Part shown: in pieces, positions 1-64,000 of the stretch
Layout: each line of letters begins with the position of its first letter
Numbering within the stretch: the stretch's first letter is position 1
NCBI RefSeq assembly: GCF_000485595.1
Contig: NW_014577074.1
Coordinates: 681,110 to 745,109, forward strand
Direction of reading: 5' to 3'
Source: Priapulus caudatus
Lineage: Eukaryota
DNA: 64,000 nt
The notes under the pieces: generated by a model
The model's input: the letters and a program-made list of their open reading frames with translations, nothing else
Databases searched by the model: none
What the model was told of the DNA's origin: nothing
Program-made: the position numbers and the translations under genes

Positions 1-3000
1 AGATTGAGCTGTGCCAAACTAGGTGATGTACATGCTGCTTTTTTTCGAATAATGTATATCCAAAATATATGTAATATGTGCATATGTGCTTACAGTGCTT
101 ATTTAGCCTTTACGGAAACATTCTGTGTTTGTTTTGAGAGATATTGGTTTTGTTATGATTTTTGTAGTGTAACAGTTGATGGGATTTTTTCATTTCCGTG
201 GCATCTATAATCTTGATTGTTGTATTAAGTGTACCAGTGGTTTTCTTCAGCTTGAGCAACTACTCGGAGATGAATCATGATATCCCAGAAACACTCATAT
301 GGAACTACACAGTGGATCTTCTTCTCGTATGTTATTCTTTAAACTTCATTGATTTAATGCTAATTCATGAGCATGTATTATTATTTGTATGTAACTGTAG
401 AAAAATTTCAAAAAAACTTTTAACCTTTTTAAAAGTATTTATATTCTATGTTGTATGTTACTAACACAGAAGTAAATGTGTAGATTGAGTTAAAGTATTA
501 GTATAGCAGCTATACATAGACCATGTGTTTATAAAGCATTTCATTTTTCATTTCTCTTATATATAGGCTGTGAAGCACCTGCATGATCATGATCTCATTC
601 ATATGGACATCAAACCAGACAACATATTTGTGTCACAGGATTGTGTTTGCAAGCTTGGAGATTTTGGTCTTGTGGTTGATTTAAAGAAGGTATGGCAATG
701 AATGATGCAATAATATAATCACCATAGCCTAGACGTTAAAGTAATCATGTGCTTTCTTTTTTTGCTTAACTTTGAATATTAGAGGGATGAGTATGTACCC
801 TCCACCAGTTCACTTAGTTTTTTGCTGCTTCACATTCTTAGTTATTCTCCTGTTCTATATTTGAGATTTACAAATGAAAGTGAACAGGTACTGATCGAGG
901 AACATTAATAGATAAGCCTACCCAAGATTTTAAATAGTGGAATTGGAAATATTACAAACCTTTATTATTTAAATAATAGAAACATAACGATATAAGAGCG
1001 CAGTGTGAAACAGGATAATATATGGGAAAAGTGTGACGTGTGTTATCATGATAGATGACATTACATGCAGTGGAGCCACAGAATTGAGTACGTAAACATC
1101 ATGATTGATTAATCCATTTGTTATTGATTGGACAGGATCGTTTGTAATTATTATTGGTAGACATATATAGCCTATGTTATTTTTATGAATAGGGTGACAT
1201 ATCAGAGGCATTAGAAGGTGACCCAAAATACATGGCCCCAGAACTGATGGATGGCAAGTTTGGGAAAGCAGCTGATATCTTCAGGTATGTATGTATATAT
1301 ATATATATATATATATGGATGGCAGGTTCTTGTTCAGTCGGGCGGTTGGATGATTGCTAGGTTGGTTGTGCCCTCATGCGATTGGGCTGTTGGTTAGTCA
1401 GAAGGTGGATGTACAGATAGACACCGATGTATATTTGATATTTGGACACATTTGCTTACTTCACTATCACTTACTTTAGTGTGGATTCATATTGAGTTTG
1501 ACTAGTTTGTTTTTTAATTGATTTGTAGATAATCATTTTTATGTTTGCTGTGTTTTTTAGTCTGGGTACTTATTGGGCATGTAGTGTTCAGCTACGGTAG
1601 TGGTAAAGTTAGGTTATCAGACTCAATTTGTGCATATACAGTAATTCAAGTGTACAGTTGTTTTAATTTAGTGTGTATCTTGAATATGTAGCAATAGTCA
1701 TGTTATGCTTAATGGGGCATATTAAAGTATCTCGACATTGTTGTAGCCTCGGTGTGACTTTATTGGAACTTGCAACTGACTTGGACGTGCCCCGTGGTGG
1801 AGCTGCCTGGCACCTGCTCAGAAGTGGCAACATACCAAACTACATATTTAAAGGTTTGAGAATGCATTAGTGGTTATGCTTTCCTGGTACAAAATTTATA
1901 CTTTATACCCGGCGCACACAGTGAGATTCGAGATCACCGTGTGCGCGGTCGATTTATGTGAGTTTTTGGCCTCACGAGGCGGTGAGGAAAATATCCGTTG
2001 TGTTTGATCATTTTGGTCTTGCGAGGCTGAAAACGCAGCGTGTGCGGGGTATGTGAGATTCCTGCTCACACTCACTCAGTGGCGGTGCATTTTGATTCGT
2101 TCTCACTCAGTGGCGGTACATTTTGATTCATTCCGCCATTTTGATCAGTCACATGACCTACAGTGGCACCAGCTCGTGAGATCCGTGCTCAGCATGAAGT
2201 TCACCGTGTGCGTGGGTGTGAGATTTATGCTGAGCACGAATCTCACCGTGTGCGCCGGGCATTACAATATCATTTGCTAAATTAGCCATTGTCATGGTAG
2301 TAATTTTAGCATGTGTAGCAAATGCGTGCTTAGTATGTATTATGTATTTCTTACAGTGTAATGATTTTCGTGCCTGCACTGCAAAAAGCTGAAGTTTTGT
2401 TTTCATCATGCAAAAGCAAACAATATTTTATTACCAGTTATGAACAAGATACGTTTAATTTAACAAGAAACGAAGAGTAGTGAATTTAATAGTAATGCAA
2501 AAATCATTGTAAATGTAATATTCAGAAGTAGATTGCTTTCATAAGGTATTGCATATTAAAATTTTCCCCCATTTTCTTTGCTCACAAAGACTACCATCTA
2601 GCCGTAAGTATTGGTGTACTGAAGTTACATTAGCTACAGTCAGAATAGTGTAAGCTGGTTCAGCTTGTGATGCCGTGTTAGTTGGCATTCTTTGTGTACG
2701 CATGTGGCTGCACGTATGCCTGTTTGCCACTGGGGCTGCAACCAGACTTTAGCTGATGGTGGTGATGATGGCATGATAATTTGACATCAGGGCTGCAGAC
2801 GGATATGCGTGAGATGATGAGGGTGGCTGTGATATCAAGTCTGTGATAATTCCTGCTGAAAGTGTACGTGCATGTTTTCTCCCAGGGCTGCAGCCAGGCT
2901 TGTGTGAATTGCTTAGGCTTATGATGAACCCGAGTTACATCCGTCGCCCGTCGGCCGATGACATACTACAGATGCCTGCCGTACAGAACCATGCAGTCAG

Positions 3001-4635
3001 GAGGAGGAGGCAGCTGCTGTCCAAGAAAGTGGTGCGTTTCAGGTTATGTTCTGTTTGTGATAGTGTTTTGATGTATTTTCTATAAGGTAGTAGCTATGCA
3101 TTTCTTACTTGTGACAACAGCGGTGACATATAAAGCCTGTCTAGGTTCTATATAAAAGAACTTTTTAATGAACCGATGCACAATTCGGCACGTATTTATT
3201 AGTGAAAATATTTCTCTTGGGCTCTTGGAAAAACATGGAAATTGGAATGTCACCCAATGTTTTTCAGTTCTACGGGTCGTTTCAACAAGTTGCAATGGCA
3301 TGATATCTTTCTTTCAGGTGAACCAAGTCATGGCATCGTTTTGTGCAGTGTGGCTCATGTTGTTGGCACTGTGGAAAATCGTTCTGTGGCCAGTGCAGAG
3401 TGTGAGCTTAAGACGACAGTCACACAGGCCACCAAGAGGTATAGAAGCAGGCATTCGACAAGGATCAGGATGGGACACAAGCTTCTCAGATGGTAACACA
3501 CTTATCTGTAGTCTAGCAACAAAACCTATGTGAATATCAGTTGGTAACCTCAGTTCACTAGCTGATTACCACATATCAGTCCCTGCTTGTCATGATTGAA
3601 TTGTCAGTACTAAAAAGCAGTGGGCTGCTTGTTGCAGATGATGTGTTTGAGAATCCTTCAAACTTGTCACGCTCATTCATCTCGCCTCTATCAGAGTCTT
3701 CCGAATCAAACGACAGTAGGAATGGGATCCTGGATGCACTACGGTAGGTAGGCCGACATTGCTGTGCTAATAATTACACATGTAAATGTAGTATCTGGAA
3801 TACCTGTCTGGGATTGAACAAAGAAGTAAGGCAGACTGCACCTATTTGGCCCACAAAATACTAGGTACCTAATACTCTTCCCAGTTCAGTTATGTCAGCG
3901 TATTTTTACCATTTTAATTTTACTCTAGATGATTTTTTTCCATTCTAATATGACGATATAACTGCACATTATTCATATTATTTACCAAAACATTGAATCA
4001 GATGCAGGTATTTTTCTTGTGAGTATATGCAGTACGGTACAGTTTCTGTGCGAGAATGATAATTGAGTAAGATTGTGTGTGGACTCTCTGTGATTTTTAT
4101 TACCCGTACATTCTCAGCCGTGGTGCTTACTCTGCACCTGCAGCGATGAAAGCTAGACCAAAAGTGGCGACGCCTCCTAGAAACATGGTACCCCTTTCTC
4201 TGCTTGATAGGTGAGTAAAGAGTGACATTACTATCCTGTGTCTACGCCCAGATTCTTGGTAAAGTAACCTGCGTCAGCGCTTCTGTGGCAACACCACTCA
4301 CTTGTTGATGTGTAACGATCCAAAAACCGAGACATCTAGACGTAGGTTAATCTGTCCGTGATTTTCAGCCTGTGCTTCTCCCTCACGAGCGATGTATTCC
4401 TGTGCAAGGATCGCTGGTTTATTGTGCTTGTTTGCATGTTTTTTTGCCCTGAAGGATGACGCCAGAAGCGAGTGCGCACCATGACCACAGCATCAACAAG
4501 TCACTGTTTCTGGAGACGTCAGGGAGCATGGCTTCGAACGATGAGTCCATGGTCGCACCTGAAGCAAAGGTGAATATCGGCCCCAAGAACCTCATGAGCG
4601 TGTTTGCCGCGGCAGACATGTCAGACGAGGACTGA
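1..4635 (+). CDS. PKMYT1: Membrane-associated Tyr/Thr Cdk1-inhibitory kinase Myt1 (5' part outside the window)
   Basis: Phase-consistent GT-AG exons: <1-22, 251-326, 567-689, 1193-1284, 1747-1853, 2886-3031, 3318-3492, 3638-3743, 4118-4210, 4455-4635 (TGA). They encode [29 protein letters not shown] and ADIFSLG, then a hydrophobic segment after the kinase domain ([17 protein letters not shown]) and a C-terminal PKNLMSVF resembling the Myt1 PRNLLSLF tail. Confidence 0.93.
1906..2261. mobile_element. PIF/Harbinger-type MITE in a PKMYT1 intron
   Basis: TIRs TACCCGGCGCACACAGTGAGATTCG / CGAATCTCACCGTGTGCGCCGGGCA, flanked by TTA on both sides (1903-1905, 2262-2264). No coding capacity. Confidence 0.75.
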
Positions 4636-7600
4636 GCTGATTCCTGTACGAATCACACACTGTTTGTCGCCACAGTCATCCGTCGAACGTCGCGAGGTGT
4701 TTCTGCTGTGCGAAAACCTGGGTTTTTAAGGCGTGGCCGAGAACACTGAGAAGGATACAGTGAGTGAACTGGCAATGGCTTACGTCATCATTAGGTTGTG
4801 TGAAAGATGTTGAGATGCCACTTTTCAAACTCGTGTGACGTGGGCAAATGTGAGCAATTTGCAAGAGCTGACTAATATGCTTGTGTGTGAAAGTTATATA
4901 GAAGTTAAGCAAGCGGATATTTGTTATATACGACACTGTAAATTGTGCAGGAGAAAGGGTTAAAACATCCAACATAGATGTTACACATTGATTGTATAGA
5001 CCAAGATTATTGTTAGAAAATAAGTGATTTGCTGTCATGCCAAATTCATTTCTAAAATAGAGGCTGGCACTTCCTTTAAAGAATTCCATTTGGTATAGGT
5101 ATGGCATTAATGTTTGTGAATAATTGTCTATAAATAGTGCCTTTCTTGACAGGACCAAGTTTACGTATAAACATTCTGATGATGACACGTTTTGTGATAC
5201 AAGTACAGCGTCGGGCGGTGTCTGTAAATGCGTGTAGATAAATCTGTATTCCTGGTGTTCAGAGTATAAATCTCACGGTTACATGGTTAGAAATGCTGCA
5301 TAATGCAGCTGTCGTGGTTTGGATGTTATGTAAAGATAGATACATATGAATAGATGTTGACTAATTGACTAAATTAACTAATTAGACTGGGAGGATATTT
5401 AATTTGTCAAGACCGCGTGCACGTATAAATATGGACTGCAAGGAGCAAGTGGTTTGTGGCACAGCATTACACATAGGTAGTTGAATCTATCGATATATTT
5501 GTATAACATTTAATTGAACAATGTGCAGTCTTTAGTTCTGTTCATTTTTAGGAATTCCTCTAGTTCAAAGTAAAGAAAGTACTGCACAATTCACTAAATT
5601 GATATGGCTTCAATAGCCATTGCAGTGCCAGTACTCACACGGATAATTATTCGGCTGCCATCATCCCGGCATGTGATGCTTAATATTTCTACCTAGATGG
5701 CAATGTCAGAGCTGGGTAGCATATAATTAAAAAGAGGTGAGAAACAACAAGCCTGTTGTAGTGAATGAAGGCGCATTGTGTTAATGGCACCTGCTGATTG
5801 CTTGTCGCTTATGCTGTGTCAGGGTTGACATCGATGTAGTTGAAGATTTCGTTTAGACCAAATTTGTTGACACCGTTTCTGTCGGGCATATATGTCCGCA
5901 GTGTGAGCACGGAGTTTATATCTGTTACTCATATTGATAATGTTACAGAGGCACAGGACGTGTATTATAGTTTCATCAATGAAACGTTCCATCTACTCGG
6001 TTTAAAGATCCAGCACTACATTCCCAATTTGAAGCTAGTCAAGTGCGAGTTTGTCTGCAAGCAGTAATGAGAGCGGAACTGTCCTGAATTCTACGAAGTT
6101 GGTGGCTCTGTAATTATGTCAGGGGTTGAGTAAAGTTAGTTGTTAGATCGTAAGATGAAAAGAACCCCAGGAATTCCTCGTGTATAGCGTGTAATAAGTG
6201 TTTGATGTTTGTTCAGTTGTTCAAAATGCACAGTTGTGTGAAGCTAGGGATGTATGACAAACTTATCATCTTAATTGTGTACTATTTTGATATAAATTAT
6301 ATTTGACCAGTTAGTTTTTTATGAAGTTTTTTAAACTGTTTTAATTGTTTTTACTGTCTATTATGCTGATATCAAAAGAGAAAACAAATATTTTAGCTGA
6401 TCTCAGTAACCTACATTTATTCAACTAAAGTAACATGTCCATAAATAAAAGCAAGCAACCTTTCAACAAGAGACTAACTATCTTCCGTGCACCCAGCGAA
6501 TACATGTTCTTGGGTCTTGTAAAACTTCATTAAAGGCTCTTAATAATATGTACACCTCACACATTAGGCACTGTAGCAACAGTGATGCCTATGTGTACAC
6601 ACCTAGAGCACCTAATTAATCTCTTGTTAGATGGATATTTGATGGAAATATATAATAAATCAAACAATAATTTAATACACCATATTATACTTAGTAACTA
6701 AATACTACACCAGATATACACAAGACATTACCATATACCATTATATATATATATATATATATATGCATATAAATATATATCATGAGTGTATTATAAGGAA
6801 TATATATTAATGACAGTGACCCTACGTTTTTAATAGTATTCTCTCAACATTTTAGTACGAGTGGAGACAAGACTGTACGCATTACTGAGCTTATACCTAG
6901 TCTTTACCTTGAATGATAAAGAAAATGGTGGACATCTATTTGATGAACACACATTTTAACATTGTGTGGTTTAGTTTAGTTTGGTTCATATCTATATATC
7001 TCATAATGTGTTTGTGCCCACAGCGCCAACTGAAGCCACACAGAGAGGATGGTTATCAGTGACGTCTTCGTTCGCAAAATAAAAATACTAAATTCCTGCT
7101 AACGATTCTCTGCCTGTCATCTGCTGTGATTGTTGCTGTGATGTCTGTAGTACTAACTAGAAAACCACATCGCGTGCATATATACGAGCACTACAACACA
7201 ATAGTGAGTTGACATACACCAATATCACTATAACCAGAGAGAATTATAAGCTCAGGAAAGTATACTTTTTGTTCTTATTTATTCTAACATTTTATGTAAG
7301 GCAACTCTTGATTTGTGTGAGTCTGGTTTGAACATGTTTAAAATAACGTAGGTAGTCTGACACCTTATTTAACAGATTTACTAGAGGTTATATTTAATAT
7401 AACGTAATAACTGATAAGCATCATCATTGGTCTGACAGCATAGTGGCGTGGTGTTACCAGCACCATATGAGATGGCACTAGTATTAGGTGGGAATACAGG
7501 TTTCTGCTTTTGACTCGGTGCATGGACACTTACATTGTTTGGTATACGACTATTTGATTTATGTGACCAATTTTAATATTGTAACTATCGCTAAACCAAG

Positions 7601-7877
7601 AGTTACCTGTACTCAGTGTTGTGCTTGATAATTCATTCATGATATATATTAAAATTATTCTTCCTACATGTTAAACATGTGGCAAATTTAGATACCATTT
7701 ACTACCACACTCTACACACCTATCTCACTACAAAGCATTCTTACTCTTAGCAGCTTCAATGTTACAGAAATTGGCCTGGGATTATTGCGAGATGTCATTA
7801 TTACTAAGTGAAAGCCCTTGCTAACCCTACTCAACATACTTGGACAACCATTCTAACTGCATGTCCAGCACTGTCAC

Positions 7878-10800
7878 CTACAGTTTTCTGTCAGTTGTCA
7901 TCTTTGTTTTGATGTTCTCACCAAGCTTGTCCAAGAACTCGAAGGTGTTCAGGTAATCCGCTCTCTTGACACTGAAGAATGTAAGCAAACAAATATTTAC
8001 TGCTTGGTCAACACTCAGATCGTAGACAGTTATTAAGTATACCTACCCCTAAGTCTTTTCATATAAATTACGTTTAAAAAATATCAGACACTTAGAAATA
8101 TACTACGATGACAACAAGAAAAAACACCAAACAATATCTTACTACTGGCTACACCTTGTATTTAGCCTGAAGAGTGCTATCACACGGGCTTCACATTTAA
8201 AACTTATTGAAACACGCCCCTCCCAACATACTCACTTTGCCATCGACCCCAACACACAGCCTGCAAGGTCCTTGGTGTAAGCACCAGATTCGATTGTCTC
8301 AACACATACATCTTCCAGGTTCTGGCAGAACTTGGCCAAGTCCTTATTGTTATCAAGCTTTGCACGGTGCTGGAGTCCACGAGTCCATGCAAAGATCGAC
8401 GCTGCAACACAAGATGAGCAAAACTAAATGTAAGAATAAGCATAATCAAATTTATTACATTGTAATCAGACTGGTAAGTTCAGGTATATTCAGATTTTTC
8501 TGTTCATAGGTTGATAATATATATACAATTAGACCATTATGTCTGAACAGGTAATAACTAAAGCTTAAATAACAAGTACAAAATGTCAATCTTTAAGAAT
8601 GGCTCCACCACTAGGCACCAGACCAGATTTTGCCTAACACAGCATAAAACAAGGTAACTGACTGGCATTCCTGTATCAGGTGAATGAAATTGTGTGTGGT
8701 GTAGTGTTCATTTAATTACATTGCATTTTTACGATTTTATTCTAAATTATGTGAAAAATAAGTTAACCAAACATGAGTTTGGTTATGGTAAGTAGTGCAC
8801 AGCAGGTGTTATATAGGCTGTTCTATTTATGTTATCACTGTGGCAAAGCTAGGGTTCATCTAATACAATGAGTTATGGCAAAAAAATCAAATTTATACCT
8901 AAAAAACTCAAGAACAACTTGTATGCCAAGTCAAGTTATGTGGCAATATATGATAAATATAATCTTTAATAATTTGCCAACACTCTACAGACTATAATTA
9001 CCCTTGATAGGATATGTATCATGAAAGTACCCCTCGGTTAATTAAATATAGTTTTTGATAATAACTTGTTGCTTGGTTAAACTAACACTAATGGTTCACT
9101 TAATTGACATCATAGCTTACCAATGGGGTTAGTAGAAGTCTCCTTCCCCTGCTGATGGCACCTGTAATGTCTGGTGACAGTGCCATGGGCTGCCTCTGCC
9201 TCCACTGTCTTCCCATCAGGACAGATCAGAACACTTGTCATCATACCAAGCGAGCCATAACCTGTGAGTACGTACACGCATATATGCTAATGTCCTTATA
9301 ATACCACATTGCACAGTAATTTGCTTATATGGGGTTAACCCATAAGTTGCACTTGGTAAATAATACATAATATATATATATTTTTACCAAGAATCAATTT
9401 TTGCAATTAAGCATCGTTTCTGCACAATATGAAATGACGGCCATACATAACAAATTCCGAACCACATTTCACAATTCGAACAATTAAATTATGAGCGAAA
9501 GAAAGAGGGAAATATTAAATACCTTGGGCAACATTGTCAGACTGAACATCTCCATCATAATTCTTGCAGGCCCACACAAAGCCTCCCTCAGATTTCAATG
9601 CCTGAGCGACCATGTCGTCTATGAGTCTGTGCTCGTACCATATTCCCTTCTCCTCAAATTTACATTTATATTCCCTGTGAGGAAATAGTACATCAGATAA
9701 AAGAAACTAGTGTGCTTTAATGTATATAGCAATTTTTCAATTACAACTATAACATTATTCACTACAGTGTGACGAGGTAAATGTAGGAACACGTAAATGG
9801 TTCATTTTTTCATAGTACTTTACTGCTGGAGTTTGCAAGCAATGAACAACTAGATATCAACAGTTGGGGGCTGAGCCACATGTAATATTGAAAGTATATG
9901 CAAATGATTCTCATGCATTTCATAAACATTGACAAGGTTACGTTGTGAAATCTCAAATCAATCGCACAATCATGCAACAAACAAACCAAGTGATACAGCT
10001 TTTGCTTAAATAAAACAAGTGCCGCGGAGCGACAGCGCTCATCTAATGTCTACTGCGGTGACTCTGTGGTGGAGTGGTGGGATTCTAGTAAACCCTGTTA
10101 GTCCCAAATGTGTTCACATACACGCCGAAACACGTGGAATGCACAGGGATGGTATCAGGAACCTTCTCAAAGGAATGTCGTTGGGATCGTTATGAAAGTT
10201 GCCACGAGATGGCGCGTACGTTTAAGTGTCTTCAGATTAAAGATGGAAGCTCCATCGTACGTAAGCAACAACTATTTGCAAGACAGAATAGGTAAGCACT
10301 CATCCATTTACCTACGCAAGCCTACAGGCTGCAAATGAGAGGCTGCCACCTGTAACCAATTAACCCAGGCAAAAAACTACACAGTACCACCAACACATGC
10401 ACTGGCAGTAGCCACTGGCAGTGGCATACGGTACATGTAACATACTGACAGTACAGAATGCCATAGAAATTATACGATTTAAGGAGCATAACCTTCTTAA
10501 ACAAATTTAGCTTTTGAAATTTCATTGTGACTTTGTAGCCTCATACATCCAGGCATGTATGAGTTCTACTAGCAAACCCCGGCAGTCAAATTCTTTCTAA
10601 CAGACAGTCAACAAAATCATGTTTAACCCTCCTCTTGAGGGTCAAAAGGTTATCTGACACTTACTCTTCGCATGTCGCAGAAAGTAGATTTCATGGTCCT
10701 TTCAATAATGCCATAAAAATGCTGGTCACGCGCTGAACAAAAAAAAGTTTTTCAATCGCTCCGTCAGACCATGTCCTCATAAAATGTCTAAAATCTGCCC

Positions 10801-13800
10801 TGTGCGCATTGACCTTTGACCTGTGACCTCCAATTTCGGCACAGTGATGGCTCCTACCATGATGCTATACACCACACTATCACGAGCCTAGGTCGAGCCG
10901 TTTAGATTTGTGCCGCAATTCTGCATTTCCTCCCTATACCTTAAAGTAAGAAGTGAATGTTCCCCCTTCTTTTACACCTCTTGACCTTTGACCTTTGACC
11001 CCCCAGCTTCGACATCCCAACTCGTTTTGACGATCCCCCCCAATGTGCCAAATATCGTGACCGTACGTCGAGCGGTTAAGATTTGTGCCCAACTGTTGAC
11101 AGACGGACGGACGGACGGACGGACGGACGGACGGACGGACGGACGGACGGACGGACGGACGGACGGACGGACAATCATGCGATTCTACAAGCTGCATCTG
11201 ACTATGTTATGTCAGATGAGCTAACAAAATCAAGCATTAACTTTTGCAAACTTACGAATCATAAACATCCTGGAATATATCCTTAAAGCGTCCATCATAC
11301 TTCTTTAGGATGGTGTTCTTGGTGCTCATGTACAAGACCCAGCCCTTAGCCAGTGCATATTGAAATGAACTATGTGCAAATTCTGTAATGGACTAAAACA
11401 AGGACAAAATGCAGTGACACAGTGTAAGATGAAAATTGTTAAAAGATAACGCTCACTCTGTTTTAACATGCACATAGAGTTTATTGATTTCAAAAAGAAT
11501 TGCATGAACCAATGATAATTACAAACAATGTCCCTAACTAGGTAATTTTGAGAGGCTTACCTTATCAGTGTTGAACATGCCAAGGGCAACACCTGGTCCT
11601 TCAAAATCATGAACCGTGTAGGTGACCGGCTTTCCCCCATCTGCAGGGGTGTACTTTATTTCCACTTTACCCGCACCAGGAACAAGAAAGTCTGTTGCCT
11701 TGTACTATATATTTTAGAATTAAATACAACACAATAGATATATTACACTCTTTATCATAACAGAGGTGTACCTCTCGCTCAATCTAACCAATGTTTAGCT
11801 ACATCATATGCACAAAAAATGCAACCAGCAGGTATATCTCACAATTCGTAATTGAATTGTAGTACAACATGCATTCATCATTGAGGACTGTGCTTCTATT
11901 GGTTGCTGCTCACCTGATCACCATAGGCATGACGACCAATCACAATAGGTTTAATCCAGGTGGTGACTAGACGCGGAATGTTCTGGCAGATGATAGCCTC
12001 ACGGAAAACTGTCCCTCCAAGAATGTTCCTGATAGTGCCGTTCGGAGATCGCCACATCTTCTTCAATTTAAACTCTGCAGAATTAATTAGTGATCTTTTT
12101 AGTTATATAAGGACATAACATTACAAGATGGTATATTTTCAAGCTGAAAGCCAAGTAATGCACATGGTTTGTGCCCAAAAACATGCACATTTTGGCTTTC
12201 CAGCAGACCTGTGCAAAAAAGTTAGCAAACATAGGAAGTTTACGGAACAATATTTTAATAATTGCCACCTGAGATAACTATTGAATGTATTCAATGTAGA
12301 TGGCTATGTTTAAGACTGCGAGCAACAACAACAGCAAAAATTTGTAATATATGCTACCCACTAAACTAACAAGTTAACTTACCTACTACTCTGTTCTCAT
12401 CTGGTGTTATAGTTGCACATTTGATTCCCACATTGTATTTTTTGATGGCATGGGCACAGTCAATTGTCACTGAAACATGGAAATTGCCTTAGTGAGAATT
12501 TTAGTATGTATGTGTGCATTTGCATGCGTGCTTGCGTGTGTGCACGCATGCATCTGCACATGTGTATCTGTATATGATATAAGGTGGTAATGTAGATTGA
12601 AAGGTACATTAACATGGTACATGATTATAAATCCTTATTTATATACCGGGTTCATTGGTACAAGAAGATCAATGGTGGTATGAGAACAAAAAAATTGTAC
12701 AATCAGCTTGATTCAACTGGGAGAAGTGGAGTCGAGTGATGTGCGACAAATGACTGATAGTTCAACTGACAGGAAACATCTACAGAACTGTAATACTACT
12801 TAAAAGTAATACTGGTTTATGCTACAGTGGCAAAACTTGATCACAATGTCAGTTTACTAAAGATGATAGGAGAGTTCCAGCAAGGAATCCAGGGTTCTCC
12901 CCAGGATGAAATTCAAACAGGGGGGAGGGGAGGGGGAGGGGGGAAACTAGGGGGTCCGGGGGGCATGTATTTTTACCGTACCACTAATTAATGCGTAAAA
13001 TCGCCACCACACCATAGACGGTATTTGGGGTTCTTGTATATATAAGATAGCCGAGTCGGTGTACAGTTAGTGTTGGGTTCGGGACATATGTTAACTGTTT
13101 GTACTTGTGTATTGTCTGCAGTGCATGCGTGTTACGGTAAAAATACACGCGTCAGGTGTCCTGGTCGAATGGGAATTCTTGACGATCGATTCCCGCGCTG
13201 GCAAACTTTTATTGTGGTGGAATTTAATCGGGGCGGAGGTAATTTAAACGGGGCGCAACGATTGAAACAGGGGGGAGTTTTCCCAAACGGGGCGCGCCCC
13301 GTTTGCGCAACGTAGGGAGAACCCTGGAATCAACAACAACAACAAAAACTAGAACTGAATCGGTCTTTTGACGATGAGACATGACAGAAAAAATCCATTT
13401 TCACAGGCAAATGACAGAGTAAACAGAATGGATACCAATTTTAATGAGCATGAAAAGGTGGCCAGTCAAGTAAAGATTGGTGAGAAGATTTTCAGAACAG
13501 GCACTGTAATTTTTTGTGCACCATCTTCCAGCCTATTTTTTTTACAAATGCAATCGATCTGGGCATTCCAGCAAATTTGCTGATAGGTATTTAAGATAAA
13601 GTGAGTAGGTAAAGGTTATGGGCAATTTAGACCAGGTAATGCATATATGAGTTAGGATACTCATGCAGGGGAGGGTTACTTGTTCATCTTTATACTGTAA
13701 ATTATAAGATAAAGAACTGCATCGGGAGTGAAAAAACGTACAGATGTTACTGGTTGCATTAATTTGATCAATGATAAATGACAAGGATAATAGCGGGCCA

Positions 13801-16800
13801 AGCACAGAACCCTGGGGCATGCCAGATGCAACATACATATTGTATACATATAAGCACGCACGCACACACACACATATAATTTACACATTTTCTATAGACC
13901 TGATAAGACTATTAAATTTATGAGCACAATGCAATATATTTTACCTTGATCATTCGTGGCATCTCTATTTTCAAGTCCAAGATCAAATGACTTGATATCG
14001 AGTTCGACATATGGGAAGATGAGTTTCTCTTTGATAAGTTCCCATATTATTCTATCAAAAGATTAGTTTAAAATTAATCCTATTTCCCTGAGTATGAATT
14101 AAATGTAATTAAAGTCATGGCATGCATGTTGCAATTTTTACTATAAATATTTTACAGGCACAACAACCATGTACTATGTTGACAGCAACATCCAGGTTGG
14201 CCTACTCTCATTTCGTCAGTCTACTCCCAGAATGGGTAATATTAATTCCCATTTCGTCTACTCCCAGAATGAGTAATATTCCCATTTCGTCTACTCGCAG
14301 AATGCGTAATAACATGCAAGTGGGAAACCCTGCCTTTTTCTGTGAGTCTATGAGACTATAACTACTCAAAGGTGTGAATGGCTTAATACAAATTTTACAA
14401 TGACACTTAGTAAGAGGTATGATGATATATCAGGAGTGAATAATAGAGATCTCTATTATTCACTCCTGATGATATCATGCCTTTCATGTGACTCTAGGAC
14501 AGTAACAAGTCGGTAACCAACTAGTCAAAGGTGTGAATGGCTTAACGGTTATCTGGCTTATAACACAATGCCACCAATACTAGGAGAAATTAGTGTGGAT
14601 GCCACTATACAAGAAATCTTGTGTGGATGCCACTCAAAAGTAATATTTGACACGTATATATATGTCTATTTATTAGACAATTTGAGAGTAGACTAGGTTA
14701 TAAATTTTTCGTGCTACCATAGTTTCTATTTTTGTCAAGTTGACAAGTTGTCTTTTGGTTCCTGTAGTCTATGTATGCCAATCATATCCATATTTTACAT
14801 TTATAAATGATTATTTAGTGGACAAATTGATAGTAGACAAAATGGGAATGGGGTAGATTTTTAGTGTAGACGAATCAGGGGTAGTTGAAATGGGTGTAGA
14901 CCTCCAAGCAATAAACCATGACGACGACATTTGCAGGATTAACTGAACCATGAAAATATTCTGAACGAGTTACCTAGCACACATCACCTCCAGCAAAGAT
15001 CAATGACCCTAACATACAAGCATACATAGCACACGTGTAATCACTATTTATACATTCTTGAACTGTACCCCGTGCACATGCAATCCCACATGAACTTTGG
15101 TGTTTCTAACTACCACATTAATTGTTTCAGATTACATTATAGTTCAAACAAATGTACTTTCATGCACATGCATAGACACATGCATGCATGCATGTACACT
15201 TTTATCTACTGTACATTTATCAAATATAGATGGTTGGTAAATTTTAGAATTTGATTGTATTTACATTAATTCCGGCCTCGCCTTCAAATAAATTTATTTT
15301 ACTACTTCAGGCTAGATCAAAACAGTGAGATCATAGATAACAGAAGCACAGAATGTATGAACTAAACATCGAATTATAGTGGCAGTGAAAAGAATTTAAA
15401 TTGCTTGCAGAGAGATGTTTGTTCCATGAGAATTTTACATCAAGCAACAAAATCAATATGACCTTTGGGTGTTATCTGGCATCTCCGGAAAGCTCTAGTA
15501 TCAGCAACTTCCCCACAGGCATTTAGAGGACAAATTTTCAGCACAATCAATACCAGAGCTAGCTATCTGACATCTCCCTTTGTAAGCCATGGCAAACTGT
15601 ATCGACAAAGGCACTACAGCTGCTGTATCCCCACGAATTTCCGGAGTTGAATTTTATACGTTACATGTACAGTTCAATTTGTTAAGTGAATCGTTCTGTG
15701 ACAAGCACCTCGTATAATTAAACCTAGAGTGTCACTTTGCAGTACCCTAAATATGATACTATATGAATTTCCTGAGTTTCAAATGCTCCTCTATATATCT
15801 ATATTATGATTTCAGAAGTGTCATAATATAGAATATAGTATATATATTATGACACTCCTGATGACATATCATGAATTTTCTTACGCTTATATCTAATCAT
15901 TTAATAACTTCGATCAGGACATCCACCTGTACACAATATGCTTCCTTCACAATTCTACTATGAATAGAGAAAATATGCAAAAGTTGATACTATAATAGCC
16001 ACATTATGAAAATGTGATGTATATTAATTTCAGTTTAAATTTTAGGCTAAATATAACTCCAAAAATAGAACTTCAATATCTGCAATTATTATTTCATATA
16101 TGGCTATACTGTAAATCTGAAAATCTTGTACTGTAAATCTGTTAATTTGTACTCAACAAACCTGTGCAGATATACAAGTTTGGGATAATCATGAGTATAA
16201 GATGGCCATATGTGCCTCGTCCCATCATATACACATCATTCTAATCAGTCAGTGTTAATCTTTTTGGGTGTTTCAATTGATTCTATAGCTAGACAGTGTG
16301 TGCGTGTGCGCGTGCGTGTGCGTGCTCCGGGGTATATCCACATTACCAATTTAGCAATCGTATAAGAGGAGATTACAGCAGGCATCACTTGTCAGCAATT
16401 GTGTGATGATCCTTGAATGTCACCGGCAAGTTAGTTGGCATATCGTTAGTTACACAAAACCATGTTAGAAGAATGGAAGGAAAAACTATTGTTTACACCC
16501 TGTTCTACAACACTGTTAGAGAGACTGAGAGAGTATCTTAATTCGATCAGGCTTCAGCTTTAACTGTTTCGATTTTTTTGAACATTCATCGTTCAATATC
16601 AAGCAATTAAAATTATATGCAAAAACTTTAAAAATGCCACACATTTGGAAGTTTGATTTTGAATTTTTCCACAATCCTAGTTTGCATGGGACCCGGGTGC
16701 GTGATTTTTTCTCCCACTCACATAGTGGCATTAATTTGCATAAGCGGCGCTGATTGGCTGGCGGTTTCGTGCGCGCCATCTATGAGTTGTGAAGATTTAT

Positions 16801-17601
16801 GAGCCCATTATCACAGTCAGTACTACAGTATCATACTATATACAGTATGTGCTTTTGCTCTCGTTTTTATTCATGAAAATCCGTAATGAATCCGTGATAG
16901 TCAGCTATATTTCTTGCTGTGCATTGACAAAGCTTTTCCATGATGAGTTCACTGGTATAAAATTAACGGTAAAAGTGTCGCACGGGCAAAGTGTAGCGAT
17001 GCGGACATAGCGCCTGTATACACAGGTTATTTTAGACTCCGCGCCACCGCGCTAGCGAGCCTATAACGGCGCCTTTGTTTAGTGCCATTGCAACAGCCAA
17101 TCATCGCCACTTATGCAAATTAATGCCACTATCTGAGTGGGAATAAAAATCACGCGACCCTGGTACATATAGTTCGCATATGTGTGCTAAACTAAAACTA
17201 AACTAGGATTTGGCCGAAATTTGTCACTTTTGCCGTTTTGGTGCCCAAAAAATCGCTCAGCAAGAGGGAATTTGCCAGCTTTGCACACTTGAACATATCG
17301 CCATCGTATTTTCATAAGATATAATCGTATTTTCCTACATACATAACGGCACTATAATGCATAACATAAGAACCTACAAGTTAACGAATAGTTAGAACCG
17401 CTCACCTCGTCATTTCATCTCCCTTGACTTCCACCACGGTGCCACCTATAAAATAATGTCATGATATACGTTACAACTTACAAGTATAACTAAACACGGT
17501 TATAGAATGTAAAACAATCCAACACACGTAACTATATCATATCTAAGATAACCGATTTAAAAACCAAAATAATACACCATTATACCAGTGATTTTCCCCA
17601 T
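7878..17601 (-). CDS. IDH1: Cytosolic NADP-dependent isocitrate dehydrogenase, 414 aa
   Basis: 11 exons: 17586-17601, 17406-17445, 13945-14051, 12383-12469, 11914-12074, 11561-11704, 11256-11392, 9523-9674, 9121-9261, 8236-8401, 7878-7971 (1245 nt in total). Starts [19 protein letters not shown], so there is no mitochondrial presequence. Contains [47 protein letters not shown] and [11 protein letters not shown]. Ends TTDRKL*. Confidence 0.97.
10015..11224 (-). mobile_element. Non-autonomous Helentron/HINE (DINE-1-like) element, family A copy 1
   Basis: Read on the minus strand: 5' TTAGCTCATCTGAC hairpin, then a (CCGT)n microsatellite (~11100-11172), TGACCTTTGACC motifs, and a 3' subterminal inverted repeat GATGAGCG plus GC hairpin plus ACTTGT. 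Inserted in a T-run with no TSD. A close copy lies at 26988-28187. Confidence 0.8.
12890..13326. mobile_element. Non-autonomous DNA transposon with CAGGG termini (hAT-like ends)
   Basis: 12-bp TIRs CAGGGTTCTCCC / GGGAGAACCCTG. GAATC is repeated on both flanks (only 5 bp, not the 8 bp typical of hAT). Confidence 0.6.
14196..14917. repeat. Degenerate element with inverted subterminal tandem repeats
   Basis: CCCATTTCGTCTACT units at 14200-14316 face reverse-complement-like AGTAGACAAAATGGG units at ~14830-14900. A 28-bp direct repeat lies inside (~14379 and ~14517). Confidence 0.45.
14431..14468. repeat. 38-bp perfect palindrome; candidate TIR-only transposon footprint
   Basis: CAGGAGTGAATAATAGAGA + TCTCTATTATTCACTCCTG. 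ATGATAT occurs on both flanks (offset by one AT on the left). Confidence 0.6.
15813..15860. repeat. 48-bp hairpin with 18-bp arms; candidate TIR-only transposon footprint
   Basis: CAGAAGTGTCATAATATA ... TATATTATGACACTCCTG. Degenerate flanking repeat ATGATTT / ATGACAT. Confidence 0.55.
16673..17210. repeat. Inverted-repeat (MITE-like) element in IDH1 intron 2
   Basis: Arms 16673-16760 and 17094-17210 are reverse complements (CCCACTCACATAGTGGCATTAATTTGCATAAG vs CTTATGCAAATTAATGCCACTATCTGAGTGGG). Each arm has an octamer and a CCAAT. Confidence 0.65.
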
Positions 17602-18489
17602 TTTCCTGAAAGGTTTTCTGATCGTCCTGGTCAGAGTTCTCTCTCGGCAACGGGTGATCGACAATCGGCCACGGGTGTGTGAACTGTAGACGAGACACTT
17701 GTCGTGTCCGATACGATTTGTCTACGCGATGGGAAAGTATTGTGCCGTCTAGCGTAAATCGCTGCCGGCGATAAAACGTGCGCGCGCTTATCCGGAAGTT
17801 TGCCGACAACGTTGGCGATGGAGAGTTAAGAGCAGACAGAAAAACCACTTTCATCCGTAAATTCATGAACATGGTTGCGCGTACGTTCATTGTACTATTT
17901 TGATTTTACCAATAGCTAATATTAGCTCTTGATTTTACTGTCCTTATTCCAACAATGCCATTTAGAGTCATGGTCAGTCATCTTCGATCAATGATGTACC
18001 AGCATGCATGTATACATAGATTGACGTATTATCATAGACAAAGAATATCTTCTAAGATATTGTATTATTTGTGTTATATGTATTATTTGCATTATATGCT
18101 GGGTATAAAGCATGATGTATCAGTTCTTAATTAAGACATATCATTAAAAAGATGCTCATCTTATCCCACCAATAACGCAACGACTTTAAATTGCGACTGC
18201 TGAGCAGATGAGCTCATGTGCGGCAACGGTGGTAGCGAAACGGTCGTTTATTGCTAAATATACACTAGCATGATATATGACAGTTATATATATTATATAT
18301 GACATATAATATGACAGCTCAATTAAATATCCTTTATCTCCTCTTGTATGTTACCCTCCTATCTATGGTTTTAGCAAAATTTGAGAAACATAACAAATAT
18401 ACATATATAACAAAAAATAACAAATATAACAAAATATAACAAAAAAATTGTTTGTTATATAAAAATTGCACAGGGCAATTGTCACCAAT

Positions 18490-20008
18490 AAGCCACTTCG
18501 TAGTTACGCACTGGAGCCCTATGACGTCATTGGGTCATAGGTCATTTGTACATAGCTGAGAATATCGATCGCGCGTTCGCTCGTACGCACTTGTCGTATA
18601 CCACATAATATGCATGAATGTTATACAGAAGCTATGTAAAATCGTGCGTGCGTTTGTATTCTGTACTGAACCGATCGACTGTCTGCCTGTGCTTTTTGTT
18701 TTTTGGATTTTTACGTATGTGTATGATATTCATTGTGGGGTATTTTAGGTAGATATGCAGTGTCGGTTCTTCTCGGTCAGTCAGTCTCGGTCATATCATT
18801 TATGTATGGATGTCTTTTTGCTCCCTGGATTTCTTAATTCTAATACAACAGAAATGCACACTCAAACATACATGTAATTAACTTGCAAAGCATATCTATT
18901 GACTCATGTTTAATGCACGTCTAACTACATATGAACAAGGAGGAATGTTAACCTCTAAATACATTGTACAAGCAATTAAAGCAATGAAAATGGGAAAATT
19001 GTGTACGTGTATACTTGTATGAAACTTGCAAATGTGATAATTTATAATGTAGCAAGTTTAAAAAATAGCAATGAAATAAACGCGTTTCCATTTGAGAGAT
19101 AGCAGCTAGGGAATAAACATGTATCATAGTTTCTTATATTTCTTATTATTAATATATATGAAAACCTTCAATTTAAGTACCATTTGATATTAATAATAAA
19201 AAATATATGCGTGATTCCTGTTTCATGTGTAAATGGTATTTTAGCTGCCATAGTATAGACATATATTGTAATCAAAATACTAATAACTGAAATAGTATGC
19301 ATTCAAACAATGTTATGATTATTATATTATTTTATGTTTATTAATGAATGCTATTTAATTATTGAATGTTCGTTGCTTTATTAATTAAGTATATAATTGA
19401 GAATGAGATGTAACTGCATGTGTATGAATGATGCAATGAGAAAATGGTGATGGAGACGTCTGATCATCTGATGTTTATTATGACAATTACAGAAACTTTG
19501 GTGAGAATGAAAAATATTAAGGAAACCTTTCCATAAATGATGGACTTAAAATAGTTTTATAATGTCTTAATTCTCATGTGTACAAATAGCTACTAGGTAA
19601 ACTCGAAAGTTTTTCACACATGCATCTTTACGTTATTGCCATAATTAGTAGGCACTGAAATCATTACATGGGTCTTCTATAAACATGTATCCCTATACCT
19701 AAAAGACAGGATATCAGTTATAACCACGCATTTTTTCATTTATCAACTAAGTAACAGACAACAAAATTGAACAAATAACATGTATTTGTTCTACATGTAT
19801 CAATGAAGTTTACACACATTCTATATTGGGCAAATCTTAGTTAAATGTGATGTTATTTCCAACTTAGACAAAAATAATACAGTACGTACGGTTACACTTG
19901 CTATCACACGCCACGGAGACCCAGCGAGCGTTTTATGTACAATTGACCTTTGGCAAAAGTTCACGCCAGAATCTCGCGCATGCTCAATGCGTAACTACGA
20001 AGTGGCTT
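18490..20008. mobile_element. ~1.5-kb non-autonomous DNA transposon with AT target duplication (ISL2EU-like)
   Basis: Perfect 21-bp TIRs AAGCCACTTCGTAGTTACGCA / TGCGTAACTACGAAGTGGCTT, each flanked by AT. AT-rich non-coding interior. Confidence 0.75.
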
Positions 20009-20016
20009 ATAGCAAC

Positions 20017-20059
20017 CACTGATCTCTATAATATCATTATTATATTATAGAGATCAGTG
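20017..20059. mobile_element. 43-bp palindrome with a perfect 8-bp TSD (probable P-superfamily excision footprint)
   Basis: CACTGATCTCTATAATA-tcattatta-TATTATAGAGATCAGTG, flanked by ATAGCAAC at 20009-20016 and 20060-20067. Confidence 0.7.
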
Positions 20060-20169
20060 ATAGCAACGCGTATTATAACGTCGGCTAGGAATTATGGCGG
20101 GAAATCGCACGTGTAAAATGCAATCGGGAACCCTCGGACCATTCAACAGAATAGCGCTCATAGTTGTAT

Positions 20170-20275
20170 AAATATAACTCTATAATATAGCGTCTATAAC
20201 ATAACTCTAACAATAGCGTCTATAACATAACATAACTCTATAATATAGGTCTAAAATATATAACTCTATGATAGC
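20170..20275. repeat. Short AT-rich minisatellite upstream of the homeobox gene
   Basis: About four degenerate ATAACTCTATAATATAGCGTCT-like units. Confidence 0.6.
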
Positions 20276-20493
20276 GCAAGACTAGAAACTCTTTTCTGGG
20301 AATGACGGAAAGAGCCGAATGGGTTTTCCGATTGGTGTAAAATGTGGTGGTGGCGTGATGCACGTGCTGTCGCGCGCGCACGTGCTGCGTGGGTGCACTG
20401 TGCGTGGGTGTCGTTGTATCACATTGTTTATGGACTCTCGTACATAATGAAGTGATTACATTGTACTTAAAAGAAAAACAACAACATCAAAGC

Positions 20494-23400
20494 ATGGATG
20501 ATCAACTTAAAAAGTATACTGAAGCGTGGCACGGGCTGAATGGCGATAATGATGACCATTTTAGGATTACATTAGCCGGAGAAATATGTCGCATTCTAGC
20601 TGAAAGAGGAGCATACGAAAAGATGGATGCCTTCATTACTAAGGAAATTGTGAACACTGACGGCTATTTTGATAACGAGAAATTTGCTATAAATGTTATT
20701 AAACTTGCAATCCATAAAAATGATTTCACCAGAGCCTACAAACTGATAAAGGTACGCATTAATACTTTACCGAGCGCATTGTTTTTTCCCCCTAGTTATG
20801 ACTAGTTATGAATTTAATTCAATTGACTAACTTTTAAGTCAATTATTTTATAATGATTCCATGTAAGCTAGTACATGGATTTGTCATAAAATAATTTACT
20901 CGTATATTGTCATGAAATCCGATGAAATTATTCCAATATCAAATTATGGTAGTTTGCGAATATTGCTGAATATTTATTATTATACTTTGTTGCAGGATGG
21001 CCGTTTCGCTGGAAAAAGTAGGATGATTAGACTGTGGGATGGCGCACACTACAAAGAAATAGAACTGCGCACGAAAAGAACACTGACATCCCTAGACAGG
21101 TTCAGAATAAGGCAGAGGTAGTATGCCTAATCATATGTAATAATGTAATTACGTGGTTTCATTGCGATATGCTAAGATTCATTGCGATATGCAATATGCA
21201 TATCCGCACCATTTTGCATCTAAAATAGTAAATAAAATTTAGGAGTAATGTTCACGTACATACTATCAATTGCGTATGTCTCTGTATTATTAATTGGTAT
21301 TAAATGCTGGTCTACTCTAAGACATTGTGATCCGTTTTAAAGGTATTTGCCACCTGGCAGCATTCTGCCACATGGTGTAAGGCCAAAAGTGACCATTAAC
21401 AGCAAATCGAGAAGGGTGCTGAGTAACTGGCTTCATGAACACGAAAAACATCCCTTTCCATCAAAGAAAGAAATTAGGGAATTATACAAACTGTCCAGAC
21501 TTTCCTCGACACAGGTGACGACACAGCTTTTGTAATAATAACTATGCATGGCCACATAGATTCAAGGACCATCTGATTGATGCATGGCTACCATATCGCC
21601 GCTGCTGTTTTACTGCTACTAATGCTGCTGCTTCTGATGATTTTGCTTTACCACTGATACAACGGTTACTTCTGCTCTCTACTAATTATTATAATTATTA
21701 TTCTAATTTTACACTTAGGTACGCAACTGGTTTGTAAATGTACGGCGCTGTATGAGAAAGCAGGGACGCTTGCCGAAACGCCAACCCAATGTGCATGCTA
21801 AACAGATCTGCAGGACTGAAAGGGTAGACAGTTCGACAATGGAATATAAAGACACAGGGTCAGCTGTCTTATCTCCACACGTAGATGCTGCCAAGTCTGA
21901 TGCCAATTGTAATGGAATCAACATAGACGTTTCTTATAACATATCCAAGGGTGGTGATATTGCAGGCACATTGGCACCAGTAGAAAAACTTTTGGGGAGT
22001 TCTTCAGAGTCATCCCAGAAACAAGAGGTTTCTCCAGTTGGGAAAAAGATAGTAGAAATAGGTTCGTGTGTAGGCGAGGGAATATGGCATGAAGAGAATC
22101 ATCAAAGACCTTTGTTACTCAAACCCGAGCCCATCACAAGTACAAAATATGGGCATTACAACATTGATGAGACTGTTTGCAGGAATGCTGGGCTTCTTTC
22201 ATTGACTCAACAGCTTTCAGGCAATGACTTTGAGACTCCATCTTTATCAGATTCACCTTTAATTATAGGTGCCCCACAAGACGTAACAGATCCCATTTGC
22301 TTGGGTGCCAACAGTCCTTTGGTGCCTCTGCCAACATTTTCACAGAATATGACCATGGGCACAATTTCTTTCTTTGTCCCCAGTGTTAACGATGTTACAT
22401 TGCTAGATAGAACTGCTCATGCCAGTGCTGAATGTTGGCCCTCTCTATCAACACTCACTTATTTACCAACTGCAGAAGTTAGCAATGATAATATCAGCTC
22501 AGTGTCTACTCCAAAATCTTTAGGTACCCCTCCAAAAAACGTCGAACTGTTTAAGCTACAGATGGTCCAAAACATTAATCCCCTGCAGGATCCGACAGAG
22601 AATTTCTCATCTAGCTCTTCTGGAAGTTGCCCAGTGCAACAGGTTTTAGGTGCTACAGATGCAGAATTGTTAGCAAGCTTTATACTTCCACCATTGGCTC
22701 CATCCGACACAGGTGGTTCTCATGTGTTTATAAATGACCCTGGTGATTCATCGAGCTCACAGTTATACTTAGGTGATCCAATCTCACAGTTATCATCAGG
22801 TGGTCCACACTCTCAGTTGTCATCAGGTGATCCATGCTCCCAGTTGTCATCAAGTGATCCATGCTCACAGTTGTCATCAGGTGGTCCATGCTCACAGGTG
22901 GTCTCATGTGACCTTGGTTTCCAGTTAGGTTCATGTGATCCGGATTCCCAGAATTCTCCATGTACGCCTGGTTCCCAGTTGTCTTTGAATGATCAAGATA
23001 TATATCATCCTGCTAGTGCTAGTGGACCCGGGGCACAACTGGACTTTGCTGACATGACTGTTAACCAAATTCAGACAGGGAATTTAAGTTCCCAGTCATC
23101 GTACGGGCACACAGATTGGCAAAGGAATTTTTCTCATCCATGTTCAGATTTGATATGCCCCCAGTTGCAGTTTCCTGGTGGGACATCAGTCCAGTTGCCC
23201 CAAGGTCGTACAGAAGCAGAAGGAATTAGCATCGCTGCTCAACTTCCCTTCAGTGATGATGGTGATCAGAGCTCCACAGGTGGTACACCATTCCAGTTTC
23301 ATTCAAATGAGAAGGAAGTAAAGTCTAACTGCCTGGGGACCATAGAGTCATTGTATGGAGGAGTGAACTCTACTACACAGGAACTGCATGACAACTCAAA

Positions 23401-23720
23401 TGACAAGGTAATGAGTAATACCCAGTGTGATTGGTAAATCATAAAACGTGCATTTTACTTAAATGTGGTAACACGAATTTGTCTACAATTGTCTGTCTAA
23501 ATCCTATACAAGTAGAGCGTGGTAAAATCGTCTAATATACGCTATTAATTTAAAATCGGATAAACCTACATTATAATTAAAATCAGTTTTGCATGATTTT
23601 GCTGATGTCTGCCCTGCCTTATAGGACAGCCATCTTAGAGAGGCTGCTGCCATGGCACTAATAGAGCTTCACCATTCTCCACCTGGCCGAGACATCCTGA
23701 ACCGAAATGTATTATTATAA
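20494..23720 (+). CDS. Divergent homeobox protein: SIX domain + TALE-length homeodomain + long Ser/Pro-rich tail (ANHX-like), 778 aa
   Basis: Exons 20494-20751, 20996-21117, 21343-21514, 21719-23407, 23625-23720 (TAA), 2337 nt, all phases consistent. SIX-domain signatures: ICRILAERG, NE, AIHKNDFTRAYKL, LWDGAHYKEIE, RFRIRQRYLPPGSI. Homeodomain: KSRRVLSNWLHEHEKHPFPSKKEIRELYKLSRLSSTQ|VRNWFVNVRR. Confidence 0.88.
22743..22985 (+). repeat. Coding 27-bp (9-aa) tandem repeat GDPCSQLSS in the homeobox tail
   Basis: GDPISQLSS GGPHSQLSS GDPCSQLSS SDPCSQLSS GGPCSQVVS CDLGFQLGS CDPDSQNSP CTPGSQLSL in the 21752..23437 frame. Confidence 0.85.
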
Positions 23721-25760
23721 TACTCGTGAGTCATGATTAACAGATGCATGTCTTGTAAGAAAGGGTAATGATAATTCACATCTCATGAAACTTTTCAGTC
23801 ACAATATTTATGTGTTTCAATGAAATGCTGTAATATAAATGTAGTGTGGTATGGATGTTTAATATTTCAATAGTTTTCATGACCTAGAACCACAAGTGGA
23901 TAGTTTTGTACACAGCCATAGGAATTGGCCTCTCTATTGCTCAATTAGTTTGTTACTTGCTTGACTAGAAGTCAGGATACTGGTCCAACTTGCTATCAAG
24001 TATAATTGTTTACAAATGTTTTTCTCATATATTTTACAGTAAATTGCACAAACATGATTTTTTGATTTTACTACGTTGATTAAACTTGTCATAAATATGT
24101 GACATGGAGAGTCAGGCATATGATTATATATCGCGTGGCTTATTGGATTCTGATTAATTGTATCAGTAATGTATTCATCAATTATACACTAACTTGTAAG
24201 TATTGGCATCCCTGCTTCTACTTGGCATGAATACAGAATGAGTCAGTTGCTCAGTAAATAAATTTTGTTTTCTCAATTAGGAAAATATTAGGCTTAAGAG
24301 TAAGTCTAATCATATAAACAGCAACTGAATAATGGTGAATAGCATTGTCAGAACATCTAGATTGTACACAATAAGTGTGTTTGATATTATAGTCAACCAT
24401 TTAAAACTGCTAAATAGGCAGACTTTATAAACCATCAACTGACGTGATACTTCTTGTACTAGATCACTCATATAAGTGTTAAGGTACTGGTTAGGTAATC
24501 CGGGATTATGTGCTAATCAACAGAACTGACATTTCATTCTAATTCTGAAATATATTCTGATACTAAATCAACCTAATGAAAAGAATCTTGGGAAATGTTA
24601 ACAAAAATGGTCAATTTGTATTTCCAATTATTTTATTTTAAAATTTACTTGTGAGTTTGTTACAATGTTTATGTATTTAATGTTATAAAACGTTACTGTT
24701 TATGAACATACATAGTTGTTACCATAACCATTTAAGAATTTTTGCAAACAGTTATCACGTTTAATTCAATATAAGTGTGTTCTTATAAACTTGTCTTATT
24801 CTATTTCATAATGACGTCACGTGTACATACAGTTTACAAACATAAACGTATCTGCCATTACATTACAATTATCCACTAGCCTTGAGCTTCACACAGTTTT
24901 CTCAATTTGCTTATTCAATGAAACGTGAAATCTGCCTTTGTCACAGTGTTGATGGTGCTTATAGGCATGTTGTTCCTCGTAAACATGTCTGACGTGTCCT
25001 AAGAAATTTGATTTCCATAGCTAGTTGATCTACGCACGTGTTTGTGAAACAGGTGACTAAATGTTAAAGCAAATCACATGCAAAATAAGCAGTCTGGTAA
25101 ACAGGCAAACATGTTCATTCGGATGCACACACTAGTATAACTACTTAAAACTTAGATAACTTATTGGCAATGTTTACTCGACTAGCTATTTGAATTACAA
25201 TCCCTTACAGCAGTCACAGTATAGACCCAATGAAATGTTGCTCACACGATTTTAAATGCTCTCCAGGATTTTCTTTTCCATGTTATATCAAAGCGTTTAC
25301 ATATCAGCACAGGGTAGACATGGGCAGTCGTATGTCCTTTTGTTAACATAGTGGCTGGTAATGAATCAAAAGGAAAGCCTTGCAATTGCATACTGCTAAG
25401 TGCTTTGCTTTGATAAGGGATGCTGTTAATCACTGTAATCAGACAGGCCAAACTCAATTGTATAGGTACACCATCTACATTGCATTAACTGTGATTTTTG
25501 AATAAAAAGTTTAACAGTTTACAAACAGTTTCATAGTAGCAGCAAAACACCTTTACACATGTTTATACAAATTAGCCGTGCCCAAACTTCAAGAACGAAT
25601 CACATTTTGGTAACAATGCCCAACTACTTGACAAAAATGGTAATGTTTGGCATCTAGGGATCCCCAACATAAAAGCCAACTTTTACATGATCATTTTATT
25701 GCATTCCCATGAACATATTGGTATTTACACGCAGGGAATACAGATTCACTTTAAATAAAG

Positions 25761-28700
25761 CTATTTATTCAACTTTATTACATAATAAAGTACAAAAAAT
25801 ACAAACAACGCAAAGATTATAAGGTAACACATCAACCTGTTGTGGCCAGCACGACTCATCTTTGTCAGTCGTCCCATGGTGGATGCAAGAAGTCCTCCTG
25901 AGCTATCGAAGTCACTATCCTACAAAGACCCCATCAGGGTGCTTGACATTTACTATACACATGAATACCTCTACACCACAATAGCTACCATATTTTATTA
26001 TACAGTGCATTATTATAACCAAATAAATGCACTTGACATTTTCACACACTTGACATATGTAACTTTTAATTAATCATAAACAATTGTATTGAATGATGTA
26101 ACATACCATCTCTCCCAGAAATGTATTTTGAGTTCTGACTTCATGTCCAATGTCTATAGATAACTGTAAACAATTGAAAAGCACTTGTAAATAAATAAAT
26201 GAATAACAGTATTATAATGTTAAAGAGAAGATTAGAAGGACCTGAATCTCATCTAGGAATCGGGATCATTTGGCTCGTACGCAAAGGCAACTTAGCATGC
26301 TACACATGATTTCTAGAAGGAGTTCTAGCATCAAACTGGCTAGCTTTCCTATGGAGAACTAAAGTTTCTATATTATTGCTCAAGCAACTAGGTGGCTCTA
26401 GTGCAGCCAGTATATATAATCTGCTATCCTATGATCCCATATTGGCTTGGCGGCACATACACATAAACTTTGAGAAGTTAAATTGCATACACTAAGATAT
26501 ATATCATCATTAGCTGCAATATTTATATATTTATGACAGCTACATATAAAAGTGACACAATACCAGTCATAACCTGCCACAATATATATATGTTGTAACA
26601 GTTTGTAACAGTTTCAACAGACATTATATAAAAACAAACATTTTCAGTAGGCTTATAGTTTAACCAGGAAAATAATTCGAAGTAATACTGACATCTTTTA
26701 ATGCTTTAACTTTCCCTGAAAGGTCTTCCACTAATCTCTGATTTTCTTCTTCATACATGTCTGCGGACATCTTTGTCCCATCACCTGCAGCACATAAATA
26801 AATACATTGATAAAACCAAACATTTAAAACAACTGAGAAGATTTAATAATTAATTATTACCAAAGTTATAGAGACATATTATTTAATTGTATATATACAT
26901 GCCCCACAAATTGAAACATGCTTTTGTATTTTATTGGCATACCTAAGTGAGCCACAAGTCGAGTAAATGACGTCATAATTTTCCTAGACAAGTGCCGCAG
27001 AGCGACAGCGCTCATCTAACGTCTACTGCGGTGACTGTGGTGGAGTGGTGGGATTCTAGTAAACCCTGTTAGTCCCAAATGTGTTCACATACACGCCGAA
27101 ACAGTGGAATGCACAGGGATGGTATCAGGAACCTTTCTCAAAAGAATGTTCGTTGGGATCGTTATGAAAGTTGCCACGAGATGGCATGTACGTTTAACTG
27201 TCTTCAAGCTTAAAGATGGAAGCTCGCATCGTAACGTAGTAGCTACAAACTATTTGCAAGACAGAATAGGTAAGCACTCATCCATTTACCTACGCAAGCA
27301 TACAGGCTGCAATAGAGAGCTGCCACCTGTAACCAATTAACCCAGGCAAAAAACTACACAGTACCACCACCACATGCACTGCAGTGGCCACTGGCAGTGG
27401 CATACGTTACATGTCACTACTGACAGTACAGAATGCCATAGAAATTATACGATTTAAGGAGCATAAACCCTTCTTCAACCAAATTTAGCTTTGGAAATTT
27501 CACTGTGCCATTGTAGGCCTCATACATCCAGGCATGTATAGATCTACTAGCAAACCCGGGCAGTCAAATTCCTTTCTAACAGACAGTAAACAAAATCCTG
27601 TTTAACGCCTCCTCTTGAGGGTCAAAAGGTTATCTGACAACTTACTCTTCGCATGTCAGCAGAAAGTAGATTTCATGTCCTTTCAATAAAGCCATAAAAT
27701 GCTAGGTCCCGCGGCTGAAACAAAAATAGTTTTTCAATCGGCTCCGTCAGACCATGTGCTCAGAGAATGTCTAAAATCTGGGCCCTGTGCCCCATTGACC
27801 TTTGACCTGTGACTCCAATTTCGGCACAGTGATGGCTTTTCCTCTACGATGATGCTATACACCAACTACCCAGCGAGCCTAGGTCAAGCCGTTTAGATTT
27901 TTGTGCCGCAATTCGCATTTCCTCCCTATACCTTAAGTTAAGGAGGGGAATGTTCCCCCTTCTTTTACACCTATTGACCTTTGACCTTTGATCCCGCAGC
28001 TTCGACATCCCAAACTCGTTGTGACGATCCCCCCGACGTCCCGAATATCGTGACCGTACGTCGAGCGGTTAAGATTTGTGCCCAACTGTTGCCGGCACGA
28101 ACGGCCGGACGCACGCACGGACGGACGGACGCACGGACGATCGTGCGATTCTACAAGCTGCGATCTGACTTCGTCCAGATGAGCTAATAAAACGATCNNN
28201 NNNNNNNNNNNNNNNNNNNNNNNNNNNNNNNNNNNNNNNNNNNNNNNNNNNNNNNNNNNNNNNNNNNNNNNNNNNNNNNNNNNNNNNNNNNNNNNNNNNN
28301 NNNNNNNNNNNNNNNNNNNNNNNNNNNNNNNNNNNNNNNNNNNNNNNNNNNNNNNNNNNNNNNNNNNNNNNNNNNNNNNNNNNNNNNNNNNNNNNNNNNN
28401 NNNNNNNNNNNNNNNNNNNNNNNNNATGTATGTATGTATGTATGTATGTATGCATGTACGTGTGTTAATGACATCTAGTATTTTATCAAGTATTTGATAG
28501 TATTTGATAGTATTTTGATATTAAGCAAGCTTATGCTTAATTTCTATCCTGTATGGGTACGAATGCAGATCCTGAATCAAAATTCTCCTCAGAGACTCCC
28601 TCGGAATGCCCAATTGTTGGCTGCGCCAACCGAGGTCCTGACTGAGGTGATGTTCTCCTCTGTCCTTGCACTTCTTTGTCTCCCTGAGTGTGTGGGAGCA

Positions 28701-31700
28701 TTCCCTTTAACATTGAGGTTCTTGACAGTCCCTTGCACCCTCAACTTCTGTACCTATCTTAGAATGAGTCCTTTGTTTGGATAGGTGTGGCAATTGAATT
28801 CCCTCTTGAAACGTACTTGTACAGTTTTGAACAATTTGGTCGAAAAGTACGTTTCCACGGACCATGATTTCTGTCGAAGAGTCCAAGGCATCTTGAAAAA
28901 CTCTTGATTCTAATCTGATTGGGTTGATTAACACTTGTTTGGGTTGCATTTATTTTGGGTCACCCTGTATTATATACTATATATATACTAAAAAGTATCA
29001 TAAATGACAATCATGACAAATGTTGAAAATAAATTATGAAAATGAAAGGCACTCTACATATATCTATATCAGAAGTAGATAATAGGGAAGGAGTGTGACT
29101 TCAATAAACAAGGGAAATTCGTCATTTACTAGCCTTAGAATACTCACAATTTACTACACCGCCTCGCCGAGTGAGCAAGAGTGCGTTAGTAGCTGCCTTT
29201 TGTTTCAAGATCGGCGAACATTACATTTGGTTTGCTGGCAACAGAATGGATAATCGTGTCGTACGTTTTAGTCTGTATCTCCGGATTGCGGGTGTATACG
29301 AGGAAACGATTTCGCACGATGCTAGGCGAATGTACTGTAAATCGTAGGTATTCTAAGGCTAGTAAATGATGAATTTCCCTTGTTTATTGAAGTCACACTC
29401 CTTCCCTATTATCTACTCCTGACCTATATGCACTTAATTAAAACAGAGCACCCCTTTCACCGCCTTTTAACATTACATTGCTACTGTCACCACAACACAG
29501 CTGTTGTCTGACAAATTAACATGTACACACGCATGCGCATATGCACGCGCCTGCACGCACGCACAGACACACGCGCAAGCACGCGCAAGCATGCACACAT
29601 GCACACACACACACACATACACACGTTTAACAGGTATTTTGTAGTCATATTTAGCGACATTTGATAATTAGATAGATATTATATTTAAAGTAGCAAATAT
29701 TCTGCACAGAGTGGTCATTTGGTCGGTCTGCACACAGCCCAGTTGTGGTCCAATAACTATAACCTCCTCATTGGCGATACTACTACAATAGGCCTACTAG
29801 TCGGCTAAGAAGGAAATATAACCATAAGATTTCATGAATCTTCCCGGTACTAGGAACTTGTGCTCAGTTGTTTGTATTACAATTTTGTGGAATTCTTCAG
29901 TTGGGCCGACCACATCTGCACTCATCCCTCAACTGCACATCATCCATCACACTTACAAATTGGCATGCTGAATTGACTGTGCTGTTGATTGAAATTACAC
30001 TGCAGTTCTCCCCAGGATCACCTTCTCAGTAGCATTACCACAGATTAACAAATACATAACGAAAACATAATACGAGTGTAATGCATCATGTATCTGTATT
30101 GCAATCATGTATCATGGCTGCATGCATCATGCAACCATTTCCATAGGTGCGGGCAGAGCTACATCACAGATCAGTAGTCACGTGACCACCAGCAGAACGC
30201 CGGTGAAAACAATACGATCATTTGGTTTGGAAGTTTTAATAAGTTTTTTTCATGATATTCCTTCTAATATGCCTTACGAGTATATAGATAGCCTTTCTGT
30301 AGCTATAATTATGACATTATGTAAGATACATATGATACATAAGATACATAAGATAAATATTTTAAAGGCTCACAATGCGCATCCAAACGCTAATTTCTCC
30401 AGTACTAGACTAGCAAATACTTCGTGTCATGCATAATCACACTACCTTATGACAAAATAAACTCTAGTTGCTCCCATTTCACTGCGCGTTTGCTTAAAAC
30501 CCACAAGAAAAAGGTGAGAAAACTGGCATTCTGGCGCAAACGCCGACTGTTTGCCAAACAATATAGCCTCAAAGTGGTGACGTGACGTCACGTNNNNNNN
30601 NNNATACATGTGCATAACAGCTGGCTCGCTGCTGGCTACACACACACACGAACACACACACGAACACACACACGAACACACACACGAACACACACACGAA
30701 CACACACACGAGAGCGATTACATTACCTCACTGCAACTCCGTTGTGCGGAGGTAAAAAAGTCTCACGTACAAAGATACTCGGTCAGAAGTTTCAGACAAA
30801 AGTCATTATTTATTAAACACGTATTCACGATTCTCTCGCACAAAAGCATGCAGCTGTTAGTTCAAATTTCAAATTCAAATTAAAGTTGAACTAATCAACA
30901 TTCCAGGCAGTGAACCAATCACATTCAAGGACGAATTCAAGGGCAGCACGTCCGTGACTCTCACAGCGCGGCTCAGCGGCGGCAGTGGCGACCTCGCGTG
31001 GCAGCACACGCAACTATTCCGACAATCGTTTGAAGACACGAACAATGCGGCGTTAGACATACGAGTCACGTTTCAGTGAGAAGACATGCAAAACAGAATT
31101 CTCTGGTCCTTGTTTTTACCAAGATTTCACCGTAGTAGAATGGATTAGCTTAACGGAAAATGTAACCTAATTAATGTTGGTAATATAGATTCACCATTCG
31201 TTAATATCAAACAAGTGGCCATACAACATTTTCGACACATGGCTATAGAACGACTTCATATAATACAACCCAGCAGACGAAGTAAACGCCAAGTGGAGGG
31301 CTACTTAAATATACTAACCACATAGCATTATTTATCCAACTGTTTTGTGAAATATATGTAATAAACAATAAAGTCACTTTAATTATTATGATCTACTTTG
31401 CTAATTACATCAGTTTTTCTTTCATTACCAGCTTCGTTCATTCTATGAGATGACAAGTACATGTAGCTCACGTATATATCGACTTGCAGCTATAATATCA
31501 ATAGCGCAATTTATCACATTTTTGTGAACATACACATGGCAGTTCAACATTACTTCATTTTCAAACAGACAAGTAATGAACTGTTTCGATATTACTTTCT
31601 ATTTACAATACCGGTCTGTAAATATCTGCAAAATAGGGATGGAACAGTCTGACCATGTTGGCTTACAACCATGAGCCAACCATTTACAAGGTAGTGCGAA

Positions 31701-34700
31701 CAAGCTCACAGACCAAACTGATTTCCCGAGAAATAATGAAATCGTAAAACATTTAAAAAATAAAACTTGAATTTACTATACTTACGCAAAACATGAGCAT
31801 TGTTATATAGACTACAACGTGTTTGACTTAGTTGTGGGAGTGCCTACAATGAACATGGTGCAAACACTCACTTATAAAGCTATGGGTTGACACGTGGGGA
31901 CGACACCTGCATTTCTTTGAGGCAATAATGTGTTGTTACTCGAAGAAATGCATAATATAAGCAAGCATTCATAACGCGCAGAAAGCAATTTTCCCCCTGG
32001 TCGGAAGTTTTCTGCAAAAATCTCACAAAAAAGTCCAGCAACAAAGCACCTCTAGATTCGAGCAGAAAACATTCTAGAGCCATCGGCGATCTATATACAC
32101 TTTTAGCAGATAACGTAAATACAATCCGTTTCAATACATAATTTTTTATCACTGGATGACACACCTGCCATGAGTATTACGGGAACACGAGAACGGATAC
32201 ACCAAAGTGCTTCTCTAGTAGGTAGGGTGCGTACGCATACTACTCTCACTGGTATAGATGCACACCCCAGCTCTATATCTAGTATACGTGCATCCTAGCA
32301 TGCTCTAGTGGTGTGCTGGATCACAGTGCCTTCTAGTGGTGTGATGCATCACATGTACAGTGCCCTCTAGTGGAGCAGTGCATTACAGTGCCCTGTAGTG
32401 GAATGACGCATCACGGCGCCCTCTGGCGGGGAGCGGCGCGTCACAGCGCCCCCTCCAGGAGCACGTGCGCGTATGCAGCGGCCGAGACGAACTCTTCGCG
32501 CTCGCAGGCGTGTTCGCGGAACAGCGACGGGTGTAGTTCCTCGTTCGTCATGGGCTTCCACGCGTAGCCGAGGCTCTGAGACACCGTCTCGCTGAGGTTC
32601 GCGATCGGCCGACCTGAGTGTGAGAGACAGACTCAGAACTCAATTTAGAACTAGACTTAGAACAAGACTTAGAACTAGACGTAGAACTCGACTTAGAACT
32701 TGACTTAGAACTAGACTAGAGGTTCGCGATCGGCCGACCAGCGTGCGAGAGACAGGGGTCGACTCAGAACTCAATTTAGAACTAGACTTAGAACTCGACT
32801 TAGAACTCGACTTAGAACTCGACTTAGAACTAGACTTAGAACTCGACTTAGAACAAGACTTAGAACTCGACTTAGAACAAGACTTAGAACTCGACTTAGA
32901 ACAAGACTTAGAACTTGACTTAGAACAAGACTTAGAACTCGACTTAAAACAAGACTTAGAAAAAGACTTAGAACTAGACTTAGAACTAGACTTAGAACTA
33001 GACTTAAAACTAGACTTAAAACAAGACTTAGAAAAAGACTTAGAACTAGACTTAGAACTCGACTTAGAACTCGACTTAGAACAAGACTTAGAACAAGACT
33101 TAGAACTCGACTTAAAACAAGACTTAGAACTAGACTTAAAACTAGACTAGAGGTTCGCGATCGGCCGACCAGCGTGCGAGAGACAGGGGTCGACTCAGAA
33201 CTCAATTTAGAACTAGACTTAGAACAAGACTTAGAACTCGACTTAGAACTCGACTTAGAACAAGGAACTCGACTTAGAAAAATACTTAGAACTAGACTTA
33301 GAACTCGACTTAGAACAAGACTTAGAACTAGACTTAGAACTAGACTTAAAACTAGACTTAGAAATAGACTTGGGCGTCGGGACGTAGCGAAAACGACATC
33401 GCAGATTATTAAAGGCAGGTACATTGCAGCAGTGTACGATGGTAAATAGCCAGAGCACCAGCCGCTTGAATTTAGCCATTTGTTTCACTAATTCGGCGAC
33501 GAGGCCAGTCAAGAAAGTCGTACCGAGCGCCGAATTAGTGAAACAAATGGTTGAATTCAAACGGCTAGACATGAACTCCACTGTTATTACTATGCTCTCA
33601 TTATGACTGAACCACGCGCCCTATCACCACACTAGATTTTGTATGAGCCCAGGCCCCTCTATACGGCCTTCGTTTCGTGAGTTCAAAATGAAGATAAAAA
33701 AAAAAATGGAAGCGCACCTATTTCAATGACGCCATCTTCCTGAGTCGTGGCGATACAGCACTGCGGAATGCAAAAATGTTTCAGCTTCGACTTCAGCAGG
33801 CGTGCTATGGCAAATATGTCTTCCTGTGCAAACTCGTACCCTGAAATGCATAAAAGCATGCCATGATTGTTCATCAGTTGCCTAACCGTAGGCAATATGA
33901 GAGCAATCACCTTTACCACTGTACATTTGAATTTCAGATTTTAGTGTCTTTGAGGTTTGAAGGCAATAAAAATCGCTATTAAAGTGAGTAGGAGGAATGA
34001 TTCTTTTTTTATATCGACTAGCCGTAAACTGCCTGCCGCAACTGTTTTGCCACGCGCACTCGATAGATTATGCAATAGGTGTCTGAACGACGGAGACAAT
34101 CATCTACTCCACACTAACGAGTCCCATCAGAACGCAGCACTGCATATCCCGTCGAAGCACAACACAATACAACATGACACAACACAACACAACACAACAC
34201 AACACAATGTAGTGCAATGCAACACAATACAATACGACGCAACACAACACGACACAACACAGCGCGACACAGTACGACGCAAAGTAACGCAACGTAACAC
34301 AACACAAACAAGTCCCGCATTAGCGACAGTGCTGTTCTGAGGTCTGCTGCTCTACTGTACTGGCCTTCGTTTCTGCAAAAGGTTGAAAGCCTGTTCTATC
34401 GCTAAACCGGCTACGTCATCATCAAAACTGTGTAGCATAGGTATTAACACTAAAAACTAAACCCTAACAATGCATCCTACTTCATACCTGCTCGACCGTC
34501 CGTGCGTCCGTCAACAGTTGGGCACAAATCTGAACCGCTCGACGTACGGTCACGATATTCGGGACGTGGGGGGATTATGAAAAGGACTCGGAATGATCAA
34601 TTTGGGGGTCAAGGGTCAAAGGTCAAGATGTGTAAACGGAGGGGGAATATTTTCCCCTTATAGGAGGAAATAGGTGTATAGGAGGAAATACGGAATTGTG

Positions 34701-37700
34701 GCACAAATCTGAACGGCTCGACCTATGCTCTTAATATTCGGTGTATAGTGTGATGGGCAGGAAAGCCATCACCAGTGCGAAATTGTAGGTCACAGGTCAA
34801 AGAGCAGTGGGGGAAAGGTCAGATATCATACATTTTCTGAAGACATGGCCTAACGGACAGAGTGAAAAACTTTTTTGTTTCAGCACTGACCTACCATTTT
34901 TATCACTTTATTGAAAGGACCATGAAATGTGCTTTCCACTGACGTGCGAAGAGTAAGTGTCTGATAACCTTTTGACCCTCAAGAGGAGGGTTAAACATGG
35001 ATTTGTTGACTGTTAACAAAGGACTGAACTGCTTTTGCTATTATTAGAGCCCATACCTGTGTGGATGTGAGGCTACATTTGCAGTTCAATTGCAAAGACA
35101 AAAGTTTGTTGAACAAGGTTTACACTCCTTAAATCATATTATTTTCTAAAGCAGTCTGTACACTCCCTGAATGCTCGCGTGGCTACCGTCATCCGAAATG
35201 TAGGCAAAAACCCGGGGGCATCCCATTACTCATGCATGGTGGTGAACTGGCACTTTTCGAATAAACATGCACACCTGCAATGCAGATGTGTTTCACAGCT
35301 GAGCGAAATTGTCGCCTGCCTGAATATACTTGGATTTTTGCCTGTAAATTTCAGCAACTCAATGGAATTAGGTTATCTCTACTTTCTTGACTTATCACCA
35401 ATGCACGAAGGACGATGCTGTCTTTGATTATTGATTACACTTGCACGCGCCATCTCACGGCAACTATAGGCCTAGTGATACATTATGACACGAATATATA
35501 AGTGCGTGTGCGTGTGAGTGTGTCACTGTGTGTGCGAGTGCGTGTGCGTGTTTGTGTGTCACCGTGTGTGCGTGTGCGTGTGCGTGTGTGTGTGCGTGTG
35601 CCTGTACGTGTGTCACTGCGTGTGAGTGTGCGTGTGCGTGTGCGTGTGCGTGTGCGTGTGCGTGCATGCGTGCGTGCGTGCGTGTGCGCGCGTGCGTGTT
35701 TGTGTGTGCGTGTGCGTGCGTGCGTGTGCGCGCGTGCGTGTGAGTGTGTCACTGTGTGTGCGAGTGCGTGTGCGTGTGCGTGCGCGTGTGCGTGTGCGTG
35801 TGCGTGTGCGTGTGCGTGTGAGTGTGCGTGTGAGTGTGTCACTGTGTGTGCGTGTGTGTGCGAGTGCGTGTGCGTGTGCGTGTGCGTGTGAGTGTGTCAC
35901 TCAGGGCCGTATCCAGGGGGGGGGGGTTATTTGGTTTCTGTAACCCCCCTTGGTTGCTAAAAAAAAAAAGTACTAGTTTAAACCTAGTAACATGTTTGGA
36001 CGGTTGGACCTACAGTTGTTTACTCGGCTCTTACTCGGTTACATTGGGATCTATACAAATAAATGTATTGTGATACTAAGTGGGTATAACAGGTGTCAAC
36101 TAGTCAAATTTAATGGGTAAAAGTTAATTTTTAGCTCATCTGACGAAGTCAGATGCACCTTGCAGACTCGCATGATTGTCCGTGCGTCTGTCCGGCCGTC
36201 CGTCACGCACACGCACACACACGCACACACAAACACGCATGCGCGCACACGCACGCACGCACACGCACGCACGCACACACACAGACGGACGCACACGCAC
36301 TCGCATACACAGTGACACACTCACACGCACACACACACGCAGTTATAAAATAGTAGTTACCTGTCACGAAATGATCAGAACAAATAGTGGCGAATTTTGA
36401 CAGACTCCAGTGCATACCATTTACATTTACTCATTTACATTTAAGTGGCAGTCAGCCACTTATGACTTATCACACCTCTCTGGACTCTTATGTCATTTTG
36501 GCAGCTCAAAAAAATATCTTTTCTTATCTGTGCAATATATATGATTGTGACAATTACCTACTACTACACAAGTTTTCGGCATATATGCAAGGAAATTAGT
36601 ATGCTTTTGGTTTGGAAATGGGGTATTGCGTGTGTAACTTTAAGCTCACGGAGACAGGCTGTTGTTTTCACAGGCACTTGAAGCGTTTCAATAAAATATA
36701 ATCCTAACTAAATACGAAATCTATTTACTACCAAATTCTTAATGTTTCTATACTCTCTTTCACCTATTATTGCCTACAGTTTCCTGTAAATTCGGTCCAA
36801 ATCCTACGTCCAACCATATACGCTGCCGGCGCCATTGCTTTCGCGGCGCGACTGTTGCACGCTTACACTAATATATATAGCAGGTAGGAAAGCGCAATCG
36901 CAAAATTCGCTCGATGCTCGCTTGATTTCACACTTTCACAGCACGAAAACACATCCAACCGCTTCCATCTTTGTTTGTATGTCAAGAACAGTGTTCACTT
37001 GTTATAAAAACATAATGTCTCTGTTTGTAACCGAGCTGTGTCACGTGAAATCACACAAAGACTAACGAAATTCTCGCGTTCGCAAACCTTCCACAGTAAT
37101 GTAAATGGCTGTCAGAATCAGAAAAAAACCTACCGGCGCTCTTCGTGACCTCATTCTTGCGCCGCAACGCTGCAACGTTTTTGCAACGTTCAAATGGCGA
37201 GGCTCGTACGGGAGTTGGAAAGCAGTGCGCCGCCTGCGCGCCGCCTATAGTCCATAGACTGTCACTCGCTCCCACCTCTCGGCTTAGCTTAGTCACTCGA
37301 TGGGTAATCGAGGTGGGGCGAGTCCCAGTCTATATAGCCCTGTATTCTGACAGCCATTTACATTACCGTGGAAGGTTCGCGAATGCGAGAATTTCGTCAG
37401 TCTTTGCGTGATTTCGCGTGACACAGCTCAGTTACGAACAGAGGCATTGTTTTTATAACAAGTGAACACTGTTCTTGACATACAAACAAAGATGGAAGCT
37501 GTTGGATGTGGTTTAATTCGTGCTGTGAAAGTGTGAAATCAAGCGAGCGTCGAGCGAATTTTGCGATCGCGCTTTCCTACCTGCTATATATATAAGTGTA
37601 AGCGTGCAACAGTTGCGCCGCGAAAGCAATGGCGTCGGCAGCGTATAAGGTTGGAAGTAGGAATTGGACGGAATTTACAGGAAACTGTCGGCAATAATAA

Positions 37701-38033
37701 GTGAAAGAGAGTAGTATAGAAACATTAAGAATTTGGTAGTAAATAGATTTCGTATTTAGTTAGCATTATATTTTATTGAAACGCTTCAAGTGCCTGTGGT
37801 TGTTTTCACCGGCACAGCTGGTTGCTAGGTTAAGAAAGTCCCGGATGTGGCAAAGTTCCCGGCTGTCCGCCCGCACCTATTGGCATTGCCATTGCCATTG
37901 CCATTGGCATGCCATATGTGATGATATGATAATTGATATTTGGCATTGCACGTATTAAACGGATTTAACTATAACGATGCCACCGAGTGCAACAATAGTC
38001 AAACCACTGACCGTACTCACCAGCTCGGCGCAT
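25761..38033 (-). CDS. BET1: ER-Golgi Qc-SNARE BET1, 106 aa
   Basis: Exons 38021-38033 (ATG CGC CGA GCT G|gtgagt), 26693-26784, 26107-26163, 25761-25919 (TAG), 321 nt. Protein: MRRAGDGTKMSADMYEEENQRLVEDLSGKVKALKDLSIDIGHEVRTQNTFLGEMDSDFDSSGGLLASTMGRLTKMSRAGHNRLMCYLIIFALFVFFVLYYVIKLNK. Matches the BET1 MRRAG start, EEEN, LSI-IGHEV and a C-terminal tail anchor. Confidence 0.92.
26988..28187 (-). mobile_element. Helentron/HINE family A copy 2 (in BET1 intron 1)
   Basis: Colinear with 10015-11224 along its whole length, with many 1-2 nt indels. Same termini. Confidence 0.85.
28198..28425. other. Assembly gap (N run)
   Basis: Run of N, followed by a short (TATG)n. Confidence 0.99.
28524..28967 (-). 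mobile_element. Tc1/mariner-superfamily transposon relic (5' TIR + decayed N-terminal HTH, DUF4817-like)
   Basis: TA + CAGGGTGACCCAAAATAAATGCAACCC terminus at 28967. From the ATG at 28891: MPWTLRQKSWSVETYFSTKLFKTVQVRFKREF...*VQKL...SGRQRSARTEENITSVRTSV, then after a frameshift SQQLGIPRESLRRILIQDLHSYPYRIEIKHKL. Premature stop; the catalytic domain is absent. Confidence 0.8.
29070..29421. mobile_element. MITE with ~80-bp TIRs and an 8-bp TSD (P-like or hAT-like), copy 1
   Basis: CAGAAGTAGATAATAGGGAAGGAGTGTGACTTCAATAAACAAGGGAAATTC... with its reverse complement ending ...TATTATCTACTCCTG. Flanks ATCTATAT / ACCTATAT. A deleted copy lies at 42036-42225. Confidence 0.85.
30594..30603. other. Small assembly gap (10 N)
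   Basis: Run of N. Confidence 0.99.
30638..30711. repeat. CA-rich minisatellite (ACACACACACGA-like units)
   Basis: Direct reading of the sequence. Confidence 0.9.
32324..32459 (-). promoter_or_regulatory. Tandem cluster of five co-oriented CTCF-like motifs
   Basis: On the minus strand: CCACTAGAAGGCACTG (32324), CCACTAGAGGGCACTG (32358), CCACTACAGGGCACTG (32386), CCGCCAGAGGGCGCCG (32414), CCTGGAGGGGGCGCTG (32444). Spacing 28-34 bp. Confidence 0.5.
32630..33371. repeat. 12-bp minisatellite TTAGAACT(A/C)GAC with higher-order units that contain an exon start
   Basis: Array interrupted at ~32719 and ~33150 by GAGGTTCGCGATCGGCCGACC, which is a copy of the start of exon 32441-32613. Confidence 0.9.
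33461..33566. repeat. Hairpin with ~39-bp arms (MITE-like)
   Basis: AGCCGCTTGAATTTAGCCATTTGTTTCACTAATTCGGCG ... CGCCGAATTAGTGAAACAAATGGTTGAATTCAAACGGCT. Confidence 0.7.
34157..34308. repeat. Degenerate (CAACA)n pentanucleotide repeat
   Basis: Direct reading of the sequence. Confidence 0.85.
34493..35465 (+). mobile_element. Diverged, 5'-truncated Helentron/HINE family A copy
   Basis: Reverse-complement similarity to 10200-11105, e.g. CAACAGTTGGGCACAAATC, CGCTCGACGTACGGTCACGATATT and GATAACCTTTTGACCCTCAAGAGGAGGGTTAAACATG. Confidence 0.8.
35502..36340. repeat. Two mutually inverted (GTGC/GTGT)n arrays flanking a HINE 5' end
   Basis: The GT-rich array 35502-35900 and the CA-rich array 36205-36340 share the unit GTGAGTGTGTCACTGTG in opposite orientations. 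The family A 5' end TTTTAGCTCATCTGACGAAGTCAGATG lies at 36129-36205. Confidence 0.8.
36361..36582 (-). pseudogene. Decayed THAP zinc-finger exon (transposon-derived)
   Basis: From the ATG at 36582: MPKTCVVVGNCHN...YFFELPK*HKSPERCDK / KWLTA / VNVNGMHWSLSKFATICSDHFVTG|gtaac. C2CH THAP signature, with stops and frameshifts caused by small duplications. Confidence 0.8.
36669..37798. mobile_element. Foldback element with ~450-bp TIRs and an 8-bp TSD (P/Galileo-like)
   Basis: Arms 36669-37118 and 37344-37798 are near reverse complements starting CACAGGCACTTGAAGCG. GTTGTTTT is duplicated at 36661-36668 and 37799-37806. A nested small hairpin lies at ~37253-37335. Confidence 0.9.
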
Positions 38034-38197
38034 AATTTGCGAAAGCGACCCTTATACTGCTGTAAATAAAGATATGATAGACAAACTAAATACACTTCTG
38101 GAAAGACATCAACAGCTCATCAGTCAACATACGTGTTACGTTGTTATTGGCTGGTGGCGCCACCTTTGGTGTAAAGGCGTAAATTATCCAAAATGGC
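38034..38197. promoter_or_regulatory. Bidirectional promoter between BET1 and FAF2
   Basis: Divergent ATGs at 38033 (-) and 38193 (+), with only 159 nt between them. A YY1-like AAAATGGCG overlaps the FAF2 start. Confidence 0.75.
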
Positions 38198-41100
38198 GGA
38201 TGAGGAAGAAGATCTTTCCCCTTCTCAGACCGAAAAACTTATCCAGTTCCAGGTATTACTTAAGTATTGTCCTATATTACGACATCATACAAACTAAAAT
38301 TATTAGATAAGTAATTCTGACTGAAATAATTTTAAATATGTGGCCTATATCAAATTATTTTGATTACCCTGTTGACTATTTCTGTAGACTGTAATTTGTA
38401 ATGCTGCTGTCTACTCAATGCAAGGGCTCGGCATTTAGAGTGACACCCACTGTCGCTGTCCACGTGTGTAGGAATGTAGGCTTACTAGAAACTACGCGTA
38501 ACTCAGTCCTATAGATGCATCTGTCTGCTCTGATGTATATAGTATATAGCAGTGCCAGAAGTGCAGTGAATACAGCATTTATAGACTTTTTCAGGCTTTT
38601 GCATAACTTACACTACAGCCTGCATCATGTGCATGTTAGGTCCAGTCATAACGACATGCTTAATTTTCTGATTCCCGCGGCCTCTACCAAAGTACATAGT
38701 ACTAACGGCTGCTATTGCTATTACCTGCCACAGTGACATGGTGGTATCTACCATGCCATGGTCAGCAGTCTGTAGGTATAAATGATTAAATCAAATCATG
38801 CTAGTCATATCAGCAACATTCCCAATAAGTCAGGGACCATTTCTAATAATCACTGTCAAGCATTCAGATTGGTACATGTGTTAAGCATAATCTGCCTGAA
38901 CAACCTTACATAGTTAGTTTTGGATGCCAACAACTTGCCACTGAACAAAACTGAAGCTGCCATTGCACATTGATCTGATTATGAAGTACATGTGGGCTAG
39001 TGAAATCATTCGTAGCGCCAGATAATCGCATGGCACTAGATTAATCCTTTAACAAGGAAAAGTGTTTGTACCAAAACTTGCTTTTTCGGAGAAGTTTTGA
39101 GTATTTAGTGAGTATGCTTTCTCATACCAGAGGAACTCCTTTAAAGCAAGATTCAGTAGCTAGCCTAGCATCAAAATACTTTATTTTCCAAATTTTCAGC
39201 TAGAAGAGTACATAGTTACATTATGTTTATCGTGGCAGATTTGCTTGTCCCACATAAAATAAGTTAATTTTCACCTCTGATTATGTCTATATAAATATTT
39301 CTTCAAGAAGGAAATTCTATTTATAACCCCACATTCACCTTCTGTATAAAATATTTATAATTTTATTAGGATTTTACTGGAATCGATGACATCAACAGAT
39401 GCCGAAGAATACTTCAGCAAAACAACTGGGATATTGAGGTAAAATAAAATGGGTGTCTTGGAAATTGTGTTTGTTCTATGTGATTAGGAACCATTCTGAA
39501 TGTATTACTTGTCATTGTAGCACATAGTATAATATAGTTTTAGGTAAAACCCATAACAGTATACATAATGTATTGCTTAAAGTCTTCTAGGGAATCCTCA
39601 AGTTACAAGATTGGGAAGCATAAATATTTTATTTATGTTTTTTCCTACTGCCAGGTGGCAGTACAGGATACCTTGAATGAAGCAGAAGGTCTCCCTCCAG
39701 CATATGCACAACCCCCAAGAGTGCAGAGGGTTCCGGCTATGAACACAAACTCCATTGATCAGAGGTGATTATCCAATCATTGACTACGTACTGAAGTTAA
39801 AAATAATTGGCCTGCAGATTACAAGTTGATTACAGTGCAATTACATGTTTTCAGTTAACCGTAACAAGTAAAACGGACTTTATACAGTTTAAACAACAAA
39901 TGTTCCATCAGTATATTGAGGAGTATATAAGGGTTGTACATTTAAAGTGTTATAGATTATAATCTATTTACATATTTAATGATCTGTTAGTGTATTAAAC
40001 ATGTGTGAATATTTTACTGCAAATTTAGTAAACCACAAAAAGCAAAAAAAAAAAAAATGTGTAATTGTTTTGTTTTTTTCTATATATTTTAGAGTCATCA
40101 CAGTTGTGAGACGACCGCAGGGCTTGGTTGGGTGGACATACTTTATCTTCATGTTTCCATTCAGACTTTTACATTCAACACTACTAGATATAGTTAGGTT
40201 TATATGTAAGTATTCTAAAATGTTTTATCAAATGCTAAATTAACCCTGGCAGAATGACACATAATGTCTAAATAGTAATATCTAGAAATCATTTATGTGA
40301 CCTCTTCTGTTTTATCTGAAAATACCCATGCATTAGTACAGGTATTATATTGTGAGACTTGCATTTGAATTGAAGTGTAATTGGGGTCGAGTGTCGTGTT
40401 ATGTGAGTTTCTGATAGCTTTATTTAGGAACAATATTGTAAGTCCAAAATGAAATAATGAATCATAAACTTTATATTTTTAAAGTAAGTTTGGATGAGCT
40501 TCTTTTGAGGTTCTTCCTAAACTGTTTGCACTTTTTTATCATTAACCGTTTGTGTTTTTTTTTCAGTTAGATTATTCCGGCCAGATCCTAGACGAGGTAA
40601 TGTTCCATTCTAATTCTGTATTATAATTCTATAGTTACTTTATTGAATGAAGCACCGATTTCAAGTAGTTATAGTTCGAACATGTGTTCAATGTGAGAAG
40701 CCACACTATTTCTGTTACATGTCAGCATCAAGTCAATATAATAAGGCAGATGCCCTCAAATAACAATAGTCGCGTTTTTAGCTTACCTTGACATCGTCAA
40801 GCTGAGCTATTGCCATGGGTTGTCGTCCGTCGTACGTCTGTCCGTCTGTCTGTCCGTCAACATTTGGCTTCGGTCAACGATAACTCAGGAAACGGTTTAC
40901 CCACATGTTTGAAATTAAGTATAGTTGTTACTGCTATGCTCCCATATTAAACGTCCTATTTTGGAGCATGCCAGTCGACGTACTTTCGAGCCACGGCAAT
41001 TTTTTGACAAAAATGGGAATTCCCATTAGTCAGTTCAGGTTCAACGGATTTTGCTCATTTTTGGTATGTGAATGAATAAGGGCTAGGGGTTTTGATATTT

Positions 41101-44100
41101 AAACAAAAATTATGCAAATTAGATAGGGTTTGGCAATTATATAGCATATTATATAGACACGCAGATAACAAACAGTCTGTGGTGTCACACTCGTCTGGTT
41201 CGTTTTACAAGATTTCATTGACAATATCTTTAATGCAAAATTCCTGCTATGAACATATTATGATTTATACTATTATTATTATATTATTATTATTATGATA
41301 TACTGATTTATGCTAAGAAACATCAAAGCAGGTATAGCGCCATCTACCGTCACAAATTGTGATTCATTTCGGTTTATAAATTATTTATAATTTATATATA
41401 TTATTTATTATTTTCACATAAAAAATTACACATATAATTATCAAGAGTATATAATGGGAGTTATACCCATATATACTCTTCGTTTCTATAATGTACGTCG
41501 ATGGTTGCTCAATTAAAACTGACTTCTTCTCACTCACTCATTTGTGTCCTTTTTTGTGGTGAGCTACAGTGAATTGAGCTATCAGTAGAGAATGCGACTC
41601 CATTCCACCTGTCTAGCAGCTAGGTCACTATGTATTAACAGTACTTTTCTCCTGACCTTACTTGGTTACCAATACAGTGATGTAGGAGAAAGGGTACAAC
41701 ATAGTAGGGGAAGTGGTGATAACTGTGTGCAGATCGTTCAATACGTACAAGTATTAGTTACAGAAGATTATTTTTCATTAGAAATGTTACTCACTTATAA
41801 TTTTAGTGTACCTTTCAGCGTTAACAGATCCTGTGGGAGATGTGATGAACTTTATACAAGTTTTCGAAGAAAAGTATGGTTTGGTTCATCCAACGTTCTA
41901 TCGTGGAACCTACAGTCAGGTGAGGATATATAAAATATTAAACCCCAATTTAGCATTTTATTTGTAAAAATACTAGTTAATAAAAATAAAGACATTATTG
42001 CATAAAGTTATGCATATTATATATGTATATAATATCAGAAGTAGATAATAGGGAAGGAGTGTGACTTCAATAAACAAGGGAAATTCGTCATTTACTAGCC
42101 TTAGAATACCTACGATCTACTACGCGTAACTCAACCAACTTGAGCTCAAATCGTACACAGTACATTTGCCTAGCATCGTGCGAAATTGTTTCCCTGTCAC
42201 ACTCCTTCCCTATTATCTACTTCTGATAATATGTATATATATGTATATATATAGTATACACACTATAATGTCAGTAAAATTTTACTTGTGGCCACAATAA
42301 TGGTACTATGTGTAGTCAAAATGTTATTGCAGGCATTGAATGATGCGAAAAAGGAGTTGAAGTTTCTTCTTGTGTATCTACATGGACCAGACCACCAGGA
42401 TACAGATGGCTTCTGCCGGTAGCCTACTATTGCTGTCTCCTTCAATAGCTTATATTCTTTAATGTGCATTCTGGATGATAAGTGTCCACACTTACAACAA
42501 ATCGTCCAGAGTAATAAGTAAAAGAGACTGCTTCATTTTCGTAGAATAAGCCATATATCGGAAAGTACCCGCCGCCATATTGAGATCAGATAAGAAGGGG
42601 TATAAGTTGCCCATATATAACATGGTTACGATAGTACTAGTCTAGGTTTTTGATCTATAATTCTCTTCACTAACATCGTTCTTAAATTCACAGGTGCGTT
42701 TCTGTTTACAGAAACATTTACGAATATGATTGTGGTCATTTGGGATATTTTGCAATGTTTGTGTTAATGCAAAAACTAAAAACGCATGAGTGTTTACATT
42801 AATCATGTACTTTCCTAAGCGTGCCTCAGCCATTTTTACCCCCTTTTTCTCTGACCTAAATAACACAGCTGGACTTTCCGATATCACTTATCTTAGGAAC
42901 AGATTTTTGGGGGGCTGATTCATTGTAATAGTTTATATTCTTTAATGTGCAGTTTGACTGATAAGTGTCCACACTTACAACAAATTGTCCAGAGTAATAA
43001 GTAAAATAGACTGCTTCGTTTCGTAGAATCTTGGGAATAGAATTTGGGGGCTGATTTATTATAATGTTTCAGGGAGACACTGTGCAATACAGAGGTTGTG
43101 GAGTTTATGAACACAAGAATGCTATTTTGGGCATGCTCTGTTAGTACTCCAGAAGGATATAGAGGTAATACACTTGTTCCGAAAAGGTCACCTTGTAATA
43201 ACATCCTTTCATTTACAAAATTCATTATGGCTGTCACACGTGTAGTAATTTCGTGTGTGAAGTAAAGTTGCAGTGGTATAAGTGCCGATTGAATGATTTT
43301 CAGTGTCTCAGGCACTTCGGGAGAGCACCTATCCATTCCTAGCACTGATTGTCTTGCGTGACACACGTATGACTGTCGTCGCACGCATAGAGGGACCAGT
43401 TGGCAATGGGTTTCTCATGGAGAGACTTTCACAGGTGATAGCCGACAACGAGGGTGCCCTGGTAGTCGCGAGAGCTGATCGGTGAGTCGTACTACTCGTC
43501 ATTTTGTGGGCATTTTAAAAGCTAAATCGCTACTTGAGGCATGGCAGTGGTTCGTGGAGCATCGTCTGCACTATTTTCTGTGCTCGTTTATAATAGTCGA
43601 CATTGGCCTTTCCGGTCAGCATGACTGGTTGCAGGTCACTACTTTTAAATGTAAAATACCAATTAATTTAAGTGGCATGCAGTAAATTCCTCATGTAATT
43701 AAATGCGCCCACAAATTTCCATTGAAGCTTTGTTTGATGTAGAATTATGTTGCAACAGAGGCATACAAAAGTAATCAGAATCTAGTGGGGAATAATTAGG
43801 TGAATGTGAATTGATTGATTGTCATGGTGTGTAATGCAGGCAAACAAGAAACTTGAATCAGTCTATCAGACAGCAGCAGGATGAAGCATATGAAGTGTCC
43901 CTGCGCGCAGACCAGGAGAAGGAGAGAAAGCGGAAGGAGGAGCTGGAGCGGCAGCAAAGGGAGGAAGAGGAGGCAAGAATGAAAGTGCAGGAGGAACAGA
44001 AACGAAAAGAGGTAAGTGCAATTTTCCTCCAAATTTTGTAGAGGTGTTCCTAGAAATGGCAACAAAAAATTGCACACAATATAACCTCGTCTACGGAAAA

Positions 44101-45426
44101 ACCAACCAAACCTTTCTGCATATTGCTCTTAGAGAGATAGGACAGGGAGGGGGAGAATATTTGATTGTTTAGGCTCCATGCATATATATTCACATATACT
44201 ATTTAAATTGACTACGTCACAAATTTTCTATGGTAAAATTTGTAAAATTTTTGTTGCCATTTTTTTACATTAAAAGTAAGAACTAAACGGGACTAAACGT
44301 ATCGACAAATTCTTACCTGATAAGATTGTTTCTCAACTAGTTAAAAATCCAAAAAACCTGGACGATTTGATATTAGTGTTCCTAACATTAATTGCTTGCT
44401 ATGGGCTATGTATGAGTCACGAGTGTATGTTCACATCAAACAATATAGTAAAATGAGAAGTATAATGCAGCAATTTAACCATAAAAAGTGAACAGAATTA
44501 CTTATATTTTGTGAAAAAGTGGATTTTTTTTTTTAGTATTTACGGTGACGTAATCACTTTTAGAGTTATAAATATATAAACCATGCTGGAACGTTATACA
44601 ACTATACTTCAAACTTTCCGGAACTTTACCTTCTCACATTTCACTAACTTTCCATCATAATATAAAATCTTAATGACATGTCTTGGAGTCTTCAAAGTGG
44701 CACTGCTAAAATGATATTGGCTGTGCTCCATATCTGCACAGGAAGTAGCACAGCTAAAGATAGAGCTAGCTGATCAGGTTCCCGAAGAGCCAGCCACTGA
44801 TAGTTCCGATTGCATTAAAACTGTGCTAAAACTGCCCGACGGCACACGATTAGAACGACGTTTCCTGAGAGATCAGTCCATGAAGGTAAGCCTGCATAAT
44901 ACAGCTAATACAGAAATGGATCCATTGTTTTAATCGTGATAACAACTTCGTTTACCATTTGCCACTTGTTTTACCACCAAATTTTTACATGTTTTTGATT
45001 ACTTGCATTTCAAATATGGGAAATGGTTGCGATTTTTATGAATAGTTGGATATCACACTAAATTTAATATATTCACCTTTTCATTTATTTCTCATTAATA
45101 TAAAACAAAAAATATGATAAAATTATATTGCATGAAGAAACCCTAAATGTACGGAAAATAATGGTCAAAGCTGGAGTATTATGGCCTTCAATCCATTTCA
45201 CTTAATTGACAATGGTTTGAGCTATTTCATTTCTGATCCATTGCAGTATCTGTACTACTACGTGTTCTGCCACGACAAAGCGCCAGACGACTTTCAGATA
45301 GTGACAAATTTCCCGCGGCGCGAGCTAACCTGTCGGCCATCTCAAGGAGCACCGGACCCCCCGTCATTCACAGACGCGGGCCTCGGAAAGTCTGAAATGC
45401 TGTTTGTACACGATAACACAGCATGA
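38193..45426 (+). CDS. FAF2: FAS-associated factor 2 / UBXD8 (UBA, membrane hairpin, UAS, coiled coil, UBX), 444 aa
   Basis: 12 exons: 38193-38252, 39370-39438, 39655-39764, 40093-40205, 40567-40596, 41819-41919, 42333-42418, 43073-43164, 43304-43481, 43840-44011, 44742-44885, 45247-45426 (1335 nt). Motifs QTEKLIQFQD, RPDPR, TDPVGDV, FLLVYLH, TYPFLA, RQQQDEAY, KLPDGTRLERRF and TNFPRR. Confidence 0.96.
40776..41570 (+). mobile_element. Helentron/HINE family B element in a FAF2 intron
   Basis: 5' TTTTAGCTTACCTTGAC-ATC-GTCAAGCTGAGCTA hairpin, a (GTCC/GTCT)n tract, and a candidate 3' subterminal repeat GGTGAGCTA near 41560. Confidence 0.65.
42036..42225. mobile_element. Internally deleted copy of the 29070-29421 MITE
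   Basis: Same TIR sequence; flanked by a 7-bp ATAATAT direct repeat. Confidence 0.85.
42548..42889. mobile_element. 342-bp MITE with an AT TSD, inside one copy of a ~140-bp tandem duplication
   Basis: TIRs AAGCCATATATCGGAAAGT / ACTTTCCGATATCACTT. Filled site GTAGAAT[element]ATCTTAGG versus empty paralogous site GTAGAATCTTGGG at ~43023. Confidence 0.8.
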
Positions 45427-48400
45427 TCACACGGGCATTCTTTACGTCAGCATCATCTGACCGCAACGTGGTTAGAGGGTTGGAAGGTGACCTTCCTGAA
45501 GGTGAAATTCTACCCTGGGCGCGCTACACGGCAGCTTGGCTGCGAATGTTCTGTGATGATGTTGTGGTGGGCTGTGTGCAACGCGCTGGGTGTTGTTGCC
45601 AACCGCCAGCAGTTTGGTGGCCATCTTAAGACTGTACGCCGTGTCACTGAGCGGGGGTCACAAACACGAGATCGCGTTTTCCTCGCTATTGGGGATGCTA
45701 CTGTTCACGAACATAGCAGGCTACGCAGCCTGCGTAGTGTGTGATGCATACACTGGAACAACCTACCGTGAGTCTGCTAGATGTCGCCTTCATCAGCCAC
45801 AGCTCTTCAGCGTTGGTATACAAGTAGCTGCGGCACATGCTGATACGATCAGGAAGGAAAACTGTGAGAGAATTGCTGCGTGAAGAGGAAACGACGATGC
45901 CGAAGTGAACTGCATCGTGCTCCACAATCCTCTGCACGCGTGTTTGAATGCATATGACTTGGCTAGTAATTTGTTAATTATGCAAAACATACCAGCCGTT
46001 GACTTGATGCAATTGATAGCTCGACTGTGTGAAATAATAGAAAATATGCTAGAACCCCTATTGTGGGCTTGCACCATTGCATACACTTACTCTGCTATTG
46101 TTTGCCCTTCACACTTTTGTTTGTATACACATTGAACAGTATTCTGACATTTCCATCCTGTTACGTCTAGTATTTGCGAAAATTTTAGGCAAGTTACCAT
46201 CATCAAACAGAAATCTTTAGGTTGCCTGATATATCTAGTCAGTTTTGCTCTCATTTTGTATCAGTAATATCTTTGTGTATAAATATTGCTGTCATAGCAA
46301 CGTATAACCAAGCAAGGTATTTTAACACAGTCATAATGAATTCATTGTGTAAGCAGTGGACAACCTTATGTAGTATATACAAAAAACATGTATATAAATT
46401 CTTTAGTTAGGGAGAAACTATTGAATGAGATGAAATTTACATATGTTTAGATGTAAATCTAGTCTATATTCTTTTCCTCTCTCCATGTGTTGCTGAGGAG
46501 AAATTAGGTGATTTGAATACATTAAATTTTATTCATCAATACGATATGTCGAAACTTTAATCCACAAGTTGCACTAAACGTGCATTTTTGTGGGCAAGTT
46601 ATTATCATAATTATGAATAATAAATGGGCTTTCGTGTATTGAGTTGGACAAGGTGGGATGCTAATAGGATGTATATGTTAGACCTCTAGGAGGTGAATTC
46701 CATGAATAATTTTTGTGTGTAATACAACGATATTTGGCTTTATACTGTTACCCATTTTTTTCTGTGATTGTTTTTTGTTGATTTCTACTAGAATGCACTT
46801 CATATAGTATATTGCTTTATTCATTCAGGAATTTTCACTGTGTATTTATTCAAGTACTTCTCTCAACAACAGAAAAATATATAACGAACAAGTAAACGTC
46901 TATCATTTTAGTTTCTATTTATTTCACATATACATATATTCAAATACTTATTGCAAGAAATAGTCCATAGGAAATAAGCATTACAATAAATAAATTTTAA
47001 AACATGATGATGGTTATAGTACATACAGCTGTAGGCCTGTTAAAGGCTAAAGGTTAAAATATGACCGAAGCAGCCTGCCTGTAGAGTGCTAGTTGACAGA
47101 ATACTGTCGCTGTACAATACAACACTGAGATGACTAGAGTCACAGCACTGGGAAGTACAGACTGGTGCTTGCCCGCTTCTCCCTACATGTACATACATAC
47201 ATATATACATAGATATCCCACTTGTTACGTGAAATACAGCTGCAATTCCTCAGGATACTCTGCCGCGTAGCTGTGATAGGATATACCGAGTTGCATGCGT
47301 CCCCATTTATATTCCGAGAGCATACGCGCGCTCATTGACTGTCCACAGCGTTTCCATGTCTCTCTGGGTGGCATATATCACATGAGTGGCGTAACCGACA
47401 GAGACGATCATTGTGTTGTGGGAGCCGAGCCGGGGCTTCAGAGAAGCAAATAGTTTTGGCTCTTGCTACATACGACAGGCACCGGTCTCCCTTCCTAGTT
47501 TAGCTGTCTCCACAAACTTTAAAAAACTATTTTCGCAATGCTTGCTTTCCTTCTCAATCACATCTATACACAAACCTCACCAAAGAAGTGATATCCTTTG
47601 TAGTGGCAAGCTGACGTGCAAACAACACAAATATGATGCATCAGGTAACACAAATGTAGGCCTTGGTGCATGGCTGTAAACAGTCACGGCACCACCTGTC
47701 GGCCATAAGCTGAAGAAGAATTACCGTATGACTGCCTGCAGGAAGAGACATGTGGTGTGCTATCGGTATCCACTTGTACTGGCTCCTAATGGTAATGGGC
47801 ATAAAATGCAAATCACTACAACAACAGTTCACTTGCAATTACAATATAATACAGGAGTTTAGTGGGAGGGAGAGAGTAGTCATGTTGCCAGGTTGGCTGC
47901 TGTAGTTGAGTATTACTGGAGCCTAGCAGATGTCTTGCCAGCCTTGTTACCGTCGTGCCTAAAACATGGTTATAGGCCTTGCCACCAGGTGGAAGCACCA
48001 GCTGCACACTGCCCGGTGGCACTCTACTGCAAGGATTCTCTCGAACGTATCAATTTAACCCACCTCACCACTTCCCTTACAATATCAAGGGTGAGCAGAC
48101 CTGATAACAAATAAACAGTGCAGTGTGACTTGATGGCAATCAGTTGACTGACAAGTGAACCATTTTCTAAGCCCCGACTAAACTCCTACGAATCATGATC
48201 ACTCATAATGTGATCTACTTTTATATGCATCGGCACGATACATAGTCCTATCATTATACATAGCAAAATCATTTAAAAATTCACAAATTCATGAATGCTT
48301 TTAAATAATGACGAAAATGAAGATGTACAAGAGTTTAAGAAAATAAACATTTGAAAAACAACATTACTGCATTGCAACTGGGTATCTGTGACAGCAGAAT

Positions 48401-50742
48401 TTTTTTAAAGAGAACGACAGATCTTGGTGAGAACGTAACCAGATGTCATCAGGTAGAGTTTATATAGGAGCACACTTGTCGACACGACAGTGCGCTGATA
48501 TTGCCAAGACTTAGCAGAATTTAAAACCATAAACATGTTCATTAACAAATTAATATAGGGGAAGGTTGATACAGTTTACAGGTCTATGACCCAATATTTG
48601 ACAAGCTATGGAAATTTCACATCCTATTCTGATATTACTGCTACAGGAAACAAGTAATCATTCACCCATAGCAAAAACACCTAATTAATATTGCATTACT
48701 AACACGTATATGCATGTTTCAGATGTTTTGATCCCATTACAGAAACCAAAGTGTATGTATGTATGTATTTAAACTCACACAGACAAAATTTAACATGTAA
48801 AGGGCAAACCAGAGCAATGGAATACGCATCGTAACTGCAACAGTGGAAGAGAGCAAAAAAACAGGGACATTTCCTGTTGCACATGACCGACTGTCCAAGA
48901 CTAGAATTGCGACTAGTATCTGCAGCCTCCTCTTATATCGCAGGTGCATATCATACTCAGGACAGATGTGACTATGGGCTTACCAGCAATACGATAATGG
49001 ACAGCCGTTGACCCCCTGGTAGTTCTATTCCTGCACGCAATCGTGGGTGCCCCTCCAAGTAAACCTCTGCCCACAACCTCGGCCGTGCTTTACAACTGTA
49101 TCTCGCGCACGGCACCCATGTATCTGCTATGCTCGATCACACACGTGACTGTTTATTTGAGTTGCATGCCATGGGAGACACACGCGAGGTTCCGTCAAGT
49201 GATTGTAATGGGGATGTCCACTTCGATACAACCAGCAACACTAGAGGCATAGGGCCGAGCCACCTGTACGCACATCTGTCCTGAGAAGCGCCGTCTATCA
49301 TCAATAATGGTCAGCAATTTGACATAGCAGTAGGCATGGAGAACAGTAACAGCAGCTTCTGTACATCCAGTTGCTTTGCTCTTCAAGGCTAAGCCTACAA
49401 GAGTAGAAGTATGTAACACGTCCTACATACGCACACTAAAGGTACCGAAGTACATAACACAGACTAAATTATACTTGTTTTTAGTTATTAGTCAATGAAT
49501 TAATTTATAAAAGCACCCAAAAACAACTTTAATATAATACACAGTTGTACTCACACCTATTCCAACATGAAAAAGTTTTACAGTATCTTAAATTATAAGC
49601 ATTTCTACCATATGGTACGTTATATGTATATAGTTATAGTTATAGCGTAACTTGCAGTCGAGGCCGCATTTAACTAACAGATACTTCACATTCTAATATG
49701 TTACTGTTACATCAGTGCTTTGCACCCATATGTATTCATCAATTAGGTAATTGTTAAATATATAATATATATACACAGAATTTACTATTATAAGTTTAGA
49801 TTAAAAGTGATAGCTTCAAACCGACACCACTGAATTGAGATCGTAAATGAAGACGGTCGTCACCAGGCATAAACAACTGATCAACAATCACTAACGTATC
49901 TCTCTACACAACCAGGCAACTTTGATATACATGTACACGTATAATCCAGACGTTAAGAGAAATATGGATTGGACAAGCTCGCGACATGGTATCGTAATCA
50001 ATTTGTAATCAGGGATCAATTACTTATGTCTGGTCATCGTTATCGGCTGCCAGTGGCAAAGCCACGCTCATCCTAGATGTACTTATATATATATATATAT
50101 GATAATAAGTCACTGCACTACAGTTTCTGCACGGCACCACAGCGTGGCGAACACTGGTAGCGTTACAGTTGTATCTATCCTCTTCTCCATACCTATTTAC
50201 AACCATTTCTTGTAAATACAATCACTTCTTGATAATAACTTGGAGCCTATTGCGGCGACAAATAGGCCCGACCCCTGTGCACCTGCCAGTCAATCACAGA
50301 GAATTTTGCTTGTGACAGACAGCCAAATGCAGACGTCCTTTTTATTAAAGTCACACCTACATACTCGTCACGCGGTTACCACAACCGAACCAAGAAATGA
50401 CTTGGGTTAGCACAGAGTGATGACCTTACAATAATGCAATAATTTTTAACAAAGTTATTTGTAATCAATTATCGAAATTTAAAATGGTAAGTCCACACGT
50501 TGCGCAGAAATTTAATCAACAGTTTCGGTTCATTAACAAACCTACAGGGAGCTTGGCCGAGTCTGCCACGATTACTTGATGCCAGATCTAGTCACCGAAT
50601 ATTTTTCGGGTGGCAAACCTCTCTCTGGAAATCTCTGCAAAACCCTGTTTTTTACCATCACTTCATGAGCTTCGGGAACGGCTTCCCCATGATCTGACTG
50701 TGCATGGCCCGACTGTCACGTGACTGTCCACACAAGATCCTC

Positions 50743-53700
50743 TTACATGGACTCATCATCACCTGTTACAACCGACAGCTCTGACATTTTGTCTGTTACC
50801 TCTGACTCCGTGTACCGTCGCTTGATTTTGTTCTTGGGCTTGCGTAGCATAGTAGCCTGCACCGCAAAAATTACAACAAGTATAAATAACAAAAAAGCAA
50901 AAAGCTCACACTAGTTCTACATTGTACCTACATTGTTCTTAACAATTATCTATTTAGCTAACGATCTGTCCCACTACCTAAATTACACGCACAAGGCTGA
51001 GGAACATTATTATTTTCGTTTCGCAGCTGAGAAATAGTAGTTCCACCAAGTGCTACGTATGCGCGACAAGAATAAACAGTCAATAAACTAAAACAATGTG
51101 CAACACCAACAAAAGTATGCAGCCACACATGTACAAGTAGAGCTGCCATGTGCAATGAGGGTGACCCTAGCATGATCAACATAATTTGCGTAGCACATCT
51201 CACAAAGTACTTCACAGCTATGCCCGTAATACAAATAAAAGAGCAGCACATTGATTGAACTGTTTGTTCTTCACTGTGTGGCGAGCCAGCTAATGCTTTC
51301 TTCTACACATCATGCATAGGGTGTGTGTGTGGGTGTGCGCGCCCGTGCGGATGTGCGTGTTGGCATGTGCGCATGTATTCGTTCATGTGTGCGTGCTGTG
51401 CGTGCGTGCGCGTGCGAGCGTGCGTGCATGCGTGGGTGTGTGTGACAAAATGGCTCCATGTGGTGTAACCTCCAGCATATGAAACCGGTAGCGAAATCAA
51501 GCACGGCTACTAACTGCATGGCTTTCCGAACAACCTCCTGCAACGACCCCGCAATCTTTGAGAGAGAACAGAATGGGTAATCAGAGCGCTAGCTGGGGTC
51601 GTCTGTCATGCGCGCTTCTCATCGGATGGCAGGATTACCGGCTCCGTGTTGCGTCGTTTAATTTTTGTTTTCTTCAGCATAGTTGCCTGCCCAGAAAGAA
51701 CAGAAAATGCTTTACTACACGAACACCGGCCAACGGCTAGCCGCCGACGAGCAAGCTAGACGCTGCCACCAGTGTCGACATTAAAGCGACGCCGTCTCTC
51801 CGATCACGTGCGCACTGCTCTAGCTAGTAAAGCGCCATCTACAGAAAGCCGATGTGCCAGCAGGAGGAGGAGGAGGGCCACACTGCGGGAACCTGCGCCT
51901 GCGCTGCGAGCGGGACAGGTAAGCTACGGCGCGGCTACACAACATGCCACCTGCAGCAGGACAACTAGTTACAGCAGGAGCTCCGAGGCGATAAGCAACA
52001 GAGGTGCCAACGACGAGGATGTGTGTGTGTGTGTGTTAGCCAGGCCAGCTACGACAGAGCTCTCTCACACCTACCTATACAGACATCATATCAATCAATG
52101 CACATTTGTCACGCCAAGTCAGATGACTGCTCACAGCGCAGCACTAAGTGATGTTACGTGTGTAGAGGTGGTGGCAGAGCAAAACTGTTTTGCATCCTAG
52201 ATATGGATAAATCTAGATGCTAGAGTTAGTATTCCATGCTTCTGGAGATAGGAGTATATGCTCCCCCCAGGAACAAGCGCACGCATCGTTACCTATGCTT
52301 GTCTAAATTATTATGAAAAGACTGCAAAGAGGCTGCATTTACGCATGTAAGCAATTCTATGCAGTTTGTATTAGTTTATAAAAGCTTGCATCTATGAAGC
52401 AATTTTCAACAGCAGGGACTTCAAAAGCAACAACGCAGCTATTATTTACACATCCAGCCCATCTTTTATCAAAATTCTATCACAGACTGTTCTGGAATGC
52501 TTAGTAAGAGAATGCACTACGGAATCGGACACCACAGCTACAGTTTACAGCCTCAGCAGACTTTTCTCTACCGTGTCATCCGATGAGAGACACCTATGTT
52601 AAACTCATGGAGCTGCAGCATCACCTATGACAGCGAGTAGTGTAGTGTAGCGCAACACATGTCGTGTCCTGCAAGCTAGCGCTGGTTGATGGGTCTTTTT
52701 ATTGATGTCCTAATAGCGAGATGACTGATTGCTCGTGGTGCTTCTGACACAGTTCCAATACTGACCATATAGATAGTTAACATCGCAGCCGACAGATGCA
52801 AGGTAGCAGAAGGATAATGGCGGCAGAGTCGCCATGCAGTTAGCAGTGCTATCCGGTTTGAACCAACACGCTGAGTTGTCACAGGCATGCTTGCTAGACC
52901 AAGATTCGTCGTTAAAACACATGCTTTGCTGAACGCAGGCATACATACATGCACGCACACACACGGGCACACATACGCATATACAGGTGGACCACTATCT
53001 GCTGACATGCTTGTAAGCTTCTATACTCTACAGCCTGACAGGCAGCACGGCCTGAGGTGGATAGTGCTCAACTACTACAGGATAACGGAGAAAAGAGGAC
53101 AGAGCCAGGCAGAACATCATGCACATATTCAGGTAGCAAAAAGCTCCTCTCCAGTCAGTAGACAATTATATTTATATTACAACATGTATGGCATCAACGC
53201 ATCACAAGCCACAGTGACAACACAAGTAGCTTAAGTAAAATATATGTGAAACTCATTTTGTGCAAGACCCTTTGATATAAACATCTATTCATATAATTAC
53301 TGCATCACTACCGCTCGTCTCAACACCCCGCAAACTGAACAGAAAAATATCTGGACCTGCATTCAGCATGCAAGACCAGGCAGGGCTATATGTCTCACAA
53401 AATACAAAACATAGAAGCACCTTACTGTGCATCAGTGTCTCAAATTACCCATTTCCATCACTCGAGAAATTCTCGGCTGATGTCTATTGTCAGAATAGAC
53501 GTCACAACACAACTTTATCAGTGTCACGTTCACAGGATGGGGCAGGATAAACCACTTCCCACATCGTGACCGTGTGTTGTCTGCCTGCGCGAGTACTAGT
53601 TAGAATGGAGTCACCACCCAGAAAAGATCAATGCATTTAACATAGTCGGCCTGCAGGCACAATGCAGCACTGCTGCTTCTGCCCAGCAAGAAATGTCTTA

Positions 53701-55250
53701 CTGTGAATTGGACTTGAGAATATTGATACTGGATGGGCAGAGCAGTCTGAATGGATCAAAACGTGCTTCAACCATCGCCTTCTTCACACTGACAGGAACA
53801 CTTACTGAAATTGTTACATTTTGGATTTTGAGATCTGAATGACAAATTCAAAAATCTAATGCACATTTGATAGTACTCAGACCGCTTTTACGAACGAAGC
53901 ATTTTAGAAATATCGATGAGAACCTGAATAGTGTTGTAGAGTTTGTGTTACGTTCATCATCTACATTTGTCTTCTAGAATTTTAAACACGGATACTCACC
54001 GCCATCCTATTCCATCTATCACATGTAACCTCGTGGAATATTCTGACAAGTAATTTTTTGAAACATGATGGTGTGACAATGCATATTCCTCAGACTCAGA
54101 TAATCAGACTGCCCCCAAAGCACTTTCCCAAATTGTGACACCACCCTTACTAGTACCGCCATGGCCTATCCAACAACCTCGGAGGTAAATCATTTTTCAC
54201 CACAAATGTTTAGATGTAAATGCACGTGTGTACCTGCGAAACAGTAGCCCTTGCCTGACGAGTCCAGCAACAGACAGACAGTAAAACATGAGCACCTACC
54301 TTTAGCGCAGAGCGAAGCACCACGACTTGCCCAGCCGACTGTATCCACGGCTCACCATCCACTTGCACCGGTAAATCATTGTACAGCCAGATTTTTATCT
54401 GCAAGAAGAATTTTTGGAGAACATGAAGCATGTTATAATCAGGACATCCTGGTCAAGCTCAGAGAATCCATTCCTTCGCGGAAGGTTTTAATCATAATTG
54501 CATATCATACATGGCGTATCATAATATATTTATATCCTATACAGTGATTTAAATACTGAACATTCCTTCTTTTTTCTATATGAAAAAGATGGAAACACAG
54601 ACAGCAACGACAACAATGCTATTGCACAAGTGTTTTTTCATGTTATAAAGATGAAAACTCAATACGACCGAGTAACAGATGTGTACTTTCATGCCATCAC
54701 ATTTTTCAGTACTTTTTAATCTCTCATAATAGAGTTTGTGTCTCAAATTACATCCTCTAGCACACGTACCTAACCACTTCCAGATGTTAGGCATCAAGAA
54801 ACCTTGCTGCCGACGGCATATTCAGTATCAACTATACTCTTTTCCATGGATAACTGCGCCCCCCCTCCTGTGTAGGTGCAATGCCACTTACGTGTCCACC
54901 TTGTGCAATCCTCACACCGCCACGCAGGCCACTCTGTATCTGACCCATGTGCACGACTCCTGTGACGCCAACCACCTCCAGATTACCATCGTAGTGGTTC
55001 GGCTTGCTGAACTGGTCCTCCTTCTGTGGCCCCCACGGGTTAGCTCCTGATGCCCAGCTGTACACGCATGCAGAGAAAACATGAGCTAAACCTTGTGGCT
55101 CAGCAGATAAACATGTCATGTACCAGTGCATGGCGGATTTAGCTTAAATGTGCTGCTTCGAACCGACCAGCAACGCACCGCCACTTGACGAAACCTTTAC
55201 ATGCAGTGATATTAACAGATCGCAAACGGACAACTGCGATAACACGATGG

Positions 55251-55311
<61 letters not shown>

Positions 55312-58300
55312 ATGATGGCTAGCAAAGGTACTGTGATGTAGTTGCCAAGCACGCCTTAATGCAGCGTACCTGAGTATGTTGAGAATGATAATTCCTTCCA
55401 ACTGCGGCAGCTCTACGTGCCGGCCATCCACCTCAAGCCTGATCTGGTTCTGCATGTCCTTGCACGACTTTCGGTTGAACATCTTGCGTAGTGATTTCTT
55501 GACGTACACCGTCTTGTTGTGCAACCTGAATGCAGATGGCGACACGTGTAAATTATGTGAACTTCCCCCTCGTTACAGATCGCACTACCGACACAGTCAG
55601 CTTCATCAGATACGCACTTTCGAAAAAAACGTAAAATTTTCATGACCAGCGAGTGGTACGCTTTTAGTAGCAAATCCTTGTTTTATACACATGAATGCAC
55701 GCACGCACATACATTCGCCAAGTACACAAACACGTATGTACTTGCTCACATGCACATGTGTGAATTTATTTATCTATTTACGTGAGTATACCTGCTGTTG
55801 AACTTGTCTGGGTTCTCCTCCCTGGCCATATGGAAGTCAAGGCAGAGGTCAGCGTCCAATCCAATCCCAAAGTAGTTATTCATCACAAACATGGACGTCG
55901 TGTCCTCCGTGTTCTGTGGATTGCTGTTGCCTAGTGATGTTAGCGATTTGGTGTCATCTGCTGGTTTCTCGTCCGGATGAAACACAACAGTCCACCTGTG
56001 TGATAACACATTCATTATTACCTGGCAGTTATTCAGCCCCTGTTACCTGCCCATACCTATCAATAATGTAGCCCGTTACCTACCCATACTTGTCACTAAT
56101 GAAACCCCTGTTACCTGCTTATACCTGTCACTAATGTAGTACCTGTTACCTGCCTATACCTGTCACTAATGTAGTACCTGCTTACTTATACCTGTCACTT
56201 AATGTAGTACCTGTACCTGCCTATACTGCATCACTAATGTATCTTACCTGCCTTACCTGTCAGCTTAGTACTTTACCTGACCTTCATAATTCAGCCCTGT
56301 AACCTCGCCTATACCCTGTCACAATCAGGCCCTGTTACCTGCCATATACCTGTCACAATTTCAACCCCTGTTACCTGCCTATACCTGTCACTTCAATACC
56401 CCTGTGTTACCTGCCTATTAACCTGTACAAATGTCAGCCCCCTGTTACCTGCTATTACCTGTACAAATTCAGGCTACAACTGTCACTAATTTTCGTATAA
56501 TGTAGTACCTGTTCGGCGATGTCGGCCCTGCCTATTACTGTCAGACTAATGCTGCCCGTGGTTACCTGCCTATCACCTGTCCATAATGCCGCCCGTGTTA
56601 CTCTGCGCTATACCTGTCACAAATTCAGCCCCTGTTACCTGCCTATACCTGTCACTGAATGCGTAGTAACCTGTCATAATGTACGTTACCTGTTACTGGC
56701 CTATACCTGTCACTAATTCAGCCCGTGTTACCTGCCATATACCGTTCATAATGTCCAGTAGCTGTTACTGGCCTATACCTGTCATCAAATTCAGCCCTGT
56801 TACCTGCCTATACCTGCACTAAATGCCGCCGGTTAGTTACCTGCTATTACTGTCACTAAAGTAGCTACTGTTACCTGCCTCATACTGTCCACTAATTCAG
56901 CCGCCTGTTACTGCCCATACCTGTCACTAATTCAGCCCCTGTGTTACCTGTCTATTACCTGTCACTAATTGCGCCCTGTGTTACCTTGCCTATACCTGTT
57001 CAAAATTCAAGCCCCTGTTACCTGCCTATACCTGTCACGGAATTCAGCCTGTTACTGCATATACCTGGTCACTAATGCTGCCCATGTTACCTTGGCCTAT
57101 ACCTGTGCACAACATTCAGCCCTTGTTACTTGCCTTATACCTGCACTTAATTCAGCCCGGTGTTACCGTGCCTAGTACTGTCACTAATGTAGTATCTGTT
57201 TACCTGCCTATACCTGTCACTAATGTAGTAACCTGGTTTACTGCCTATACCTGTCAGCTAATCAGCCCCTTGTTACCTGCCATACCTGTCACTAATTCAG
57301 CCCCTTGTTACCTGCCATATACCTGCTCACTAATGCGCCGTGTTACCTGGCCTTATACCTGTCACTAATTCAGCCCTCTTCACTGCCATGACCTGTCACT
57401 AATTCAGGCCCCTGTTTACCTGCCTATACCTGTCACTAATCGCCGCCCGTGTTACCTATACCTGATCACTAATTCGGCCGCTGTTACGCTGCCCATACCT
57501 GTCACTAATTCAGGCCCACTGTTACCTGTCTATACCTGTCACTAATGCCGCCCGTGTTACCTGCCTATACCTGTCACAAATTCAGCCCCTGTTACCTGCC
57601 TATACCTGTCACTAATTCAACCCCTGTTACCTGCCTATACCTGTCACTAATGTAGTCCCTGTTACCTGCCCATACCTGTCACAAATTCAGCCCCTGTTAC
57701 CTGCCTATACCTGTCACTAATGTAGTACCTGTTACATGCCTATACCTGTCACTAATGTAGTACCTGTTACCTGCCTATACCTGTCACTAATTCAGCCCCT
57801 GTTACCTGCCTATACCTGTCACTAATGCCGCCCGTGTTACCTGCCTATACCTGTCACTAATTCAGCCCCTGTTACCTGCCTATACCTGTCACTAATGCAG
57901 CCCCTGTTACCTGCCTATACCTGTCACTAATTCAGCCCCTGTTACCTGCCTATACCTGTCACTAATTCAGCCCCTGTTACCTGCCCATACCTGTCTAATC
58001 GAATCTCCTCAGCATCGATCACATCCTTCAGCATGTTGAGAGGATCTTCACCTCCGGTGTAGCCAGGCCCCCAGCGCAGCACCCTCGCCAGGTCATTGCC
58101 TGTGCCCAGGGGTACAATCGCACACGGCGGTGAAGGGCATTCTGTAGCAAACACAGGCAAGGTTAGCCGCTTGTCTACAATCACCTCAACATTAACAGGT
58201 GCAGTGTATGTGCGTTGTGATAGACTGTTCCGACCATTCAGTGCTAAAATTAAAGGATCCGAGGTCTCCGAGTGTAAAAATCTAACAAAGTTGGACATGC

Positions 58301-61300
58301 ACTACACAGTTTGATGTTTTATATAGTATCACTATATACCATCATATTTTAGTATGCACTGCTGGCCACTTGGACATAATAAAAGAACATATATGAGTAT
58401 TCTAGGTGAAAGGTCAAGGTGAAAAGATTACTAAAATAGATGTTTTCCTGATCGAGCCATATACAAAACACAAGAAAGTGTTAGGTGATACCAAACTTCA
58501 AACACCTCAAAATTTGGAGAGAGTAGTAGGTTCAACTAGATCAGTATGTTTAAACTCTTGAGCACCATGATAATTGCAAGACTACAAACCAATCGTCATG
58601 TAGCTCATATAATGTGCTGCAGTGCCCGCAGGGGAAATCTACATCCAGGACCAGCAATGACCACTTGGACCCTCCAACATCCTTCATACTACTGGCATCC
58701 TACTGCTACTGTTGTGCATACTAATGTTATGTGTCTGTCTATAATGTGTTTCATACTACTGTCTGCGCTTAACACACAGAAAGCACTTCCCCCATACACC
58801 CGTCATGAAGGAGTAAGCCTGTCATGGCATCTTTACTCACCAGAGTCTTGGCCGACGTTGTCCAGGCAGGACAGCACCCATCCTACGGTGCCATCTCCTC
58901 CACACACCATGATCTTGTACTTCTTTATGTTGCGGAAAACATACAAGCTGAAACACATTGAAACCTACTGTCAGTAAAAGCGGCAAGAGTTGCTACGCAC
59001 TTCCACTAGTGTACTGTCTGTCCATAGAGATAGATTCTATGGCCTGCATTCCACGCAAGAGCAGAAAAGAAACATGGAAATAATTTACATCCCTTTATCA
59101 TTGCATTAACACATGGCAAACGGCAGATATCATCTGTGCTTAACTCAAACCTCATTAACATATAGCACTGACATTGACAACATTCAAATGAAACCTTGTA
59201 GTTTGGATTAATTTGGGGGATGAGTGCCTGCATTAGCAGTAGAGGCTAGCAAAAACAATTTTTTAACTTCTTTGTCGTGTTTGTAGCAGTCCCTTTTTTC
59301 TCCACTATGTACACTCAGCCCATTCAGCATGCCAAAAGTTAGAAAGAAAAGACGTCCACAAGACAATTCCTACACCCCTCGTCAAACGAGTAGCAAGTGA
59401 TTTAACGCGGCTATACCAGCAGTTACCAATCTAAACTAGCCGTAGTCTATCCGTAACATTTCACTGCTCAACAAATATGAGGGCTGATACTTATACACAT
59501 CAGTTACAATGCTCACCCGGCTAAAGGGCCGCCATTATCCAAGTCAAACACCTGATGAGGGTTGAGAAGTTTCCTGTAGGAAGTGATTAGGTCCAGGCCC
59601 TGACAGCCCCCACTCTTTACATTCACAAACACCAGCAGAGGCAAGACGTGTGTCGGAATCATATGCGCCTGCAAGGAAAACGACATGCGAATAAAAGTGA
59701 CTGAAACATTTTCAACAAACGTGTGATTGTTTTCGATTACGAGTTGAATCTTTATTAGATGCCATTAGCACATCGCAATTTTGTACAAGAGTTCGTGCTC
59801 TACGCTTGTCGTTAAATACTTTATAGCCCCAACATTGTAAATCATCACAAAGGGGAATAACATCACTCTAACCTCACATCACTCTACTCACCTGTATGTT
59901 TGGCAGGAGCAGGACCAGCAACTGCTTGTCATCATACATGGCTTCCTGTAACCTTCCAAATGCCTTCACAGCCCTTTCACCATTCACGTATGTGATCACC
60001 AGCGATCCAAACTCATAGTATATTGGACCGATGGTGCTATACTTTAAATCTAGTAAAAAGGTGAACACAATTTTTAGAGGTGCCCCTAGGTGAGTTTTCT
60101 ACAACCAAACAAACATGAAGTGTTGTATCACATTCAATATGGTTGGGCACATTAGCAAATGAAAGTGCACAGAATCAAAAGGTGCATATAGTATCACCAT
60201 TGTTATTATCCTACAGGAAAATTCACAGGCATTACACAACACAGAATTAGCAGTGAGGAACTAGGGCATCTGACAACGTACCATTGCCTAAGAGTTTGAC
60301 TAAAATGGTTTCATATTGCCTCTGCGAGAGACTTTCTGGCAGCTTCCCGACGAACAGGGATATAGATGGCCCGTGGGGGTCTTTCACTTGCTGGATGTAA
60401 AACCTCGTTACTTGCATTTTGTGAAGAGATTCCTGCAACAGATAGTACCACCACTTTAAACACAGGCTCAAACGTGTGTAATTCCGATAGAATACGTCGC
60501 AAACAATTGCTACCATACTATTCAACAAGGGGTTGCACAACAAGATAGTCATTGCTTGAATACTGGTTCCTTTTGCTGTGGCTTCTATATGATAGCAAAT
60601 GAGACCGAAGCATGATTGAATTTCATCTTACCTTCCTAATTTGTTGCATAATTTGCCATGGGCACTCATCTCTTGTTAACTCTCTTTGTTGTACTGTAAA
60701 ACAAGTGTGGTTATCAATTACATTCTACTAAATTCATTGTGATTTTCAAGTGATTCAGCATAACTTTCCAAATACGTTAGTAACAGAAGTTCAAAGCATA
60801 GCAAAACACTTCTTTAACTAGTTATTACAACCATAACTAACGATACACACATCATATATGATAATTTCATTGATAAACAACAACATATGAATTGTTTGTA
60901 ATACAAATATACATTCAGCATCAACAAAATTCAGAACCTAAATGATGTCCCGTCGAATTGTATCGCCCTAGAAAAGCGAGCATTATTTAGGGTGCTAACA
61001 TGCATAAATTTAATAGTGAGTGTCTCACATAAGTCCACCTTCTTTAAAGGAAACACATGCCTTGGTGTCCTTCCAAATTGTTGCAGAACCCTAAAATCTC
61101 TGAATAATCCAAAGGCAACGGTTGCCCTACCACAAACTAAATTTGACCCACCCCCGATACTTACTTCCGCGTTCTAACAACACCTCGACAAGTTTATAGT
61201 CTCCCGGCTCAGCACTGTCCATTCCAAACTTTTTCAGTGCATAAGAGATGACCTGGTCAGCGGACGTGTTGCTTGTCACAGGAATGTTCTTATATGGCAC

Positions 61301-61307
61301 GGCAACC
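50743..61307 (-). CDS. DGKQ: Diacylglycerol kinase theta (type V), 3' portion: RA, RRM-like, catalytic and accessory domains
   Basis: Exons 61165-61307, 60632-60693, 60282-60432, 59892-60049, 59517-59668, 58841-58947, 57991-58141, 55792-55995, 55370-55525, 54892-55057, 54300-54398, 50743-50856 (TAA). Motifs [48 protein letters not shown] and PVQVDGEPW. 5' exons were not found and probably lie beyond the window. Confidence 0.93.
55245..55317. repeat. (GAT)n microsatellite in a DGKQ intron
   Basis: Direct reading of the sequence. Confidence 0.95.
56030..57995. repeat. ~2-kb 35-bp minisatellite built from the DGKQ splice-donor region
   Basis: Unit CCTGTTACCTGCCTATACCTGTCACTAATTCAGCC; the last unit runs into the exon boundary at 57991. 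The middle of the array is indel-rich. Confidence 0.93.
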
Positions 61308-62479
61308 CTAGAGAGAAACAACGTATAATCAGAACACATCGCACATAAATTCTTAGGTAACCACATTTTATTTCCAGGTAGGCAGAGAGTCACTTTTCTC
61401 TCGCAGCGAACCCGTGTTTTCCCATCAGAATTTTTTATAATTTCTGTGGGAGCTTGTTCCTTTTTTTCACTGTGAGTTGTGAATGTTCATTTTCCTTGTA
61501 TGATAGGGATATTTTCTGGGAACTTATTAATGCTGTTTTGTTACGTTAGGCCGGTAAAACACTAGGGTTTTGCATGGTACATAGCTGGGCTCTATCATCC
61601 GCTATTGAAACATCTACCTTTCTATTTTAATGAATCTCCAACAAAGCTAAATGTTCCCCATAATGCAATGTATACACTAAAAGCTACCCCCCCCAAAAAA
61701 AAATACCAGAACAATAACGTGCATTGTTACAAAATTTCGAATGTTAGCATTGCTGAGAAGTTTATAAATAGTGCAGACCTTTATCTTTTGCTCTAGCAAG
61801 AATACATTTAAAACTAACACAGCTTAAAGATCACGACATTTCTCACATTGTATACTGACAAAAGAAAAAAATACGTTTGGAGGAAGAGGGTTTTTCAACA
61901 TGGATTTGTGGCTTAAAATCGTTCTTGTAATGTTTATACAGTAAGAACGCATCACGATGCCATTAATATAATTTTGGAAGCTTTGCTAAATTCTCATAAT
62001 ATTTTGATGATGTAGACAGGCTATATTATTTTGCTGTGCACTAAACACACAGCAACAAGGATATTAACGATAAGTCAAAAATTTGGTACAGTATACACTC
62101 TGCAACTTTATGGAAAATTGTAATATTGTAGATGCAGCCTGCTGCTACGACAACATACTACATGCATATCAAGAAATATTGCCGACAGCCGCTCAACCTA
62201 GGAAAAATCAATTCGCCAACAAGGGGGCTGCAACTCAACGCTGCTCCTGCAGGATGCTGCTGCCACCTGGTGCCAGACACGGCCAGCTGCCCGAAAAAAC
62301 CAATTGCAGAAAGACCTCGCTGAAAACCTGTGCTGTACTAATGCAGATAGAGCTCTCTCCGCGTCCACGCAGGGACTGAGTAATGATTGAAACTGCGAAC
62401 ACTGCGCTGCTGTACGTGCTGCCTGTGTGACAACGACAGGCTGCTGCTATACGCATACATCCACTGCTACAGTGACACT

Positions 62480-63135
62480 TATATCGCATGCTGGGATGAG
62501 ATATACTGGCGGGCAGATATACAGGCGCGCTGACATAATATAACATAGCCATTCGTCAGATGAGGGGCGAGATATGACGGCTTAAGAGACATGAGATCAG
62601 ATAGGCAATACGTGGCGGGCTGATTCATACGTATCTGAACGTGACACGAGACAGCCTTTTACAGATGCGAGTGTGAGAGATTAGGATACCTATATCATAC
62701 AGTCGGATGAGATACACAAGTTAGAACATATGACATTAGACAGCCATTCAGAACATGGTAGCATGACATAGACAAGCTAGGAGACATGACTAACAATTTA
62801 TCACGTGGTGGGACAACATATACACAATCGATGACATTGAGGATTTAACATGATCGGATGAGATATACAGAATTAAAGACACTACGTCAGATAGCAAGAT
62901 ATCCCATGTTGCAATGAGAAACACAAGACACATCACCAGGCTATACAGACAAGGAGATACGATACCAGTTATCAATTTATCACATGGTAGGATAGGATAT
63001 ACCGTCAGACAGAAACTCCCACATTGCGGGGTGAGATATATAGGCTAGAAGACAGTATAGTAGGCAGGATAGTAGCACGAGATATACATACTAGTACACA
63101 TGACATTAGACCATAGCCATTAATCAGATAATTAG
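62480..63135. repeat. Highly degenerate tandem repeat or noisy gap-fill sequence
   Basis: Recurrent GGATGAGATATAC, GACATGAC and AGCCATT fragments at irregular spacing; purine-skewed. Confidence 0.45.
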
Positions 63136-63589
63136 ATGGCAAAATAGGATGATGTACAGTGCAACTAAGTACCTCTAGACCTGTATCTACGAGATTCTTC
63201 AAGCAAAGATTTATCAACGGTCCCTGCGTGCGTAGCATGGGGGCATTTAACGATTGCATCCCCAAAACCAAGCTGTAGCAGCGGCTAGTGCTTACCGTCA
63301 TCACAATCACCTTAGTCTAAGGAAACTGTACATCTTGCCTTGTGCTAAATGTTAACTATTACTTGCATAAATGAAACAGTATAAATCACCACCCAAAAGA
63401 AGAAATGCGTGCTGTGCGTTGAAGTCAGTTTGAAATTTGTAAATGTTAACCTTTAAGGGGAAGCACAAGACAACTGGGAAGAGGTTCTGTAGCAGATGTC
63501 ACCAAACGACAAATAGGAAAAAAAGCTACCAATTTCCATGCCAGACAAGGGAATGCTGCGTGTTGCTCTCTGTGATCTCCACCGACACG

Positions 63590-63593
63590 CCCC

Positions 63594-63647
<54 letters not shown>

Positions 63648-64000
63648 CTCTCTCTCTCTCTCTTCTCTCTCCTTCCCTCGCCTCCTCTTCCCCTCCTCCT
63701 TCTATCCCTCCTTCTCTCCCTCTCTCCTCTCTCCCTCTCTCCTCTCTCCTCTTCCTTCTCTCCCTCTCTCCTCTCTCCCTCTCTCCCTCCCTCTCTCCCT
63801 CTCTCCCTCTTCCCTTCTCCCTCTCTCCCTCCTCCCTCCCTCCCTCCTCGCTCCTCCCTCCTCCCCCTCCCTCCTCCCTCTCTCTCTCTCTCTTCTCTCT
63901 TTCTCTCTTTCTCTTCTCTCTCTCTCTCTCTCTCTCATCTCTCTTCGCTCTCTTCTCTGCTTCTCTTCTCTCTTCGCTGTCTCTCTCTTGCTGGTCTCTC
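63590..64000. repeat. (CT)n polypyrimidine low-complexity tract
   Basis: Direct reading of the sequence. Confidence 0.95.

What the first reader, a model, noticed from the sequence alone, without database searches (positions are those of the whole stretch)
20494..23720. Intact homeobox gene fusing a SIX domain to a TALE-type homeodomain (invertebrate ANHX-like or a new class)
Seen: five phase-consistent exons encode a clear SIX-domain pattern followed directly by a homeodomain whose helix 1-2 loop, WLHEHEKHPFPS, aligns without gaps to the TALE pattern (Meis WLFQHLTHPYPS). Helix 3 reads WFVN, and an intron falls at TQ|VRNWF. Known: canonical SINE/SIX proteins lack the three-residue loop extension (WYxxNPYPS) and have K50 (WFKN); TALE proteins have the extension and a small or hydrophobic residue 50, but carry PBC/MEIS-type domains rather than a SIX domain. 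Vertebrate ANHX is the one protein I recall with a SIX-like N-terminus and an anomalous homeodomain, and ITLAGEICR and PPGSILPHG resemble it. Helix 1 (KSRRVL) and STQV look SIX-like, so the homeodomain itself is mosaic. Inference: this is a deep ANHX ortholog, a lineage-specific SIX-TALE chimera (spiralians have TALE expansions), or a retained SIX/TALE intermediate. It could recruit EYA or Groucho-type cofactors to non-SIX DNA sites.
Basis: partly seen in the sequence, partly recalled or inferred. Interest (0 to 1): 0.9.

Follow-up and report, generated by a model that had tools for sequence, protein, structure and literature searches.

The report
Ancient SIX–TALE homeobox gene, likely ANHX
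This penis-worm gene joins a SIX domain to a TALE-type homeodomain and belongs to an overlooked family found from jellyfish to amphioxus, which likely includes the human orphan germ-cell gene ANHX and may preserve the form from which the SIX eye-and-muscle genes arose.

Summary
Five GT-AG exons give a 778-aa protein identical to an NCBI Priapulus caudatus model, with a SIX domain (56.6 bits, cut-off 27.4) and a homeodomain three residues longer than SIX1's in loop 1, gapless against Meis/PKNOX/TGIF. RNA contigs splice introns 3 and 4 and hint at intron 2.

It is not a lineage-specific chimera. Of 149 relatives, 41 belong to one family with this SIX-domain type (5 truncated); 26 named ones span cnidarians, molluscs, an annelid, a nemertean, a scorpion, echinoderms, hemichordates and amphioxus, and they outscore canonical SIX proteins. 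The family includes jellyfish csSix-X (2012) and oyster and limpet TALE-XIII (2018). The nearest ESM-Atlas cluster is ANHX, and human ANHX carries the family residue at 8 of 8 diagnostic SIX-domain columns (by eye, no tree).

A conserved C-terminal AAxxL-like helix suggests Sin3-type repression of non-SIX DNA sites (inferred). Whether the family keeps the ancestral SIX state or arose by early fusion is unresolved.

The architecture is known in cnidarians; uniting three orphan names into one cnidarian-bilaterian family was not found in my searches.

The parts
20494..20751 (+). Exon 1 (aa 1-86): an extra N-terminal helix (aa 2-14) not seen in most canonical SIX proteins, then SIX-domain helices; I31 corresponds to SIX1 V17
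20996..21117 (+). Exon 2 (aa 87-126): C-terminal part of the SIX domain, with R123 = SIX1 R110
21343..21514 (+). Exon 3 (aa 127-184): SIX-type linker (one residue longer than in SIX) running without an intron into homeodomain helices 1-2
   Evidence: covered by an X1 contig
21443..21451 (+). Three-residue TALE loop extension (aa 161-163, by convention the residues just before the P-F-P motif)
21719..23407 (+). Exon 4 (aa 185-747): recognition helix 3 (N47, V50, N51, R53, R54), then a long Ser/Gly/Pro-rich tail predicted to be disordered
   Evidence: both flanking introns spliced in X1
21374..21766 (+). 63-residue TALE-type homeodomain (aa 138-200), split by intron 3 at Q44|V45
22755..22897 (+). 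27-bp in-frame tandem repeat, 5.3 copies, inside the disordered tail
23625..23720 (+). Exon 5 (aa 748-778 and stop)
   Evidence: intron 4 spliced in X1
23637..23672 (+). Conserved C-terminal helix (aa 752-763), family consensus of the form A-x-x-L-L-[DN]-L-S; AAxxL/Sin3-interaction-like by resemblance
   Evidence: motif class from PMC9890238
23721..24487 (+). Probable 3' UTR (low-depth RNA contigs)
   Evidence: X1 contigs at 23623-23771, 23823-24071 and 24115-24487

Best explanation
The gene is an intact, spliced Priapulus member of an old cnidarian-plus-bilaterian family of SIX-domain proteins with a TALE-type homeodomain (jellyfish Six-X, spiralian TALE-XIII, and likely vertebrate ANHX), and it is predicted to act as a DNA-binding repressor of sites other than those of SIX proteins. 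Shown: the gene structure, both domains, the loop extension, transcription, the relatives, and a conserved C-terminal helix. Inferred: (1) the SIX domain and homeodomain bind DNA together as in SIX1, but with another specificity, since SIX1's W122, Y129, K50 and Q54 are replaced and the protein has TALE-type V50/N51/R54 plus a family-wide Arg at position 3 (about 0.8); (2) the C-terminal helix recruits the Sin3/HDAC co-repressor (about 0.5); (3) EYA binding may persist, since V17 is kept as Ile, but neighbouring helix-1 residues differ (about 0.35); (4) the role is narrow, possibly gonad or germ line (about 0.35); (5) canonical SIX genes and this family descend from one SIX-domain + TALE-loop ancestor, canonical SIX having lost the loop and gained K50 (about 0.5).
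For: In a search of 1.84 billion representatives, 29 of the 35 best non-self hits are family members and none is canonical SIX; the first canonical SIX is rank 37. 30 of 30 aligned members match SIX1_SD and Homeobox_KN at E<=0.001. Loop length over 37 complete members including the query: the script scored +3 in 32 and +1 in 3; the two others read +1 and +3 by eye. SIX-domain tree: 28 family rows against 31 canonical rows, support 100/99. Placing the query inside Six1/2+Six4/5 is rejected for the SIX domain (p-AU 0.0003) and the homeodomain (0.037). Leave-one-out profiles: the query's SIX domain scores 115.7 bits against the family and 61.7 against canonical SIX, and 28 of 28 members prefer the family. 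Truncated genomic relatives break off at the same places as introns 1 and 3. The best non-self hit carries the name of the Craspedacusta Six-type protein and another hit is Nematostella XP_001633591, the pair described as Six-X. The published Patella and Crassostrea TALE-XIII homeodomains closely match hits P0033 and P0010 by eye. ANHX: nearest Atlas cluster by features (0.94, 220 of 256 features, 99 members, mostly Chordata). Human ANHX as printed in a supplement has the family residue at 8 of 8 SIX-domain/linker columns that separate the family from SIX, has A50 and R54, and ends in a matching C-terminal motif. That motif lies in the last 30 residues of 13 of 31 members (0.2 expected by shuffling) against 2 of 59 canonical SIX. 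Expression in print: csSix-X in gonads and mouth; ANHX testis-specific, FPKM 3.7 and under 0.1 in the other 58 samples, and raising germ-cell genes when overexpressed.
Against: The family was collected by similarity to the query, which inflates the query's own profile scores. Its monophyly is not shown: in homeodomain and concatenated trees it is an unresolved grade, and AU tests reject none of family-alone (p 0.23, 0.22), family+SIX (0.56, 0.30) or family+Irx (0.23). Animal Meis, Pbx, TGIF, Pknox and Mkx were not in the trees. ANHX was compared only by eye and by one language-model search (shuffled proteins reach 0.9 in 4-10 of 100 cases). It has a +1 rather than +3 loop, lacks the family's invariant Arg3, and has SIX-type F8, R13 and N47. 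It was not among the 30 hits looked up by name, nor returned by the junction-targeted search. None of 26 named members is a sponge, ctenophore or placozoan, while 17 of 18 ctenophore SINE homeodomains have K50, so the ancestral-state reading needs losses or missed genes. The motif pattern was written after seeing the alignment, and with a recollection of the ANHX tail. Oyster TALE5 is expressed after the trochophore stage and annelid TALE-XIII in regeneration, which does not point to the germ line. No binding or repression data exist for this protein.
Confidence: 0.75

Rival explanations
1. Same family, but born by fusion: in the cnidarian-bilaterian stem a duplicated SIX domain was joined to an Irx-like TALE homeobox, so it is an old chimera and not a retained ancestral state (the first option of Hroudova et al. 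2012, moved deeper in time).
For: The family consensus shares T47, A50 and R54 with Irx. The family homeodomain profile scores Irx (mean 78.9 bits) and other TALE (74.2) above SIX (65.0). Family+Irx is not rejected (p-AU 0.225). No sponge or ctenophore member among 26 named hits.
Against: SIX-type linker and TALE-type homeodomain lie in one exon and homology to SIX1 runs up to homeodomain position 1, so shuffling at present introns cannot make it. For 20 of 22 members the second-best profile is non-Irx TALE, not Irx. The best homeodomain tree found groups the family with SIX, though not significantly.
Confidence: 0.35
2. The proteins are not one family but several fast-evolving SIX offshoots that gained loop insertions separately and were pooled by the search; ANHX is a separate mammalian oddity.
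For: Long branches, no starred clade for the family in rooted trees, loop length varies (+3 or +1), and TALE-XIII only just met its authors' naming criteria.
Against: Shared linker insertion and Cys-Pro motif (27 and 29 of 35 against 0 of 15 SIX), Arg3 in 34 of 35, shared C-terminal motif and shared intron positions. Nesting in canonical SIX is rejected for the query.
Confidence: 0.1
3. A Priapulus-specific chimera or a gene-model artefact joining two genes.
For: The query is a long branch; intron 1 was not seen spliced; very few reads in runs X2-X4.
Against: The SIX/homeodomain junction lies inside exon 3, the same architecture occurs in eight other phyla, and introns 3 and 4 are spliced.
Confidence: 0.02

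Closest known systems
csSix-X of Craspedacusta sowerbyi and Nematostella XP_001633591 (Hroudova et al. 2012, PMC3340352)
   Same: SIX domain followed by an atypical homeodomain; best non-self hit (123 bits; 32% identity over 241 columns); same loop length, linker and C-terminal motif.
   Different: Described only for cnidarians. The passages seen discuss WFAN and Irx, and the words loop, insertion and three amino do not occur in the main text. The Priapulus protein has V50 and N47 in place of A50 and T47, and a much longer tail.
Spiralian TALE-XIII clade, including oyster TALE5 (Barton-Owen et al. 2018, PMC6118893; Paps et al. 2015, PMC5322547)
   Same: The Crassostrea and Patella TALE-XIII homeodomains match family hits from Saccostrea and Patella caerulea by eye; the oyster entry carries the label 'Protein sine oculis'.
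   Different: Defined on the homeodomain alone and treated as a spiralian novelty; 'SIX domain' does not occur in either main text. The Spirobranchus members are very divergent and were not checked for a SIX domain.
Vertebrate ANHX (LOC647589; Zhong and Holland 2011, PMC3141429)
   Same: Nearest Atlas cluster, with the same three Pfam families. By eye it has the same linker length and diagnostic residues, A50/R54, and a C-terminal motif.
   Different: Loop +1 rather than +3, degenerate P-Y-P motif, no Arg3, 379 aa. Filed as unclassifiable and traced only to placental mammals in that paper, though listed in the SIX homology group by Paps and Holland 2018.
Canonical SINE/SIX class (Six1/2, Six3/6, Six4/5; PDB 4egc)
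   Same: SIX domain directly upstream of the homeodomain; V17-, R110- and W87-equivalent residues kept; same fold.
   Different: No K50, no ETSY/QKTH/ETVY tetrapeptide, extended loop, basic N-terminal arm, W122 and Y129 replaced, extra N-terminal helix.
TALE class (Meis, Pknox, TGIF, Pbx, Irx)
   Same: Three-residue loop extension, small or hydrophobic residue 50, R54; homeodomain model superposes on Meis at 0.8 A over about 50 residues.
   Different: Carries a SIX domain; Pfam finds no PBC or MEIS domain in the query or in 30 aligned members.

Membership tests
SINE/SIX class | SIX domain N-terminal to the homeodomain | tested here: met
   PF16878 56.6 bits, cut-off 27.4
SINE/SIX class | Typical 60-residue homeodomain (PMC2211742) | tested here: not met
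   three extra residues against SIX1
SINE/SIX class | Lysine at homeodomain position 50 (PMC6125248) | tested here: not met
   V50; K in 18 of 18 canonical rows
SINE/SIX class | Nests within Six1/2, Six3/6 or Six4/5 | tested here: not met
   outside all 31 canonical rows at 100/99; nesting in Six1/2+Six4/5 rejected; nesting in Six3/6 had no AU test of its own
SINE/SIX class | Binds EYA through SIX-domain helix 1 | not testable with these tools
   V17 equivalent is Ile, C16 equivalent is Glu; no EYA sequence was available to fold
TALE class | Three extra residues between helices 1 and 2 | tested here: met
TALE class | Belongs to one of the canonical families (Irx, Meis, Pknox, Pbx, Tgif, Mkx) | tested here: inconclusive
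   outside the Irx clade (99/99) and no PBC or MEIS domain; the other families were not in the trees
Six-X / TALE-XIII family | SIX domain plus non-K50 homeodomain with extended loop | tested here: met
Six-X / TALE-XIII family | Longer linker, Arg3, C-terminal helix motif, intron positions 1 and 3 | tested here: met
   the linker Cys is Leu in the query
Six-X / TALE-XIII family | Forms a clade with csSix-X in a rooted tree | tested here: inconclusive
   one side of a 100/99 branch in the unrooted SIX-domain tree; monophyly neither recovered nor rejected with TALE outgroups
ANHX | Nearest large protein cluster and shared diagnostic residues | tested here: met
   Atlas rank 1, score 0.94; 8 of 8 columns by eye
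ANHX | Orthology by tree or synteny | not testable with these tools
   no vertebrate ANHX sequence was returned as a usable record, and no whole genome is held
Sin3-interacting (AAxxL) repressors | Short amphipathic AAxxL-like helix | tested here: met
   helix 748-763 predicted, block pLDDT 78; conserved
Sin3-interacting (AAxxL) repressors | Binds Sin3 and represses | not testable with these tools
   needs IP-MS or a reporter assay as in PMC9890238

The most novel reading that the evidence does not exclude
Six-X, TALE-XIII, ANHX and this gene are one unrecognised homeobox family present in the cnidarian-bilaterian ancestor, and it is the surviving link between the TALE and SINE classes: the SIX domain first joined a TALE homeodomain, and canonical SIX genes arose from it by losing the loop and gaining K50. 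Human ANHX would then be a gene of pre-Cambrian age, a Sin3-recruiting regulator with a possibly ancient gonadal role, not a mammalian oddity.
Probability: 0.4. Interest if true: 0.85.

Novelty: new member of a known kind. Interest (0 to 1): 0.62.

Why it matters
Homeobox classification treats SINE and TALE as separate classes and calls their mixing in trees artefactual (PMC2211742). A family with both hallmarks across nine phyla makes the origin of the SIX class testable. It also gives a deep ancestry and invertebrate models (Nematostella, oyster, amphioxus) to ANHX, a human testis and oogonia factor lost in mouse whose function was uncharacterised. It would also move oyster TALE5/TALE-XIII out of the list of spiralian novelties. 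Databases mislabel members as SIX1, SIX2, SIX6 or IRX-5, which explains why the family was missed.

Tried and rejected
Word-index searches with exon 1 and with residues 20-200 returned only the protein itself; they need shared 5-mers, so this was no evidence of isolation. A search aimed at the linker of the jellyfish protein gave 9 hits, all invertebrate or unnamed, and no ANHX. No whole genome is held, so synteny and the presence of canonical Six genes in this animal were not tested. No run on record as RNA held the stretch; raw-read runs X2-X4 gave 8, 11 and 5 reads on 20200-24200, mostly upstream at 20200-20333 where they diverge from the window, so they say little beyond low expression. 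A four-exon model ending at the in-frame stop at 23437 was rejected because intron 4 is spliced and exon 5 holds the conserved motif. Spiralian TALE-I and TALE-II were considered and dropped: their entries are labelled TGIF2LX and PBX4 and their homeodomains do not match the family hits. Amphioxus 'Atale' (recalled name) could not be checked: 0 papers. The concatenated tree and AU tests did not resolve the deep order. The SIX1-EYA2 structure paper is not held. A second Atlas search with the jellyfish protein did not complete. Rows dropped: P0078 could not be placed in the 60-column homeodomain set; P0017, P0018 and P0028 were mis-registered and left out and of the column table; P0021 was left out of the SIX-domain tree; further rows were thinned for run time (52 of 69, 46). 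Earlier scan notes held nothing relevant.
Full report
Observation. Joined by coordinates (20494-20751, 20996-21117, 21343-21514, 21719-23407, 23625-23720) they give 2337 nt, four GT-AG introns and a 778-residue protein identical to P0001, which NCBI lists as an uncharacterised Priapulus caudatus protein. Pfam finds SIX1_SD at 56.6 bits (cut-off 27.4) and Homeobox_KN at 46.9 bits (cut-off 24). Against SIX1 the query needs three extra residues in homeodomain loop 1 and one in the linker, while PKNOX1 aligns without gaps and TGIF1 without gaps through helix 3. The AlphaFold model is confident over residues 1-200 and disordered after, apart from a helix at 748-763. SIX1 is the only Foldseek hit at E<=0.001 and the homeodomain superposes on Meis at 0.8 A.

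Expression. Contigs of run X1 skip introns 3 and 4 exactly, and one has an 11-letter loose end equal to the end of exon 2; intron 1 was not seen. X1 behaves as RNA, since eight joints of the neighbouring IDH gene are spliced in it at depth 47 against 4-8 for this gene. Three raw-read runs carry almost no reads on the exons while showing IDH junction reads. The gene is therefore transcribed, at a low or restricted level.

Relatives. A full HMMER search gave 1265 proteins at E<=0.001, of which the best 150 were listed. Of the 149 non-self hits, 36 have a SIX domain plus a complete non-K50 homeodomain, 5 are truncated members, 86 are canonical K50 SIX proteins and 22 are other (20 homeodomain-only, 1 truncated SIX, 1 low-complexity). 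Among ranks 2-36, 29 of 35 are family and none canonical. I looked up 30 of the 41 by name; 26 had names: Craspedacusta, Nematostella, Actinia, Montipora, Desmophyllum (two), 12 molluscs, Owenia, Lineus, Centruroides, Diadema, Lytechinus, Saccoglossus, Ptychodera and Branchiostoma. None was a sponge, ctenophore, placozoan, insect, nematode or vertebrate. All 30 members of alignment A1 match SIX1_SD and Homeobox_KN.

Family characters. Over 37 complete members including the query, the script scored the loop as +3 in 32 and +1 in 3; the remaining two read +1 and +3 by eye. In alignment A2 (35 family rows, 15 canonical rows) the linker has Cys-Pro in 27 and 29 of 35 where SIX has Trp and a gap in 15 of 15, and homeodomain position 3 is Arg in 34 of 35 against 0 of 15. 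Truncated genomic relatives begin or end exactly at the query's introns 1 and 3. A C-terminal motif lies within the last 30 residues of 13 of 31 members with a tail, against 0.2 expected from shuffles and 2 of 59 canonical SIX. The pattern was written after seeing the alignment, but it also appears in isoforms not used to write it. In Priapulus it is encoded by exon 5.

Trees. The SIX-domain tree separates 28 family rows from 31 canonical rows at 100/99; placing the query in Six1/2+Six4/5 is rejected for both domains (p-AU 0.0003 and 0.037). Leave-one-out profiles assign 28 of 28 SIX domains and 21 of 22 loop-less homeodomains to the family; the set was gathered by similarity to the query, which favours this result for the query itself. 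With TALE outgroups (12 homeodomains that I label Irx from recall of the motif, and 14 unnamed TALE-type domains), canonical SIX sits on a long branch among family members. The deep order is not resolved: family-alone, family+SIX and family+Irx are all unrejected. Animal Meis, Pbx, TGIF, Pknox and Mkx were not available for the trees.

What is known. Hroudova et al. 2012 (PMC3340352; passages read) described csSix-X and Nematostella XP_001633591 as SIX-domain proteins with an Irx-like WFAN, unclassifiable, expressed in gonads and at the mouth, and proposed either a fusion or an ancestral gene, for cnidarians only. Barton-Owen et al. 2018 (PMC6118893; part of section 11, passages and supplement rows) erected TALE-XIII from homeodomains alone; its Crassostrea and Patella members match hits P0010 and P0033 by eye. 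Paps et al. 2015 (PMC5322547; passages) left oyster TALE5 unassigned and found it expressed after the trochophore. Zhong and Holland 2011 (PMC3141429; passages and one supplement row) found ANHX unclassifiable, in placental mammals and lost in rodents. Paps and Holland 2018 (PMC5928047; passages) list it in the SIX homology group. Class definitions come from passages of PMC2211742, PMC6125248, PMC2959044 and PMC1779571 and section 36 of PMC4901127. A paper joining these names was not found in searches (of 54, 156, 778 and 55 matches in 12, 34, 84 and 89 only the 40, 25, 25 and 30 listed were seen). Subscription journals are not covered, and bioRxiv supplements were closed.

ANHX. The ESM Atlas ranks a 99-member chordate cluster named ANHX first for residues 20-205 (0.94, 220 of 256 features), above a cluster named SIX6 (0.79). 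Human ANHX as printed in a supplement of PMC9890238 shows, by eye, the family residue at 8 of 8 columns that separate family from SIX (query positions 27, 117, 118, 122, 127, 130, 135, 136), the family's linker length, A50 and R54, and a terminal segment fitting the motif consensus. Against this, its loop is +1 (as in the sea-urchin, Owenia and Montipora members), it lacks Arg3, and F8, R13 and N47 are SIX-like. No tree could include it. I put orthology at about 0.8.

Mechanism. In SIX1 the SIX domain and homeodomain bind DNA together and helix 1 binds EYA; V17E abolishes EYA binding, Y129C reduces DNA binding and W122R is predicted to affect it (PMC7063838, passages). The query keeps V17 as Ile and R110, but replaces W122, Y129, K50 and Q54. 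I infer a different DNA site. N47/V50/N51/R54 resembles Meis and TGIF (residue roles recalled; the Meis site TGACAG is from PMC11325038, one passage), whereas most members have Irx-like T47/A50. The C-terminal helix resembles the AAxxL class that pulls down Sin3A/HDAC1 in Drosophila (PMC9890238, passages), so I infer a repressor, about 0.5. A gonadal role is suggested by csSix-X in gonads, ANHX confined to testis among 59 human samples (PMC5094009, passage and supplement rows) and its effect on induced oogonia (PMC11850904, passages). Oyster and annelid expression data do not point that way, so about 0.35.

Verdict. The gene is real and is a new member of a kind known from two cnidarians. It is not a canonical SIX (K50 and the 60-residue homeodomain are not met) and not a Priapulus invention. 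The new content is the family's reach across nine phyla, its identity with TALE-XIII, its likely identity with ANHX and the conserved C-terminal helix. Whether it preserves the ancestral SIX state (about 0.5) or is an early fusion (about 0.35) is the open question.

Noticed in passing
window 8236-17584+ (minus strand): Isocitrate dehydrogenase gene, head to head with the homeobox gene, its 5'-most spliced joint about 2.9 kb upstream of the ATG; well expressed in all four runs.
   Followed up: partly
window 25360-26842 (minus strand): Small spliced gene tail to tail with the homeobox gene; looks like a BET1-type SNARE (label recalled; only a weak Sec20 hit, E 0.028).
   Followed up: partly
window 567-698, 30861-31076, 45136-45423, 55773-61486: Other genes: a protein kinase exon, a PNGase PAW domain, a weak UBX domain, and diacylglycerol kinase theta. 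Only about half of the selected frames were scanned.
   Followed up: partly
window about 10000-11200 and 27000-27900: A repeated element with very high RNA depth (hundreds) and many mismatches, probably an abundant transcribed repeat family.
   Followed up: no
window 32640-33480: Long 12-bp-type tandem array giving low-complexity open frames on both strands.
   Followed up: no
P0014, P0015, P0023, P0030, P0115, P0097, P0099, P0121: Unnamed proteins with four to eight matched homeodomain stretches in tandem, mostly TALE-type; unusual, since multi-homeobox TALE genes were reported as rare.
   Followed up: no
P0058, P0112, P0137: Three K50 SIX proteins with a one-residue longer loop 1, showing that this loop can change length in canonical SIX too.
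   Followed up: no
P0017, P0024 versus P0006, P0078: Anthozoans carry two family lineages (two Desmophyllum proteins in separate starred pairs).
   Followed up: partly
P0049: Unnamed 125-aa fragment, 53% identical to exon 1 and ending at the same intron; the closest relative of the query's N-terminus.
   Followed up: partly
model m1570e238f8e2, residues 1-141: The SIX domain with its extra helix aligns to helical-repeat subunits of the proteasome and SKI complex at Z 10-11 and rmsd 3-3.7 A, below the level trusted for helical bundles.
   Followed up: no
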